Shown: in pieces, positions 1 through 64,000 of the stretch | Layout: the number at the start of each line of letters is the position of its first letter | Position numbering within the stretch: position 1 is the first letter of the stretch | Assembly (NCBI GenBank): GCA_963836185.1 | Contig: CAWIIQ010000002.1 | Location: 224,001-288,000 of the forward strand | Length of the DNA stretch: 64,000 nt | Source: Candidatus Krumholzibacteriia bacterium | GTDB taxonomy: Bacteria > Krumholzibacteriota > Krumholzibacteriia > Krumholzibacteriales > Krumholzibacteriaceae | Direction of reading: 5' to 3' | Program-made: the position numbers and the translations under genes | The notes under the pieces: generated by a model | Seen by the model: only the letters and a program-made list of their open reading frames with translations | Databases searched by the model: none | What the model was told of the DNA's origin: nothing

Positions 1-1547
1 GGAAAGACTTCACTCTCGCGAGAAACTGTCTGGTAAAGGCGCGTATGATCGCATCGGAGATCGCTCCTGATGGGGACCTCGCCGCTGAGGTAACGCGGAA
101 GATCGGTGAACTGGAGATAGTCGAGGGCAATATTCAAAAAGCGATGTACCGTCTTGAGGAGGCAGAGGGGTTAGCGAAGGGGCAGGATGCGCCGCTGGAA
201 CTGGGGCTTGTCTACCGGTCTATGGGAAAGGCCGAGACCGGCCGGGGAAATCTCGACACGGGAAAGATCCTTTTTAAGCGCTCGAAGGACCTGATAAGGA
301 AATCGGGAAGTACCTATGAGCTGGCCAGGACATGTCTCAAATATGCCGAGACCCTGATCTCGTCAAATGGAGCGGGACTGTCGCACGGTATTCCAGGAAA
401 GAAATACACAGATGAACCATGGAGCCTTCTCTGGGAAGCGCGGCACCTGTTCGCCGGGATGCACGCTCAGCACATGGTCGATCGTATCGATTGTCTGCTC
501 GGCAGGGAAGAGCGAGGCAGTACCACACATCCCCGGATCGATGAAACCGCCGTTGCCGGCTCCGGTATGATCGAGGTCGGATTTTCGCTCGATTACAAGG
601 TCTGTGACGGCCTTGTAGCAGTTTCGCCGGTCATGCAGGACGTTTGGGACAGGATCCAGTTTGCGGCCTCCTACAGAGGCACTGTTCTCGTGACTGGAGA
701 GACAGGCACAGGGAAAGAGCTTGTCGCCAGGCTGATCCACAATGCCAGTGACAGGGCCCAGGGTCCGTTTGTCGCGGTCAATTGCGCCGCGATACCTGAC
801 CATCTTTTCGAGAGTGAATTCTTTGGTCACAGGAAAGGGTCGTTTACCGGAGCAGTGATCGACCGTCGGGGCTTCTTCGAGGAGGCCAGCGGAGGAACGC
901 TTTTCCTCGATGAAGTAGGAGAGCTTTCCACACTGCACCAGGCCAAGCTTCTCAGGGTGCTGCAGGAGGGGAAGATCAGGCGGCTGGGAGAGAACATCGA
1001 ACACGAGGTCGATATAAAGCTCGTATCTGCCACGAACCAGGATCTCGGGAGTAAACTCGATGACTCATCGCTGAGAGAGGATTTCTTCTTCAGGATCAAC
1101 GCCGAAAGGATACATATCCCGCCATTGAGGGATCGCAGGGAGGATATAATCCCGTTGATAAGCTGGCGGCTCTGTGGAAATGGAAATGGCAATAACGGCA
1201 GGACGGTGCAGGTCGACCGTGATGTCGTCTCTCTCTTTCAGAAATATCACTGGCCCGGTAACGTCAGGGAGTTGATCTCGATCGCTGACAGGCTGAGCTG
1301 CTTTGCCAATGATTCTCCTATTACGATCGACATGCTGCCTGACAGGATGACGGGAGATTCAACGGTTCTGCCCGAATGGAATCTCCGCCAGTCCGGTGCC
1401 TGCGATCGTCAAAGGCTTGAGAGCGCGATGAGTATATGCAAGGGCAACAAGAGCGCAGCCGCACGCTGGCTCGGGATATCAAGAGGCAAGCTGTACAAGG
1501 AGCTTAAAAAGACAGGCCTGTACAGATTCTACCGCACCGCAACGTGA
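1..1547 (+). CDS. TPR-containing sigma54-dependent enhancer-binding protein (5'-truncated by window)
   Basis: Frame is open from the window start. Helical TPR-like N-terminal part, Walker A GETGTGKE, GSFTGA loop, Walker B LFLDEV, WPGNVREL, C-terminal Fis-type HTH (GNKSAAARWLGISRGKLY). Confidence 0.93.
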   Translation, partial: KDFTLARNCLVKARMIASEIAPDGDLAAEVTRKIGELEIVEGNIQKAMYRLEEAEGLAKGQDAPLELGLVYRSMGKAETGRGNLDTGKILFKRSKDLIRKSGSTYELARTCLKYAETLISSNGAGLSHGIPGKKYTDEPWSLLWEARHLFAGMHAQHMVDRIDCLLGREERGSTTHPRIDETAVAGSGMIEVGFSLDYKVCDGLVAVSPVMQDVWDRIQFAASYRGTVLVTGETGTGKELVARLIHNASDRAQGPFVAVNCAAIPDHLFESEFFGHRKGSFTGAVIDRRGFFEEASGGTLFLDEVGELSTLHQAKLLRVLQEGKIRRLGENIEHEVDIKLVSATNQDLGSKLDDSSLREDFFFRINAERIHIPPLRDRREDIIPLISWRLCGNGNGNNGRTVQVDRDVVSLFQKYHWPGNVRELISIADRLSCFANDSPITIDMLPDRMTGDSTVLPEWNLRQSGACDRQRLESAMSICKGNKSAAARWLGISRGKLYKELKKTGLYRFYRTAT

Positions 1548-1607
1548 CAGATCTTTCTGTCCTGACTTTTCAATATCATCCACATCCTGAATCAGAAAAC
1601 ATGTTCA

Positions 1608-1709
1608 TGTTGTTCATGTCGTGAACAGTCTTGTCTTCCCCTGCAACACTCAATCCCGCAACAGGTTGTCCCCCGTCATGTCCGTTTCCCGGAAACAGCA
1701 TGAACAACA
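1608..1709. promoter_or_regulatory. Candidate enhancer (UAS) sites
   Basis: Palindrome TGTTCA-N5-TGAACA at 1611-1627 and an 11-bp inverted pair TGTTGTTCATG (1608-1618) / CATGAACAACA (1699-1709), about 130-230 bp upstream of a sigma54-like box. Confidence 0.4.
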
Positions 1710-1837
1710 GAGCTGGAAAGGAGCCGCTGGCGCAGGCACATATGGCCGCGCCGCGTACTTTCGTATCGCAATACTTATAAGATGGTTAGGGGAGCGGATG
1801 TGCCGGCCGGCATGATGGATTACGGGCAGTTTCTCTC

Positions 1838-1853
1838 TGGCACGAATGGTGAT
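1838..1853 (+). promoter_or_regulatory. Possible sigma54 promoter (good -24, imperfect -12)
   Basis: TGGCACGAATGGTGAT; the -12 position reads GA instead of GC. It lies downstream of a bEBP gene and upstream of the Cys-rich lipoprotein. Confidence 0.4.
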
Positions 1854-1925
1854 ATTGGTATGTGTATCAAACCGCGTCACGGCGACGCTTTCTGAAAGGC
1901 CGGACCAAATTGGTAAGGTGTTTCG

Positions 1926-2076
1926 AATAAGAACCATCCGCTTTCTACGGTGCCGCTCTGAGTCCCCCCATCGCGCAACCATACCGTAGATAAGGTGGTT
2001 CTTATTTTTTTCTTCTACAGTTGCGCGATTCGAGGAGGCGGTTCCATTGGATCGGTGAGCACGGAAACGGGGGGAC
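1926..2076 (+). ncRNA. Candidate structured 5' leader RNA
   Basis: Complementary segments 1926-1936/1996-2006, 1944-1951/1983-1990, 1970-1979/2020-2029 and 1962-1969/2069-2076; T-run after the first stem. Confidence 0.45.
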
Positions 2077-2101
2077 GAATCACCTTTTACTGGAGGATAA
2101 C

Positions 2102-2785
2102 ATGATATCGAAAGGTTTCTTCTTTCTGTTTCTGTCGCTCATCCTGATCTCAGTCGTTTCGTGCGAGCAGTCGCTCGAACCGTCCGGATCCGATGATGTT
2201 GAGATGTCCCTGGAGGACAGGCTGGAAGTCAGTTACGACGAAACTCAGACCGAAGATGAAATCGCCTCGTTCAGGATCACACCCAGTTGCTCGATATTCG
2301 GTAGGCTGCTGGAGGATAAGGGCTATCATATCCAGCCCGAAGACGCTGCTCACTACAGGGCAGTCGATCCAGCCACAGGAAAGACCGGGCATATGACGAT
2401 GATACCGTGTTCCGTTCCTGGCGATGAATCAAGGATCGCCATGATCAAATACTTCCGCGGTGAGGATGGATATGCTGTCACTGCAGCAGAGTATTTTGAG
2501 GCTGAGGATTTCGAGATAGTCCATCCGCTCGATGAAAGTGCAGGAATATTGCTGCTTGGTGATGACTCCGATCTTGATCTCAAACTCGACCTGCTCGAAC
2601 GGAGTGAGCGTTCCAAGCGTTACTGGCAGTGTGTCGCGACCAAGTTCATGGCCGGGTGTGCCGGGTGCGCTACCGTCTGCTACATCACGGGGCCTGCATG
2701 GGGTGCGTGTACAGCCAAATGCTGCGCCGGTTCCGCTGTCGTAGCTATGGTTGCCTGTGCGGCCACTGTATACCTGGGGTGGTGA
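2102..2785 (+). CDS. Lipoprotein with C-terminal Cys-rich, halocin C8-like putative bacteriocin domain
   Basis: GGAGG RBS before ATG 2102; lipobox VVSC (Cys21); acidic middle region; basic RSERSKR junction; 54-aa hydrophobic tail with 8 Cys ending in LGW. Confidence 0.65.
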   Translation: MISKGFFFLFLSLILISVVSCEQSLEPSGSDDVEMSLEDRLEVSYDETQTEDEIASFRITPSCSIFGRLLEDKGYHIQPEDAAHYRAVDPATGKTGHMTMIPCSVPGDESRIAMIKYFRGEDGYAVTAAEYFEAEDFEIVHPLDESAGILLLGDDSDLDLKLDLLERSERSKRYWQCVATKFMAGCAGCATVCYITGPAWGACTAKCCAGSAVVAMVACAATVYLGW

Positions 2786-3121
2786 GTGATGAAATCATCA
2801 AAACGGATCGTCTATTGTTACCTGTTCTGTTTTCTCCTGATAGTAACGGTCGATCTGCTGAGTTCCGGCGATATGTCCGGTGAAAGGATGTACCTTGTAC
2901 TCATGCCGCTTCTGGCTCTATCGCTCTTTCTGTTCAGCGACTTTACGCCAGAGGGGATCAAAAGGAGGATCAAAGGGTATCGCTGGTCGATAATGGTCCT
3001 GCTGATCGGTATCACGACGAGTCTATTTATAGACAAGACGTTGTCCGCTGGAGTGGTGATACTTGTGAGTTCGTTCACGGCACCGTTTCTACGTATAAGG
3101 AAGTATGCCGATCAGGATTAG
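2786..3121 (+). CDS. Small integral membrane protein (about 4 TM), putative immunity/partner protein
   Basis: Starts immediately after the upstream stop (TGAGTGATG); four hydrophobic stretches with basic ends. Confidence 0.6.
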   Translation: MMKSSKRIVYCYLFCFLLIVTVDLLSSGDMSGERMYLVLMPLLALSLFLFSDFTPEGIKRRIKGYRWSIMVLLIGITTSLFIDKTLSAGVVILVSSFTAPFLRIRKYADQD

Positions 3122-6100
3122 GACTTGAGGCTTTTTACAAAGTCAAAGACCTGCGTTCTCAGCGGCACCTGGAGGTAGGAAGATATCTGTTCAGAATTGT
3201 CGAAAGCCTCGGTTATCTCCTTGAGGGTATTGATAGATTCCCTGCTGTATTTGACCGAGTTGGAGATATCGCCGGCCTGCTTGTAAAGCCGCGCAAGCTC
3301 AAACTGGATCTGCCATGTCCACTCCCTGGTCCCGAATTCTCTGGAGACATCGATAGCCTCCAGCATCGGGGCCAGGGATTTCGAATTATCGTGAACCTCA
3401 CTCAAAGCGATGACGTAACTGTACAGTGGCTTGAGATACCCGCAATTGATCTCCCTGAATATCTTCGCCGCCTGCCTGGCGTAATCACGAGCTATCTCAT
3501 GGTCCCCCATGTGTCGATGTGTGAGGGACAGCTTTAGTAATGCTTCGAGCAAGTCGTCCTTGGCGTTGGCTCCTTTGAAAATGTCGGAAGAAATAAGGGC
3601 ATGATTTATAGCAGTCTTGAGTTCAAGATTGTAGTAGGCTGAATCGGCATGTCTGAGCTCCAAATGTCCCAAGCCAATCTTATTGTTGTATTTATGAATT
3701 GATTCTTTTGATGTTTCTGTGAATTCCTTGTATTTGTCATGATATAGACTCCCCATAAGCAAGAATGCTCGAGCTCCTGTTGACGGAAATGTTGGGGAGA
3801 TCGCCGATACATTATACTTAGCTATATATTGAGATCCTTCAAATATTAAGGCTATTGCTTCAGAGAAATTAGCTATGGATATATGTCCCAAGGCCTTGTT
3901 TGCGAGAAAAACAATCAAGTGAGAATAGGCTTGGTATATCTTTGCCAAATGGCACGCCTTGTCCAGTATGCCAATCTGATCGTTGAATTTACCTTGAATA
4001 TAGTTCAGTCCGGCAAGCCCGCTCATGTGGTCAATGCGGCTAATTTCATCGCAACTGAGTTTGTCTAAAGCTATCATTTTCCCTAAGACTGTGTGGGCAG
4101 TATCATATTCTCCTGTGTAGAATGCTTTAACGTATTTCGAAAAGTAAATTCTATCTGTTGTTCTTAGATCACTTTCGTCAAGAAGGTCGTCTAACTCAAT
4201 ATCGATTGCATTGTACTTTTCTGCATCACCGGAGAATGTGTAATAATACATTGCGTTAGAAATCGCCCTGATATACTGAGCTGGAAGGATATCTTTGGCA
4301 GTTGTGGCAGCTGATTCAAGGAATGAGACATCGTTCAATACTATTCCTAGCGAAATGAGCGCTTCTGATTCGATGATTGCGTTTGAATTATTTCGAGCAA
4401 TATCTAGAGCCCTGTTATAAAAATTAACCGCCTTTTTCGAATTGCCTTTGTAGTATTGTTCGATATATCCCAATCTATTGTAGTACTCTGCTTTAGATTC
4501 TTCATTAGGGGCCATATTAAGCAGATAAGTGTAATTCTCAATGGAATCATCAACATATCCGAGAGTTAGTTCTAAAGGGGCAAGTTTAGAAAGAACAGTG
4601 CTTCTGATTTCTGGTAAATCTTGTGTATCAATCAAACTTTTAAGCGATAGTAATAGGTTAAAGGCTGAATAATATTCGTGCTGTGCCATGTGTTCATCAT
4701 GTGCCTTGATTGTATAACTATATGACTGTTCAATATCTCTGGCTTGAATGAAATGATTAGCTATCATTGGGAAGTTCTCTGGGTCGACCTGAATGGAATA
4801 GTATGCTAGATCTCTGTGAATCGAAGTGGATTGGTCATCTTGTGTGTTTCGAATGAGATAATTTTTAATAATTGGAGATAATAAACGACTTAGATTATTT
4901 TTCGATTCAATCAAGTCTGCTCGCTCAAGGCTATCAATTACAGGTGCAATATCAAAAGACATAAAAGTATTGAGTATATTTGTTTCTATAGGATTGTTAT
5001 GGGCGGAAAGTAACTGTAGGACATATAACTCATCTGTGCTTAATCCAGCAACTATTTGATCTGCCAGATCATCAAAGATCTCTGCGGATTGGTAGGTGCT
5101 TAATTTTTTGTGATTAACAAAATAGGCCCTGCCTGTCTTTGAAATAATGTCGTTTAGTATTAAGAAATTGTAGTAATCGATTATGTATAGTGGAATCCCA
5201 TCTGTAAGCAATAGAATGTCACTATATTCTTTTTTGCTGAATATGTCGGATTCAAACAGTGCAGTAGAAAGTGTTTTTAGCTCGGCATTGTTGAATCCTC
5301 GAATAGGCAAAGAGTAGGCGTTATTGGCAAGAGAGGCTAACTGTGTGTCAAGTGCGTCGCTGTGAGGGTAATCTGTGGCATGGGAAAGAATAACTTTTAC
5401 ATCAGCATTTAGATATTCGATTTCATTGATGAGATGAGTAAGGAATTTCAATGAATCAAGTCCACGACGCTCTATATTAGAAATTGTAATCAGAACTGGC
5501 TGATCTTTTGAAAGGGTATAAATATATTCGATGATGTTGCTATACAATACTCCGAGACTATCTAAATCTCTAGAGTCCTCGTATTTGTTAATGTTGGCTA
5601 CCAATTTGCCATGCTGAACAGAAAGCTTTTTGCGTGAAGTTAATGATAGGTTTGTGGCAATAGAATCGATAATGTTTTGAAGGGTTAGTCTTTCCGGTTG
5701 CGGCTCAATAAAGCTTATAACTTTGTATTTCAAGAGTTGAGCTTTGCTGATCGCTTTTATTAGCAGTGATTGTTTGCCCATCCCAATAGGGCCTTCTAAA
5801 ATAATCGTCCTCTCATGCAAGTCAGCACCCTCAATGAACTGTTCGATTGCTGAGTCAACGCCCTCGCGCAATACATGCTTAGTACTATTGAAATTGTATG
5901 GTATTGACGAGGGTGTGATGATTGAAGCCAGATTCTGTATTGCTTGCGAGGGTGTGGCTGGGCGAAGTGCGATGGATGGATTGGAAAGTCTGACAATATA
6001 CGAGGCAAGATTTCTTGGATGTTCAATCCCAGAATTCTGGAATAGTTGGCTCAGTGCTTCGTATGCAGAACTTAAATAATCATCCGTGAGGTTTGGTGCT

Positions 6101-6702
6101 AGTGGTGTTTCATATTTAAGCAGGCTTTCCATAAGTGTGTGCCCTAGTGCATAAAGGTCACTGCTGGGTGAATAATTTCTGGAAGAGATGATTTCTGGGG
6201 CTAAAAACCTGGGCGTTCCAAATAGTTTGTCGTTGTCTGTAAGTGCGATTGTTGATAATCCAAAATCAACTAAAACAGGACATAAATTACCATCGCCTGC
6301 TATAAGAACATTCTCTGGTTTTATATCTCCATGGATAATATTTTCCCTATTGAGGTAATGAAGTGCTTCGAGAATACCTGTGATTATAGCGGAAGTGGAT
6401 AACACGCGATCGGGAGATTCAAAGAAATCGTTTAGATTGGGGCCATTAATAAAATCCATGGTGAAGTATGAATGCCCCGATTCGCTCTGGCCAAAATCGT
6501 AAACACGAATCAGATTGGGATGATTTAGTGGCGTAAGAGTTGAGAATTCGTTTTCAATAGAAGCAGTTAGTGCTGGTTCAATATGATTCAGGATTTTTAG
6601 GGCAATATTCTTATTGGCCTGAGAGTCAAATGCCTTGAATACTGTCCCAATGCCACCAGATCCTATTAGAGGAGAAATTGCTGTATCTTGAAGGAAATCC
6701 AT
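3118..6702 (-). CDS. Ser/Thr protein kinase - AAA/STAND-like NTPase - TPR protein
   Basis: Hanks kinase motifs GSGGIGTV, IALK, HGDIKPEN, DFG, GTPRFLAPE, SDLYALG; Walker A-like GPIGMGKQS; long helical TPR-like C-terminal half; mostly low GC. Confidence 0.88.
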   Translation of the reverse strand: MDFLQDTAISPLIGSGGIGTVFKAFDSQANKNIALKILNHIEPALTASIENEFSTLTPLNHPNLIRVYDFGQSESGHSYFTMDFINGPNLNDFFESPDRVLSTSAIITGILEALHYLNRENIIHGDIKPENVLIAGDGNLCPVLVDFGLSTIALTDNDKLFGTPRFLAPEIISSRNYSPSSDLYALGHTLMESLLKYETPLAPNLTDDYLSSAYEALSQLFQNSGIEHPRNLASYIVRLSNPSIALRPATPSQAIQNLASIITPSSIPYNFNSTKHVLREGVDSAIEQFIEGADLHERTIILEGPIGMGKQSLLIKAISKAQLLKYKVISFIEPQPERLTLQNIIDSIATNLSLTSRKKLSVQHGKLVANINKYEDSRDLDSLGVLYSNIIEYIYTLSKDQPVLITISNIERRGLDSLKFLTHLINEIEYLNADVKVILSHATDYPHSDALDTQLASLANNAYSLPIRGFNNAELKTLSTALFESDIFSKKEYSDILLLTDGIPLYIIDYYNFLILNDIISKTGRAYFVNHKKLSTYQSAEIFDDLADQIVAGLSTDELYVLQLLSAHNNPIETNILNTFMSFDIAPVIDSLERADLIESKNNLSRLLSPIIKNYLIRNTQDDQSTSIHRDLAYYSIQVDPENFPMIANHFIQARDIEQSYSYTIKAHDEHMAQHEYYSAFNLLLSLKSLIDTQDLPEIRSTVLSKLAPLELTLGYVDDSIENYTYLLNMAPNEESKAEYYNRLGYIEQYYKGNSKKAVNFYNRALDIARNNSNAIIESEALISLGIVLNDVSFLESAATTAKDILPAQYIRAISNAMYYYTFSGDAEKYNAIDIELDDLLDESDLRTTDRIYFSKYVKAFYTGEYDTAHTVLGKMIALDKLSCDEISRIDHMSGLAGLNYIQGKFNDQIGILDKACHLAKIYQAYSHLIVFLANKALGHISIANFSEAIALIFEGSQYIAKYNVSAISPTFPSTGARAFLLMGSLYHDKYKEFTETSKESIHKYNNKIGLGHLELRHADSAYYNLELKTAINHALISSDIFKGANAKDDLLEALLKLSLTHRHMGDHEIARDYARQAAKIFREINCGYLKPLYSYVIALSEVHDNSKSLAPMLEAIDVSREFGTREWTWQIQFELARLYKQAGDISNSVKYSRESINTLKEITEAFDNSEQISSYLQVPLRTQVFDFVKSLKS

Positions 6703-6753
6703 ATCTGTCAGTCATGGAGTAGCGATTCTAGTTTGTATGGGAGAAAAATCAAT

Positions 6754-6784
6754 AAAAAAACCCTCTCCGGGGAGAGGGTTTTTT
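6754..6784. terminator. Bidirectional intrinsic terminator
   Basis: AAAAAAA-CCCTCTCC-GG-GGAGAGGG-TTTTTT. Confidence 0.85.
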
Positions 6785-6807
6785 AAGGTTCAAGTTACGA
6801 GTTAATA

Positions 6808-7356
6808 TTATCCGTTTGGCCAAATCCCATAACCACTGAAATGTTTAAGTTCAGTAACTATGTCCCCATTCTCTACGCGTCCACCGACATCCTGCCAGAT
6901 TCCTGCATCTTCATTGTTCCACAGAGTCCTATAGGAAGTTGCGTTCGAATCGACCTTTGCCAGTGGCAGCGTCATGATGACGTTCTTGTTAAACTCGATG
7001 CCGTGGGGGCCCAGCTCTACCATCGCTTCAGGGTACCTGGGCATGTCGATGGTGATCTCGGTGTCCTCATTGAGGGCTCCGGGCGGGAAGTACAAACTGA
7101 CGTAGCCGTTTGTCACGGTCCCGCCCGTTTCGGCTGAAATCACCATGGAGACGGAGGTTGAGGAGGTCAGTAACATATCTCGACCAGAAGAACCCGCGGA
7201 GGTGGAGAGAACCTGGACGAAAACGGGGTTCTCAACACCGGGCGTAGTGTCGTCCTGTGAGGGGGATACAGGAGAGTATCCACAGCCCATGGCAGCCAGT
7301 ACACTGAGGAAGGTTGAAACGGTGAGGAATTTGTGGGCTATGGTTCGTCCTGACAT
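6808..7356 (-). CDS. ZU5-domain lipoprotein with C-terminal HFS motif
   Basis: AGGAGGT RBS before ATG 7356; lipobox AMGC; ZU5-like pattern (GGTV..VSLYFPPGAL..ELGPHGIEFNKNVIMTLP); ends ELKHFSGYGIWPNG. Confidence 0.72.
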   Translation of the reverse strand: MSGRTIAHKFLTVSTFLSVLAAMGCGYSPVSPSQDDTTPGVENPVFVQVLSTSAGSSGRDMLLTSSTSVSMVISAETGGTVTNGYVSLYFPPGALNEDTEITIDMPRYPEAMVELGPHGIEFNKNVIMTLPLAKVDSNATSYRTLWNNEDAGIWQDVGGRVENGDIVTELKHFSGYGIWPNG

Positions 7357-7416
7357 TTCTCCCACCTCCTTGGGGTCTTTGGTGAACAACTTCTTTCGTT
7401 TCTCACCCTGGTATAA

Positions 7417-7432
7417 GGCAACGCAAGTGCCA
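7417..7432 (-). promoter_or_regulatory. Sigma54 (-24/-12) promoter of the ZU5 lipoprotein gene
   Basis: Minus strand TGGCACTTGCGTTGCC matches TGGCAC-N5-TTGC exactly, 60 bp upstream of the start and just downstream of a bEBP gene. Confidence 0.85.
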
Positions 7433-7704
7433 CGGGCCAAAAGCCGGCACGCAGATGCCGTTCTGGGGAGCGATCATTGTGTCAACTTATGTTGTCTGTC
7501 TGGATTTGTGACTTTGGAACTTGTTGATAGACAAGCAACTACAGGATCTGGAAAAGTCCCGGATCCTGCCTTGAAAAAGTGATCGTTCGTGGAAATAGGC
7601 TGGTACGAAAGCCCCGGCCGAAATGTCGGATTGGGATTATTCCTGAATCTGTTGGGGGAGATTTTCGGACTGGCAGGGGGGTATGCTTGTAAGAGTCAGC
7701 GTTT

Positions 7705-9165
7705 TCAGTCTGTTACAGAAACCGGCTCAAATTCGCCGGTTTTGAGTTTTTTCTTAAGCTCCTGACCGTCTATTCCGTGTTTCTTCATCTTGTATCTCAA
7801 GGTTCCTCGTTCTACCTCAAGAAGGTGGGCTGCGCGGGTTATATTTCCCCCTGTCCTGACGAGCGTCTCGAGGATCACGGCCTCTTCGACCTGGTCGAGA
7901 CTGACACCCTCTGATGGAATATCGATCCTCAGAGTTCCGTTTTCTTTCTTAACCTGGCAGGTTGTTTCTTCCGTTCTGGTCTCGGTGGCTATGGGCAAGT
8001 CAGCTGAACGGATCATTCCTGTCGTGTTCAGAAGAACCGCGCGCTCGATGAGATTGATCAACTCCCGGATGTTTCCAGGCCATGAATACTGCTCGAGAAG
8101 GGTGAACGCATCCTCTGTGAGGGAGATGTCGCCTTTGTTGAGGCGGCGGGAGAACTTTTCTGTGTATGTCTCGGCTATAGGGCGGATATCTTCCTTGCGG
8201 CTGCGAAGGGGCGGAATCACGATCTCGACAACGTTTAGCCTGTAATAGAGATCGGCCCTGAACCGCTTTGTATCCACGTCATCCTTCAAATTCCTGTTTG
8301 TAGCGGAGATCACCCTGACATCTACAGGAAGGAACTGTGTGCCGCTCACTCTCCTTATAGTCCTCGAATCGAGGAACTTGAGGAGCTTTGCCTGGAGGTT
8401 GAAGTCGATCTCGCCTACTTCATCAAGGAAGATCGATCCTCCATTTGCGACCTCGAACAGCCCCATCTTTCTTTCCTTGGCGTCTGTGAAGGCTCCCTTC
8501 TCATATCCGAAGAACTCACTTTCAAGAAGCTTGGAAGGGATCGCGGCGCAGTTTACCTCTATGAGGGGCCCTGAAGATCGAGCGCTTATCTGATGGATAG
8601 CGCTGGCGAGCACTCCTTTGCCGGTGCCGTTTTCGCCCGTGATCATGACCGATGTGCAATCGCTCTTTCCTACCTTGATCGCCAGGGCGATGATTTCCTG
8701 CATGGCCTCACTGACACCTATGATGTCATCGAACCCTTCTGGTTTCGACGTTCTTTCCCTTATGGCTTCATCCCGTTTACGTTTCCCGAGACCGCTGGCG
8801 ATCTGGCTGAGGATAAGGTGGAGGTCCCTGCTCTCGTACGGCATATGGAGCTGGTGTCTTGCGCCCAGCCTCAAGCTGACGTTGTCCTCGTTCCTCAGTC
8901 CCTCCGGTATAAGAAGGATGATCTGGGAAGTGGAATTGTGTCTGTGCCAGTCGATCAGGTTGTCGATATCAGGTGAGATGTCCCGGGTTCCGGCTTCATT
9001 CGTGCCGGCTAATATAAGGACCTGTGGAGCCGATTTCTCTCTTTCCAGAATGAAATCGTTTACGCTGGAGAACTTAGATACTTTCCATCCTGACTCGGCA
9101 CAGTCGTTCTCTACTGTCCCGAGGATATCTGAATGGGAGCATATTATGTCTAGTTCAAGTGACAT
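7705..9165 (-). CDS. NtrC-like sigma54 activator with degenerate (pseudo-)receiver domain
   Basis: GENGTGKG, GAFTDA, IFLDEV, WPGNIREL, Fis HTH. The N-terminal receiver-sized domain lacks the acidic pocket, phospho-Asp and conserved Lys. Confidence 0.92.
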   Translation of the reverse strand: MSLELDIICSHSDILGTVENDCAESGWKVSKFSSVNDFILEREKSAPQVLILAGTNEAGTRDISPDIDNLIDWHRHNSTSQIILLIPEGLRNEDNVSLRLGARHQLHMPYESRDLHLILSQIASGLGKRKRDEAIRERTSKPEGFDDIIGVSEAMQEIIALAIKVGKSDCTSVMITGENGTGKGVLASAIHQISARSSGPLIEVNCAAIPSKLLESEFFGYEKGAFTDAKERKMGLFEVANGGSIFLDEVGEIDFNLQAKLLKFLDSRTIRRVSGTQFLPVDVRVISATNRNLKDDVDTKRFRADLYYRLNVVEIVIPPLRSRKEDIRPIAETYTEKFSRRLNKGDISLTEDAFTLLEQYSWPGNIRELINLIERAVLLNTTGMIRSADLPIATETRTEETTCQVKKENGTLRIDIPSEGVSLDQVEEAVILETLVRTGGNITRAAHLLEVERGTLRYKMKKHGIDGQELKKKLKTGEFEPVSVTD

Positions 9166-9222
9166 TTTTTAAACTGCATTTGTAAAGTCGGTGTTTCAGG
9201 CGTACTGGTTCAGGCTGTTAAC

Positions 9223-9238
9223 TGCAAGATATATGCCT
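9223..9238 (-). promoter_or_regulatory. Probable sigma54 promoter upstream of the activator gene
   Basis: Minus strand AGGCATATATCTTGCA; GG-N10-GC spacing with TTGCA. Confidence 0.55.
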
Positions 9239-9393
9239 CATTACGGGGAATCATGCCTCGCGTGGATATCAGTCGGCATTGAAAGGAGAGGTCTTATTTG
9301 TTATCTTATTAACCGATTGCATCTGTTGACTATCCGCGGAGTTACTATCCGCGGGGTCTCAAAACTAGCAGCCCCTGGATCGAGGTTGATGAT

Positions 9394-11307
9394 ATGCGTG
9401 ATTTGGGAAAGATGTTCCCGCGGATGACTGGATACGCCCTGTTGCTTGCGATTGCTGCATTCGGCCTTTCAGGCTGCAGTGATGATGCGGAGGGTGGTGG
9501 AGAGCCTGTCACCATAAGTTCCGTCACTCCTTCTGAAGCGAGTGCCGGGGATATGGTTACGATAGAAGGTAATGGCTTCAGCGCCGATCCGGCGAAGAAT
9601 GTTGTCAGCTTCTCGGTGGCCGGCGTTTCAAGCTCCTCGGCGAGCAGGGATGCCATTCCTGTCGAAGCGACAAGTACGAGCCTGAGGGTCGAAGTCCCCG
9701 AAGGTTCGTTCACGGGTGATGTGGCGGTAAGATCGCCGTTTCCTATCAGCAGTGGTTCATTCGACTTTACGCCGCCCGGTGTTCCTTCAAACTCTCTGGA
9801 CTTCATGGTCAGGCTGCTCCGCGGTGATGTGGCGAAGATCTACTATGCTGCTTCCGACTACGACCTGGCTGTCAAGACAGGGCTGTCCGGCGAGGAGTAC
9901 ATCCTGATACTCTTCGACAGCGCCACCCCCCCGGACCTGAACATGACTTTCAATTACACGGTCAATAACGATACGCCGTGTTCATCGGCTCCCGCTGCCG
10001 TTGGACCGGATGCCGGTGTTGATAGCGGCGACCAGCCGGACAAGACCGATCCCATGCTTCTGGCGGGGGCTGGAGAGATCACCAGGTCGTTCGAGCGCAA
10101 GAAGTGGGAGGAAGCTCTCGGCCTTCTTCGCGGCGGACCTGTTGATATCGATGTCGACAATACCAGGCCGGCACCATCGCGGTCTTCCTCGCTGGAACCT
10201 CAGGAGCGGCAGTTTTACGTGTTCAGTAATTTCAGTGGAAGCACGGTCAACCCTGACGATTTCACACTCGTTACAGCCGACCTGAAATACGAGGGAACGC
10301 ACACCCTGCTTTACCTCGACCAGACTACACACAGTACCTGCATCAATGACTCAGAGGCGGAGGCCCTTGGCCTGGAGTTCGAGAACAGTATCTATCCGAC
10401 AAATACCTCGAGTTTCGGATCCGAGCCCGATATTAATGGTGACGGCAAGGTCGTCATCCTCCTGACCCCGCTGGTTAACGAACTGACTCCTGATGGCGGC
10501 GCCTCGGCCGGTTATATTGCCGGATTCTTCATGCCGGGCGACCTTCTGCCCGCTTATGTCCCGTCCGGAGCGTCGAACGGGATGGAGATCTACTACTCGA
10601 TGGTACCTGATCCTGGCGGTGAATACGGGAACGTGTACCCCAAGGAGCCGGCGCTCGAGTCGATCAAGGGTGTTACCGCGCACGAGTTCCAGCACATGAT
10701 AATGTTCAATTACCGGGTCCTGATATTCGGGAGCGGTTACAGCGGTGCATACATGGCCGAACTCTGGGTGGATGAGGGACTCGCTCATATTGCCGAGGAT
10801 CTCAACGATCACGACCAGAGTAATATTAACCGCGCGAACCTCTTCCTGAACGATCCTGGTAACGTAACCCTGATCCAGGGGGGAGATGCCCTCACGGAGA
10901 GGGGAGCCAGTTTTCTTTTCTTCAGGTACCTCGGTGACCGGTTCGGCGTAGGAGTCTATTGGGATATCGTTCAGACAAGGAAGACAGGTATCGCCAACAT
11001 AGAAGAGGTCACCGGCTACAGCTTCAAGGAACTGTTTACCGACTGGGCTGCCACTATGTATTTTGAGAGCATGGAGGTGACGCCCGTCGATCCGAAGTAT
11101 TCTTATTCCTCATTTGATATGGCGGCGGTTTTTGAGCCGCTAAGGGTCAGGCAGACCAATATCTGCGGGAGCCCTTACAACGGAGACGTGAAATCGTACG
11201 GGCCGGATTTCCTGCGTCTGGAATTCTCCGGTTCTGACGTCTACGACATAAATATTTCAAGTGCGTTGTTCGGGAGTATGAATGCGGCTCTTATCAGGAC
11301 CCAGTGA
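9394..11307 (+). CDS. Lipoprotein with IPT/TIG domain and M30 (hyicolysin)-like zinc metalloprotease
   Basis: Lipobox LSGC; IPT pattern ISSVTPSEASAGDMVTIEGNGFS; DINGDGKVVIL; HEFQH followed by WVDEGLA. The true start may be a downstream Met. Confidence 0.8.
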   Translation: MRDLGKMFPRMTGYALLLAIAAFGLSGCSDDAEGGGEPVTISSVTPSEASAGDMVTIEGNGFSADPAKNVVSFSVAGVSSSSASRDAIPVEATSTSLRVEVPEGSFTGDVAVRSPFPISSGSFDFTPPGVPSNSLDFMVRLLRGDVAKIYYAASDYDLAVKTGLSGEEYILILFDSATPPDLNMTFNYTVNNDTPCSSAPAAVGPDAGVDSGDQPDKTDPMLLAGAGEITRSFERKKWEEALGLLRGGPVDIDVDNTRPAPSRSSSLEPQERQFYVFSNFSGSTVNPDDFTLVTADLKYEGTHTLLYLDQTTHSTCINDSEAEALGLEFENSIYPTNTSSFGSEPDINGDGKVVILLTPLVNELTPDGGASAGYIAGFFMPGDLLPAYVPSGASNGMEIYYSMVPDPGGEYGNVYPKEPALESIKGVTAHEFQHMIMFNYRVLIFGSGYSGAYMAELWVDEGLAHIAEDLNDHDQSNINRANLFLNDPGNVTLIQGGDALTERGASFLFFRYLGDRFGVGVYWDIVQTRKTGIANIEEVTGYSFKELFTDWAATMYFESMEVTPVDPKYSYSSFDMAAVFEPLRVRQTNICGSPYNGDVKSYGPDFLRLEFSGSDVYDINISSALFGSMNAALIRTQ

Positions 11308-11806
11308 TATTCTGATCGCGCTGCTTCTTCTCGCGGTGACTTCGTGCGCCTCCGCTCCTCCAGCTTCATCTTCCATGGAGCAGTTTCAGCTGGAAGGCTC
11401 CATCCGTGTCGAGGGAGATCAGCCATTCAACAGGGTGATAGTCCTTTCAGACTCTCAGGAGATCAGGTGGAACCTCGATCCGGGCGATCTGGAGGCTGAA
11501 CTTATTCTGCTCGACGGCTATGACGTGACGCTTGTCTGTTCCGGTATTCCTGGTAAAAGGGGCGAGAGGGATGCCCTGGTAGAGAGTTATGTGCTGGTAC
11601 CGCCTGAGGGGATGGTCGCGGTGCTTGGGGATCTTTCGGTCGGGGACGAAACTGTCTTCCTGAATGTCGACGGCAGCAGTTATCGGCTCAACGGGCCCCT
11701 TACAGCCGCGCTGAGGGCTTTCGACGATCACCGAGCCTGGGTATGGGGGATGCCGGGTGATGGTGATATTCTCGACGTAAGCGGCTACGAGGTCCTCGGG
11801 CCGTAG
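11282..11806 (+). CDS. Hypothetical lipoprotein
   Basis: Hydrophobic signal with VTSC lipobox; overlaps the end of the protease gene. Confidence 0.65.
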   Translation: MRLLSGPSDILIALLLLAVTSCASAPPASSSMEQFQLEGSIRVEGDQPFNRVIVLSDSQEIRWNLDPGDLEAELILLDGYDVTLVCSGIPGKRGERDALVESYVLVPPEGMVAVLGDLSVGDETVFLNVDGSSYRLNGPLTAALRAFDDHRAWVWGMPGDGDILDVSGYEVLGP

Positions 11807-11838
11807 AAAAGGGATTTCAACAATAATCGAGGAAACAG

Positions 11839-12253
11839 TCACTGCTGATGTGAGTCAGCCCGGGCCTGATCCCGTCTCTCCTTGACCTCTTCGATGTTCT
11901 TGTAGCGGATGAAGCGGGACATCTCGAGCTGGGTGAAGAACATCGCGAGGCGGTCGTTGCACGGCTCGATCTTCTCACCGAACTTCTCCTTGAGGATGAC
12001 TGGCGATCTCTCCGATGTCGCGCGTGCCGTCGATGTTCTCCCAGACGGTCGCTCCGATATCGTCGAGCGCGATCTTGAAATAGGGGCTTTTCAGACGAGA
12101 GCCGACCATCTTTTTCATTAAGCCGGTCTTGAACCTCGGGCCGAGAATGGTGACGATGCCTTCATCGTCCCTTGTCGACTTCACGGTCTGCTCGGGGATG
12201 AGCTCGAGAAGGTTGATGTCTGGACTGGTCGTCTTTTTCTTTCTTCCGAACAT
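11839..12253 (-). CDS. PqqD-family (RRE-like) protein, frameshifted near 12000
   Basis: IALDDIGATVWENIDGTRDIGEIA continues in another frame as ILKEKFGEKIEPCNDRLAMFFTQLEMSRFI, stop at 11839. Confidence 0.75.
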
Positions 12254-12275
12254 TGTCTGACTATCCCGTCTTCGA

Positions 12276-12310
12276 AAAAGAAGGCCCCGGAGCTCTGCGG
12301 CTCCGGGGCC
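12276..12310 (-). terminator. Intrinsic terminator-like hairpin between the OPT and PqqD-like genes
   Basis: GGCCCCGGAG / CTCCGGGGCC stem followed on the minus strand by TTCTTTTT. Confidence 0.65.
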
Positions 12311-12326
12311 AATAACGCTATATAGA

Positions 12327-14312
12327 CTATTTTGACGCGCTCTTCGCGGGAATCCTGATCAGGATCCATCCGAGAAGGGCGAATACAAGAAGGGCCAGCC
12401 ACGGGTTGCCGCCCTCGATGATCGAGGGAAGGATCGCCTCGCCACCACCGGCGACGACAGTCGCGGCAATGATGATACCCATCAGCGCCTGGCCCGCGAT
12501 GAGGCCCGACGCGAGGAGTATGCCGGTATTGTCGGCCTTCTCCTTGTTGAGGTTGCGCTTCTTGATGTATCCGTCGGCGAACCACTTGATGATCCCGCCG
12601 ATGAAGATCGCGGAGGTCGTGTGGAACGGAAGGTACATGCCGACTGCGATCAGCATCGGCGAAGGAGCGCCGATGAGGATCAGGGCGATCGCGAAGATCG
12701 CTCCCATGATCACGAGCGGCCAGGCCATCTGTCCGGTGATGATACCCTGAGCCAGCATCGCCATCAGTCCGGCCTGCGGCGCGGGAAGGTCGGTTCCGCC
12801 GATACCTCCCGTTGAGGCGTACCCCGTGTGGAGCAGCTGGAGGACCAGGGCCATGACGAACGCGGCCGCGACCACTCCTATGATGCAGCCGAGTTCCATA
12901 GCCCTCGGCGTACCGCCGAGGATATGTCCGGCCTTGAGATCCTGTATGATGTCGCCCGCCACTCCGCTCGAGCAGCAGACAACGGCCGCGACTCCGAGCA
13001 CCGCGGCTACGCCGAACGCTCCCTTCACTCCGACGGCCACCATCAATATCGCCGCCACGATCAATGTAGATAGCGTGAGCCCGGAGATCGGGTTGTTGCT
13101 CGATCCGATCGTTCCTACGAGGAAACCGGCGACCGCGGCGAAGAGGAATCCCGCGATCGTCATTACGATCGCCGAGACAGCCGCTCCGATGATGCTGCCG
13201 CTGAAGTACCAGTAGAGGAAGAAGATCGGTATGACGAGCGCTATGATCCCGATCAGCGTGATCGAGTAGGGGATGTCCTTGTCGATGCGGCTCGTTTCAC
13301 CTTCGGTCTTGACCTTGCCGATCTGGCCGAGGTCCTTGAAGGCCCTCGCTACGCCTGCGCTGAGTGATTTGCGCATCTTGAAGAGTGTATAGAACGCTCC
13401 GACGAGCATTGCGCCTACGGCGAGAGGACGGACCTGCGAGTTCCATACGGCGCCGGTCGTCTCCATCCAGTCGGTGCCCGGGCCGAAGGTGCCGGCGATG
13501 AAGATAAAGAGCGGGGTCATCATCATGTGGCCGAAGACGCCGCCGGCGAATACGATCGCCGCGAGCCTCGGGCCGATGATGTAGCCGACGCCGAGCATCG
13601 CGGGCGAGGCCTCGGGCGACTCGATGAAGATGCCGCCTGTCGGGTTCGACCCGGCCGTTATCGCCTTCAGGTCACTCGTCATCAGCTGGAAGTTCTTTAC
13701 CGTCGGCAGCATCCAGAAATGCTTGACGTAACCCTGGATGAGCTGGAGGCCGAAGCTGTTCTTCAGCATTTCGAGAAGGGCCGCAACGCCTATCATCCCG
13801 AATACGTACTTCGCGCCTGTCGCTCCGCCCTGGCCCGCCTTCACGATCTCTGAGCAGGCGACGCTCTCCGGGAAGGGGAGCGACTTGTCGTCGATCAGGA
13901 CGCGCCTGAGGAAGATCACGAAGAACACGCCGAGGATGCCGCCTACCAGCATGAGGAAGGTGCTTTCCCAGTAGTGGATGTTCTCCCAGATAGGGGCGCC
14001 GGTCTCAGGATTCTTGGCGATCAGGAACGCGGGGATCGTGAAGATCGCTCCGGCGACGACGGCCTCTCCGACAGCAGCCGTGGTACGGCACGTGTTCTCC
14101 TCGAGGATCGATCCCTTGAGCGGTTTGAGCACCGCCATGGCCATCACGGCCGCCGGGAACGTGGCCGCCACAGTCATGCCCGCCACGAGGCCGAGGTAGG
14201 CGTTCGCCGCGCCGAGGACGATCGAGAGTATCGCGCCGAACACGATCGCCGGCAGCGTAAACTCCTTCATCTTCGTTTCAGCGGACACATATGGTTTGAA
14301 CTCTTCGGCCAT
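12327..14312 (-). CDS. OPT family oligopeptide transporter
   Basis: AANAYLGLVAGMTV, LPFPESVAC, GSSNNPISG, QDLKAGHILGGTP, LPAPQAGLM; many TM helices. Confidence 0.95.
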   Translation of the reverse strand: MAEEFKPYVSAETKMKEFTLPAIVFGAILSIVLGAANAYLGLVAGMTVAATFPAAVMAMAVLKPLKGSILEENTCRTTAAVGEAVVAGAIFTIPAFLIAKNPETGAPIWENIHYWESTFLMLVGGILGVFFVIFLRRVLIDDKSLPFPESVACSEIVKAGQGGATGAKYVFGMIGVAALLEMLKNSFGLQLIQGYVKHFWMLPTVKNFQLMTSDLKAITAGSNPTGGIFIESPEASPAMLGVGYIIGPRLAAIVFAGGVFGHMMMTPLFIFIAGTFGPGTDWMETTGAVWNSQVRPLAVGAMLVGAFYTLFKMRKSLSAGVARAFKDLGQIGKVKTEGETSRIDKDIPYSITLIGIIALVIPIFFLYWYFSGSIIGAAVSAIVMTIAGFLFAAVAGFLVGTIGSSNNPISGLTLSTLIVAAILMVAVGVKGAFGVAAVLGVAAVVCCSSGVAGDIIQDLKAGHILGGTPRAMELGCIIGVVAAAFVMALVLQLLHTGYASTGGIGGTDLPAPQAGLMAMLAQGIITGQMAWPLVIMGAIFAIALILIGAPSPMLIAVGMYLPFHTTSAIFIGGIIKWFADGYIKKRNLNKEKADNTGILLASGLIAGQALMGIIIAATVVAGGGEAILPSIIEGGNPWLALLVFALLGWILIRIPAKSASK

Positions 14313-14589
14313 ATAGCCCTCCTTCCCTGGTCGAGAAACGGAACAACTCCACCTAGTCAGATATTTGACACCCGGTTATCCGGATGGGGCATGTTATTCA
14401 CAGCGTTCAGGCAAAGTCAAGGAAATCGTACTGTCAGGAAGCTGACAAGATCTCGTTCATAGATCGCCGGGGTCGTCGCGGCAACTGTCATTGTTGCAGG
14501 GAGTTGTTGAGACAGCAGTCTGCGGGTACAGGTATTGCCTTATCAGCGATGAATGATGTGAGCGGGCAGCTGAATCGAGGGAGGCAGGA

Positions 14590-16020
14590 TTGAAGAACGC
14601 GATAACCGAATACCTCGGGATTCTCTGCGGCGCTTGCGGAGCGTCGACTGCCCGCCTGCGTTTTTATTCCGGTGAGACAGGCTCGCAAGAACCGATAGTG
14701 GAGATTTGTGGAGGTGTTGACGCAGTTCAGGGCATGGAACTGGCGCTGAGGGAATCGGCCGCGTTTGTCGAGGGTTTCGGGGTCTGGCGGATGGACCGCA
14801 GCAGTTACGGCAGCGAGTGGCGGCTCGAACGGCGGCTCGACGGCATGTCTGTCTCACTCGACCTTGAGATGAACGAGAGCTCGCCATCGTTTGTCTCCAG
14901 GAGGCTGTCGGCCGCCGGGGAACTGCTCGGTCTGCTCGAACAGCTGATACCACTGGTCGAGTATCCGGTATCAGGCCCTGAGACATCCGGAGGGGCGGCA
15001 GCCGGAGGGAGCCGCCCTTTCGACCCTCCGATCATCGGGATCTCTCCCTCGATCGTCTCTCTCAGGGATGATGTCAGGAAGGTAGCGGCCGGGGAGATCC
15101 CCGTTCTTGTATGCGGGGAGAGTGGGACGGGGAAGGAACTCGTCGCGCGGAACATCCATTCGCTCGGGCCGAGAGAAGGCGGACCGTTCATCGCGGTCAA
15201 CTGCCTCGAGATGCCGGAAGGCCTTTTGCAGGGTGAACTGTTTGGAAGCGTCAGAGGTGCCTATACGGGAGCTGACCGTGACCGAGAGGGCCTGATCGAG
15301 GCGTCCGGGGGAGGGATCTTCTTTCTCGACGAGATTGGAGAGCTTCCCATGCATCTCCAGGCGGCGCTTCTTCGCGTCCTGCAGGAAAAGGAGGTCCGCA
15401 GGCTCGGAGAGGGCAGGAGCAGGAAGGTCGATGTCCGGTTCATCTTCGCGACCAATCGTGATCTCGAGGAACTCGTCCGTTCGGGAAGCTTCAGGGAGGA
15501 CCTCTATTTCAGATTGAACGCCGTGAAACTTTATATCCCGCCCCTGAGAGCGAGAAGCGAGGATATTCCGGTCCTGGCAGCGAGGTTTCTCGGTGAATCG
15601 TCCCGCCGGATGAGCGGCTGTTCGATGTCGATCACTGCCGGAGCCCTGTCGAGGCTCGTCGGCCACGTGTGGCCGGGGAATGTACGCGAGATGCGAAACG
15701 AGATCGAAAGGGCTGTGACGATGAATCCCGGCGCCAGGAGGATCACCGCTTCGATGCTCGAGATCCCGGAGAAGCGAAAGGGGATCCTGCCCGTCAACGA
15801 TTCAGGTTTTAAGGCGGCAACGATGCCCGAAGCTGTATTGGCGCTCGAACGGAAGATGATCGTAAGGGCGCTTGAGGGATTCGGCGGGAACAGGACTCGT
15901 ACGGCGAAGGCCCTGGGGATCACCCGCCAGGGCCTTCTGAAGAAACTCAAGAGAATGTGTATCGATCCGGATATATTCCGTGACAATCGATCTATCTCAG
16001 TAGAACAGCCTTCCGCGTGA
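14590..16020 (+). CDS. Sigma54-dependent Fis-family activator
   Basis: GESGTGKE, GAYTGA, FFLDEIGE, WPGNVREM, HTH GNRTRTAKALGITRQGL; TTG start uncertain. Confidence 0.9.
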   Translation: MKNAITEYLGILCGACGASTARLRFYSGETGSQEPIVEICGGVDAVQGMELALRESAAFVEGFGVWRMDRSSYGSEWRLERRLDGMSVSLDLEMNESSPSFVSRRLSAAGELLGLLEQLIPLVEYPVSGPETSGGAAAGGSRPFDPPIIGISPSIVSLRDDVRKVAAGEIPVLVCGESGTGKELVARNIHSLGPREGGPFIAVNCLEMPEGLLQGELFGSVRGAYTGADRDREGLIEASGGGIFFLDEIGELPMHLQAALLRVLQEKEVRRLGEGRSRKVDVRFIFATNRDLEELVRSGSFREDLYFRLNAVKLYIPPLRARSEDIPVLAARFLGESSRRMSGCSMSITAGALSRLVGHVWPGNVREMRNEIERAVTMNPGARRITASMLEIPEKRKGILPVNDSGFKAATMPEAVLALERKMIVRALEGFGGNRTRTAKALGITRQGLLKKLKRMCIDPDIFRDNRSISVEQPSA

Positions 16021-18680
16021 ATGTATATGCTCCCGCCCGGTATCTGATAAAATAGATACCCGAGGCAAGAGTGCGGCCCGTGTCATCCGTGCCGTTCCAT
16101 GTCACCGAATAACGTGATGGTTCCTGTTCGGCGTCGACGATCACGCTCACCTGTCTGCCAGTCACGTCATAAGCGGCGATGTATACTTGTGACCTTTCGG
16201 CGATCGAGTAGTCGATCCTCGTCACCGGGTTGAACGGGTTGGGGAAGTTCTGTTCAAGGTTGTAGATCAGCGGAGTCTCCGATATTTCGTCATCGGTAAC
16301 AGTTACGTTGACAGCCGCTCTGACTCTTACCATGACCTCCGGCGTCGATTTTCCGTGTGCTACCCATGAATCGTAGAAGTCCTGCCCGGTAGAGTTCGTT
16401 GTGTTCTCATCGCGGAGAAACTCGACATATTCCTTTGATGTCGTCTGGTAGTAGAGAGTGACGACGACGGAATCGGTTTCGGCCGGCAGCACGTACGGAG
16501 TGTCGTCCCAGTACTGGCCGTCCTCGTAGACGTGCGCTACCGCCGGAGACTGGATGCTCTCGAAGCCAGCGTTGGTGAATCCTCTCGGCGGGATCCTGTT
16601 GTCGGAGTAGATCGTGTCGTTAAGGACGAAATGGAACGACTTGCCTGCCTCCAGGCCGATCGCGTCCGCCAGTCCGGGGCTCAGGCCGGGCTGGATCTCG
16701 TAGATCTTCGCCTGTGAGTCATGTGAGAGATCAGCTGTTTCCAGGTCGTAGGCGCACGACTCGTAGATCGGCGTCCCCGTGTCGTTCATCGCTACGATGT
16801 TGAGCCAGATCCTTCTGCCCTCGGGGTAACCGGAGGGTAGCTTGTGCGCCGTCTCATTTGTTACCCGTACGGTGATGCCGAAATCCTCGGGAGTCACTGT
16901 CATCGAGGCGGCGTTCTGCAGCATGTATCTAGCCCGGTCCTCGGCTGCCTGAAGCTGGGCCAGGTCGACCTCGTCGGGAAAGAAATCGTGGACAGTGCTG
17001 GGCATGAACGTGTTGCCGCCGGAGAAATCATGAAGGCCGAGGTCCGCCCTGTCGTTGACGCCGTTAACGTTGGCGCCCTTGCCGAGAACGTCCCTCATGT
17101 GGCAGTCCTGGCAGGAGGAAACGATGCCGTCGGCCTTGTTGCCGGCGAACTGAGGGGCGTATACGCCGGTCGATGCGTATTCGGTCTGAGTCCACTCGCT
17201 GTATGTGCGCTCTATCGGGAACATGTTTCTCAGGTCCATGTCTGGATGTTCCTCGTCGAAGGTGTTGGGCACGTAATCCGCGCCGCCGGCGTGGACGTAG
17301 ACCGGGTTGCTGACGTCATGGCAGATGCCGCACATGTCGGAGGACCGGTGTATCGGCGATTCGACGAACTGGTGACTCGCCTCGGCGTCGGAGTAGGGGC
17401 CGCGCTTGAGCGGTGACGGATCGTTTATGAACTGTCCGTTCGCATAGTTCAGCGGCAGTGGATCGATGTCGTCGAGAACGTCCTGATCAATAGGAGGGCT
17501 CGTTCCCTCGACGTAATTCTGATCGACTACACGGTGGCAGAAATCGCACTGAACCGAGTGCCTGTCCTTGACGTTGATCATGTCTCCGCTCGTATCGATC
17601 GAGCGGCCTTCCTGCCATCCGCCGGGAGAGTGGCACCTGATGCAGAGATCGCCGACAGACGGTGCGTCCTGCTCGGCAACGGTCATGCAGGCGAGGAATA
17701 TCGGATCCCTCTGCGCCTGTCCCATCATCGAGCCGCGCCAGTTGTACCATGGTTCAGCATTTGTGTCGTAATTGCCGTGGCACGAGGCGCATGAGACATC
17801 CGGATCGTCGAGGATCGCTCCCCTGTGAGGCTCTGTGCCGGGCAGTCTCCATATCCCTCATCGATGTCGGGACGTACCCGGCCGGAGTCCCCGTGATTGT
17901 GAAATCGCTCATGCTCTCGCCGCTTCCCTCGTTGGCGGCGTTGTCGACGGCTTCGACCTTTATCCTGCTGAACGTTCCGGGGAAGTTCGGGACGAACCAC
18001 GAGTAACCCGTGCCGGGGGTCTCGTTCTTCGCGACCGTCTTGAACCATTCCGATCCGCTGTCGTCTGATAAGTAGATGTTCACATGGTTGATCCCGCTCG
18101 CGTCATCCGCTGTATACTGGATCGAATGATATGAGCCGGCCTGGAGGTTCTCTCCGCCCATCGGATCGCTCACAGTCACTGTCGGCGGTATCGTATCTGT
18201 CGCGCCGGCCGGGGTGAGGTAGGGGAGAAGATCGACATGGTCGACGTTCCAGGCGAGGGTGTAATTGTCGATCGTGAGCCCGGGGAACGTAGGTGTGTTG
18301 GAAAAATTAACAATATCGGTCGTCTCGATGTGGTTGTTGAAGCCGTCCGCGTCGGAGTCGTCATTCTCTACCGCCGCGATCGCCTCTTCTATCGACAGAC
18401 CGTTGTTCAGGCCCACCTCTACCGCGAGACCGTAGGGATTCCTCGCGTCAGAGCCGCCGAAATCGAAATGGCATACGCCGCAGTGCCCGGCGTTACTCGG
18501 TACATCGTCGAGCACCGTGCCGACAGCCCCAGGGTGCTGCACGAAGAACTCTTTTCTATACGGATTCTTAGCGAGCGGTGATGAACCGGGGATAAAGATC
18601 GCAGCGAGTATCGTAAGGACCACAAGTGAGAGGACGATCCTGTAAACGAGACACGACTCGGCGAAGATGAATCTCTTCAT
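15992..18680 (-). CDS. Secreted multiheme c-type cytochrome with Ig-like and FlgD/T9SS-like C-terminal domain (frameshifted around 17730-17830)
   Basis: Signal peptide; CxxCH motifs CGVCH, CASCH, CIRCH, CDFCH, CGICH, CQDCH across the joined frames; AHKLPSGYPEGRR; CTD LEQNFPNPFNP...RKAVLLR. Confidence 0.82.
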
Positions 18681-18853
18681 TGGCGGGGCTCCAGTCTGAT
18701 TTTCCCTCCGGCAGCTTTGCGAGAGCAGGTGGTGCTTGAGATATGAGAAGCTATAAATAATTATACCAGATCAACAGAACGGGGCGGCAAGAGTCAGCTC
18801 ACTGATCCTGTCCTCTGCAGTCTGGTATAATTATCCGGCGGACCCTGATCCGC

Positions 18854-19532
18854 CTATCTATTGTACTGCGACTTGATGCTTCCCCACGTCGATTCCTCCG
18901 TGGGTATCGTCGAGTCGTGCGAGAAAGCGGTGAAGCATTCGCCTCCATCGTGTGTCCCGCTGTTGTCCTCGTCCGAGAAGGCCCAGGCGTGTAGCCCGTA
19001 ACATCCATACCATGAGACGAGGATCGTCATCGTGTCCGAATAGTTGTTTCCTTCCGCGGTCGGTGTGGTTACGACCAGGTCACCGGCGTTGTAAGTGTTC
19101 CCCGCAATCGGCATACCGTTCACCATGATGTTCGGGACGCAGCTGTGTGGGACAAACTTGTCGAATACGACGAGGATATTGGGGTAGGTCGTCGGAGTAT
19201 TGCTGAATCCATCGATGACCAGTTCGAATTCCGTGTGGATGAAAACGTATCCATCGTTTCCGTCTGTCGACACCTCGAAGCCCATAAGGCCGGGAGCCTG
19301 ATAGATACTGTGATCGATCTCGTTCGATCCTACCTCGAGTAGGACTTCTCCTCCCCTGTCGTACGCAGCATCGTAGAAAGGATCCCCATATCCGACAGTG
19401 TAGTATTCGGTCATGTCATAGTGGTACATACATGGACCGGTGGGATACACTACAAGGCAGGGATCAGCCATAGCGGCGCTTGCGAGGGACAGGATAAAGA
19501 GATGCGGCGAGAAACCTGAAGCTGTGTTTCAT
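18854..19532 (-). CDS. Secreted hypothetical protein with C-terminal STWGSIK motif (frameshift in signal peptide)
   Basis: ATG 19532 MKHSFRFLAA shifts into LFILSLASAAMADPC; ends PTEESTWGSIKSQYNR. Confidence 0.72.
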
Positions 19533-19762
19533 TCTCTTCCCCTAAAGAAAAAATAAGTTTTGCTTAAGGCACAGCCGTCATGCCTTTCTTGATGCACCTG
19601 CATTGTATCACAGTTCAGGGCAGTTTACAATGATTATTGTAAACGGATTTTGACACTGCTGGAAGCCCGAAAAACATGCTGGACAGGTGTCCGGAGAAGA
19701 AAATGTGATGTGATTGAGTGCATGGGTAACATGCACTAATACAGGGAGTTAGCGGCTATTGC

Positions 19763-20797
19763 CTAGAACGCGAGGATCGTCCCGAGGCTGAATCCCCAGG
19801 CGTTCTGGCCTTCGACAGGCAGGAATGTCCAGAAGAGGCCTGAGTTGACAGCGTTATACCGGGCGTTCTCCTGGTTCAGGGTAAACGCTCCGGCAAGGAA
19901 GAATAGTGCGGATTCACTGAGGACATAGTCGATACTTCCGGCAAACATGTTGCCACCGGAATGATCGATATCGGAACGTCCGGCAGTTCCCACATATTTT
20001 GTCCTCAGGTTCCACTTCTCCCGGAGATAATATCTGCTGCCGAGTACCCAGGAGTATTTCTGGACATCGCTGTATCCAAGGAAATTACCGATTCCCTCAA
20101 GCAGGCCGAAGAAGGACCACGATTCGATGCGCCAGGCCGCGGCCGCCCTCAGTCCATATTCATTGGCTTCCGACGGCGTCGAATCGTTGACCGCCGTCAT
20201 CATCTTTCCATGGATCTCGCCAGCCGCCCACATGTAGAGCCCGCCGACCTCGTATTCGGCGCTTGCGCTGAGCAGGTCGGTGCCTTCCTGCCCGGATTCG
20301 GTCTTGTAGAGTATCTTGTATCCCGCCTTGTATTCGGGGGGGCTTTCGTACATCACCATCCGGTTGGTCCTTAGATCGAAGCCTCCACCGAAGGAGCCGA
20401 TGAGGTTTCTGCTGTCTCCGAAGCGGTTCAGGAATGCGTCTGTCTTGTTGTTGGTCATTTTGTATGGTGAGTCGTGACGGCCGAATTTTATTGTACCGTA
20501 CTGGCCGGTAAATCCGACGAAAGTGTTTCTCGTCGCGAAATCATCTCCGGACAGATCGAACCGGACCCTCGATTCTATCTGCCAGATCGCCTTGTAATCT
20601 TCAGTGAGGATAAAATGCCCCCTGAATCCCAGGCGCGAGTTGCTGCTGGTAATGCCGAGATATCCATCATCGCCGTTGTTGGCGTAATCAGTCGACATGA
20701 TGATCTTGCCGTAGATGGTAACGGGGCTGATCTCGACTGCTTCTGAAGAGGATACAAGGAGTGAGGAGACGAGGACTGCCAGGATGAGGGCGCGCAT
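19763..20797 (-). CDS. Gram-negative porin family protein
   Basis: Signal peptide, VTIYGKI, SSNSRLGFRG, AIWQIES, RNTFVGFTGQYGTIKFGRHDSPYK, terminal Phe. Confidence 0.88.
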   Translation of the reverse strand: MRALILAVLVSSLLVSSSEAVEISPVTIYGKIIMSTDYANNGDDGYLGITSSNSRLGFRGHFILTEDYKAIWQIESRVRFDLSGDDFATRNTFVGFTGQYGTIKFGRHDSPYKMTNNKTDAFLNRFGDSRNLIGSFGGGFDLRTNRMVMYESPPEYKAGYKILYKTESGQEGTDLLSASAEYEVGGLYMWAAGEIHGKMMTAVNDSTPSEANEYGLRAAAAWRIESWSFFGLLEGIGNFLGYSDVQKYSWVLGSRYYLREKWNLRTKYVGTAGRSDIDHSGGNMFAGSIDYVLSESALFFLAGAFTLNQENARYNAVNSGLFWTFLPVEGQNAWGFSLGTILAF

Positions 20798-20969
20798 TTC
20801 AGGACCTCTGTTCCATGTTCAGGATCGCCGGTCTATTCCGGCATGATGTCTTTCCTCGAAACTAACGAAGCCAGTTACTTCAGGCAAGAATAAATGAGCC
20901 CTCAATGGTAATGGTTGTCCGGCCGCAGGGTGTTGTATATACTCCCGGTCATATTCTTGCGAAGGAGTC

Positions 20970-22559
20970 ATGTTGGGCGGTATCGAGAGACGTTCATTAT
21001 ACGCGAGGTGGAGAGCGGAGATCTTTGCCGGGATCGGCGGCGGATTACTGCTGGCCCTTTCATTTCCCCCTTATCCGACTCGACTGCTGGCGCTTCTGGC
21101 TCTCGTCCCGGTCTTCAGGTATTTCCTCATCATCTTTCCTTCATATGGGGGGAAAAAAGGACGGCTCAAGAGGGGGTTTCTCACCGGGTGGTTCTTCGGT
21201 ATCACATTCTTCCTCGTGCTGCTCTTCTGGATCCCGGATCTTATCCCTGCCTCGAGCGTAAATCTCAGGTGGGTCCTGACGCCGGCCCTGCTCCTTCTCG
21301 TGATGTACCTCGGGTTGTACTCGGGGCTCTTTACACTGGCCATCGCCGCTCTGCACGGCCGGATCGGCAGGAGAGCGCTGCTGGCAGCGCCGGCTCTCTG
21401 GGCCTTCGCCGAGTATCTCAGGTCGAGCGGGGAGCTCGCCTTCTCGTGGGGCAATATAGCGGGAGCGCTCCTGAAGTATCCGATCGCGTCGCAGTCCCTT
21501 TTCGCAGTTGGGCCTTTCGGGTCAGCCATGCTGATAGTCGCGGTGAACCTGCTCGTCGCTTCGATCCTGTTCATCAGGGAGCGGGGCAGGAGGATACAGG
21601 CGGCTCTGCTTCTTGTCCTGCTTATCGCCGGAGCCCTGGCCGGCGGCCATTTCAGGATCCGTCGAATCGACGCGGAGATCGAGGCAGTCGACCAGCCGGC
21701 AAATGTCGCGGTCGTCCAGCCGAACCTCGACCTGGCGATCAAATGGAAGCCTGTTTACAGGGATACGATATTTACCGAGATCGAGGAACTGACCGGCAAG
21801 GCGGCGGCACTGGGAGCGAGGCTGGTCATATTCCCCGAGACGGCAGCGCCCGTCTCGATGAGCCATACGCGAAAATACAGGGAATGGATGAGGGACATCT
21901 CGAGGGAAGCAGGCGTAGATCTGTATATCGGATACATCAGGCATATCCAGGAGGGCGAGAGGTGGCGCTCGTTCAACTCCTCGGGAATGTTCAACCGAAA
22001 CGGAAACCTTGTCCAGCAGTATGACAAGATCAATCTCCTCCAGTTCGGTGAGAGGGTGCCTTTCAGCGGCTGGCTCCCTTTTCTCGAGAGGATGGATTTC
22101 GGGCAGGCCAACTTCAAACGCGGCGAGGATCAGACTATCTTTGAATCCCCCGTCGGTAGATTCGGATCGCTGATATGCTTCGAGTCGACATACTCAGGTT
22201 ATTCGAGGGACTATGTGAATCTCGGGGCCGATTTCCTCGTGAATATCACGAACGACGGCTGGTTCGGCGGAGCTCGCGGTCCCCTGCAGCACAGTGAATC
22301 CGCCATTCAGAGGGCGATAGAGAATGGGGTGACGGTGCTTCGCTCGGCTAATACGGGTATCTCGATGCTGATCGATCCGGCAGGGCGGGTAGTCGAGTCG
22401 ATCGGCCTGGACAGGGAGGGGATGCTCCTCGTCTCCGTTCACAAACTCTCGTCCCGGACCCCATACACGCTTTACGGGCAGAAAATATTCTTCGGGATGG
22501 TTATCCTGAACATAATCTTCACATTTGCGTGGGCAGTCATTTCGGATCGCAGAAGATAG
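20970..22559 (+). CDS. lnt: Apolipoprotein N-acyltransferase
   Basis: TM N-terminal part; VVQPN, FPETA, YDKINLLQFGE, LICFES, NITNDGWFG, RSANTGIS. Confidence 0.95.
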   Translation: MLGGIERRSLYARWRAEIFAGIGGGLLLALSFPPYPTRLLALLALVPVFRYFLIIFPSYGGKKGRLKRGFLTGWFFGITFFLVLLFWIPDLIPASSVNLRWVLTPALLLLVMYLGLYSGLFTLAIAALHGRIGRRALLAAPALWAFAEYLRSSGELAFSWGNIAGALLKYPIASQSLFAVGPFGSAMLIVAVNLLVASILFIRERGRRIQAALLLVLLIAGALAGGHFRIRRIDAEIEAVDQPANVAVVQPNLDLAIKWKPVYRDTIFTEIEELTGKAAALGARLVIFPETAAPVSMSHTRKYREWMRDISREAGVDLYIGYIRHIQEGERWRSFNSSGMFNRNGNLVQQYDKINLLQFGERVPFSGWLPFLERMDFGQANFKRGEDQTIFESPVGRFGSLICFESTYSGYSRDYVNLGADFLVNITNDGWFGGARGPLQHSESAIQRAIENGVTVLRSANTGISMLIDPAGRVVESIGLDREGMLLVSVHKLSSRTPYTLYGQKIFFGMVILNIIFTFAWAVISDRRR

Positions 22560-22585
22560 TCTTCACAAGTTTTTTTGTAGAGAAT

Positions 22586-22619
22586 AAAAAAGGGAGCGCT
22601 CCTGCGAGCGCTCCCTTTT
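22586..22619. terminator. Bidirectional terminator
   Basis: AAAAAAGGGAGCGCTC-CTGC-GAGCGCTCCCTTTT between convergent genes. Confidence 0.85.
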
Positions 22620-22648
22620 ACGTCCAGATTTTTATAATCCGGCGGATG

Positions 22649-23479
22649 CTACTTGTGCATCTGCTTGATCGAACCCCAGGAGCTTTCCTCGGTAGCCGCC
22701 GCGGCCTTGTCGAGAGTGGAGGTACCCTCGATTGAAAGCATCACGTCAGGCGTATCGCAGTAGCAAGGGGTCTGGTTGTAATCCTTAAGCTCGTTCTTGA
22801 TCGCCACGCACATATCCTTCAGGTCGCCGGCCGGCTTGCTGAAGAGGCCATACGTGCAGAGGTAGTCGTCGCCGTCGTTGATCGCGCCCATGATGTAATC
22901 GTCAGCGCCGTACAGTACGTTGAGCTTCGCGGCGAGGAGGTGATGGAACATCTTGATCGTCAAGTCGCCCCTTGTCGGCATATCAAGGATCCTGAGCAAC
23001 TGGCTCTGTGAGTATTCGACGCAGCCGACCGTCAGTTCCGTTACCGGCCAGTATTCCTCGTGGTTCTTCCAGTATCCGGGTGTGTACATGCAGGTCGTAG
23101 GCATGCACTCACAGGTGAGGTATGCCTCATACCGCTTTACCCCTGGACCATACTGTCCGATCCACTGCGTATAGAGATACACCTTATAGTCTCCGCACAG
23201 CTCCGTGCCCCATTCATCCCCGATGAGGAATTCAGCGCCATCGATTTCGAAGATGGTACCGGTGCCGGTATAGGTCTGGACCGTATCCTCACCCTGGATC
23301 AGGGAGATCCTGTAGTAATAATCGATATGGTCCCAGGATCCGAAATGCATGATGCCGCCTATGGTCCATCCATAGCAGTCGGCGGTCACTTCAACAGGAT
23401 CGGGGCCGACGGCGAAAACGGCGGAAGAGACTGAAAGGAGAAGTAGAGCTGTCAGCAATACTACAGCATTGCGCTTCAT
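22649..23479 (-). CDS. Secreted Cys-containing protein with C-terminal SSWGSIK motif (paralog 1)
   Basis: Signal peptide MKRNAVV..AVFA; YTPGYWKNH..WP domain; ends EESSWGSIKQMHK. Confidence 0.8.
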   Translation of the reverse strand: MKRNAVVLLTALLLLSVSSAVFAVGPDPVEVTADCYGWTIGGIMHFGSWDHIDYYYRISLIQGEDTVQTYTGTGTIFEIDGAEFLIGDEWGTELCGDYKVYLYTQWIGQYGPGVKRYEAYLTCECMPTTCMYTPGYWKNHEEYWPVTELTVGCVEYSQSQLLRILDMPTRGDLTIKMFHHLLAAKLNVLYGADDYIMGAINDGDDYLCTYGLFSKPAGDLKDMCVAIKNELKDYNQTPCYCDTPDVMLSIEGTSTLDKAAAATEESSWGSIKQMHK

Positions 23480-23672
23480 AAGAGTCCTGCCTTTCAAACG
23501 GTTAGAAATAGAGAGAGCCGATTTAACAGTTTCGCAGATTTAGTAGTCTCGCAACTGTGTAAATTATACCAGAAACCGGGGAGTAGGGTCAATACCTTAT
23601 ATATCCGGCAATATTTGGAACTCATTATTAACGAGAGGCTTAGAGATATATAAAAATTATTGGATCGGTACT

Positions 23673-23704
23673 GGAAAGGAGCGCCCGGATGAGCGCTCCT
23701 TTCC
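23673..23704. terminator. Terminator-like hairpin related to the one at 22586
   Basis: GGAAAGGAGCGC / GCGCTCCTTTCC stem just downstream of paralog 2. Confidence 0.6.
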
Positions 23705-23732
23705 TTTTCTGACATTGCAGGTGCTGTGGACA

Positions 23733-24554
23733 CTATCTGTGCATCTGCTTGATCGAGCCCCAGGACTTCTCTTCCGCATCTTCAGGCATATCTTCGATAC
23801 TCTCTATGGAGAACAGAGGAGCAGTAGAATACGCGGCATCACACGGCCGCCAGTTATAGGCGAACAGATTCGCCAGTATTGTAAAGCCCAGTCTCCAGTC
23901 CGTGAAACATACCCTGCTTCCGATCGGATACTTGCAGAGGAACTTGTCTCCTGCGTCGATCCAGGGCTGGATGTAATCATCCGCGCCGTTGACAACGTTG
24001 AGCTTGGCGGCTATCAGCTGGCGGGAGACGGCCACTGTCAGGCTGATGAAGGGCCGCATCCCGAGTATCTTGAGCAGTTCGTCCTTCGAGTAGCTCCTGC
24101 AGCCGATGGTCAGTTCGTCGGCCGGCCACATCGCCTCATTCTTCAACCAGTATATCGCCGGGTAGTTGCAGACCGGGCCGCATTCACAGGTAAACGGCAG
24201 CTCGAATCTCAGCACGCCGGGGCCGTATTGTCCGATCCACTGCGAGTAGATGTATGCAGTATAGTCCCCGCAGAGTTCCATGTCCCACTCACCTTCGATG
24301 ACGAACTCGGGGTCGCCCGTGTCGTATACCGTGCCCGTGCCGGTATAGGTCTGGATCGTATCGCCATCCTTGATCAGGGATACCCTGTAGTAATAGTCGA
24401 TATGATCCCAGGACCCGAAATGCATGATCCCACCCATGCTCCAGCCGGTGCAGTCGACATCGGCCTCAAGCGGATCCGGGCCTACGGCGAATACGGCGGA
24501 AGAGATTGAAAGGAATAGGAGGACAGCCAGCGATACTAGAACAGTTCGCTTCAT
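23733..24554 (-). CDS. Secreted protein with C-terminal KSWGSIK motif (paralog 2)
   Basis: Shares long identical stretches with paralog 1 (GGIMHFGSWDHIDYYYR, ELCGDY, QWIGQYGPGV); ends EEKSWGSIKQMHR. Confidence 0.8.
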   Translation of the reverse strand: MKRTVLVSLAVLLFLSISSAVFAVGPDPLEADVDCTGWSMGGIMHFGSWDHIDYYYRVSLIKDGDTIQTYTGTGTVYDTGDPEFVIEGEWDMELCGDYTAYIYSQWIGQYGPGVLRFELPFTCECGPVCNYPAIYWLKNEAMWPADELTIGCRSYSKDELLKILGMRPFISLTVAVSRQLIAAKLNVVNGADDYIQPWIDAGDKFLCKYPIGSRVCFTDWRLGFTILANLFAYNWRPCDAAYSTAPLFSIESIEDMPEDAEEKSWGSIKQMHR

Positions 24555-24786
24555 AAGAATCCACCCCTTCAACAGGTTACAGGGAAAAAATAAATTTATC
24601 CGAATACTGAGCCTGGGTAGATTATACCAGATATCGATGCGCCAGGTCAATAGTGCAGCGACGGGGTTAGCGGATCAACTTCCATTTCTGCAATGTGTTA
24701 TGGAAAATATCATGGAAAGATATTCAAGACAGCCTATGAAAGCAGTTGAATATTCAGCGGCTATATGATGATGTCTACCGTATATC

Positions 24787-25440
24787 ATGGAATCTGGAGA
24801 GAAGAATAAGTGGAGCACTGAAGGGCATGCGCCCGAGGAGACCCCTGAGCCCGGCACGCACGCGAACTACCACCGGAAGCTCTGGCACTTCGCCAGCGGG
24901 GCCGTCGTGGTAGCCGCACTGGTGATCTTCGCGCCGTCGAAGAGATGGGCGATCGTGATCCTCGCCGCGGGGCTCGCTCTGATGATCGCCATCGATCTTG
25001 CCCGCTTCTTCAGCCGAAGGGGGAAGAAGCTCTTCTGGAAGCATCTCGGTTTTCTCACCTCGGTCAAGGAGAAGAAGGGACCGACGACCTCCCTCTACTA
25101 TGCGGCCTCTCTTCTGCTCTGTGTCCTTATATTCCCGGTCTATGCCGCTGTCGGCGGAGTGATCAGCCTCGCGGCGGGCGACCCGGTCGCCGCTATAGTG
25201 GGGCGAAGGTACGGGAAGCTGAGGATCGGAGGCAAGAGTATAGAGGGCGGCCTGGCAAACGCGGTCCTGGCTTTCTGCCTTATATTCATCTTCGTCAGGT
25301 CGGTGCCGGTCGCGGCGTCGGGGGCGCTTGCCGGGGCGTTCGTCGAGATGTTCGAGATACCTTACCTGGACGACAACATCACCGTTCCACTCGCCGCCGG
25401 CGGGGCGATGGTCGCAGTCGTACATTTTTTCGGGATGTGA
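24787..25440 (+). CDS. Phytol/dolichol kinase-like membrane protein (SEC59/DGK1/VTE5 family)
   Basis: RKLWH, GDPVAAIVGRRYG, GKSIEG, DDNITVP. Confidence 0.85.
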   Translation: MESGEKNKWSTEGHAPEETPEPGTHANYHRKLWHFASGAVVVAALVIFAPSKRWAIVILAAGLALMIAIDLARFFSRRGKKLFWKHLGFLTSVKEKKGPTTSLYYAASLLLCVLIFPVYAAVGGVISLAAGDPVAAIVGRRYGKLRIGGKSIEGGLANAVLAFCLIFIFVRSVPVAASGALAGAFVEMFEIPYLDDNITVPLAAGGAMVAVVHFFGM

Positions 25441-25461
25441 CCGCCGGGCCCGATCGATCCA

Positions 25462-26765
25462 TCAGAACATCGTGCCTATATCGAAGAACCAGCGTCCCTT
25501 CGGGTCCATCGGCCAGGCGTATCCGAATTTGATCAGCCAGCCTTCCTTTACGATGAAACTCATCGCCAGTCCGGCCCCGCTGTAGAAGAGATCGGTGGTA
25601 AGGGTCTCGTCATTGTCCCAGGCTGCGCCGGTGTCGACGAAGACGCTCATGTCGACGAGGATCATCGGGTTGCCGAGCTCGGAGAGCTCCCTGAAGTTCA
25701 GAGGTACGCGAAGGTCGGTGCGGATCAGGGCACTGTTTTCCCCGTAGAAGATGCCGAACTCGTGTCCCCTGATCGTCGAGGTCCCGCCGAGGTGTTCGTA
25801 GAGGTAGGCGGGGATGCCCGCCTCGTTGATCGCGCTTCTCGCGTTACACGAAAAGAGGGGCCGGCCGAGGTCGAGGAACACTGTCCCGTCGACAAAGAGC
25901 CTCGTGGTTGAAAACGCCGGGTCGCTCTGCAGGAGCCCCCAGCTCTTTACCGCCGCCCCTATATGGACACCGGACTCGGGGTAGAAGATCCTGTCGAGCC
26001 GAGAGAAATTCAACCCGGTGCCTGATCGTGAACAGGGTGCCGCTCGGAGCGCCGGGGACGCCGCCCTCGCCCTGGCCCTCCAGCATCGGGTCGCCCGCGC
26101 TGATGACGTCGAGGCCCGGGTCGAGGAAAAGCGTGAATCCGTCGGCGATCCTGAATTTGAATGCGAGAGACCCTTCGAACCACTTTATCCTGTCGTCGAC
26201 CATGAACTGCTCGAACGAGGGGTAGGGCCAGTGGTATCCCCGGTATCCCGCCAGTATCCCCGCGCTGAGCCTTTCTATCCCGAAGACCCGCGGCTTCATC
26301 CACTTCGCCTGCAGGATCAGGGCGCCATGCACCATTGCCGAGAGATAGAGCTGCTCATTTTTTCCGCGCAGGTTGGTCTCGTTGAAGGCGGCGCCGAAGG
26401 CGATCTTGTCGGCGAAGTTCCTGTTGATCCGCGGGTAGATGGACCATGTCCTCTCCTCCTCGGTGATCATCAGCAGGATGAAGACTCCGCGCCCCTCGCT
26501 GTCGAAATTGAGTTTGTGGGAGGCGTAGCGGACACCTGAGAGTTTTTTTACCCGTGAAATGCCCTCCTGCACAGCGTCGTGCGTGCAGGTATCGCCCACG
26601 GCGAGGCCGAACTCGCTGACGACAAGGCCGCGGTCGATGCCGTAATTGCCGTAGACGGCGATTCCGAGGATCGGTCTGTCCCTCACCTCTGTACGCGCCG
26701 GCGGGGGTGGAGAGGAGGATCAGCGCGGCGAACGCTGCTGCCATTCTGAATACCGTATCTTTCAT
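25462..26765 (-). CDS. Omp85/BamA-TamA family outer membrane protein with one POTRA domain (frameshifted)
   Basis: Signal peptide; POTRA-like IAVYGN; NETNLRGKNE; LGGTSTIRG; FVDTGAAW; terminal IGTMF; split over three frames. Confidence 0.78.
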
Positions 26766-26955
26766 GATATGTCCCGCCGCCCCTGAGTCATCGTGTGTTC
26801 TGTTTCCTGCCCTCCGAGAGTAATCGGGGACGGCTCCACGGTCAACACCATACGTTGTCCGGGATAATTCGGTTGTCGAGTGCCCCCTGCATCAATTAAA
26901 ATCCTGCCGTCGCGACAGAAGGCCGCGACATCGGAAGATATCAGAGGTGGCGTCG

Positions 26956-27474
26956 ATGTACCTGGATCTTTTCATGGCTTTTCTTCGCGTCGGGCTCTTC
27001 GGCTACGGAGGGGGGCAGGCGATGCTTCCGCTGATCGAAAAGGAGGTCGTCGAGAACTACGGCTGGCTGACTGGCGAGCAGTTCATCGATGCGATCGCCA
27101 TGGCCAGCACGCTTCCGGGTCCGATCGCGACGAAGATGGCGCTCAGTATCGGCCTTCAGGTAGGCGGGCCGTTCGGAGCATTCATAGCGATCGGGGCGAT
27201 GCTTCTCCCGTCGAGCGTCCTGATCATCATCTTTACGGTTCTCTATTACAAATACAAGCATCTCACTTCGGTGCAGAGCATCATCCGGGGCGTGCGTCCT
27301 GTCGTAATCGCGCTGCTGCTCGTAACGGTGGCTCATCTTGCCCCGAGAGCGGTATTCTCGTGGGATACATTCGTTATCTCGCTGGCGGCCTTCGTCATCG
27401 TCTTCTTCTTCAAGGTACATCCGATATACACGATAGCGGCGGCGGCGCTGATCGGGTTCTGGTTCTATCGCTGA
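26956..27474 (+). CDS. Short-chain chromate transporter (ChrA family)
   Basis: GLFGYGGG, WLTGEQFIDAIAMASTLPGP. Confidence 0.9.
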   Translation: MYLDLFMAFLRVGLFGYGGGQAMLPLIEKEVVENYGWLTGEQFIDAIAMASTLPGPIATKMALSIGLQVGGPFGAFIAIGAMLLPSSVLIIIFTVLYYKYKHLTSVQSIIRGVRPVVIALLLVTVAHLAPRAVFSWDTFVISLAAFVIVFFFKVHPIYTIAAAALIGFWFYR

Positions 27475-27509
27475 CCGCTTTCTTCAGATCTTCTCAGAGG
27501 TGAAACGTT

Positions 27510-28733
27510 ATGGATGAAATGGAAAGGGGCTATCTGTCGGATCCCCTTCAGGGCGACTTTACGGCAAAGGTGACCAAGGCGGAGGATGCGGGCGACGGAG
27601 TGAGGAAGATCTGGCTCGACAGGACGCTTTTCTACCCGGAGTCGGGCGGGCAGCCCGACGACCGGGGCACACTCGGGGGATTCAAGGTCGAATGCGGTGA
27701 GCGAGGATGATTCCGGCGTCTGTCATCTCGTCAAGGGCGCACTCAGGTCGGCGACGAGATCAACGGTCACGTCGACATGGCGAGGCGCTTCGATCACATG
27801 CAGCAGCATACCGGCCAGCACATCCTCTCGCGTATCTTCGTCTCGCTAGGCGGCCTGATGACCGTCGGCTTCCATCTCGGGGAGAAGGCGAGCACGATCG
27901 ACCTGAGCGGCGCGGCGTCTGAAGAGATGATCGCGAAGGCAGAGAGGGAAGCGAACGCCGTAGTCTTCCAGGACCTCCCGGTCCTCGCGAGGATCGTATC
28001 CCGCGATGAGTACGAATCGGCGAAGGAGGATGGAGACGGCGTAAGGTCGAGGCTCCCCGAAGGGGTAGGCAGCATCCGCATCGTCGAGATAGAGGATACC
28101 GACAGCTCGACCTGCTGCGGCACACACTGTCTTTCGACGGGGATGGTCGGGACTATCAAGATAACAGGCAGAGAGAATGTCAGGGGGGGGACGCGTGTCG
28201 AGTTTCTCTGCGGAGGCAGGTCTCTCGGCGATTACAGTGAAAAGCACGCCCTGCTGGCGGCTCTCGGGAGCGAGATGAGCACCGACTGGCGCGAGCTCGG
28301 CAGCATAACGGAGAAACTCGTTTCGGAGAACAAGACGCTGCGCAGGGAACGGGACGCGCTGTCCAGAGAGCTTGCCGGATACAGGGCGGCTGAGGTCGGA
28401 GAGCCGACAGGCGAGCTCGGCGGCTACGGACTGGTGAGGAAGACATTCGATACCGGTGATCCGGGCGAAGTCAGGGAAATGGCGACGAAGATCAAGGGAT
28501 CGGGGCAAAAGATAGTCCTGTTCGGGATAGTCTCTCCGGCTCCGGGACTGGTATTCGCCTGTGATCCGTCGATACAAGCCGATATGGGTTCTGCTCTGAG
28601 GGAAGCCGCCTCGGTCATCGGCGGAAAAGGAGGGGGCGGGAAAGATTTCGCCCAGGGCGGAGGGGGCGATCCCTCGAAGATGGAGGCGGCCCTTGATGCC
28701 GCCGAGAAGATGATTCGGGAGGCTCTCGAGTGA
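27510..28733 (+). CDS. Alanyl-tRNA editing protein (AlaX-like with DHHA1), frameshifted near 27700
   Basis: [41 protein letters not shown]. Confidence 0.88.
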
Positions 28734-29378
28734 TGGACGATCCGCGAGAGGTAAACAGGGGCGGACGCGATGAGATGGTAAGGACCCAGATCGCCGGGCG
28801 GGGCATCTCTGACGCCAGGGTGCTCGCCGCGATGCGCGAGGTGCCGCGGGAGCTTTTCGTAAGGCCGGAAGATCATCGCGCCGCCTTCCACGACGGCCCG
28901 CTTTCGATCGGGCACGGACAGACGATCTCACAGCCATACATAGTCGCGTATATGACCGAGTTGCTCGGAGATCGGCGAGGGTGACCGCGTCCTAGAGATC
29001 GGGACAGGATGCGGCTACCAGACTGCCGTACTCGCCGAACTGGCCGGTACGGTCTATACCGTTGAGATCATCCCCGAGCTATCCGGTCGGGCGCGGGAGA
29101 CACTCACCGCGATGGGATACTCCAATATCGAGTTCAGGACAGGGGACGGCCGGGATGGATGGCCCGGTGAGCCGCCCTTTGACGCGATCATCGTAACCGC
29201 GGCGCCGGAGAATGTGCCTCGGGACCTGAAGGACCAGCTCGCCGAGGGAGGAAGGCTCGTGATACCGGTGGGCACCTCGGTCCAGTACATCCACAGGATC
29301 GTCCGCAGCGGCGAAGGATTCGACGACGAGGGATTGCTGGCGGTGAGATTCGTTCCCCTGACGGGCAGATCTGAATGA
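28733..29378 (+). CDS. pcm: Protein-L-isoaspartate O-methyltransferase, frameshifted near 28975
   Basis: [45 protein letters not shown]. Confidence 0.9.
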
Positions 29379-29415
29379 CAGGCAGGATGACATATAAAGG
29401 CGGGAGGATACAGGT

Positions 29416-30355
29416 ATGACCGGTATATATTACCACGATCTCTTCGGCCGGCATCTCGAGGGGTACGGACATGTCGAGAGCCCGGGGCGGTACATGGCCA
29501 TCATGGAGCGGTTGAGGAACTGTCCGTTTGCCGGCAGCCTCGAGTTCATCAAGGCTGCCCCTGCGGACCTGGACGTTATAAAGGCTGTCCACGAGGCCGG
29601 ATATGTCGACGGAATACTCTCGCTGGAGATCGATCAGGCCGTAGTCCTCGACTGGGGCGACACGGCGGCCACGCCCGATACGCCGCGTGCCGCGCTTCAT
29701 GCCGCCGGGGCAGGCGTGCAGGCTGCCCGGGATATCCTCGCGGGAAGGTTCGCGAACGCTTTCTGCCCAGTCAGGCCGCCCGGGCACCATGCGGAGAAGC
29801 GACCGCGCGATGGGATTCTGCCTCTTCAATAATGTCGCGGTCGCGGCGAGATGGCTGACCGGAGATGGAGGGCTCGACAGGGTCGCAATCATCGACTGGG
29901 ATATCCATCACGGGAACGGCACAGAGGGAATGTTCCTCGACGATCCGGGTGTGCTCTACATCAGTCTTCACCAGTACCCGCACTACCCCGGCACGGGCCA
30001 CTTCAACATGGTCGGCACGGGCGACGGCACCGGCTATACCCTCAACATCCCGCTCGGCGCCGGCGCGGACGATGAAAAATACAGGGCGGAATTCGAAAGC
30101 AGGCTGCTTCCCGCCCTCGATGAGTTCGAACCGGAGATGATCCTGATCTCGGCCGGGTTCGACGCACACGCCGATGACCCGCTCTCCGGAGCGATGCTTT
30201 CCACGGGGATGTATGCCGAGATGACGGAGATGCTTGCGGGAGCCGCGGACAGGCACTGCGGAGGCAGGATACTCTCTCTTCTCGAGGGAGGGTACGACCT
30301 CGACGCCCTCGCCGATTCGGTCGAGGCGCACGTCGGTGTGCTCGCTGGAAGGTAG
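29416..30355 (+). CDS. Histone deacetylase family protein, frameshifted near 29800
   Basis: RPPGHHAE, MGFCLFNNVA, DWDIHHGNGT, SAGFDAH, LEGGY. Confidence 0.92.
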
Positions 30356-30396
30356 GGCCGCGGATTCACAGGGTCCGGCTGCTGCCTTTAGAATCT

Positions 30397-31954
30397 CTAC
30401 AGAAAGAGCCTCGCATCGTGGCGGCTCTCGTTGATCGGGGAGACCCTGATCGCGGGGATGTCGACCACCGGGCACTTGTTCTCGCAGATCCCGCACCCGA
30501 TGCAGATCTGGGGGATCACGTAAGGCTTCTTGAGGGTGAAGGTCCTGCCCTTCCTGTCGACAGATTCCTCCTCCTCGAACCTGTATGGCCTTGCCCTGCG
30601 CGGGGCAGTGCTCCTCGCACACGCCGCAGTTGCGGTTGTATGTATAGGGGATGCAGCGGCTCTTGTCGAATGTCGCCAGGCCGATCTTCGTCTTCTGTTT
30701 TTTCACCATATCGAGTGGCTGGATCGCGCCGGTCGGGCAGACCTGCGTGCAGAGATTGCAGTGATACTCGCAGTAGCCGAGCTTCGGGACGAGCATCGGG
30801 GTCCACAATCCCTCGAGGCCGGCCTGGTGGAATGTCGGCTGAAGACCGTTTGTCAGGCAGACCTTCATGCACTCGCCGCACTTGACGCATGTCTTGACGA
30901 AGTCCTTCTCGGGAAGGGAGCCGGGTGGGCGTATAAGCTCCGGATGGACACGTTCGCGGTGCTCGCCGAGTGTCACGACCGGCACGGACAGGATAGCCAC
31001 CGCTCCGGTCGAGAGGAGCCAGCGGCGCTCGAGGTCGACGTTTCCGTCGCCCGTCTTCCGCATCGTCGGGTGGATGGAGACGGCATCGACGGGGCAGACA
31101 TCCTTGCAGTTATAGCAGACGAGGCATTCCCTGCTTGCCCACTGGCCCGGAGGGAATGGGGTGGCGTCTCCCTGGCATGTCCTGTTGCAGCAGCCGCACT
31201 TGACGCATTTATCGCCGCTCACGTCGACCCTCGCCATCATCTGCTTTGTCCCGATAACGCCGAGCATGGCGCCGAGCGGGCAGAGATACCTGCACCAGAA
31301 GCGGGGGGCGAGAAGGTTCAGCCCGAGGATCACCGAGAATATCAGGGCGATCGGGATCATCTGTCTGAAGACGGGCTGCTCGAAGGCGAGGAGCGTTCCG
31401 ACCATCATCGAGTAGACGGCGTCAGCGGCGGGAGAGATGCCCGGCATATCGAGGGAGTAGGCCGAATCGAGTATCGTTCTCACGATCCGGTTCACGCCTG
31501 GATTGTATCCTATCGCGAGCGACCTGATCGTCAGCGATATCGGGTCGAATATACCCGCGGCGTTCCAGCCGAAGACAGCCGCCGCGAGTATGAAGACGAG
31601 TATGAAATATTTGACCGGCCGCAGGCGCGGGAAACGGCCATCGTTCGGAGTCGGCCTGCCCCTTCTCATCCTGAACCAGCCGACTATGGTATTGAGGGTT
31701 CCGAGAGGGCATACCCATCCACAGAAGACCCTGCCGAAGAAGAGCGCCACGACGGCCGTGATCAGAGACAAGAGAAAGGCCGCCTTAACGGTGTGGGTAG
31801 CGAGTATTGTGCTAAGCGCTATCAGCGGGCTGAAATCGAGAAAGAACTTCACCGGGAGGCCGAGTTCGTCGCTGCCCTTGTACTCGGTCTGGATGAAGAG
31901 AAAGAAGAAGAGCGCGAGAAAAAGTATCTGCGAGATTCTTCTGAGATTTTTCAT
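30397..31954 (-). CDS. Membrane polyferredoxin (NapH/MauN plus NapF/MauM-like 4Fe-4S protein), frameshifted near 30580
   Basis: GRVFCGWVCPLG, RFWCRYLCPLG, multiple CxxCxxCxxxCP motifs, IRPPG; true C-terminus is in a shifted frame ending at 30397. Confidence 0.85.
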
Positions 31955-31959
31955 GTCAC

Positions 31960-32880
31960 CTATCCGAGGTTTATTTCCATGTATCCTTCGCCGGAGAAGT
32001 CGGATCTTCCGAGTCCCCGCCTGACCGCTTCCTCGATATGGGGGAATGCCGCGGGATCGTTGCTGAATATCGCGTCCCCGAAGAGCGATATCCCGAAGGC
32101 GTCGATCCTGACCGGGTCGGCGCTCGCCGCGACGGTGTTCAACTCTACTACATCCTTAAGAGTGCTGCCCTGCGGCCCGTTCGCCTTGAGCAGCCTCACC
32201 GAGTCGAGGATGTTCAGTGTCGGCTTGAAGTAGGCGGCGAGGTCGACGACGCACTCTGGGAGGTTCTGGTGGAGAAGGTCGCGTCTTCCACCGATAAGCC
32301 CCATGAGGTTCTTCATCGAGAGTGTGACGTCGGAAAGGCCGTGGTGCTTGGCGATCGGGACGTTTATGATCTTGTCCGCTTCTATCGCCTCACGGTAGAC
32401 CTCCCAGTCGCTCATCACCGTGCCGCCCAGGTTCGTCGATACGAATCTTCGCTGCTCCATAAAGGGGACATCCGCACCGGCAGCTTCGGCCGCCTGCTTG
32501 ATGCCGCTCCTCTTGTATGTCCGTCTCGCGTCGTTGCACGTGTTATCGGCGACGATGATCTTCTTCGCGCCCGCCTCGGAGATCATCTTGACTACCGTCT
32601 CGACGACGATGGGATTGGTCGTGGCTGCCTGCTCGGGCTTCTTGTCCCACGATATATTCGGTTTGACGAAGACGACGTCCCCTTCCTCGACGAACGAACC
32701 CATCCCGCCCACGAGCTCAACGGCTTTACGCACGATGGCGGCGGTGTCTGTTCCCCTGGCCACACCGAACGTTGCCTGCGCTCCCTGGGGAGGCGTCATG
32801 GCGCCTAGACGTTTTACCGGAAGCATCGCTCCCGCGGCCCCTGCCGCGAGGATCCTGAGGAACTCTCTTCTACTGGTCAT
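31960..32880 (-). CDS. DUF362-family Fe-S protein with Tat signal
   Basis: SRREFL twin-arginine signal, VFVKPNI, TTNP, INVPIAKHH, TLSMKNLMG. Confidence 0.85.
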   Translation of the reverse strand: MTSRREFLRILAAGAAGAMLPVKRLGAMTPPQGAQATFGVARGTDTAAIVRKAVELVGGMGSFVEEGDVVFVKPNISWDKKPEQAATTNPIVVETVVKMISEAGAKKIIVADNTCNDARRTYKRSGIKQAAEAAGADVPFMEQRRFVSTNLGGTVMSDWEVYREAIEADKIINVPIAKHHGLSDVTLSMKNLMGLIGGRRDLLHQNLPECVVDLAAYFKPTLNILDSVRLLKANGPQGSTLKDVVELNTVAASADPVRIDAFGISLFGDAIFSNDPAAFPHIEEAVRRGLGRSDFSGEGYMEINLG

Positions 32881-33102
32881 GATTATCTTCCCTTCGGACG
32901 GAAAATGCCGGTAAGGCGGCAATATGTTAGTTCGACGACAATACACTGTGTTGGCGTCAAAATGCCGGTTCGGAGAATACGATATGTGAAAATAATATTA
33001 AATACGGGCATTACAGTAAAGATTATTTGGAGTAAAAGACATATCGGGGGTATATTCGGCATGGTCGCGGCGGTAGGAGACGGCCGTGAATAATACTCAG
33101 GA

Positions 33103-34298
33103 GTGATATTGATGACGGACCAGGACGTATTTCAGCCGAAAGCATTCTACAGGAAGCTCGACGCGCTTCTGACTCGCATCGGCGAAGGGGCGTCGATGAA
33201 GACGATGCTTTCTCTCGTCCTCGATGAGCTCGTCGAATCGGTAGGAGAGGACCTCGGCATAAAGAGCGGCTGCGTCTACCGGCTCTCGGGAAAAGTCTAC
33301 AGCAGGACGGACCAGCTCGGCGGCCCGGGGGCGGAGAACTGGCCTGCGGCCATACCGAATGACGATGAGGCGATAGAACTTCTGTTGCGCCACAAGAGCT
33401 ATATCTTCGTCGATACGGTCAAACCGTCTATGGGGTAACAACAGCGTGGCTGTTCTGCTGGGCGAGGACGACAAATATCTCCTTGTCTTCATGCTTGATG
33501 AGAGGTGGATCCGCGAGACACTCGAGTTTTCACTCAACACGATCCGCTCGACACTTAACTTCAGCTCCTCGAAGAGCCGCTTCTCCGCCGACCTGCAGGA
33601 AGCGTACGAGATCCAGAAGAGCCTTTTGCCTCGTATTGAGCCGGAGTTCGAGGGATATGAGATAGCCGGCAGGATGGAAGCGGCCGAGAGGGTCGGCGGC
33701 GACCTTTACGATTTCTCCGTCCTTGCCGAAGGGGTGCTGAGTGTCGCAGTCGGTGACGCGAGCGGTCACGGCCTGCCGGCGGCGCTGCTGGCCAGGGATG
33801 TGGTCACGGGGCTGCGCATGGGTATGGAGAAGGAGATGAAGATCTCGAGCGTGCTCCGCAAAGCTCAACTCCGTTATTAACCGCAGCCAGCTCTCAACAA
33901 GGTTCATCTCGCTCTTTTACGGCGAACTCGAACCCGAAGGCACCCTCGTCTACGTCAACGCCGGTCATCCGCCCCCGCTCCTCTTCAAGTCGGATCGGAT
34001 TGAGAAGCTCGACGTCGGCGGTACTATCCTCGGTCCCCTCGAGGACACCGATTTCAACCGCGGATTCGCCTTCATGGACCCGGGGGATCTGCTTATCCTC
34101 TATACAGACGGGATCCTCGAGGCGACCAATGCCGAAGGGGATATGTACGATGAGGAGCGTCTTGTCGAATTCGTCAGAGCGAACATCTCTTCGCCCGCTT
34201 ACGAGATCATCCGCGGCCTGTTCTCCGAGATCAGGGATTTCGCCGGGAGCGTCAGGCTGCAGGACGATACGACCGCTGTCGTCATCAGGCGGCAGTAA
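33103..34298 (+). CDS. PP2C/SpoIIE-type Ser/Thr phosphatase (two frameshifts)
   Basis: IQKSLLP, VGGDLYD, VGDASGHG, YVNAGHPPP, LYTDGILEA, QDDTT. Confidence 0.85.
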
Positions 34299-34414
34299 GT
34301 CCCGCCGCCCGCCGGCCAAGCGCCCGCTTGACTGCCGCCGGAAAACATCTAGACTGCTTTTCACGTTTGACAACAGACCCCGCAGATAAAATACGGAATG
34401 CCCGGAGGGAAATA

Positions 34415-36881
34415 ATGGCTTATGCACCGAAGCGTAATGAAATACCGGTTGGAAAGCTCAGATGGAAATGTCCCGGCAAATACCTTGATTTCAAGACGAC
34501 AAACGATATCAAGCCATGTACCGATATAATCGGGCAGGACCGTGCCCTGCACGCGATCAAGATGGGGCTCGAACTCGAGCACCGCGGGTACAACATCTTC
34601 ATAACTGGCCTGGTCGGAACGGGGCGCACATCGACTATCAAGCATCTCCTCGAGAAGCTCGAGCGCAAGGCCCCGATCCCTTCCGACATATGCTACATGT
34701 ACAACTTCCGTCATCCGAGCAATCCGGTCTATATCGAGCTCGATGCGGGGCAGGGGAATCAGCTCGCCGGTGACATGGACGGTCTCATCCACGACCTCAA
34801 GAAGAACATCCCGTCGCTGTTCAAGAGCGAATACTACCAGAACCGCCGAAAGAGGCTGATCGATTCGATGCAGGCGAAGCAGAAGAAGGTCGCCTCGGCC
34901 TTCGAGGACAAGATAGGCAAAGAAGGCTTCGCGATGGTAAGCATGCAGGTCGGTCCTGTCATGAAGCCGCAGCTCGTGCCCGTTGTAGAAGGGAGCCCTG
35001 TCGATCACGCGACCCTCACACAGATGGTCGATGAGGGGAAGGTCTCAAAGGAAGAGTTCGCGCGGATGAAGGAATCGGCCGAGATCCTCTCCGAGGAGAT
35101 GACGCAGATCTACGACAAGATGAAGGAACTCGAGCGCAACTTGAAGAAGAAGCTCGAGAAACTCGATATAGATGTCGTTCAGCCGACGATCCACGAGATG
35201 ATCGTCGATATCAGACAAGAAGTATAAATGTGAGCCATTGAGCAGGACGCTGAAGTTGATCGAGAAGGAGATCATGGAACGGCTCGACCTCTTCCGCGCG
35301 AAGGACGAGGAGGAGCGCAAGGAGATCATGGCGGCTTTTGTCGCCGAGGACGGTCACATGGAGGACCCTTTCCGCGAATTCAGAGTCAATGTCGTTGTAG
35401 ACAATTCCGAAACGACCGCGCCGCCTGTTATCACCGAGAACTTCCCCACCCTGAGCAATATCTTCGGAGTCATCGAGAGGGATTTCACTCCCTCGGGATG
35501 GTCCATGCCTGACCATATGAGCATTCGAGCAGGAGCTTTCCATAAGGCGAACGGCGGTTATCTCGTGATGAACGCGCTCGATGTCTTTATAGAGCCGGGC
35601 GTCTGGCAGATACTCAAGAGGACGCTGAAGAGCTGTGAAGCGGTCATCCAGAACTACGACCAGTGGAGCATGATGAGCTCCTCGGCGCTCAAGCCGGAGC
35701 CGATGTGCGTGAAGGTCAAGATCGTCCTGATCGGCGATTCGCGCCTCTACTATCTGCTCCAGTCATACGATGAGGATTTCAGGAAGATATTCAAGATAAG
35801 GGCCGATTTCGACCGCGAGATCGACAACAGGGCCGCCGTCATCAAGCAGTACGCCGGATTCATCAGGGGGCTCTCCGACAGGGAGAACCTGAAGGCGTTC
35901 GATTCAGACGGGGTCGCCGCGGTTGTAGAGTACGGGGTCCGTGTCGCAGGCAGGCAGACGAAACTCTCGACGAGGTTCAGCCTTATCTCCGATATGGTCC
36001 GGGAGGCTCATTATCACGCTGAGAAGGCGGGCAAGCGGATCGCTTCGCGTGAGCATGTCGATCTGGCGATACAGCACAGGATCAAGCGGGTCAACATGCT
36101 GGAGGACAAGATCCAGGAAAGGATCGATGACGGGACATTGATGATAGACACTTCCGGCTCCGTCGTCGGACAGGTCAACGCCCTGTCGGTATACAATCTC
36201 GGCGATTACATGTTCGGCAAACCATCAAGGATCACCGTGGTCACATCGCTCGGCAACTCGGGCCTCATCAATATCGAGAGGGAGGCGGACCTGAGCGGCA
36301 GCACGCACAACAAGGGCGTGCTTATCCTCGCCGGCTTCCTCAGAAGCAGGTTCGGGCAGGAGAACCCGATCGTGATGAGTGCGAGTCTCTGCTTTGAGCA
36401 GTCTTACGGAGGCGTCGATGGCGACAGCGCCAGCTCAACCGAGCTCTATGCCATACTGTCGAGCCTCTCGGGCCTGCCGATAAGGCAGGATACCGCAGTC
36501 ACCGGCTCGATCAACCAGAAGGGTGAGATCCAGCCGATAGGCGGGGCCAACGAGAAGATCGAGGGTTTCTACAACGTCTGCAAGGCGAGGGGGCTCTCGG
36601 GCACCGAGGGTGTCATCATACCGTGGCAGAACGTTCCCGACCTGATGCTCGACCAGGAAGTGGTCGACGCTGTCGCGGAGGGCAGGTTCCATCTGTATTC
36701 CATCAGGCATGTCGACGAGGGGATCGAGATCCTCACAGGTGTAAAGGCGGGGAAGAAGCTCAAGAGCGGCAAGTACCAGAAGGATACAGTTAATGAGCTG
36801 GTCAGGCAGGCCCTGTACGATATGGCCGTTAGCTGGAAGCAGTTCGGGGCTAGAAATGACAAGGAGAAGGGGAAGTCCTGA
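34415..36881 (+). CDS. Lon-like (LonC-type, S16) protease, frameshifted near 35220
   Basis: IIGQDRA, degenerate Walker A GLVGTGRTS, KANGGYL, VGQVNAL, EQSYGGVDGDSAS, GGANEKIEGF (Ser-Lys dyad). Confidence 0.9.
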
Positions 36882-36988
36882 AGGCGGGAAGATCCTGACC
36901 ACGGGAAAGCCCCGCTCGGGGCCGGTGACACTGAAAATGGAATGAATCGCCAACCCGGGCGTATAATACGAAAAACCAGGAGGACCTT

Positions 36989-38313
36989 ATGCAGAGATAT
37001 ATATGGAAGACATCGATCGCGGTGACTGCTGCCGCGGCGCTGCTTTTAGCGGGCTGCGGCAAAAAGAAGGAACAGGAACCCGACCTGGGCCTTCCCGAGA
37101 TAACGACAAACGTTAACCTTGTCGTAAACCCTGGATTCGAGGAATGGGACGGGTTCAAGCCTGCGGGATGGGTGGTCAGGACCTTCTCCGGCAAAGGAAA
37201 CAAGATGTCCTTTCTCGGGAGGAGTAACAAGACTCAAAATGGTAATCACTCGTTCTATCTTCGCGGTCTGTATCGACACGCAGCAATGGCTGGTCGCCAC
37301 GCCAGCGATTCCCAGTCCGGCCGGGTTACAGGATAATCTTCTCGGCGGATATCATGACGGAGGACATAAAACGGAGTCCTGGGCCAGGCGGATAACGCCG
37401 GGGTCTATGTCACCTTCTACGACAGTAACGGGGACAGGGTCAACGACAGGAACTGGGCCGATGACTGGACACGCAAGAGGATGGGGACGAGCGGCTGGAA
37501 CGCACTGAAAAAAAGTCGGAAGTGCCCGATGAAGCGAGATCCGTCGAGATAGGCCTTATTAACCAGATGACGGGGTATATCTATTTTGACGAAGTAAGCC
37601 TCGTTATTAGAGAAGGGGATAGACTGGCAGTCGAAAGACGAGAAGTTCATCACATACAACTGGCTGGAGGAACGGCCATTTCCTCCCGAGGATATGGAGA
37701 GGGTGTCCGAGCTGATAGAGGGCATCGCCAGGGATGCCGGGATCAAAAAGATAGAGGGCAGGATCAATTATTACCTCTATCCCGACGAGGAGACTTTCAT
37801 GCGGATCCTCGACAGGCCGAAGTACAAGACCGCGGCCCGGTGGGACAAGAAAGAGCTCCATGACATCCTGTCGTTCAATGACCACGAGATCATCCACCTG
37901 ATCCTCTATGACCTGGGATTCCCTCCGGTCGGCGTGTCGAAGGGACTGGTATTCTATTACAGGGCGAGATACAACGACTGGGATATGGATATCCGTTCGA
38001 AGCGCTTCCTCATGAGTCAGCAGATCCCCGCTCTGTACAAGACGATCCATCCGGACAAATGGAGGACGGTGGACCACTCTGTAGTCGTTCCCGCCTGGGC
38101 ATCGTTCACTGGATATCTCATCGACAACTACGGATTGGATACATTCAAGCAGCTGTATACCGGAACGAGCGGTGTGAGCGATCCGGAAACGTTCAGCGCG
38201 AAATTCAAGGCCATATATGGAATCGATTTCAGGAGGCGGACAGGTCCTGGCGGCTCTATATACTGCGGTACCAGGGAGACGCGGCAGCCGATACGCTGCC
38301 TGACGGCGAATAG
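36989..38313 (+). CDS. Lipoprotein with CBM-like N-terminal domain and zincin-like C-terminal domain (multiple frameshifts)
   Basis: Lipobox LAGC; NLVVNPGFEEW..PAGW; YFDEVSL; HEIIH. Confidence 0.55.
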
Positions 38314-38364
38314 ATCCGGCAGCAGCTGGCCTGACCCGGATCCCGGCAGAAGTGATAACGGACT

Positions 38365-38871
38365 ATGAAGAACAGGCTTTTCAGATACTGCCCGCATTGC
38401 GGTAACGGTCTGGAGATGGTCGCTGAGAGCGGCAAGGACCGGATGAGATGCGGTGAGTGCGGATTCATCCAGTACCTCAATCCCGCACCGGCAGCCGGTA
38501 TTCTCGTAAAAGATGACGAAGGGCGGATCCTGCTCGTACGGAGGAAGTTCGAGCCTTTTGCGGGGCTGTGGACGATGCCCGCCGGATTTATCGAGTACGG
38601 CGAAGAGGTGGCCGAGACAGCCGTCCGCGAGCTCGAGGAGGAGACGGGCCTGATCATCGAGATAGACAGGATCCATGCCGCAGAATCGTGCAGGGACGAT
38701 CCGAGGGGTGATACCGTGCTTGTACTGTACGAGGGGCATGTGAAGGGTGGGGAGCTCGAGGCTGGTGACGACGCGGAGGAAGCCGGCTTCTTTTCTCTCG
38801 ACGCACTGCCCGAGATAGCGTTCTCCTGCCAGCGAAGGGTGATCGAAAGGTTGATCAGGGACACAGCCTGA
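38365..38871 (+). CDS. NUDIX hydrolase with N-terminal zinc ribbon
   Basis: CPHCG..CGECG; Nudix box GFIEYGEEVAETAVRELEEETGL. Confidence 0.93.
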   Translation: MKNRLFRYCPHCGNGLEMVAESGKDRMRCGECGFIQYLNPAPAAGILVKDDEGRILLVRRKFEPFAGLWTMPAGFIEYGEEVAETAVRELEEETGLIIEIDRIHAAESCRDDPRGDTVLVLYEGHVKGGELEAGDDAEEAGFFSLDALPEIAFSCQRRVIERLIRDTA

Positions 38872-38937
38872 TTCTGTGGCTGATCCTGCGGCTGATCCTG
38901 CGGGACTCAACCTGCCGGCAAAAGACTCACCCTGCCG

Positions 38938-39057
38938 TCATCTCGCCCGCGCCGCTTTTTCCTTTTCCCTGCGCATCACGAAGAGGATGCAGGAGATGAA
39001 CCCTCCCCAGACGAGGCCGCAGATCAATATCATCATGACTATCGCCGCTGCGCTCAT
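38938..39057 (-). CDS. MetS-like small subunit of NSS transporter
   Basis: 39 aa, MSAAAIVMMILICGLVWGGF..., start overlaps the NSS transporter stop. Confidence 0.8.
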   Translation of the reverse strand: MSAAAIVMMILICGLVWGGFISCILFVMRREKEKAARAR

Positions 39058-40571
39058 CGCTCCTCCTTTCCGCGGTCCCCGAATAAAAGCCCCGTGATCC
39101 GTTTCTGGAATATGATCATCACGAGGATCAGTGCACCCCACTGCACGATACAGGTCCCGAGGCTGAACGGCCTGAACGGATCCCACCAGCGCTGCGGATC
39201 GTAGACGAGTATTGCCTGGGTGAACCACCATATGATAAGGGCTGCGAACTCGATCGGGATCACGTACTTGACCAGAACGTTGAAGATCCTGCCGAGCTTG
39301 AAGTCGTTATCGTCACTGTCGATGAGCTCGGCGCGGAACCGCTCGACCCCGTAGTCGATCACCGATACAGCGAAGAGAAGTCCGCTGAGCAGAAGCCCGA
39401 GGCTCCAGACCCAGTCCTGGTTCTGGAAGAACGACGGGTTGAGAGCGGAGGGCAGACCGAGCACGAAGATCGAGGAGCCGACGATCGCGATCCCTTTCTT
39501 TCTTGTCAGCCCGAAATCCATCACGTTCCGGGTACCCATCTCGATCATCGAGATCAGCGATGAGATCGCTGCTATCGAGAGGGCGAGGAAGAATATGAAG
39601 AGAAAGACCTTTCCGCCGGGTATCGACTCGAAGAGCCTGGGGATCCAGATGAAGGTCATCCCCGTGCTCAGCGGCCCGTGTCCCGGGCCACCTCGACCGC
39701 CTGGGCGGCGGGAAGGATGGCGAAGACGGTCGGGATCACGGCGAGCGCCGCGAGTAGCGAGGCGGAGTTGTTGCCGAGCCCGGCGAGGACGGAGTTGGCG
39801 ACGATGTCGTCATCCTTGCGCATGTATACGGCGTAGGTCAGGATCAGTCCCCAGCCGGCGCCGGTGGACCAGGCGCTCTGCGTCAGCCCCTGCAGCCAGA
39901 TCCTGGTAGTCGAGAAGGGCGCTCCATTTCATGCCGAAGAGGTATTCGAGCCCCGCGGAAGCTCCGGGAAGGGAGACCGCTCTTACGACGGCGATCATCA
40001 GCAGGAGGAAAAGCGCCGGGCAGCAGGATGCGGTTTGCCCGCTCGATACCGTTGACCACACCGCGGTAGATGATGTACGAGCCGGCCAGAACGCCGAACA
40101 GGTGGAAGAGCACCGGCTGCCACCCGAGGCATTGAACGATGTCCAGAAAGAGATGTGTTCGCTCTGCCAGAGGCCGCCGCCCGGCAGGGCGGCGCCTGAG
40201 CCGTTCCAGTCCGCGATGATGTCGATCAGCGCCGCGAAGGTGTAGCGGAAGCACCAGCCCGTCACTACGCAGTAGTAGAATGTGATCGCCAGTGTGCAGA
40301 AGCCTACGAATCCGCCCATCCACGTGTGCCTGCGGTTCATCGATCCGAAGGCGCCGATCGTTCCCATCCTCGTCTTTTTCCCGATGCCGAACTCGATCAT
40401 CAGCAGGGGAATCGACCAGAGGAAGAGGAAGATGATCCACGGGACGAGAAAGGGCGCGCCGCCGTTCTGCGCGATGACCCGGGGAAATCTCCAGATATTC
40501 CCCGTGCCGACCGCCATCCCGAGCGCGGCGAGCAGGAGAGACCATCTCGATGTGAATGTCTCTTTTACCAT
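39054..40571 (-). CDS. Sodium-dependent transporter (NSS/SNF family), frameshifted
   Basis: GMAVGTGNIWRFP, NGGAPFLVPW, EFGIG, FFLALSIAAISSLISMIE. Confidence 0.9.
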
Positions 40572-40581
40572 GTGGTATCCG

Positions 40582-42649
40582 CTACTCGTATCGAATCTCC
40601 ATGCCGAAGGTATCCCCGACCTCGATCCGGTCAACGATCTCCATCCCGCTGACTACCTTTCCGATTATCGTGTACCTGCCGTCGAGGTGAGGCTGCGGCA
40701 GATGCGTTATGAAGAACTGGCTCCCCGGCGTGTCCTTGCCCGAATGCGCCACGCCGACATAGCCTCGCTCGTACCTGTGCGAGTTGAACTGGCTCCTGAG
40801 GAACCATCCGCCGTCGCCCCATCCGTCCCCGCGCGGGCATCCGCCCTGCACGACGAATCCCGGGACGACCCTGTGGAAGTTGAGGCCGTTGTAGAATCCT
40901 TCCTCGATCAGAAGAAGCATGCTCTTGACGATATTCGGCGCGTCGTCGCCGAAAAGCTCGATGTCGACGTTCCCTTTCTTCGTCGTCAGGCGGACCATCT
41001 TTTTTCCCAGCGGGAGCGCGGGATCTCCCCACGGGTATCTCCCACGGTCCCAGGCGGCGGCGTGGGCCGGATCGTACGATACAGTGTAGCCGTATTTCCC
41101 GGCCGCTTCGGCGGCGGCCTCAGCGACCCTCGGATCGCCTTCCTGGACGACAGCTTCCTTCAGCAGGGTAACGATATTGCTAACGGCGGCTGGTTCGAGG
41201 CCACCCTCGCCGGCTATCCCCGCGAAGACGGCGATGATCGCCAGTTTCCTGTCGCAGTCCACTCGCCTGTTCGCGCTTCGGAACACCTCGACGAGCCTGT
41301 TCGTACCGCCGATCGCGCGTTTGCCTGTGAGCGCTTCGACAGCCATCGCTGCGATGACAAAATCTTCGCCTCCCGCCGCATCCAGCAGGGCGTCGAAGGC
41401 CGTCCGGCCGCTGGTGCCGACAGGAATTAAAATGAACTCGTCTTTCTCGACGCGCTTCAAGCCCTGCCGCCGCGCCTTCCCGCTCGAGATGATTCACTGA
41501 CTTGTCGAGCGTCTCTACGAGCAGCACCATGTCTTCCTCCTGCCCGATCGCTCCGATGAACTCGAGGGCGGCCATCCTGTCGTGGGCGTTTCCCTTCTGT
41601 ACCATCTCGATGAGGAACGGCCTGGCCTTCTCCGCGTCGGTCATGGCAGCTGCTTCTATCGCCGAGCGTCTGACCATCTGGGAGGTGTCACGCAGGAATG
41701 GAAGGACAGCTTCGAAAGAATTCCTCCTTCTCGAGGCGGCGATCCCGCGAAGGGCGTAATCCTTCATGTATGCGTCGTCGGAGCCGAGCACCGTTTCGAG
41801 CGCGTCGGCCGCTTGTCTGTGGCGAGTCTCGAGAGGGCCTCGGCAGCCTTGACCCTGAGCATCCTGTTCTTGTGCGTAAGCAGGGGGGCTATCGTCTCGA
41901 CGGCGTTCTTTGCTACCAGCCGTCCGAGCGCTTCGGTCGAGCGCATGGCGACCCAGATGTTCTCGTGCTCACACAAGTCGGACAAGCTTGTAATTGAGAT
42001 TCTTGTAGCCGAGGCGGCCCAGCGCGTAGGCGGTCTGCTCGATCACATCGGCGTCCGGGTCCTGTATAGAGCTGGCGAAGACCGACACGGCGGATGAATC
42101 GCCGAGAACGGCCAGCGATACGAGCGCCTGAGCCCTTATCGTCGAGTGAAAGTTCGTCGAAGATGCGGATATTATCGGCGCTGCGTCCTTGAGCCTCGTG
42201 ATGCCGAGCGCCTCGAGTGCGGCGAGCTTCTGTTCCTTCTTGCCCTGCTTCAGCATTTTCTCGAGAGGTTCGAGAGCGGCTTCGTCCATTGTGAGGCCGA
42301 GCGAATAGATAGCGGAGAGGACCACTTCCCCGTCAGTGTCGGCGGTCAGCCTGGCCAGATAAGGGACCGCTGCCGGACCGCCCACGCGGCCGAGTACCTC
42401 GGCGCACCTTAGCCTGATCAGCGGGTCCGGATCGGCCGTGTACTTTTCGATGCCCGCCAGTTTGCGGGAATCCTCCATCGCTGCGAGGTCCTTGAGCTTC
42501 GCGCGGCCTGTCTGACTCAGTATCAGCCTGTCATACCTGCCGGCCGCATCCGCAGGCGCGACAGGAAGCAGGAGGGCGGACAGGATCATCGAAATACCGA
42601 GTACGAAGACGAGAGAGGAAGAGACGAACGGTCCTGACGGTCTTTGCAT
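40582..42649 (-). CDS. HEAT-repeat protein with C-terminal cyclophilin PPIase (frameshifted)
   Basis: Signal peptide, HEAT/PBS-like repeats, FYNGLNFHRVVPGFVVQGG, GKDTPGSQFFITH..PHLDGRYT. Confidence 0.85.
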
Positions 42650-42782
42650 GGCAATACCTCCGGAGACACGTTGATGGAAGTGCCATTATAGGTATTCCTT
42701 CGCGATTCATTCAATTGCAATCTGGCCGCTTTGATTGTATTTTACTTCCTGCACTTCAGCCCGAGCCGAAAGGAAATACCAT

Positions 42783-44480
42783 ATGAGAAAGACCATTCTT
42801 ACATCCATTATTCATCTATTCCATGTTCATCCGTCTCCTGCATCAGCGATTATCCTCACTGCGTTCATCGCAGTCCTGATGATGACAGCCGCTTTTTCTC
42901 CCGCTTCCGCATGTACAAACATGCTCGTGACGCGCGGAGCGTCCGCCGACGGCTCAGTCATGATCACATATACATGCGACGGCGAGTTCCACCCTCGCAT
43001 GACATACACGCTACCCGAGGATCACGAACCGGGTGATTCGCTCGAGCTGCGCGACTGGAGCGGGAACTTGCGCGGCAAGGTGGCTCAGCCTGCTCATACT
43101 TATGGCGTCGTCCATCTGATGAACGAGCACCAGCTTGTCATCAGCGAGACGACATTCACCGGGCGCGAGGAGCTGCAGAACCGCGAGGGGGTCCTTCATT
43201 ACTGGTGGCTGATGCGGATCGCGCTTCAGAGGGCGAAGACGGCGAGGGAAGCAGTCGAGATCATGGGCGCGCTCGTCGCTGAGTACGGATACGCCAGCAC
43301 TGGCGAGTCGATATCGATAGGCGACAAGGAGGAGGCCTGGCTCTTCGAGATCATCGGGAAGGGCCCGGGAAGAAAGGGCGCCGTGTGGGTAGCGATGCGT
43401 ATCCCCGACGGTTATATCTGCGCCCACGCGAACCAGGCGAGGATCCGCGAGTTTCCACTTGATGATAAGAAAAACTGTCTTTATGCCCCGGACGTAATAG
43501 ATTTCGCCGTCGAGATGGGCTACTACGATCCCGATTCAGGGAAGCCGTTCAGCTTCAGCGATGCCTACTGCCCCGCGCCGCCGCAGAAGCTCCGCTACTG
43601 CGCTACGCGCGTCTGGTCGATCTTTCGACGCGCCGCACCGTCGAAGGAGTTCTTGCCTGACTATCACAGGGGCGTAAAGGGCGCCGAGCCCTATCCGCTC
43701 TGGATCAAGCCCGACGAGAAGCTCACCCGCGAGGATGTCTTCTCCCTGATGCGCGACCATTACGAGGGCACCGAGTACGACATGTGCGAGGGTGTCGACG
43801 CAGGCCAGTTCTGCTCGCCGAACAGGTGGCGCCCGATGGACTGGGAGATAGACGGAGAGACGTACAGCTGGGAGCGCCCTATATCGACGCAGCAGACCGG
43901 GTTCTCGTTCGTCTCGCAGTCGAGGAAGGATATGCCCGACGCGGTGGGCGGCGTCTACTGGTACGGCCTCGACGATACCTACTTCAGCGTCTACGTCCCA
44001 TTCTACGCATGCACCGACCGGATCCCCGAGGTATTCGCCACGGGCCGCATGTCGGAGTTCTCGTGGGACTCGGGCTGGTGGGTCTTCAACTTCGTCGCCA
44101 ACTACGCGAACCTTCGCTACGAGCTGATGAAGGTCGATATCCAGGCGGTGCAGAAGGAGCTCGAGGACAACCTCACGGCGATGCAGCCGGCCGTCGAGAA
44201 AGCGGCGCTTGAGCTTTACAAGCAGGACCCGGAACTGGCCCGCACCTACCTGACCGATTACTCGGAGGCGACGGCGAACAGGGTCGTAGCGAGGTATACG
44301 CAGCTCGCCGAGGACCTGATCCGCAAGTATAACGACGGGTATGTCCAGCATGAGCCGGGCAGGGCAAAAGAGGAGGGGTACAGCGAGGAATGGCTGCGCA
44401 AGGTCCTCCGTCACCGTCCCGAGAAGTACAAGCTCCAGCGCTGGGAATCCGACTCGCTCGAGACAGATCTGCCTTACTGA
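42783..44480 (+). CDS. C69 family dipeptidase
   Basis: N-terminal nucleophile ACTNMLVTRGASADGS, MNEHQLVISETT, HANQARI, WERPIS. Confidence 0.9.
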   Translation: MRKTILTSIIHLFHVHPSPASAIILTAFIAVLMMTAAFSPASACTNMLVTRGASADGSVMITYTCDGEFHPRMTYTLPEDHEPGDSLELRDWSGNLRGKVAQPAHTYGVVHLMNEHQLVISETTFTGREELQNREGVLHYWWLMRIALQRAKTAREAVEIMGALVAEYGYASTGESISIGDKEEAWLFEIIGKGPGRKGAVWVAMRIPDGYICAHANQARIREFPLDDKKNCLYAPDVIDFAVEMGYYDPDSGKPFSFSDAYCPAPPQKLRYCATRVWSIFRRAAPSKEFLPDYHRGVKGAEPYPLWIKPDEKLTREDVFSLMRDHYEGTEYDMCEGVDAGQFCSPNRWRPMDWEIDGETYSWERPISTQQTGFSFVSQSRKDMPDAVGGVYWYGLDDTYFSVYVPFYACTDRIPEVFATGRMSEFSWDSGWWVFNFVANYANLRYELMKVDIQAVQKELEDNLTAMQPAVEKAALELYKQDPELARTYLTDYSEATANRVVARYTQLAEDLIRKYNDGYVQHEPGRAKEEGYSEEWLRKVLRHRPEKYKLQRWESDSLETDLPY

Positions 44481-44702
44481 TCGCCGGGCCCCGGCTATCA
44501 CTGCGCTGTATCCATCGAGATTCACATATCCTTCTCCTAATTCATTGCATCCACGGTATCGCCGTGATATAATGGCGCCACTCTAAACATCTGAGCATTA
44601 TGAGGAAGGGCGATTCAGCTTCATCGCGATCCGTGGAGCCGATTCCTCTTTGTGCAAATAAATCTGTTAACATCGAAAGCAGCACCTTCGAAAGGAGTGG
44701 CC

Positions 44703-47192
44703 ATGAACAGGTACATGAGGACTGTGTCATGTATGGTTCTTTGTTTTCTATTTATCGTCGTGCCTTCGATCTGGGCGTACTGGGACCAGAACGGCGCCCC
44801 TCTATGCACGGCAGTGGAAGACCAGGCGTGGCCAACGATGACCACGGATGGCGCAGGCGGGGCGATCGTCGCGTGGCATGACTACCGAAGCGGGGACTGG
44901 GACATCTATGCCCAGCGCGTAAATCCCTCAGGGACCTCTCAGTGGATGGCTGACGGCGTCGCTATCTGCACGGCATCGGGGATCCATACTAATCCCAGAA
45001 TCGTCTCCGATGGTGCAGGTGGCGCGATCGTCGCCTGGAGCGGCTCCCTGGCTATCTACGCGCAGCGAGTGGATGCCTCGGGTGTTGTCCAGTGGACGGT
45101 CGATGGCGTCCGCCTCTGCGAAAGTCCGGCGAGTGCCACCGACAAATTAAGTATCACCTCAGATGGCGCGGGTGGAGCGATCGTCGCATGGGTGGATACC
45201 CGCGTCGCCGCGTACCAGTATATCTACGCCCAGCGTGTGGATTCTACGGGTACAGTTCAGTGGACCGCGAGTGGCGTTCCTGTCTGTGAGGCATCAGCAA
45301 TCGGGATGAATGTATACGCGACCTCAATCACCTCCGACGGCGCGGGTGGGGCGATCGTCTCATGGGGTGACGTGCGCGACTATTTATCAAGAATCTATGC
45401 CCAACGGATTGATTCCTCGGGAGCGATTCAGTGGACGACTGACGGGATCGCCATCTGCACGATAACGGGTGTTCAAACTCTTCCAGTCGTCACCTCCGAT
45501 GGAAGCTCTGGGGCAATCGTAGCGTGGATTGACAGCCGCAACGGAAACGACGACATCTTCGCTCAACGGGTGAATGCCTCGGGAACCCTGCTTTGGACGG
45601 CGAATGGAGTTCCCCTCTGCGTTGACACGGAGGATCAAAATCATCTTGCTATAGATTCAGATGGAGCGGGTGGGGCTATCGCCACCTGGCGGGATGACCG
45701 CAACGGTAACGCCGATATCTATGCACAGCGTGTCTCTGTTTCGGGAACGGTCCTATGGACAGCAGATGGGGTCGGCGTCTGTATGGCTATCGGCAGTCAA
45801 TTCAGGCCAACCGTTACCTCCGACGGCGCTGGTGGATCGATCGTCACGTGGGAGGACCTGCGTAGTGGTGTTCGTGACATCTATGCCCGGCGAGTGGATT
45901 CATCGGGGGCCGCCCAGTGGACGATTGATGGCGTCGCTCTCTGCACTGCTATGGGAGAACAATACAATCCTAAGATCACTTTCGATGGCGCTGGTGGGGC
46001 GATCGTCACATGGAGTGACTATCGCAGCACGGGGGGAGATATCTATGCCCAGCGTGTAGACAACCTGGGGCGGGTAGGTTATTTCGCTTCCGACATACTC
46101 TCTGTTCAGGATGTGCCGGGCGACCAGGGTGGCCTTGTGAGAATCATTGTCGCACGATCAGAACTTGATGATGTGCTCGAATCTGAGGCCCCGGTCGCTA
46201 CATACAATGTCTGGCAGCGGATCGACGATCCGGCCCTGTTAACGGCGATCGACCTGCCGGATGACGGCGGAGTGACAGGAGTGCAGGCACTCGAAGAGCC
46301 GCTGACGCGTTCATTGGATATATCGAGCGTTTCGAGCTGGCCGATCAGGAAAACAGGTGGCCGGTGCTTTGTGAGCTCGAGTGATGTGCTCGCGACGGCT
46401 GAGTTTCCTTCAGGCACCTGGGAGCTCCTCGGAAGCTTCGCTGCATGCCAGCAGGACGAGTATATCTATCGTGCAGGCACCCTCGCCGATTCCACTGCAA
46501 GCGGTATCCCCTATGCGGTCTACCTCATAAGCGCTCATACTGTCGTACCCTCTCTGTGGGCATTGAGCGAGCCTGACAGTGGATATTCCGTTGATAATCT
46601 TCCCCCGGATATCCCGGAGAGCCTCACGGCCGAGCAGAGCTTCGCGCCTGAGGGTCTTGCGCTCAGCTGGGATGTGAATGCGGAGAACGATCTCTCGCAT
46701 TACGCGGTCTATCGTGGAGCGAGCGATGACTTCGTGCCGGTGTCCGGGAACAGGATCGCCGCAGGGATCGAGCCGGAACACTTCGATGATGAGTGGCGCT
46801 GGGACAGCGATTACTGCTACAAGGTCTCGGCAATCGATGTGCATGGGAACGAGAGTGGCTTTGCGCTTCTTCTTCCCGGGGATGTCACAGGGGACGAGCC
46901 GCCGAAGATGCCGGGCGCGAGCTATCTCGCGCAGAACTATCCGAATCCGTTCAATCCGATAACGAGGATCGAGTTCGGGCTCGACAACGCTGAGAATGTA
47001 TCCCTTCGGATCTACGATCCCGCCGGGCGTCTCGTGCGGATCCTCGCCGGGGAGCGTCGTCCTGCTGGACACTACGCGGAGGTATGGGACGGAAAAGACG
47101 GAAGTGGTCGACCGGTGTCGAGCGGAGTATACTTCTACAATCTCAAGACTGGTTCATTCACCGAGACAAGGAAGATGATTTTACTGCGGTAG
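44703..47192 (+). CDS. Secreted 8-repeat beta-propeller protein with FnIII and FlgD/T9SS-like CTD
   Basis: Eight repeats of SDGAGGAIVxWxDxR..DIYAQRVxxxG..W; YKVSAIDVHGNES; LAQNYPNPFNP...RKMILLR. Confidence 0.85.
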   Translation: MNRYMRTVSCMVLCFLFIVVPSIWAYWDQNGAPLCTAVEDQAWPTMTTDGAGGAIVAWHDYRSGDWDIYAQRVNPSGTSQWMADGVAICTASGIHTNPRIVSDGAGGAIVAWSGSLAIYAQRVDASGVVQWTVDGVRLCESPASATDKLSITSDGAGGAIVAWVDTRVAAYQYIYAQRVDSTGTVQWTASGVPVCEASAIGMNVYATSITSDGAGGAIVSWGDVRDYLSRIYAQRIDSSGAIQWTTDGIAICTITGVQTLPVVTSDGSSGAIVAWIDSRNGNDDIFAQRVNASGTLLWTANGVPLCVDTEDQNHLAIDSDGAGGAIATWRDDRNGNADIYAQRVSVSGTVLWTADGVGVCMAIGSQFRPTVTSDGAGGSIVTWEDLRSGVRDIYARRVDSSGAAQWTIDGVALCTAMGEQYNPKITFDGAGGAIVTWSDYRSTGGDIYAQRVDNLGRVGYFASDILSVQDVPGDQGGLVRIIVARSELDDVLESEAPVATYNVWQRIDDPALLTAIDLPDDGGVTGVQALEEPLTRSLDISSVSSWPIRKTGGRCFVSSSDVLATAEFPSGTWELLGSFAACQQDEYIYRAGTLADSTASGIPYAVYLISAHTVVPSLWALSEPDSGYSVDNLPPDIPESLTAEQSFAPEGLALSWDVNAENDLSHYAVYRGASDDFVPVSGNRIAAGIEPEHFDDEWRWDSDYCYKVSAIDVHGNESGFALLLPGDVTGDEPPKMPGASYLAQNYPNPFNPITRIEFGLDNAENVSLRIYDPAGRLVRILAGERRPAGHYAEVWDGKDGSGRPVSSGVYFYNLKTGSFTETRKMILLR

Positions 47193-47228
47193 AACGTCTC
47201 TCTTTTGAGTAAAAAGTAATTATGGGTG

Positions 47229-47266
47229 ACCCGGCCCTGGAGTGATCCGAGACTTCAGGGCCGGGT
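47229..47266 (+). terminator. GC-rich hairpin after the propeller gene
   Basis: ACCCGGCCCTG / CAGGGCCGGGT stem; no clear U-tract. Confidence 0.45.
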
Positions 47267-47275
47267 GGATGAAAT

Positions 47276-47517
47276 TCCACCGCCACCGGTGAAAGTGGTT
47301 TGACTACATATATTGATACAATTCTGCTCGCGGCATTTATGACTTCACTCCCGGCGCCGGGAGTGTCATGAATTTTATTTCGTCAATCCGCAGGATATTG
47401 AATGTTCACGAAAATATCGGATGATTCTCCACCGCCACCGGTGAAAGTGGTTTGACTACATATAATGATACAGTTCTGCTCGCGGCATTTGTGACTTCAC
47501 TCCCGGCGCCGGGAGTG
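47276..47517. repeat. 90-bp direct repeat (2 copies)
   Basis: 47276-47365 and 47428-47517, 3 mismatches, each ending in CACTCCCGGCGCCGGGAGTG. Confidence 0.95.
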
Positions 47518-47648
47518 AAGTACCGGGAGTGAAGTACCGGGAGTGAAGTGCCGGGAGTGAAGTACCGGAAGTGAAGTGCCGGGAGTGAAATCACAGGATT
47601 GAGGTACCAGGCGTAAAGTGACTAGAGTGAGGTAATGAAAGTGAGGTC
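47509..47648. repeat. 14-bp tandem repeat CCGGGAGTGAAGTR (6 good plus about 4 degenerate units)
   Basis: Read directly; the first unit is the right arm of a perfect 28-bp palindrome at 47494-47521. Confidence 0.92.
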
Positions 47649-47765
47649 ACGCCACGGATTCCTGACTGGATAAATTATCAGGCGCTGGTGTATCAGTCTT
47701 ATGATGGCAGACGCGCTTATGATGACAGACGTGTATCGGTGGATCGATAGCGAAGGGGAATAAAG

Positions 47766-48401
47766 ATGAAGGTCTATATCGTGTACGCCCACCCGAGCAG
47801 GGAATCATTTACCTGGCAGGTCCTGCAGTCGTTTACCGGGGGGCTCGAGGAAGCAGATCACGAGTACGAGGTCGGTGACCTCTACGAGATGGGATTCAGG
47901 GCTGATATGGACCTGGAGCAATACAAAAGGGAGACCGGCGGCGACCCGGATGCCCCAGTTCCCGACGACGTGAGGGCCGAACAGGAGAAGCTCGGACGGG
48001 CCGACACTCTTGCCCTAATTTTTCCGCTGTGGTGGAGCGACTGCCCCTCGAAGCTGAAGGGCTGGTTCGACCGCGTATTCACATATGGTTTTGCTTATGT
48101 CTACAGTGATACGGACGGAGCAGATCCGGGCGCGAATGATTCAGACGGGAAAGTGACCCACATAACCTCGAAGCTGGATCTGGCGAAGGCGATCGTCATA
48201 TGTCCCGCCGGTCATCCTGTCGAACACCTTGAAGAGACCGGTATCGCCGAAAGCATGCGGAGGATAATGATAGAGGACAGGCTGCTCGGCGTGGGGGTAA
48301 AAGAGGCGAGCCTGGAGATTCTCGGCGGCCAGGCGCTCGGTGATGACAGCCTCAGGGAGAGAAATCTCGAGAGAGCGTTTGAGCTGGGGAAGGATCTATA
48401 G
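47766..48401 (+). CDS. NAD(P)H-dependent oxidoreductase (flavodoxin-like fold, KefF/MdaB type)
   Basis: VYAHPSRESFT, DLYEMGF, FPLWWSDCPSKLKGWFDRV. Confidence 0.9.
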   Translation: MKVYIVYAHPSRESFTWQVLQSFTGGLEEADHEYEVGDLYEMGFRADMDLEQYKRETGGDPDAPVPDDVRAEQEKLGRADTLALIFPLWWSDCPSKLKGWFDRVFTYGFAYVYSDTDGADPGANDSDGKVTHITSKLDLAKAIVICPAGHPVEHLEETGIAESMRRIMIEDRLLGVGVKEASLEILGGQALGDDSLRERNLERAFELGKDL

Positions 48402-48413
48402 CTGAAAAGTAAT

Positions 48414-48453
48414 AAAAACGGGGGAAGCAGACCGATGAATCGCTTCCCCCTTC
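48414..48453. terminator. Bidirectional terminator
   Basis: AAAAAC-GGGGGAAGC...GCTTCCCCC-TTCT. Confidence 0.7.
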
Positions 48454-48757
48454 TATTTGTGGCCCGGACGAGTGGGCCCTATCGGAGTTGGGGTCTCTGT
48501 ATTTTCTTCTGTGGCGACGCGGAACGTCCGGATTCGCCTTGTGCGCAGGGCCATCTATATCTATCCATGAGGCGCTTCGCAGTGGCCGTGCCGGTGAAGC
48601 AGGCGAGCGTCACCCCTGGATAAACGAGCTCCGTCGCCCGCGTCGCCGAATCAATATCCAGCCTTATCAGTTGTCTTTCGGTTTATCGAGTCCGTTGTTT
48701 TAGATATTGGTCAGGCCGTCTTCGAGTCGATCCGAAATCCGGCTCATTTATATTCCG
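48414..48757 (-). ncRNA. Candidate sigma54-dependent structured small RNA (about 340 nt)
   Basis: Bounded by a sigma54 box and a terminator; long irregular hairpin closed by a perfect 10-bp stem 48513-48522/48638-48647; no convincing long ORF. Confidence 0.45.
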
Positions 48758-48768
48758 GTCATATGCAC

Positions 48769-48784
48769 AGCAAGGCGCATACCA
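48769..48784 (-). promoter_or_regulatory. Sigma54-like promoter
   Basis: Minus strand TGGTATGCGCCTTGCT (GG-N10-GC with TTGCT). Confidence 0.55.
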
Positions 48785-48984
48785 CCGCAAATTGTTGTAT
48801 GGCAGCATGTTGCCTGTATGTCCGGGGTCGTTCCCTCTCCTGCGTCAACGTTCCTCGAGAGGTGCGATTTTCCTGCCTGCCCGCGGCCGCTGGTGGGCGT
48901 ATCGAGGCGGCTTGACGGGCCTCCAGCAGCGCGAAGATACGGCGATATTGGACGCGGCCGTTCATTCTGCTATATTCCCGCTGT

Positions 48985-49716
48985 ATGAGAAACTTCAAAC
49001 TGACCATAGAATACGACGGTTCCGGGTTTTCCGGCTGGCAGGTGCAGCCGGGCCAGAGGACGGTCCAGGGTAAACTCTACGATGCGCTCGGCGAGATCGC
49101 CCAGGGAGATCTCAGGGTCATAGGCGCCGGCAGGACAGATACCGGCGTTCATGCCGCGGGCCAGGTAGCCAACGCCACCCTCGAGACCGGGATGACCACC
49201 GAAGTGATGCTGAAGGCCCTTCGCGGGAAGCTCCCGCGCGACATCGTAGTCCGCTCGGTCGAAGAGGTCCCGCTGTCGTTCAGTGCGAGGTACGACGCGC
49301 GCAGCAGGCGGTATCATTATATATTTATCGACCGTCCCACAGCCCTCTGGAGAAGGTATTATCACGAGGTCCCGAAGGGATTCAGCCCGGAGGGGATGGA
49401 TGCGATGAACGACCAGCTCAGAGCCATCCGCGGGGAGCACGATTTTGCGCCATTCGCCGCGTCCGGTTCGAACGTAAAGACCACTGTCTGCAACATAATA
49501 AGGGCCGAGATCCTCGTGAACAGTCCGCTCGTCACTCTATCGGTCACCGCCGACAGGTTCCTCTACAACATGATGCGTTCCATAGCAGGTTCGATTCTCC
49601 GGGCCGGTACGGTCGGAGATGTCTCTATAGCCGATATACTTGCCTCCGGGGACCGGTCCGCGGCGGGCCCGACCCTTCCCCCCGGAGCTCTCTACCTGAT
49701 GGAGATAAAGTACTGA
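48985..49716 (+). CDS. truA: tRNA pseudouridine(38-40) synthase
   Basis: IEYDGSGFSGWQ, GAGRTDTGVHA, FSARYDA, FLYNMMR. Confidence 0.96.
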   Translation: MRNFKLTIEYDGSGFSGWQVQPGQRTVQGKLYDALGEIAQGDLRVIGAGRTDTGVHAAGQVANATLETGMTTEVMLKALRGKLPRDIVVRSVEEVPLSFSARYDARSRRYHYIFIDRPTALWRRYYHEVPKGFSPEGMDAMNDQLRAIRGEHDFAPFAASGSNVKTTVCNIIRAEILVNSPLVTLSVTADRFLYNMMRSIAGSILRAGTVGDVSIADILASGDRSAAGPTLPPGALYLMEIKY

Positions 49717-49893
49717 TTCTGGAGCATTTCGGTCCCGGGATCAGGCGTCAGCCCGAAACTATTTGTCAGTTCAGGCCTATATTTGTATAATACACGTTTC
49801 CTTACCGGATTTGACGAGCCTGACGGATGGAGACGCCGGCAGGAACGTTGCCGGAACCCGGAACAATCGAAAACACACAGCCAGGGAGGCGAA

Positions 49894-50544
49894 ATGAAAT
49901 TCTTTATCGACACAGCCAATGTCGACGAGATCAGGGAAGCCGCGGCGCTCGGTCTGCTGGACGGCGTGACGACCAATCCATCCCTTTTAGCCAGGGAAGC
50001 GGACAAGGGAACAGCCACAGATACGTTAAAAGAGATCTGCTCGATCGTGCCGGGCCCGGTCAGCGCCGAGGTCGTTTCGCTCGACGCCGAGGGCATGTTC
50101 AAAGAGGGCAAGGAACTCTGCAAGATCGCCGACAACATCATCATCAAGGTGCCCTGCACTATGGAGGGAATCAAGGCGATCGGCATGTTCAGCGCCGAAG
50201 GGATCCAGACCAACGCGACGCTCTGTTTTTCGGCAAACCAGGCGCTTCTCGTGGCCAAGGCAGGCGCGACATACGTGAGCCCGTTTGTCGGAAGGCTCGA
50301 CGACATCGGACAGAGAGGGATGGACCTGATCGCCGACATCGTCGAGATCTACGAGAACTACTCATTCGCGACGCAGGTCATCGTGGCCAGCATCAGAAGC
50401 GTACAGCACGTCTACGAGTCGGCTCTGCTCGGCGCCGACGTATCGACTATCCCGTTCAATGTGATCGGACAGCTGGTAAAGCATCCGCTCACCGACATCG
50501 GGATCGAGAAGTTCCTCGCCGACTGGGAGAAAGTGAAAAAGTAG
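49894..50544 (+). CDS. Transaldolase / fructose-6-phosphate aldolase family
   Basis: [40 protein letters not shown]; GGAGG RBS before ATG 49894. Confidence 0.93.
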
Positions 50545-50562
50545 CGAAGCAGGTGATCTGAT

Positions 50563-51759
50563 ATGAAAGAGTTCCAGTCGAAATGGTCCAGGGCGATCCC
50601 GTGGATAATAGGGATCATGTTCGGCCTCTCGCTCGCGATGACGGTGGTCAATGTCGTCATGCTCAAGCGAGCGGGGATCGGCCAGGCGTTCTATCCCCAG
50701 TCATCGGGGAATATCGTCCTGGGCGGACCGGGACTCTTCAGCGGAGACGCCATGGTCGCTGCCCGAGGACGTATCGGGCCAGCCGTTGTCTCGATCACGA
50801 CGCTGCGAACGAGGATCGTCTCGACCAGAGCGAGAAACCAGTACGAGTGGTGGCAGATAATGGCCGGCAGGATCTCCGCCTACCAGAAAAAGAAGTTCCC
50901 GATCTACGGTTCGGGGCTGCTCGTCAATCCCGATGGATATATAGTGACGAACGAGCATGTCGTACGCGGCGCCGAGGAGATATTCGTGACGATGATCGAC
51001 TCGACTGAGGTGCCGGCGATCCTTGTGGGCACTGCCGCCGAGTTCGACCTCGCGCTGCTCAAGATCGAAGGGTCCTCGCTCCCGTACGCTCCGATCGGAA
51101 ACTCGGACGATCTCGATATCGGCGAGCCGGTGATCGCAATCGGATCGCCCTTTACCTATCTGTTCAATGACAACCAGACTACCGTCACCGCCGGTGTGAT
51201 CAGCGCACTTCACCGTGATGTGAAGGAAACTGGCGACGGGGTACAGATATTCAAGAACATGATCCAGACCGATGCCGTGATCAACCCGGGCAACAGCGGC
51301 GGACCGCTCGTCTCGATGAGGGGAGAGGTCGTAGGCATCAGCACGTTCGTCTTCTCAACAGCCGGCGGGAGCAGCAATATCGGGATGGGATTCGCGATAC
51401 CGAGCAATACGGTGAAGATGGTCATCGACGAGATACGCCAGTACGGGCACTTCCGCAATGTATGGACCGGCCTGGTCGTTTCCGAGCTGACACCCGAGGT
51501 AATCGAACAGTTCAGCATCCCGTTCAGAACGGGCCTCGTTGTCGTAGCGCTCGAAGAAGGCGGCCCGGCGGAGAAGGCCGGCATCCAGGTCGGCGACGTG
51601 ATAGTCGATATGGACGGTGTCTCGATCCAGAATTCCGCGCAGGCCGGCAGGGTGATATTCGGCAAACAGGTCGGTGACGATCTGGACATCGTGGTCTGGC
51701 GCAACGGCAGCACGAGAACGATAGAACTGAGGCTCGTCGAGGCAGAGGAAGAGGCATAG
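50563..51759 (+). CDS. HtrA/DegP-family serine protease with one PDZ domain
   Basis: N-terminal TM, TNEHVV, DLALLK, IQTDAVINPGNSGGPL, PDZ. Confidence 0.93.
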   Translation: MKEFQSKWSRAIPWIIGIMFGLSLAMTVVNVVMLKRAGIGQAFYPQSSGNIVLGGPGLFSGDAMVAARGRIGPAVVSITTLRTRIVSTRARNQYEWWQIMAGRISAYQKKKFPIYGSGLLVNPDGYIVTNEHVVRGAEEIFVTMIDSTEVPAILVGTAAEFDLALLKIEGSSLPYAPIGNSDDLDIGEPVIAIGSPFTYLFNDNQTTVTAGVISALHRDVKETGDGVQIFKNMIQTDAVINPGNSGGPLVSMRGEVVGISTFVFSTAGGSSNIGMGFAIPSNTVKMVIDEIRQYGHFRNVWTGLVVSELTPEVIEQFSIPFRTGLVVVALEEGGPAEKAGIQVGDVIVDMDGVSIQNSAQAGRVIFGKQVGDDLDIVVWRNGSTRTIELRLVEAEEEA

Positions 51760-51798
51760 GGCGAGAATTATAATAATGTCCGATAAGGGAGGTACCCA

Positions 51799-53115
51799 TT
51801 GATCCCACGCTATTCGCTTCCCGAGATCGCGGAAATATGGACAGATGAAAACAAGTACGATCTCTGGAAGGAGATCGAGGTCCTCTACTGCGAGGGCCTT
51901 GCCGAGTACGGCCACATACCGAAAAAAGCGGCCCGCGATATCAGAAAGAACGCGGACTACGACATCAAGCGGGTCCTGCGCATAGAAAAGAAGACCCGGC
52001 ACGACGTCATCGCCTTCCTGACAAACATGTCGGAGTACATCGGCGAGCCGGGCAGGTACCTGCACATGGGGATGACGAGCTCCGACCTTCTCGACACGAC
52101 ACTGGCCTGCCAGATGCGCGACGCCGGCATGATCATCCTCGGCAAGCTCAGGAAGCTGCGCACCGTCCTGAAGCGGCAGGCGCTGCGGTATAAAAACGTA
52201 CCGATGGTCGGGCGCTCGCACGGCATCCATGCCGAGCCGATCACGATGGGACTGAAGCTTCTCGTCTGGTACTCTGAGATCGATCGTGACATAGCGCGTC
52301 TCGCCCGGGCGATCGAGGATATCTCGGTCGGCCAGATGACGGGAACTGTCGGCACGATGTCTCACACCGACTATCGGGTCGAGCGTTTCGTGATGAAGAA
52401 GCTCGGCCTGAAAGCGGCGCCGGTCACTACACAGATCATCCAGCGCGACCGCCACGCCCATTACATGTCGACGATCGCCCTGATCGGAGCATCCCTCGAG
52501 AATATGGCCACCGAGATCCGCGCCCTGCAGCGCACCGATATCGCAGAGGCGATGGAGCCGTTCACGAAGGGCCAGAAGGGCTCGAGCGCAATGCCGCACA
52601 AACGCAACCCTATCCTCACCGAGAGGATAGCCGGGATGGCAAGGCTCCTTCGCGGAAACGCGCAGGCGGCCCTGGAGAATGTCACCCTCTGGCACGAGCG
52701 CGACATAAGCCACTCCTCGGTCGAGAGGGTCATCATACCCGACTCGACGATGATACTCGGATATATGCTCGAGAAGTTCACCTGGGTCGTTTCGGGGCTG
52801 CGCATCAACAAAAAGAAGATGCGCGAGAACCTCGAATCCACCGGCGGACTTATATTTTCCCATCCTCTGCTGCTCCTGCTCGTGGGAAAGGGCCTCGCCC
52901 GTGAGGACGCCTACGTGATCATCCAGGCTGCCGCGATGGAGAGCATGGAAGGGAAGAAGAGCTTCCGTGAGTGTCTCGCCGAGGATAAGAGATTTACAGG
53001 TATCGTCTCCGAAGAAGAGCTCGCGGAGGCGTTCGATCTTAAAAGCCATCTGAAGAATGTCGATTTTATATTCAGCAGGGTCCTGTCGAAAAGGGACAGG
53101 CCCGGGAAAGGATAG
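51799..53115 (+). CDS. purB: Adenylosuccinate lyase
   Basis: MIPRYS, RHDVIAF, GRSHGIHAEP, GSSAMPHKRNP, WHERDISHSSVER. Confidence 0.97.
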   Translation: MIPRYSLPEIAEIWTDENKYDLWKEIEVLYCEGLAEYGHIPKKAARDIRKNADYDIKRVLRIEKKTRHDVIAFLTNMSEYIGEPGRYLHMGMTSSDLLDTTLACQMRDAGMIILGKLRKLRTVLKRQALRYKNVPMVGRSHGIHAEPITMGLKLLVWYSEIDRDIARLARAIEDISVGQMTGTVGTMSHTDYRVERFVMKKLGLKAAPVTTQIIQRDRHAHYMSTIALIGASLENMATEIRALQRTDIAEAMEPFTKGQKGSSAMPHKRNPILTERIAGMARLLRGNAQAALENVTLWHERDISHSSVERVIIPDSTMILGYMLEKFTWVVSGLRINKKKMRENLESTGGLIFSHPLLLLLVGKGLAREDAYVIIQAAAMESMEGKKSFRECLAEDKRFTGIVSEEELAEAFDLKSHLKNVDFIFSRVLSKRDRPGKG

Positions 53116-53121
53116 GCCGAT

Positions 53122-55503
53122 TTGCTGAAAGGCACCATCCAGATCACAGAGAGTGACGACTCCCGCGTGGCGGAGCTGCTGAAGGAGCACGGTTTCAACC
53201 TGACCATAAGCGAGGCGAGGCGCGTCGTCGATCTGCTAGGCCGTGATCCTACTGCCGTCGAGCTTACGATCTTCAACACGATGTGGAGCGAGCACTGCAG
53301 CTATAAGAGCAGCAGGAAGCTCCTCGGTGAACTACTGCCGACAAAGGCCCCGAACGTAGTGATGGGCCCCGGCGAGGATGCCGGCGTGTTCAGGTTCGCC
53401 AAGGCGGAGAACGGCGACTGGCACTGCCTCGTGATAGCGCACGAGAGTCACAACCACCCGTCGCAGGTCCTGCCTGTCGAGGGCGCCGCGACCGGGATCG
53501 GCGGGATCGTCCGCGACGTGTACTGCATGGGCGCTGATGTGATCGGCGTGCTCGATCCCCTGAGATTCGGCGATCCGCAGGGGCCGAACGCCCGCCATGT
53601 CATCTCGATCGCCCGAGGCGTAGTCGACGGCATCGCCCAGTACGGCAATCCTCTCGGAGTGCCGAACCTCGGCGGCGACATAGCGTTCGACGCCGGGTTC
53701 GACGAGAACTGCCTCGTCAACGTGGTCGCCCTCGGAACGGTCATGGAATCGCGGGTGCTGAGAAGCCGCGTCCCGAAAGAAGCAGCGACAGAACCCTACA
53801 AGATAATACTGATAGGCAAACCGACCGACGATTCCGGGTTCGGCGGGGCGGCATTCGCATCCGAGGACCTCGTCGAAGGGGAGGAAGCGAACAGGGGCGC
53901 CGTTCAGGTTCCCGACCCCTTCCTCAAGCGGGTGCTAGCGGTGGCGAACAGGAAGGTCCTCGACCTTGCCGAGGAGCGTGGCATCAAGGTCGGGTTCAAG
54001 GACCTCGGCGCTGGCGGCATCGCCTGCGTTACATCCGAGCTCGCCCACGCCGGCGGCTTCGGAGTGAAGATCGACCTCGACCTTGTCAACGTCGCTTCGG
54101 GGGCTCACTATCCTCCGCCGGTCGTTTCGTGCTCTGAGACGCAGGAGCGTTTCGCGCTCGCCGTTCCGGTCGGGTTCGTCGACGAAGTACTGAAGATATA
54201 CAACGAGGATTTCGAGATGCCCCATCTATACCACGGGGCCGGCGCGTTTGTCGTCGCAGATGTGACCAACGACGAGATCTACACGATCATGAGCGGTGGC
54301 GAGAAGGTCTGCGAGACCCCCGTCGAGACGATAACGACTGGCATCGCGTACGACAGGCCGAAGTCGCCGAGGAAGGTCCTCTTCGAGGAACCGGAGTGGC
54401 AGGATGGACGTTCGCTGCGCGACGATTTCCTGAAGATCTTCGGCTCGCCGAACATCGCCTCGAAGAATTTCGTTTTCAAGCATTACGATTCGGAAGTGCA
54501 GGGCAGAGCCGTCATCAGGCCGGGAGAGGCTGACGCGGGCGTGATAGCGCCGGTCGCCGGCAACCCGGTCGGGGTCGCGGTGGCGGTCGACGGCAACCCG
54601 TGGTACGGGATGATCGATCCGTACCAGGGAGGCGCGCTGGCCGTCTGTGAATCGGCCCGAAACGTCGCGACTGTCGGCGGAGTGCCGTCGGCGATCACCG
54701 ACTGCCTCAACTACGGGAACCCTGAGATCGAAGAGGTCTTCTGGGAGTTCTACGAGGGGATCCGCGGAGTAGGCGAAGCCTGCAGCGGTATCGGTCTGCT
54801 CTCGCACGAGGGAAGCCATCCGATACCCGTCGTCTCGGGCAACGTCAGCTTCTACAACCAGGGTGAGAGCGGCAAGGCGATACCGCCGTCGCCGATCATC
54901 TGTACGGTAGGAGTAGTCGAGGATTACTCGAAGAGCCGCTCGATAACATTCAAGGAAGAGGGTAACGAGATATTCCTCATCGGCGAGCCGCTCGACGAGC
55001 TCGGTGGCAGCGAATATTACAGGACGATATACGGCACGCTCGGCGGTAATGTCCCCGAGGCTGATTTCCCCCGCGAGCGTGGACAGATAAGGACGATCCT
55101 CGATCTTCACTCGCACGGCTGGATCAGGTCGTGCCACGACACGGGACAGGGAGGGCTGCTCACGGCGCTCGCCGAGATGGCTATCGGCGGTAACGGCGCC
55201 GGCAGGCTCGGACTGGCCGTCGATATCGACGAGTTCGACGGGACCAGGCTTCCGCCGGAGAAGGTCCTCTTCTCCGAGACGGGATGCTTCGTCATCGAGC
55301 TGCCGCCCGGCAACGAGCGTGAGCTTCTTGCCATATGCGCCCGCAACAGGGTCAAACTGCACAAGCTGGGCACGCTGAAGGCGTCCCCGAAGCTCGAGAT
55401 CGTCGCTGACGGAAAGGCGATCGCTTCGTGGGATCTCGGCGAGCTGGAAGATATATACATGACCGGGTGCCGCTCGATATTCGGCATCGAGAAAGGAGAG
55501 TAA
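53122..55503 (+). CDS. purL: Phosphoribosylformylglycinamidine synthase subunit PurL
   Basis: WSEHCSYKSS, ESHNHPS, GAATGIGGIVRD, DLGAGG, SETQER, VSGNVSFYN. Confidence 0.96.
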   Translation: MLKGTIQITESDDSRVAELLKEHGFNLTISEARRVVDLLGRDPTAVELTIFNTMWSEHCSYKSSRKLLGELLPTKAPNVVMGPGEDAGVFRFAKAENGDWHCLVIAHESHNHPSQVLPVEGAATGIGGIVRDVYCMGADVIGVLDPLRFGDPQGPNARHVISIARGVVDGIAQYGNPLGVPNLGGDIAFDAGFDENCLVNVVALGTVMESRVLRSRVPKEAATEPYKIILIGKPTDDSGFGGAAFASEDLVEGEEANRGAVQVPDPFLKRVLAVANRKVLDLAEERGIKVGFKDLGAGGIACVTSELAHAGGFGVKIDLDLVNVASGAHYPPPVVSCSETQERFALAVPVGFVDEVLKIYNEDFEMPHLYHGAGAFVVADVTNDEIYTIMSGGEKVCETPVETITTGIAYDRPKSPRKVLFEEPEWQDGRSLRDDFLKIFGSPNIASKNFVFKHYDSEVQGRAVIRPGEADAGVIAPVAGNPVGVAVAVDGNPWYGMIDPYQGGALAVCESARNVATVGGVPSAITDCLNYGNPEIEEVFWEFYEGIRGVGEACSGIGLLSHEGSHPIPVVSGNVSFYNQGESGKAIPPSPIICTVGVVEDYSKSRSITFKEEGNEIFLIGEPLDELGGSEYYRTIYGTLGGNVPEADFPRERGQIRTILDLHSHGWIRSCHDTGQGGLLTALAEMAIGGNGAGRLGLAVDIDEFDGTRLPPEKVLFSETGCFVIELPPGNERELLAICARNRVKLHKLGTLKASPKLEIVADGKAIASWDLGELEDIYMTGCRSIFGIEKGE

Positions 55504-56337
55504 GTGGCCAGATCCTTCTCAGGCAAGGTTGCTATAATCCAGTTTCCCGGCGTGAACTGTGAGTACGAGACGGCTGACGCGGTGAGGTCAGTCGGGCTCG
55601 GCGCGGACATTCTGCGCTGGAACGAAGATTCCGCGCTGCTCGACGATGCTATAGGCATGATCGTCCCTGGCGGATTCTCGTACCAGGACAGGATCCGGGC
55701 CGGAGTGGTCTCGGCGAAGGACCATATAATGGACAAGCTCAGCGAGCTTGCCGCGGCCGGGCGTCCTATCATGGGGATCTGCAACGGCGCGCAGGTGCTC
55801 GTCGAGTCGGGATTCATCCCCGGTATCCACTGGGAGAGGGTCGACCTCGCTCTCGCGCCCAACGTGATGGAAGACAGGGACGGTTACTACTGCACCTGGA
55901 CATACCTGCTGCGAGGCGGGACGGACTGCGTATGGACATCGGCGATCGGGAACGAGGAAATCGTTCCCGTGCCGATCGCCCACGCCGAAGGGCGGTTCAC
56001 CACAGACGACAGCGATGTCCTCGATGAGATGAATAAGAACGGGCAGATCGTCCTGCGTTACTGCACGCAGGCGGGAAAGGTAGACCCGTCGTTCCCCGTA
56101 AATCCTAACGGATCGCTCGAGAACATGGCGGGTGTCTGCAACCGCGAGGGAAACGTCCTCGCGATCATGCCGCACCCCGAGAGAGCCTCATGGCTCCGCC
56201 AGGTGCCCGAGGATCTGGGCGGTGGATGGGGGACGAAGAGAAAGAGGGCCGCGGGCGACTCCGGAAAGATGGAGGCGGCCGGCCCGGGACGTGTATTTTT
56301 CGAATCACTGAAGAGATGGAAGGAGGGCGGCGCATGA
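55504..56337 (+). CDS. purQ: FGAM synthase glutaminase subunit
   Basis: QFPGVNCE, PGGFSYQD, GICNGAQVL, PIAHAEG, NPNGS, MPHPER. Confidence 0.96.
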   Translation: MARSFSGKVAIIQFPGVNCEYETADAVRSVGLGADILRWNEDSALLDDAIGMIVPGGFSYQDRIRAGVVSAKDHIMDKLSELAAAGRPIMGICNGAQVLVESGFIPGIHWERVDLALAPNVMEDRDGYYCTWTYLLRGGTDCVWTSAIGNEEIVPVPIAHAEGRFTTDDSDVLDEMNKNGQIVLRYCTQAGKVDPSFPVNPNGSLENMAGVCNREGNVLAIMPHPERASWLRQVPEDLGGGWGTKRKRAAGDSGKMEAAGPGRVFFESLKRWKEGGA

Positions 56338-56927
56338 AGATCGAAGCGAGATTGTGGGTCAGGCTGAAAACAATCGATCTCGTCGCCCAGACAGCGCGGA
56401 TGACGCTGGCAGACAAGATGGGTTTCGCCGATGACCTCTGCGGTATGTTGAGGTACTCGTACTGGGCCATGGAGGCCGAGGGGGAGAGCGCCCGGGTGGT
56501 AAGCGAGGCGATCGACCGTGAGATCCGGATGGACAGCGCGTTCACCAATCAGAACAAGCATCTCTACAGCCTCGTCGTTTCAGGCGGGGACGGGGCCGCT
56601 ACGGGCGACCTCAGTATCGACAGGGATTATCCCCGCGTGGAATGCGGGGGAAGGATATTCGCCTGTGACCTGTTCGTGTCGGAACAGGGAGGCGGGAAGG
56701 ATGAAGGGTACGCGTCGAGGCTCAACGCGAGACTCGACGGCGCTAAAGTCACCGGAATGAAGTCAGGCGAGGTCTGGCGTATCCTCGTAAGGGCGGAAGA
56801 CGCGGAGGAGGCCGCCCGAAAGGTCGAGGAAATGGCGGTGACGAGAACGCGTAAGCACGGACTCCTTCTCAATCCTCATTACCAGGCGTTCGAGTTTTTA
56901 GGTACGGCCGAGATAGACGGCCAGTAA
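56334..56927 (+). CDS. Probable divergent, double-length PurS-like protein
   Basis: Sits between purQ and purF with overlapping start; ends LLLNPHYQ, resembling the PurS LLxNP motif; 197 aa. Confidence 0.55.
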   Translation: MKIEARLWVRLKTIDLVAQTARMTLADKMGFADDLCGMLRYSYWAMEAEGESARVVSEAIDREIRMDSAFTNQNKHLYSLVVSGGDGAATGDLSIDRDYPRVECGGRIFACDLFVSEQGGGKDEGYASRLNARLDGAKVTGMKSGEVWRILVRAEDAEEAARKVEEMAVTRTRKHGLLLNPHYQAFEFLGTAEIDGQ

Positions 56928-56937
56928 GGAGTGCCCC

Positions 56938-58368
56938 TTGGGCCTCAAGGATGAATGCGCTGTATTCGGGATCTACGGCAGCGAGCAGGCGGCCCTGATG
57001 ACCTACCTCGGCCTTTACTCACTCCAGCACAGGGGGCAGGAGAGCTCGGGGATCATCTCGTCCGACGGCGGAAAGCTGTACGAGCACAAGGCTATGGGGC
57101 TTGTCTCCAAGGTATTTGACAAGGAGACGCTCGACAGGCTTACCGGCCACCTGGCGATCGGCCACAACCGGTACTCGACTACCGGCGGCTCCAGCGTCGT
57201 CAACATCCAGCCCTTCATGGTCGACTGCAAGATCGGCAAGATCGCGGTGGCTCATAACGGCAATCTCGTTAACGCGGTCGAGCTGCGTAACGAGATGGAA
57301 GAGGACGGGTCGATCTTCCGCAGCACGATGGACAGCGAGGTGCTGCTCCACCTGATCGCGCGCAGCAAGGCGGAGACGGTCGAGGAGATGGTGATCGAGG
57401 CGCTCCGGCAGGTACGCGGCGCATTCTCGCTCATCTTCATGCTGAAGGACAGGATCATCGCGGCCCGCGACCCTCACAGCTTCAGGCCCCTTTCGCTCGG
57501 CCGCGACGGTGACACCTGGATCGTAGCCTCGGAGAGCTGCGCGTTCGATCTTATAGGCGCGGAGTATGTGAGAGAGATCGAACCGGGCGAGGTCCTTGTC
57601 ATCGACGGGCGAGAGCCGAGGTCGATGAAGTTCGCCGAGCCAGCGAGCAATCTCTCGAGGTGCATCTTCGAATTCATCTACTTCTCGAGGCCCGACAGCA
57701 GGGTGTTCGGCGAGAACGTCGACAAGGTCCGCCGCAAGCTCGGCCGCAAGCTTGCCGAGGAAGCGCCGGCCCCGGCCGATATCGTGATATCGGTGCCCGA
57801 CTCGAGCAACACTATCGCCCTTGGATTCAGCGAGGGCTCGGGGCTCAAGTTTGAACTCGGACTCATCAGGAACCACTATGTAGGACGCACGTTCATCCAG
57901 CCGAGGCAGGACGAGCGCGACTGGGACGTGCGAATCAAGTTCAACCCGGTGCGCGGTATCCTCGAGGGACGCAGCATCGTTGTCGTGGACGACTCGATCG
58001 TCCGCGGCTCGACGATGCGCAAGCTTGTCTCGATGATAAGGGGCGCCGGCGCCGAACAGGTCCATCTCAGGATAGGCTCTCCCGCGATAACGCATTCGTG
58101 TTACTACGGGATCGACACGCCCACGCGCGGAGAGCTCATCGCCTCCTCCCACAACGTCGAAGAGATAAGACAGTACCTCGGAGTGGACAGCCTTCACTAT
58201 CTGTCACGCGAGGGTCTTCTCTCATGTGTCGACGACCCGGAAAACTACTGTACCGCCTGCTTCTGCGGGGACTATCCAGTCGAGCGCAAGGGCAACTACA
58301 GTAAGCACGTCTTCGATGAGAAGACCGGCGGGGTATGGGACCCGGAGGCGAAAGAGAACAAATGCTGA
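56938..58368 (+). CDS. purF: Amidophosphoribosyltransferase
   Basis: DECAVFG, LQHRGQE, GHNRYSTTG, AHNGNL, CIFEFIYFSRPDS, VDDSIVRGST. Confidence 0.97.
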   Translation: MGLKDECAVFGIYGSEQAALMTYLGLYSLQHRGQESSGIISSDGGKLYEHKAMGLVSKVFDKETLDRLTGHLAIGHNRYSTTGGSSVVNIQPFMVDCKIGKIAVAHNGNLVNAVELRNEMEEDGSIFRSTMDSEVLLHLIARSKAETVEEMVIEALRQVRGAFSLIFMLKDRIIAARDPHSFRPLSLGRDGDTWIVASESCAFDLIGAEYVREIEPGEVLVIDGREPRSMKFAEPASNLSRCIFEFIYFSRPDSRVFGENVDKVRRKLGRKLAEEAPAPADIVISVPDSSNTIALGFSEGSGLKFELGLIRNHYVGRTFIQPRQDERDWDVRIKFNPVRGILEGRSIVVVDDSIVRGSTMRKLVSMIRGAGAEQVHLRIGSPAITHSCYYGIDTPTRGELIASSHNVEEIRQYLGVDSLHYLSREGLLSCVDDPENYCTACFCGDYPVERKGNYSKHVFDEKTGGVWDPEAKENKC

Positions 58369-59756
58369 GAAGACCGTCTTTCTCCGACATAAACGACGTG
58401 CTCGAGTCTTCCGTCTCGAAAGGGGCCGGGTTTGCCGAGCTCTTCTTCGAGTCTACCGGTGTGCGTTCGATAGAATGTGTCGACGGCCGCGTCGAGCGGA
58501 TATCGAGCGGAACGGACACCGGCTTCGGCCTCAGGCTTATCTCAGGCGACACGGCCGCGTACGGATTCTCGAGCATCCTCACGAGAGATGAGATGATGCG
58601 GGTCTCAGGCGCGGTGCTGAACGATCTCGGCTCCGGTGATGGAGGCCGGTTCACGGCGCCGGCCGATCCTGGAGGGCCGGGGGATGCCGGCGCGGATGAT
58701 CTTTCCGGCGATGGGGCTCTCGAAGCGAAGGCCAGCCTGGTCCGCGCCGCCGACAGGGCGGCAAGGTCGGCGGGCGCCGAGATCACACAGGTCAAGGTCC
58801 GCTACGGGGACAGCCTCAGGCGGATATCCGTATTCAACAGCGAAGGCGTTTCAGCGGAGGATGCGAGGCCGCAGGTGGTCATGAGCATCAGGGCGATCTC
58901 GTCGGACGGGAATATCCTCCAGACCGGGATCAGGTCGACAGGCGGCCAGTACGGGCTCGACACCCTTTGTGCGCCAAAGGTGGAAGAACTGGCGCACGAG
59001 GCTGGAGAGAGCGCTATAAGGATGCTGCACGCACCCCACGCTCCCGCCGGCAGGATGACCGTCGTGCTTTCGGGACAGGCCGGCGGAACGATGATCCATG
59101 AGGCTATCGGGCACGGACTAGAGGGCGACGCTGTCTTCAAGGGCCTTTCGATATACAGCGGCAGACTCGGAGAGAAGATCGCCTCGGAGCTTGTCAGCGT
59201 CATAGATGACGCGACACTCGACGGGAAGAGAGGCTCGTACCGGGTCGACGACGAGGGGACTCCGTCCGGGAGGACCGTCGCCGTGGAGAACGGAGTGCTG
59301 AAAGGGTTCCTTCTCGACCGCAGGTCGGCAATGAAGCTGTCGATGGAGCCCACGGGGAACGGCCGCCGTGAGAATTTCCGCTACAGGCCGATCGTGCGGA
59401 TGAGCAACACGATGATCGGGCCCGGCGAGCATGATCCGGAAGAGATCATAGCGAGCGTGGAGCGCGGGCTCTTCGTCGTCCGCATGGGGGGCGGACAGGT
59501 CGATACATCGAGCGGCGACTTTGTCTTCAAGGTAAGCGAGGCCTGGATGATCGAAGAGGGCAGGATCGCAGGTCCGGTCCGCGGCGCGACGCTGATCGGC
59601 AACGGTCCCGCCGTTCTCGAGCAGATAGACATGGTCGGCAACGATCCCGGCTTCGACATAGGCACATGCGGCAAGGACGGGCAGCACGTTCCCGTCTCTG
59701 ACGCGCAGCCTACGATCCGGATACCGGCGATCACGGTGGGAGGAGAGGTCGGCTGA
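58362..59756 (+). CDS. tldD: TldD/PmbA family metalloprotease (TldD type)
   Basis: HEAIGHGLEGD, DDEG, TGNGRRE, RMSNT, GGQVD, CGKDGQ. Confidence 0.9.
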   Translation: MLRRPSFSDINDVLESSVSKGAGFAELFFESTGVRSIECVDGRVERISSGTDTGFGLRLISGDTAAYGFSSILTRDEMMRVSGAVLNDLGSGDGGRFTAPADPGGPGDAGADDLSGDGALEAKASLVRAADRAARSAGAEITQVKVRYGDSLRRISVFNSEGVSAEDARPQVVMSIRAISSDGNILQTGIRSTGGQYGLDTLCAPKVEELAHEAGESAIRMLHAPHAPAGRMTVVLSGQAGGTMIHEAIGHGLEGDAVFKGLSIYSGRLGEKIASELVSVIDDATLDGKRGSYRVDDEGTPSGRTVAVENGVLKGFLLDRRSAMKLSMEPTGNGRRENFRYRPIVRMSNTMIGPGEHDPEEIIASVERGLFVVRMGGGQVDTSSGDFVFKVSEAWMIEEGRIAGPVRGATLIGNGPAVLEQIDMVGNDPGFDIGTCGKDGQHVPVSDAQPTIRIPAITVGGEVG

Positions 59757-62368
59757 TGAGCGGCTCACTGTCATACGGCTGCGACGCGTACTACGACGGG
59801 ATACTTCCCCGCGTGGAGAAGCCGTCGCGGTATATAGACCGCGAGCTCAACCTTTCCTCAAAGGGATTCCTCGAAGAGGGCTATAACGTCCTGCTCGTCT
59901 TTCCCGACGTCTACGAGATCGGGATGTCGCACCAGGGGCTCAGATTCCTCTACCATGCGCTGAGCAGAGACGAGGGGGTCGGTGTCGAGTTCGCCTTCGC
60001 CCCGTGGCCCGACATGGAAGAGGGGATAAGGGAGGCAGGCGAGCAGCTCAGGTCGTGGCAGACAGGGACGCCCGCGTCGCGGTTCGATATGATCGGCATC
60101 ACACTTCCCTATGAGCTTCACTACACGAACGCCCTTTCGATAATGGACCTCGCGGGGCTCCCCGTGACGGCGGCCGAAAGAGAAGACAGCCACCCCCTCG
60201 TAGTGGCCGGCGGGCCGTGCGTCTCCAATCCACTCCCCGTTATCGGCGCATTCGACGCCTTTTTTATCGGCGACGGCGAGGAATCGCTCGTCGAGGCGGT
60301 AGGCGCCCTGAAAGCCGCCGGCCGAGGCGCCGCGAGAAGACAGAGACTCGAGATACTTGCCGGCATCGACGGCGTCTATGTCGACGGCATCAGCGAGACT
60401 GTATCAGCGAGGACCTACCTGCTCGGGCCGGAGAACCTGCCGACTGCCCCGATCGTTCCCTCCGGCCAGGTCGTGCACGACAGGCTGGCCGTAGAGGTGA
60501 TGAGGGGATGCACCCGCGGTTGCAGATTCTGCCACGCGGGGATGACCTACAGGCCGAGAAGGGAACGCAAAGTCGGCGATATCGTCCGTGCCGTCGCGGA
60601 AGGGCTCGACAATACGGGATGGGAGGAGGTTTCGCTCCTCTCACTGTCGACGTCGGACTACTCGAGGCTCGAGGAGCTTCTCGAGCGGCTCGCCCCGGAG
60701 CTCTCGAAGCGCCACGTCTCTCTGGCCCTTCCGAGCCTCAGGCCGGAGACTGTGACCGACAGGATAATAGAGGCGACTGCAGCAGTCAGGAAATCGGGAT
60801 TCACGATCGCCCCCGAGGCGGGCACCGAACGTCTGCGCGCGGCGATCAATAAGGATATGAGCGATGAGGATATCCTCGATGGATGCGCGAGGATACTCGA
60901 AGCCGGCTGGCAAAACCTGAAGCTCTACTTCATGATCGGCCTGCCGACAGAGACGGACGAGGATCTCGACGGGATAGTGACGCTGATCGAGCGGATCATG
61001 GGGATGCGAGCGGCGAAGGGACGGTTCAGGCTCGGAGTTACGATCTCGCCCTACGTGCCCAAGGCCCACACCCCCTTCCAGTGGGAGAGGCAGTGCTCCA
61101 TGGATGAGATCGCCGAGAAGGAGAAGTATCTCTCCCGCCGCATAAGGAACAGGAAGGTCGATCTGGGGCTTCGCGAGCCTCGCGTCAGCGCCCTCGAGGG
61201 TGTGCTGGCCAGGGGCGGCCGTGAGGTATGGCCCATCGTGCTCGATGCCTGGCGGGCGGGATGCCGCTTCGACAGCTGGCGCGATATGCTGAGGTTCGAT
61301 CTCTGGGAAAAGGCTATCGAGAGACACGGTACCAGTATCGACAGACTCCTTGCGGGATTCGACCCCGGCGAGCCGCTGCCGTGGGAGGCGTTCACCGTCA
61401 AGGTGTCGAAGCGTTTCCTCCTTCGCGAGAGGGAGAGGGCCGTCAATTCCGAACCGACGCCCGACTGCCGCAGCGGCACATGTGGAGGATGCGGTGCCTG
61501 CTCTGGCGATGAAGAGAGAAAGGCAGGATTCGCTCCCGCCGACAGCGATGCCGTCTCTCTGGAGGAAGACAGGTATGAGCACGGGACAGAGAACGAGCAA
61601 GAGCAGATAAGGTACCGTTTCAACTACCGGAAAACGGGCAGGGCAAGGTTCCTCTCGCACAGGGAGATAACAAACATCATCACCAGGGCGCTGCGAAGGA
61701 GCGGGCTGCCCCTGAGGTTCAGCGCCGGGTTCCACCCCCACGCGAAGATGTCGCTCGGCCCCGCGCTTGCAGTCGGTACGGCCGGTGAGATGGAGTTCTT
61801 TGACATCGAGTTCACGAGGGACGACGACTTTACCTTCCGCGCGTTCGATGGTCTGATGCCGCCGGGGATCGAGGTAACGGCGAGCGCCGGCCCGTTTAAC
61901 AGGGCAGGGGGAAAGCTCCCCGAAGAATCGGTGATGGAGTACGAGATCGATCCCGGGCCGGCAGTCTGCTTTCCGGGAAAAAAAGCTTCCACGGAAGAAA
62001 ATTTGTCGACGGATGGCGATGTGTGGTATCGTTCCGGCGAACGTTCCGGGGGAGATCCTTTCGCTGAGGCGGCAAGGTACCTCGAGGACAGATGGTCCTC
62101 GCTCTTTTCAGCGGGCACCGAGGTGACCGACCGCAGGGGAAGGCCGAGGTCGCCCCGCGGATGTTCAGTGCGCGGGAACGGAGCGGATAACAGGCTCATC
62201 CTGCGCATAGAGTCCGGTCCGGAGAGTGCTCCGGGACCGGTCGACCTGCTGCGTGCCGTGATGCCGGAGGCGGCTGCCCGGCTCGTAGTGATAAAAAGGA
62301 CAGGAATTTATTACAGGCAGGGTGATTCCCTGCTCGAACCACTGGATTTAATTACAGGAAATATTTGA
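59756..62368 (+). CDS. B12-binding radical SAM protein fused to radical-SAM-linked (DUF2344-type) domain
   Basis: VEKPSRY, FPDVYEIGMSH, RGCTRGCRFC, APEAGTERLR, PKAHTPFQW; C-terminal RFLSHRE..FSAGFHPH; upstream of rne/rng. Confidence 0.9.
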   Translation: MSGSLSYGCDAYYDGILPRVEKPSRYIDRELNLSSKGFLEEGYNVLLVFPDVYEIGMSHQGLRFLYHALSRDEGVGVEFAFAPWPDMEEGIREAGEQLRSWQTGTPASRFDMIGITLPYELHYTNALSIMDLAGLPVTAAEREDSHPLVVAGGPCVSNPLPVIGAFDAFFIGDGEESLVEAVGALKAAGRGAARRQRLEILAGIDGVYVDGISETVSARTYLLGPENLPTAPIVPSGQVVHDRLAVEVMRGCTRGCRFCHAGMTYRPRRERKVGDIVRAVAEGLDNTGWEEVSLLSLSTSDYSRLEELLERLAPELSKRHVSLALPSLRPETVTDRIIEATAAVRKSGFTIAPEAGTERLRAAINKDMSDEDILDGCARILEAGWQNLKLYFMIGLPTETDEDLDGIVTLIERIMGMRAAKGRFRLGVTISPYVPKAHTPFQWERQCSMDEIAEKEKYLSRRIRNRKVDLGLREPRVSALEGVLARGGREVWPIVLDAWRAGCRFDSWRDMLRFDLWEKAIERHGTSIDRLLAGFDPGEPLPWEAFTVKVSKRFLLRERERAVNSEPTPDCRSGTCGGCGACSGDEERKAGFAPADSDAVSLEEDRYEHGTENEQEQIRYRFNYRKTGRARFLSHREITNIITRALRRSGLPLRFSAGFHPHAKMSLGPALAVGTAGEMEFFDIEFTRDDDFTFRAFDGLMPPGIEVTASAGPFNRAGGKLPEESVMEYEIDPGPAVCFPGKKASTEENLSTDGDVWYRSGERSGGDPFAEAARYLEDRWSSLFSAGTEVTDRRGRPRSPRGCSVRGNGADNRLILRIESGPESAPGPVDLLRAVMPEAAARLVVIKRTGIYYRQGDSLLEPLDLITGNI

Positions 62369-62369
62369 A

Positions 62370-63912
62370 ATGGCAAGAATCAAAAAAGAGATAGTGATCA
62401 ACTACACGAACAGGGAGGTTCGGATAGCGATCCTTGAAGACGGGGAACTCGTCGAGTTCCTCATCGAACGCGAGGAGAGCAGGCGGACCGTAGGCGGAAT
62501 ATACATGGGAAAGATCAACGCTGTGATTCCCGGTATACAGGCCGCCTTTGTCGATATCGGGCAGGAGAAGGCGGCATTTCTTCACGTCAGCGACGTGGCC
62601 ACGGGTTCGCTCGATCCCGACCTGATCGACATCGACGAGGATTTCGACTTCCAGAACAGCAGGCGGCGCCGGGAGTATCCGCCGATCGAGAACCTTCTGA
62701 AGAAGGGACAGGACCTGATCGTGCAGATCCGCAAGGAGGCGATCGGCACGAAGGGCCCGAGGATATCTTCCCAGCTCTCGCTCCCCGGAAGGTACGCCGT
62801 GCTGATGCCCAACCTCGACCATATAGGGATCAGCAAGCGGATCGAATCGCGCAAGGAGCGCCACAGGCTAAGGGACATCGTCCGCAAGAACAGGCCGAAG
62901 GGATGCGCCGTCATAGTCCGTACCGCCGGCAAGGGAGTCGATGACGACCAGCTCCGCGATGATATCCGCGGCCTCGAGAAGCGCTGGAAGGAAATCAAAA
63001 AGAAGATAGACAGGGCCGTACCGCCCTGCCTGATACACGAGGATGTCGATATCACAGTCTTCGCCATCCGCGACCTCTTCTCGAAAGACATCAACAGGAT
63101 CGTCATAGACAACGTCGATGAGCGCGACAGGCTGGGGAAGTATCTCAAGTCGTTCGCCCCGGAGCTCGCTTCGAAAGTCCAGCTCTACAAGGAAAAAGCG
63201 CCGATATTCGACTACTACGAGATCGAATCGGAGATCGAGAAGACCCTCGAGAGCAAGATCTGGCTGCGCAAGGGGGGGTACATCGTCATCGAGCATACCG
63301 AGGCGCTCGTCTCGATCGACGTCAACACGGGAAGGTTCACCGGACGCAAGAACCAGGAGGAGACTATCCTCGAGACGAACCTCATCGCCGCGCGCGAGAT
63401 CGGGCGCCAGTTACGGCTGAGGGATATAGGCGGGATCATCGTCGTCGATTTCATCGATATGGAGCGCGAGGAGAACCGCCGCAAGGTCTACAACGAGTTC
63501 CGTAACGCGATCCGCAAGGACCGCTCGAGGGCAAGGGTATCGCAGATCAGCGATCTCGGGTTGATCGAGCTGAGCCGCAAGCGTGTTCGTCCGAGCCTCC
63601 TTCACTATTACAGCGATGAATGCCCGTACTGCGCGGGGAGCGGAAAGATCCTCTCGATAGAATCGATGGCGATGAAGGTCGAGCACTGGCTCAGGCGCAT
63701 CGGCTCGCTCAAGAAGGTGACCGGCCTGCAGTTCAGGGTCAACCCGATGCTCGGGATCTTCCTGCGCGAGAACCGCGAGGAGAACCTCAGGGAGCTCTCC
63801 CAGCTGTACAGATCTCGAGATCGTGCTGATCGACGATCCGAGGATGCATCGCGAGGACTATGAGATATACTCGCTCGACGGGAAGCGGGATCTCAAAGCA
63901 GAGTTCGTTTAG
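62370..63912 (+). CDS. Rne/Rng family ribonuclease, frameshift near 63810
   Basis: S1 domain (QAAFVDIG), IDVNTG, LRDIGGIIVVDFIDM, CPYCAGSG; the C-terminus continues in a shifted frame to TAG at 63912. Confidence 0.93.
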
Positions 63913-63921
63913 AGAGCATCA

Positions 63922-63986
63922 ATCCCGGTTTTACCCTTCCGAATCCGGAGTGAGGACACACGGATTCTTCAGGGTAAAACCGGGAT
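63922..63986. repeat. Long inverted repeat / hairpin
   Basis: Perfect 16-bp arms ATCCCGGTTTTACCCT (63922-63937) / AGGGTAAAACCGGGAT (63971-63986), with an inner GAATCCG/CGGATTC pair. Confidence 0.8.
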
Positions 63987-64000
63987 ATTATTATCCCCAC

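Follow-up and report, generated by a model that had tools for sequence, protein, structure and literature searches.

Introduction

In comQXP and agr cassettes, the signal-coding end and the receptor body diverge as a block between conserved flanks. The polymorphism of comQXP is described in PMC4408185. RRNPP systems, as outlined in PMC10075063, pair a Sec-exported propeptide of 10-100 aa with an adjacent TPR receptor of 250-500 aa, which binds the mature peptide after its re-import. Cleavage at HF↓S has been demonstrated for MAIN domains, which, in the account given in bioRxiv 10.64898/2026.05.12.724683, belong to large proteins that carry cargo at the N-terminus and a wall anchor at the C-terminus; the available part of that preprint reports no signaling role for the C-terminal fragment.

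The locus described here lies at the start of a 64,000-nt window (contig CAWIIQ010000002.1, positions 224,001 to 288,000, forward strand) from Candidatus Krumholzibacteriia bacterium. Comparison with relatives showed that its gene order is kept across the order Krumholzibacteriales, a group of uncultured sediment bacteria. As in RRNPP loci, so far as PMC10075063 describes them, a gene for a small, probably exported protein adjoins that of a cytoplasmic TPR regulator, and an oligopeptide transporter is often near. TPR domains and gene adjacency are shared, but the precursors here are 121 and 182 aa long and the candidate receptors 818 and ~1200 aa, the output runs through sigma54, by way of either an AAA+ domain or a Ser/Thr kinase, the host belongs to a lineage other than Bacillota, and the motif of one exported protein is invariant. 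A literature search found no paper on either of the two units that make up the locus. In the reading that we prefer, and to which we give an even chance, both are sigma54 peptide-signaling units accompanied by optional cargo: unit A would lead from an exported PGEDPH protein via an activator to an sRNA, and in unit B, a cut tail would be read by a kinase-TPR protein.

Results

Two conserved sigma54 units

The gene neighborhood consists of two conserved sigma54 units and an optional cargo, and its reading as one circuit is not supported. All genes named in the initial annotation, which had proposed a single circuit with a bacteriocin-like output, were found where it had placed them, and the co-occurrence in relatives on which it had staked its proposal was observed: the ZU5 lipoprotein gene is followed by the kinase gene in every one of the 38 loci where the sequence suffices, and a bEBP gene lies upstream of the ZU5 gene in 56 of 58 (loci were not de-duplicated in either count). 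In more distant genomes (L038, L073, L075, L155-L157), the ZU5-kinase pair persists after rearrangement to convergent order. The two activators previously recognized are both present, but the bEBP genes within ~22 kb number five. A GAF-bEBP (C2:220496-222145, - strand; C2 denotes contig coordinates, used for features outside the window) and a shortened bEBP (C2:217673-218683, + strand) lie upstream of the window. The GAFTGA-type AAA+ loop (as GSFTGA and GAFTDA), Walker motifs and HTH that define sigma54 bEBPs were found, and rpoN is present in the genome. A Pfam scan of 22 neighboring proteins returned no histidine-kinase domain, in agreement with the first description. Neighbors also include a TIG-domain lipoprotein with an HExxH motif and weak metallopeptidase matches (9394-11307, + strand; most loci) and an OPT-family oligopeptide transporter (12327-14312, - strand), which is frequent and is missing in several loci (e.g. 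L046, L128, L133, L141).

A lipoprotein with a hypervariable tail in unit B

The ZU5/GAIN-fold lipoprotein of unit B (182 aa; 6808-7356, - strand, with 7356 as its true start) carries the lipobox LAAMGC. Its sigma54 box (TGGCAC-N5-TTGC, 7416-7432, - strand) outscores all other sites, at a nearly constant distance, in 48 of the 51 upstream regions; it scores at least 10/13 in 34 of the 51, versus 3.4% of shuffles. The box of the second activator (GGCAT-N5-TTGC, 9222-9238, - strand), which like the former had been picked out at first reading, occurs in 39/39 regions and reaches at least 10/13 in 25 of these (3.2% of shuffles).

The lipoprotein matches Pfam ZU5 above the cut-off, and a Foldseek search with its AF2 model gave the ZU5 domains of ankyrin (E 1.8e-5) and UNC5b (E 2.3e-4), with GAIN matches weaker (CD97, 8.9e-3). 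In the model, HFS lies between the last two strands (165-172 and 175-177). The triplet is present in 84 of 88 homologs, the other 4 being without the end, and H172, F173 and S174 are invariant in 71 aligned proteins. A ZU5/GAIN-type β-sandwich with HFS before the last strand is shared with MAIN, GAIN and ZU5 domains as far as these are described in 10.64898/2026.05.12.724683 and PMC3482391. The lipoprotein is predicted to cleave itself at HF↓S and to free the 9-residue tail SGYGIWPNG (6811-6837, - strand). It differs from MAIN proteins in that it is a 182-aa protein with an N-terminal lipid anchor, ends 9 residues past the site and has neither their cargo nor their wall anchor, and in that a variable peptide of 7-15 residues would make up its entire C-terminal fragment. 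Among the 84 proteins, the tail is 9 aa long in 59 and takes 79 distinct forms; its S-x-Y-G start is fixed and its endings recur across lineages, while its last five residues are 30% identical, versus 82% for the core, in the 22 closest homologs. Fold, predicted cleavage site and tail fit the processed lipoprotein signal that had been proposed.

Kinase-TPR protein and variable block

The adjacent gene (3118-6715, - strand; ~1200 aa) has a sigma70-like promoter (6725-6752, - strand), and an intrinsic terminator follows the ZU5 gene (6755-6784, - strand). The open frame runs from 6702, and this assembly has a break in the frame near 6667; the N-terminus that relatives share begins at 6715, in a different frame. 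The kinase domain (Pkinase, E 1e-38) keeps the Gly loop, Lys, HxD, DFG and APE, is of the non-RD type, and by these motifs is that of a Hanks-type Ser/Thr kinase; the TPR match has an E of 3e-12. STAND/Avs-type NTPases carry Walker A GK[S/T] and an acidic Walker B. The kinase-NTPase-TPR architecture first reported is present, but in 10/10 full-length copies Walker A reads GxxGxGK followed by K, R or Q and Walker B is degenerate, and the domain is, to judge by its sequence, a pseudoNTPase.

The last ~120 aa of this protein are conserved, and the remainder is highly variable and AT-rich. Among congeners, residues 1-1080 are 25-77% identical, the last 115 aa 75-95%, and the flanking bEBPs 72-91%. 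The variable block (3580-6960, unstranded), with edges near 6960 and 3580, takes in the last ~50 ZU5 codons with the tail, the terminator, and kinase codons 1 to ~1070. Synonymous divergence is 0.75-0.81 within the block versus 0.36-0.55 outside, and GC3 is 0.3-0.45 versus 0.7. Because the tail lies within this saturated block, its variability (pN 0.59, pS 0.68) may reflect hitchhiking or a loss of constraint.

As in comQXP and agr, tail and candidate receptor diverge together within one block whose flanks are conserved. This receptor, however, would be a cytoplasmic Hanks kinase-TPR protein instead of a histidine kinase in the membrane, the precursor would process itself, and matched specificity was not detected: with phylogeny removed, tail and TPR similarity gave a partial r of -0.03 (p 0.56; 15 loci, with TPRs ~29% identical on average). 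G003 and G038 have near-identical tails beside TPRs that are 23% identical, and the identical tails of L045 and G006 come with no extra kinase identity over the available parts (G006 is without residues 644-971). The lack of correlation and the closeness of pN to pS would suit a tail that is the unconstrained end of a structural lipoprotein beside a recombining gene, in a regulatory cluster without peptide signaling. We rate this the least probable of the accounts considered, as HFS is invariant, start, length and endings of the tail are patterned as described above, and the pairing with the kinase gene outlasts rearrangement.

Unit B might serve self/non-self or anti-invader surveillance in place of density sensing, with the kinase-TPR protein as an NLR-like sensor and the co-varying tail as an identity tag or inhibitor. 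The STAND-like architecture, the fact that the sensor is AT-rich and its divergence saturated in all genomes compared, and the frequent breaks of relatives' contigs within its gene all point this way. We regard this as possible though doubtful: the gene is single-copy, holds a fixed core position across the order and is coupled to a sigma54 activator, the NTPase motifs are degenerate, PADLOC matches cover the kinase domain only, and no relative of the ZU5 gene was found in viral contigs.

The second activator of the locus (486 aa; 7705-9165, - strand; GAFTDA loop) has a degenerate receiver, as initially reported. When 39 orthologs were aligned with four canonical receivers from the same genome, the phospho-Asp column held S, A or V in 39/39 and the other acidic and Lys positions were unconserved; Response_reg gave no match. 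The protein therefore departs from NtrC-type response regulators, which have a phospho-acceptor Asp, an acidic pocket and Lys. As it would be unable to take a phosphoryl group on Asp, the kinase would switch it.

A probably exported protein, a TPR-bEBP and a predicted sRNA in unit A

The TPR-bEBP of unit A (818 aa; G000:C2:223091-225547) starts ~910 bases upstream of the window, which holds its 3′ part (1-1547, + strand), and comprises a TPR region (TPR_12, E 1e-22), a sigma54 AAA+ domain with a GSFTGA loop, and a Fis HTH. The gene before it (C2:222706-223071, + strand; gap of 19 nt in G000) encodes a probably exported protein of 121 aa with the motif PGEDPH, whose N-terminus is, by inspection, basic and then hydrophobic, with a near-invariant A31. 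An intact TPR-bEBP ORF comes next after 23 of 24 motif proteins, and the two genes are arranged as one operon, with a sigma70-type promoter at ~C2:222577-222606. PGEDPH is invariant in 23 aligned proteins (chosen by that motif; G004 has a broken copy) and across families, and as an invariant motif it carries no kin information.

This invariance, and the sharing of one operon by exported protein and activator, would also be expected if both exported proteins, instead of carrying signals from cell to cell, reported the state of the cell's own envelope (export failure, proteolysis, mechanical stress) and the TPR proteins bound mis-sorted or released forms; MAIN/GAIN fragments, as far as they are described, remain associated until force parts them. 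We consider this unlikely, since a hypervariable tail exchanged with its receptor is left unexplained.

Downstream of the activator gene lie a palindromic enhancer-like site, TGTTCA-N5-TGAACA (1611-1627, unstranded), which is the sole perfect intergenic copy in the genome, and a second, degenerate site of this type (1690-1706). A sigma54-type box (TGGCAC-N5-GTGAT, 1838-1855, + strand), whose variant -12 element is without the canonical GC, has a counterpart at 26 of 28 RNA hairpin matches. The box had been assigned to the Cys-rich gene; it is real, but it precedes a structured RNA and not that gene directly. This predicted sRNA (~150 nt; 1863-2010, + strand), previously unlisted and missed in the initial annotation, consists of a 5′ pairing arm (1863-~1895), a 3′ two-helix hairpin (1928-2006) with the C-rich loop GUCCCCCC (1962-1969), and a U-tract terminator. 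Of 61 genomes, 35 have it, each at a single locus; it has a fold z of -4.1, and aligns with 97.8% of cells paired and two-sided changes in 4 of 17 pairs. No Rfam covariance model matched 1863-2010 at E 1 or below. The TPR-bEBP likely transcribes the sRNA. So far as PMC4152352 describes them, GlrR-GlmY likewise places a bEBP gene beside the sigma54 sRNA that it activates, and GlmZ activates through opening of a leader hairpin; in NtrBC-NfeR1, as outlined in PMC10746234, the sRNA pairs with mRNA of its own regulator's operon. Here, in contrast, the input is a TPR region without a histidine kinase, and one RNA outside Rfam has two predicted pairing arms.

The 5′ end of the sRNA is complementary to the cognate operon leader (C2:222615-222645 in this genome), with z≤-2 in 18 of 29 pairs and p 0.0002-0.0024 by one-per-genus permutation over 13 genera; the pairing is absent in the other 11, including all tested members of five genera, and GC-rich windows elsewhere in this genome give better raw energies than the cognate leader. 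Since the leader in this genus also pairs over the start codon, feedback on the operon by displacement and activation would be slightly favored; the opening of the start region on blocking of the sRNA site did not exceed that obtained with a control block (3.1 vs 3.9 kcal/mol). The C-rich loop matches a G-tract of the neighboring activator in 24/24 orthologs (here, C2:217627-217634, before the shortened bEBP) and also the Cys-gene leader. The Gly codon of the G-tract is GGG in 24/24 orthologs versus 66 of 267 at other places within these stretches. Of the 3160 called genes, just 5 have GGGGGGAC close to their start, and two of these belong to this locus. Covariation between loop and target is weak, with a seed p of 0.014 and an energy p of 0.41 across 22 related genomes.

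An optional Cys-rich/membrane gene pair

The Cys-rich lipoprotein (227 aa; 2102-2785, + strand, with 2102 as its true start) combines a β-sheet N-domain with a hydrophobic C-terminal helical hairpin, and eight invariant Cys lie within its last 52 aa. A 110-aa hydrophobic membrane protein, a candidate immunity protein (2789-3121, + strand), is encoded by a gene translationally coupled to it in every locus examined. The pair is optional cargo, present in 11 of 61 genomes, and the Cys protein is bacteriocin-precursor-like; toxin and immunity roles are suggested by resemblance only. Like halocin C8, in the description of bioRxiv 10.64898/2026.07.27.741052, it would be an exported precursor of ~230-280 aa whose N-terminal domain is accompanied by a Cys-rich, hydrophobic peptide at the C-terminus, but it is a lipoprotein, spaces its Cys otherwise, with GP-[WY], and has a separate downstream membrane gene. 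The halocin_C8 and Gpos_C8 models, which we assume NCBIfam to hold among its TIGRFAM models, matched none of 24 aligned members (E≤5) or 30 distant relatives; a 0.80 Atlas feature lead pointed to a cluster with 17% Gpos_C8-like members. The leader of the Cys gene (2020-2076, + strand), similar in 7/7 loci of this genus, is complementary to the sRNA loop at 2020-2029 and 2069-2076.

These leader sites, and the adjoining of the two units in most genomes of the family, are what remains in favor of the original model, in which a single circuit leads from the lipoprotein peptide and the kinase-TPR receptor to both activators and to a bacteriocin. We now hold that model to be very unlikely: 220 kb separate the units in G015, and in G038 they are not on the same contig; the TPR-bEBP has an exported partner of its own, what follows the promoter is an RNA that has a terminator, and the Cys pair is too sparsely distributed and unmatched by halocin-C8 models.

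Discussion

In our preferred reading, the unit A operon would be transcribed from its sigma70 promoter, and the exported PGEDPH protein would control the TPR activator. The latter would bind the two TGTTCA-N5-TGAACA sites and open the variant sigma54 promoter, and the sRNA would pair with its own operon leader, as feedback, and with the G-tract in the neighboring activator's mRNA. Because the Cys/membrane pair lies, in some lineages, behind the RNA terminator and, in this genus, has sRNA-loop sites, it would be under unit A and not the kinase.

In unit B, the kinase-TPR protein encoded next to the ZU5 lipoprotein would read the tail that the latter releases, and would switch the pseudo-receiver bEBP by Ser/Thr phosphorylation or through its own conserved last 120 residues. 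The switched bEBP would then activate two sigma54 promoters, its own and that of the ZU5 gene, and so close an autoinduction loop, and a tail and receptor that change as one block would give strain-specific signal types.

Two conserved units and a cargo slot

The initial annotation had read the genes at this locus as a single sigma54-dependent circuit; all of the genes it listed are present in the window, and they are real and conserved in relatives (whose records name Candidatus Krumholzibacteriota), but they form two units plus a cargo slot rather than one circuit. Unit A comprises an exported 121-aa PGEDPH protein (C2:222706-223071 of the source genome, G000), encoded outside the window and 19 nt before a TPR-containing sigma54 activator (TPR-bEBP), whose full 818 aa (C2:223091-225547) reach upstream of the window, together with a predicted small RNA (window 1863-2010, + strand). 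Unit B comprises a pseudo-receiver bEBP, a ZU5 lipoprotein and a kinase-pseudoNTPase-TPR protein, and the cargo between the small RNA and the kinase consists of a Cys-rich lipoprotein gene and a 110-aa membrane protein gene. A GAF-bEBP and a shortened bEBP were also found upstream of the window. G000 contains rpoN, about 20 bEBPs and 32 intergenic sigma54-type boxes, and no histidine kinase domain was detected in the 22 neighbouring proteins scanned, as the annotation had stated.

Searches of 61 genomes, many of them fragmented assemblies, detected the ZU5 gene in 40, the small RNA in 35, the exported protein of unit A in 32, the kinase in 25 (E<=1e-40) and the Cys gene in 11. Across 62 same-type ZU5 loci (at least 44% identity, not de-duplicated), a bEBP precedes the ZU5 gene in 56 of 58 and the kinase follows it in all 38 with enough sequence; the ZU5-kinase pairing persists in more distant genomes, where the two genes converge. 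Nothing occupies the slot between RNA and kinase in genomes G030 and G027, and G028 and G021 have other genes there. The RNA half and the kinase half are 220 kb from each other in G015, and in G038 they are on different contigs. Because the slot contents vary and the halves are separable, we describe the locus as two units and a cargo slot.

Several further arrangements were observed. Four more distant loci (L038:9549-16674, L039:5549-10123, L075 and L155) carry a small exported protein, a large TPR-bEBP and the kinase co-directionally with a convergent ZU5 gene, and G048 has several ZU5 copies. A second module in G001, encoding a 115-aa exported protein and a 783-aa TPR-bEBP, diverges from genes for an 84-aa membrane protein, a 196-aa product and a lipoprotein of 284 aa, the last being AT-rich; the cargo occurs without the regulator in G006 (loci L016:2750-8060 and L014:5647-7608). 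In most loci unit B is accompanied by a TIG/HExxH lipoprotein, a 174-aa lipoprotein, a PqqD-like protein and an OPT transporter (window 9394-14312), which are possible processing and import parts. A further bEBP (476 aa; window 14590-16020), whose N-terminal domain is unclassified, is conserved beside the OPT gene, and window 15992-17728 encodes a multiheme cytochrome-like protein with a C-terminal FlgD/Por-type sorting domain. Elsewhere in G000, a fused 1543-aa protein (C1:968535-973166) with a degenerate N-terminal region, an AAA-like motif, TPRs, GAF and sigma54 domains resembles the kinase-TPR type joined to the GAF-bEBP type.

The ZU5 lipoprotein and unit B promoters

The ZU5 lipoprotein (182 aa in G000), modelled from 71 sequences, is a β-sandwich that matches the ZU5 domains of ankyrin and UNC5b, with weaker matches to GAIN domains. 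An HFS motif, placed before the last strand, is invariant. The C-terminal tails take the form S-x-Y-G followed by about five free residues; 79 are distinct among 84 proteins, and 59 of the 84 are 9 aa long. No ZU5 relative was found in viral contigs. MAIN domains cleave at the HF-S bond and belong to large, C-terminally anchored proteins, and the preprint on them names no signalling role for their C-terminal piece (bioRxiv 10.64898/2026.05.12.724683). The HFS site is common to both families; here the C-terminal piece would be a short variable peptide, and the protein does not have the MAIN architecture.

In none of the 39 orthologues does the receiver domain of the unit B activator, annotated as degenerate, carry the phospho-Asp. 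The predicted sigma54 boxes do stand before this bEBP and the ZU5 gene, each at a distance that hardly varies. Canonical boxes (score >=10) were found before none of 13 exported-protein genes, 11 Cys genes and 35 TIG lipoprotein genes. A terminator, conserved in congeners, follows the ZU5 gene, and a scan placed a sigma70-like promoter between it and the kinase, although single consensus matches are near chance level. The pseudo-receiver bEBP would fire both its own and the ZU5 sigma54 promoter, and would itself be controlled by the kinase; no shared enhancer motif was evident upstream of the two genes.

A divergent block spanning the ZU5 tail and the kinase

The kinase protein retains intact catalytic motifs and has degenerate NTPase motifs. 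Residues 1-1080 share 25-77% identity between congeners, and the last 115 residues share 75-95%. Throughout the stretch that runs from the end of the ZU5 gene to kinase codon ~1070, synonymous sites show saturation and are rich in AT, with a host-like pattern on either side; the fall in DNA identity begins about 50 codons ahead of the ZU5 stop. In its boundaries the block resembles signal-receptor cassettes of the comQXP type. Its divergence profile is that of a signal-plus-receptor cassette, as in comQXP polymorphism (PMC4408185). Counting against a cassette, TPR similarity could not be predicted from the similarity of the tails (15 loci; partial r -0.03, p 0.56). The kinase domain, next to the tail, was the sole region correlating with it (r 0.25, p 0.016, uncorrected for nine regions), and an identical tail in locus L045 and G006 brought no added kinase identity over the parts available for comparison. 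An Atlas search with the kinase C-terminus returned generic TPR clusters. In G000 the kinase frame is broken at window ~6667 (minus strand), where the N-terminus common to relatives starts at 6715, out of frame with the long ORF; this is either an assembly error or a real lesion.

A predicted small RNA and its two candidate pairings

Behind the TPR-bEBP lie two sites of the TGTTCA-N5-TGAACA type, together with a sigma54 box of variant sequence and an element of ~150 nt that terminates in a hairpin and a U-tract; all are also present in genomes without the Cys pair. The perfect intergenic palindrome occurs once in G000. None of 200 shuffles folds as well as the RNA, and over 24 sequences 97.8% of cells pair, with two-sided changes in 4 of 17 pairs, a count of the kind that kin inflate. 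It had no match in Rfam. Box and hairpin are separated by anything between 30 and 91 nt, a spread that speaks against a conserved reading frame. Three more intergenic boxes of G000 have the variant -12 element (TGAT/TGTT; C2:181212, C2:381590 and C1:244958) and might precede other small RNAs. In G004 (L018; G004:C91:2557-6657) the exported-protein and Cys genes are both broken, the RNA and TPR-bEBP seemingly intact.

At its 5' end the RNA shows complementarity to the initial ~35 nt of the leader of the exported-protein/TPR-bEBP operon (C2:222615-222645), with lineage-specific sequence on both partners. Complementarity reached z<=-2 in 18 of 29 pairs and failed in 11 (L211 was dropped, and L153, L196 and L208-L210 were omitted as the upstream gene is missing). 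Cognate partners pair better than cross-genus ones (13 genera, p 0.0002-0.0024); by raw duplex energy alone the leader is not top-ranked in G000. In the genus of G000 the same leader segment is also predicted to mask the start codon by base pairing, which the RNA could displace; opening of the start site was not specific to the RNA block, as a control block opens it too. Pairing of the C-rich loop with the ribosome-binding site of the exported protein was rejected (energies -11 to -21).

The loop C-tract contains six invariant C and is a match to GGGGGGAC. Orthologues of a neighbouring ~650-aa TPR-bEBP all use GGG for the corresponding Gly codon (24 of 24, against a 25% background), and do so even where the preceding residue is altered. 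This neighbour (G000:C2:217673-218683, L001:11673-12683) has ~650 aa with TPRs in other genera and 336 aa in the genus of G000, where the TPR part is lost and the G-tract retained; the tract upstream of the shortened copy is kept in 3 of 3 members checked. Only 5 of 3160 called genes have the tract near their start, the neighbouring bEBP and the Cys gene being two of them. Compensating loop and target changes occur in G045 and G028 and are absent in G024 and G044, and covariation overall differs between seed (p 0.014) and energy (p 0.41). On its own, a duplex scan of the whole genome pointed to no particular loop target. The G-tract might have another RNA-level role.

The Cys-rich cargo

The Cys protein, itself a lipoprotein with a hydrophobic Cys-rich hairpin, belongs to a wider set of ~240-aa lipoproteins (44 matches, 16 of them examined); the small membrane gene directly follows it in every locus examined. 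Its layout is similar to that of halocin C8 precursors (bioRxiv 10.64898/2026.07.27.741052), but halocin C8 models did not match it. Structure searches gave no clear match (Foldseek, none at E<=0.001; VIA, best Z 7.1, helical hairpin only). By analogy, the pair is a plausible candidate toxin plus immunity.

Discussion

Our best model, which we hold at about even odds, is two sigma54 peptide-signalling units plus optional cargo, possibly with a new signal-making step. A fuller version is more doubtful and offered tentatively: a self-cleaving GAIN-like lipoprotein would be a trans-acting source of polymorphic peptide, like the tethered agonist of aGPCRs; a co-swapped cytoplasmic kinase-TPR protein would read the peptide and switch the pseudo-receiver activator; and a second, invariant peptide channel would drive a two-armed RNA wiring several sigma54 activators and a bacteriocin-like gene, free of histidine kinases, in an uncultured two-membrane lineage. 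The units resemble RRNPP and pherotype systems in their way of working and differ from RRNPP systems on two of the points that define them. Literature searches, in part dominated by general sigma54 papers, turned up no description of them, although supplements of the MAIN and C8 preprints could list such proteins. The locus contributes the kinase-TPR partner within one block with the tail, and the RNA with two complementarities, which recalls GlmY/GlmZ (PMC4152352) and NfeR1 (PMC10746234).

Uncultured though the host is, every step is open to experiment in vitro or in E. coli, using short peptides and reporters. Cytoplasmic TPR receptors that mediate peptide signalling have been described for Gram-positive bacteria. 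Bacterial GAIN-like domains have been described as release devices, and their C-terminal fragment is not known to have a role. The locus adds an order-wide predicted small RNA with two specific predicted pairings; if the model is true, it would also unite TPR-receptor peptide signalling with GAIN-like release, and a peptide and a Ser/Thr kinase would stand in for two-component input to sigma54.

Follow-up and report, generated by a model that had tools for sequence, protein, structure and literature searches.

A polymorphic cassette joins a ZU5 lipoprotein with a predicted self-released peptide tail to an adjacent kinase-STAND-TPR gene in Krumholzibacteriota

We analyzed a 64,000-nucleotide stretch of a Candidatus Krumholzibacteriia contig (hereafter the 64-kb window), in which a minus-strand gene encodes a 182-residue lipoprotein with a ZU5 domain and a very short C-terminal tail (Table 1). 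Each of the elements named here by a first-pass annotation (sigma54 box, ribosome-binding site, lipobox, HFS motif, tail SGYGIWPNG and terminator) was found on the minus strand, while its overall span of 6808..7432 stood only at the lower end, which is the stop of the coding sequence, as position 7432 belongs to the promoter and the coding sequence starts at 7356. A longer reading frame starting at a TTG codon (7440) was dropped in favor of the ATG at 7356, because it overlaps the promoter and because the ribosome-binding site marks the ATG. After HFS the protein continues with GYGIWPNG and then stops, giving a terminal nonapeptide with a computed monoisotopic mass of 949.43 Da. Comparison with four public sequencing runs, in the form of scattered short contigs, yielded one contig spanning 6655-6863 with 3 differing letters, and all listed one-base gaps lie outside the tail codons.

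Table 1 Features of the locus, in window coordinates
Feature	Position	Strand	Basis or remark
TPR-containing sigma54 activator, 3' part	45..1547	+	full frame 837 aa, starts outside window
Hanks kinase-STAND-TPR protein, cytoplasmic, candidate receptor	3118..6715	-	GC 0.40
Polymorphic low-GC cassette: ZU5 3' end, terminator/promoter, most of kinase gene	3450..6950	.	identity profile
Sigma70-like promoter TTGATT-16-TAGAAT	6725..6752	-	directly behind terminator
Intrinsic terminator 3' of lipoprotein gene	6755..6784	-	stem
ZU5 lipoprotein gene, 182 aa, predicted peptide precursor	6808..7356	-	ORF, Pfam, homologs, fold searches
Tail nonapeptide SGYGIWPNG	6811..6837	-	S-x-Y-G fixed, last five residues hypervariable
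HFS motif (CAT-TTC-AGT), predicted cut F173/S174	6835..6843	-	92/92 complete homologs; NLRP1 register
Signal peptide and lipobox ending at Cys25	7282..7356	-	pattern and conservation
Ribosome-binding site AGGAGGT	7364..7370	-	sequence; 7 nt ahead of ATG 7356
Sigma54 -24/-12 box TGGCAC-N5-TTGC	7418..7432	-	exact match; kept in 43/75 homologous loci
Sigma54 enhancer-binding protein (AAA+, HTH)	7705..9165	-	directly upstream; synteny
Lipoprotein, TIG domain and HExxH metallopeptidase-like region	9394..11307	+	syntenic
OPT-family oligopeptide transporter, candidate importer	12327..14312	-	TIGR00733 above cut-off

The sigma54 box is the sole exact match in the window, and taken on its own the motif is weak (2 matches vs. 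2.5 expected in the window when one mismatch is allowed, and 13 strict matches vs. about 8 expected genome-wide). Its support comes instead from conservation: in 43 of 75 homologous genes a strict box precedes the Cys codon of the lipobox by 138-204 nt, compared with 50 of 3000 random windows. The genome encodes an RpoN-box protein and about 20 enhancer-binding proteins, and around the locus itself at least five sigma54 activator genes are clustered within about 23 kb, including those at 14590-16020 (+), 45-1547 (+) and G000:C2:217616-222202, with another strict sigma54 box at C2:222295. The export signal of the precursor is of the lipoprotein type both by a Prosite-type pattern and by conservation, with the lipobox residues G24-C25 invariant in 64/64 aligned homologs. 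Behind the gene, 40 of 43 loci have a GC run and then a T run.

About 100 bp separate the lipoprotein gene from the gene for the Hanks kinase-STAND-TPR protein, whose open frame (3118-6702) encodes 1194 residues. The start that resembles those of homologs, ATG 6715, is out of frame by one base (offset near 6670), which is probably an assembly error, given that one base, at 6669, is missing from a public contig; an in-frame ATG remains at 6702. Within the protein, the kinase motifs are intact, the STAND module has a Walker A of the form GK[K/R/Q] and a degenerate Walker B, Pfam TPR_12 scores above cut-off, and in the structural model helical repeats take up about residues 610-1193 (about 580 residues). 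The top fold match is a STAND-TPR structure (6mfv), no transmembrane segment is predicted (maximum hydropathy 1.45), and the best 25 of 34 PADLOC matches fall within residues 4-316, essentially the kinase domain. ATG 6715 sits 9 nt past the -10 box of the sigma70-like promoter, and this pattern of a promoter behind the terminator with an ATG few bases past the -10 recurs in 32 of 43 loci, suggesting that the kinase mRNA is constitutive and leaderless beside an inducible precursor gene.

The wider arrangement in the lineage runs from an OPT transporter through a small ORF, two lipoproteins, a sigma54 activator and the ZU5 lipoprotein to the kinase-AAA-TPR gene, often followed by a TPR-bearing sigma54 activator. 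The enhancer-binding protein directly upstream (7705..9165), whose N-terminal region is as large as a receiver domain but gave no Pfam match to one, is a candidate activator of the lipoprotein promoter, and the TPR-containing activator at 45..1547 is a candidate second TPR reader. The OPT gene is present in 15 of 21 fetched regions with the window's arrangement and in none of 19 others, and the genome carries four OPT genes.

Two further parts of the neighborhood drew our attention. Convergent with the kinase gene, a plus-strand pair encodes a lipoprotein (2021-2785) whose C-terminal ~55 residues are Cys-rich, hydrophobic and bacteriocin-like, resembling halocin C8, and a hydrophobic 111-aa protein (2786-3121); neither matched a Pfam or NCBIfam family, the pair is present in 3 of 40 fetched regions, and it is possibly a toxin-immunity output of the locus. 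The small minus-strand ORF after the OPT gene (11975-12253), conserved in 19 of 40 fetched regions, encodes 92 residues compared with about 120-150 in its homologs, which it matches over the first 85 residues only, possibly reflecting a second indel. An initial label for this ORF, PqqD-like, was abandoned, as Pfam and NCBIfam gave no match.

Named homologs of the ZU5 lipoprotein come mainly from Candidatus Krumholzibacteriota. HFS followed by a tail of 7-14 residues ends 92 of 96 close homologs (the other 4 are without such an end), and HFS is invariant in all 92 complete homologs, which carry 86 different tails between them in a database clustered at 90%, a setting that favors tail diversity. 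A profile search returned 732 representatives at E 1e-10; among the matches listed, 147 distant representatives were new, and in 132 of these the protein stops no more than 25 residues past the motif, with a lipobox in 107 of the 132. The window genome holds a single short-tail copy, as well as a long-cargo relative (G000:C1:809237-810934, minus strand), whose 565-aa frame has a lipoprotein-like start, a ZU5-like domain carrying HFT and then about 340 further residues. ZU5 matches occur in 33 of the 42 genomes of the bacterial family, so that the locus is fixed rather than patchy.

The tails themselves are both constrained and variable. Nine-residue tails make up 76 of 138, the S-x-Y-G start (which resembles the Nup96 N-terminus) is near-invariant, and position 7 is P in 44 of 68 tails and position 9 is G in 41 of 68. 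Tails differ between near-identical proteins, and among the window's 22 closest kin the last four residues are 34% identical compared with 80% for the body. Near-identical last-five words also recur between divergent backbones, 64 times vs. 19 under column shuffle, in a count whose pairs are not independent. Among 133 distant representatives, 62 end in [RK]xGW (the GRAGW class, selected by its tail), with mean body identity of 37% and last-four identity of 89%, and of the few members of its look-alike clusters in the Atlas that have a phylum assigned, most are Gemmatimonadota. Retention of the GRAGW tail at 37% body identity argues that the conserved free C-terminus of this class is read by something. 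The idea of the tail as a neutral leftover was dropped in view of the length constraint, the recurring words and the GRAGW class.

The proposed ZU5-like core was borne out both by Pfam, where the ZU5 family is matched at 27.8 bits (cut-off 21), and by fold searches, which return ZU5. The AlphaFold model, built from 64 sequences, is confident over residues 71-170 and poor over 1-64 and 180-182, and its last assigned strand covers residues 165-172. The top fold match is the ankyrin-B ZU5 domain (VIA; Z 10.8, rmsd 3.0, 110 aligned), followed by ZO-1, UNC5B, GAIN domains (Z 6-7) and the NLRP1 FIIND (Z 5.4-6); Foldseek gave a ZU5 match at E 7e-4, and a PDB sequence search gave weak ZU5 matches (best E 0.0025). 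No NCBIfam or PADLOC family matched the lipoprotein, and assignment to the polymorphic toxin ZU5 domains (PMC3482391) was discarded, as no RHS or toxin domain is attached.

The best fold matches (ankyrin, ZO-1 and UNC5B) are not known to self-cleave. The end of the NLRP1 chain, residue 1212, falls opposite model residue 173, and the NLRP1 mutants F1212A and S1213A are cleavage-dead (PMC7483925), which places F173/S174 at a known scissile position. Bacterial MAIN domains likewise cut between F and S of HFS according to a recent preprint (10.64898/2026.05.12.724683). We therefore consider self-cleavage of the lipoprotein at F173/S174 likely, and an N-O acyl shift there after export would be the probable chemistry.

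Departure of the tail from the domain is a separate step that we judge fairly probable; of the tail, S-x-Y-G alone sits at the last-strand position. The alternative is that the tail stays in place as the last strand with its C-terminus displayed, or that the emptied groove binds a partner strand, in either case with a reader in the envelope and no diffusible peptide. The near-invariant S-x-Y-G fits a retained tail, as do the MAIN/GAIN cleavage products, which stay associated, co-purify and are released only by SDS or 95 C (10.64898/2026.05.12.724683). Precedent for a groove comes from Nup98, whose autoproteolytic domain binds Nup96 or Nup88 through its site (PMC11148069) and whose function needs tail removal (PMC4483485), and from the ZO-1 ZU5 domain, whose structure was solved with a partner peptide bound; this domain aligns to model residue 173. 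However, the adjacent kinase is predicted to lack a transmembrane segment, no conserved membrane transducer was seen beside the gene in the fetched regions, and a discarded tail would not hold GRAGW over 37% body identity, so that we regard both forms of a tethered or groove-based system as unlikely.

The candidate soluble readers are the TPR proteins beside the gene. The suggestion that such proteins are its neighbors agreed with our counts, with a kinase/TPR gene within 1.2 kb in 36 of the 40 loci that have at least 1.5 kb on both flanks (drawn from 84 distinct short-tail loci), compared with 7 of 176 lipobox ORFs of the window genome; the adjacency profiles were derived from these same loci, and kin among them are not independent. 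Of the four misses, two adjoin TPR-CHAT genes, one adjoins a CHAT gene, and one is the second member of a tandem pair. Tails compared among homologs proved variable and tightly linked to TPR and sigma54 activator (bEBP) genes.

Partners fall into several types (kinase-STAND-TPR, TPR-HD-GYP, TPR-CHAT and, in L086, a lone TPR protein), with TPRs common to all. Kinase-STAND-TPR partners can be tandem, convergent or divergent to the lipoprotein gene, TPR-HD-GYP partners pair with the tails SRYALSD and SRYALAD, and TPR-CHAT partners pair with tails starting in SRW, with the exception of L141, which has a kinase. Tail and partner classes track ZU5 clades and hence represent few independent events. 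Within a single genome, G173, three lipoproteins with three tails each have their own kinase gene alongside. Individual arrangements include two tandem ZU5 lipoproteins (SRYALSD and SRYALAD) behind a TPR-HD-GYP gene at L126:8708-10240 and SRW-tail lipoproteins convergent with CHAT caspase-like genes at L127, L129, L131, L132 and L142; several SRW/CHAT loci adjoin sigma54-activator-like genes with weak AAA scores.

The main feature of the locus, which was absent from the first-pass annotation, is that the tail and the kinase-STAND-TPR gene form one polymorphic cassette, extending in Krumholzibacteriota over the last ~50 ZU5 codons and about 90% of the kinase gene. DNA identity to loci L004 and L036 reaches 91-96% in the central 5' part of the ZU5 gene, drops from about position 6900, lies at about 47-68% over most of the kinase gene and returns to 81-91% once past about 3450; the flanks are mostly at 75-96%. 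Along the ZU5 gene, synonymous divergence among nine close loci (L038 being left out as a duplicate) goes up from 0.05 to 0.76. In the kinase it is 0.73-0.83 over residues 12-1080 and 0.49 in the last 114 residues, compared with 0.28-0.58 for flanking genes. The receptor diverges over its whole length and not in the TPRs alone, kinase GC is below that of the upstream activator in 26/26 loci, and among 22 kin, distances over ZU5 residues 1-130 fail to predict those over residues 131-171 or the tail (Mantel -0.05). L003 and L036, a pair picked after the fact, share a tail with four synonymous codon differences and have differing flanks, and despite the common tail their receptors are 57% identical in the kinase and 47% in the AAA region. 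On comparison of these sequences, the cassette is best described as a set of old alleles exchanged as a block, in an agr-like layout. Assemblies often break in the ZU5 gene or a few hundred bases after it (L002, L005, L006, L009, L013, L014, L016, L018, L026 and L027), a pattern to be expected when one sample contains several cassette alleles.

Given the predicted fold, the HFS site nine residues from the end and the sharing of one highly variable block by tail and kinase gene among close relatives, a likely role for the tail is that of a peptide signal specific to the strain, with the kinase as its predicted reader. This block also invites a different explanation, namely that the kinase-STAND-TPR protein senses something else (e.g., phage proteins, like Avs) and that the linked tail varies by hitchhiking under weak constraint. 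Saturated synonymous divergence over the cassette, its low GC and the STAND-TPR fold with 6mfv as top match would all suit such a sensor. A search for positive selection by pN/pS on the tail showed none (0.87, near saturation and below 1), so that much of the tail variation could be hitchhiking. Nor was co-variation found between tail and receptor across all receptor regions with the ZU5 body held constant (partial Mantel r -0.20 to 0.12, none significant; n = 32, 15 and 12), at saturated divergence, and L004 and L017, with near-identical tails, have TPRs (residues 640-1090) at the background level of 24-25% identity. Against this explanation, the pairing outlasts inversion, duplication and swap of partner family, the locus is fixed in the bacterial family, PADLOC matches are confined essentially to the kinase domain, tail words recur, and tail pN (0.59) exceeds that of the kinase (0.25-0.35) and of the rest of the block (0.12-0.35). 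We therefore consider hitchhiking quite improbable.

Peptide quorum sensing with cytoplasmic TPR receptors is known from Gram-positive Firmicutes, where separate maturation proteases are needed. The reading we favor for the present locus, which we regard as evenly poised between right and wrong, is that of a self-processed peptide that is imported, read by the adjacent TPR kinase and coupled to sigma54 feedback. An N-O acyl shift would cut F173/S174 once the lipoprotein is exported, the nine-residue tail would leave the domain, and the peptide would be imported, possibly via the syntenic OPT transporter. It would then bind the TPRs of the kinase-STAND-TPR protein, made constitutively from its sigma70-like leaderless transcript, and kinase output to a sigma54 activator would raise the precursor promoter in a quorum- or kin-sensing loop. 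Tail-plus-receptor alleles would be pherotypes, held by balancing selection and exchanged by recombination. Import by OPT is disfavored by the absence of the gene from 6 of 21 regions of the window's arrangement and from all 19 others, and we count against the favored reading that a diderm host presents an additional outer membrane for the peptide to cross. A predicted complex between TPR residues 610-1194 and residues 153-182 of the lipoprotein scored 0.02 and was counted neither way. A cell-autonomous gauge of export or envelope integrity, in which the same cell re-imports the peptide or senses mis-sorted precursor and in which tail variation insulates paralogous circuits, would suit a lipid anchor and an outer membrane that should keep the peptide periplasmic, as well as the several pairs with different tails in G173 and G009, but is similarly improbable, as the window genome has one short-tail copy and paralog insulation thus cannot explain allele diversity among close kin.

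The imported-peptide reading combines parts of several known systems. Like the MAIN proteins (B. subtilis YfkN; Brogan and Rudner, 10.64898/2026.05.12.724683), the lipoprotein has a signal peptide, a secreted GAIN/ZU5 beta-sandwich and HFS; MAIN proteins, however, average 158 kDa, are C-terminally anchored and shed N-terminal cargo, whereas the lipoprotein has 182 residues, an N-terminal lipid anchor, no cargo domain and a 9-residue C-terminal product. The terms lipoprotein, ZU5, quorum and peptide signal do not occur in the main text of that preprint. Eukaryotic autoproteases (NLRP1/CARD8 FIIND, Nup98 APD, PIDD and aGPCR GAIN; PMC7483925, PMC4483485, PMC11148069 and PMC3482391) share the fold and cut register, yet in them the part C-terminal to the cut is a large domain or a tethered agonist, whereas here the domain is nearly the whole protein.

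With the RRNPP systems (Rap-Phr, PlcR-PapR and NprR-NprX), as set out in PMC10075063, the locus has in common a precursor predicted to be exported, a C-terminal stretch of 4-10 residues that would be the signal, an adjacent cytoplasmic TPR gene and a need for import. The receptor has TPRs and its gene adjoins that of the propeptide, and the lipoprotein tag counts as an export signal at the relaxed level only (PMC10075063). RRNPP propeptides, however, have 10-100 residues and receptors 250-500 (PMC10075063), compared with a precursor of 182 residues with its own predicted protease fold and a receptor of about 1200 residues with kinase and STAND modules. The locus further differs in its diderm host, its sigma54 output and a nearby importer of the OPT rather than Opp type.

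The agr hypervariable region covers 3' agrB, agrD and 5' agrC, so that there too conserved flanks enclose a variable block made up of the processing gene's 3' part, the peptide and a portion of the receptor (PMC3673130); agr has as its own a separate AgrB peptidase, a cyclic peptide, a membrane histidine kinase and demonstrated cognate specificity. STAND-TPR sensors (PDB 6mfv; Avs, PMC13581612) share with the neighbor gene the effector-STAND-TPR architecture and fast evolution, and differ from it in that the neighbor gene has non-canonical Walker motifs, a fixed locus with a lipoprotein partner and no defence-family match past the effector; ZU5 and lipoprotein go unmentioned in the available portion of the Avs paper. 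Our literature search found no description of the system, although the 15,000 homologs in the supplement of the MAIN preprint may include such proteins.

Beyond this locus, we offer a tentative generalization that may well fail, in which a ZU5/GAIN lipoprotein clips off a peptide of 6-17 residues that is read by cytoplasmic TPR proteins with interchangeable outputs (STAND kinase, c-di-GMP phosphodiesterase or caspase-like CHAT), as a widespread form of diderm signaling, and in which the Krumholzibacteriota peptide and NLR-like receptor form a self/non-self allelic series. If true, diderm phyla would hold a parallel peptide system built on a ZU5/GAIN autoprotease, with hundreds of divergent members, and cytoplasmic TPR kinases, HD-GYP enzymes and CHAT peptidases, which form large orphan classes, would gain candidate ligands. 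Such a system would set a precedent in bacteria for the logic of tethered agonists and NLR ligands and be a first pherotype system with a STAND receptor. A GAIN-type last strand could then act as a free signal. The Krumholzibacteriota alleles offer a ready matrix of cognate and non-cognate peptide-receptor pairs, in which specificity is testable in vitro.
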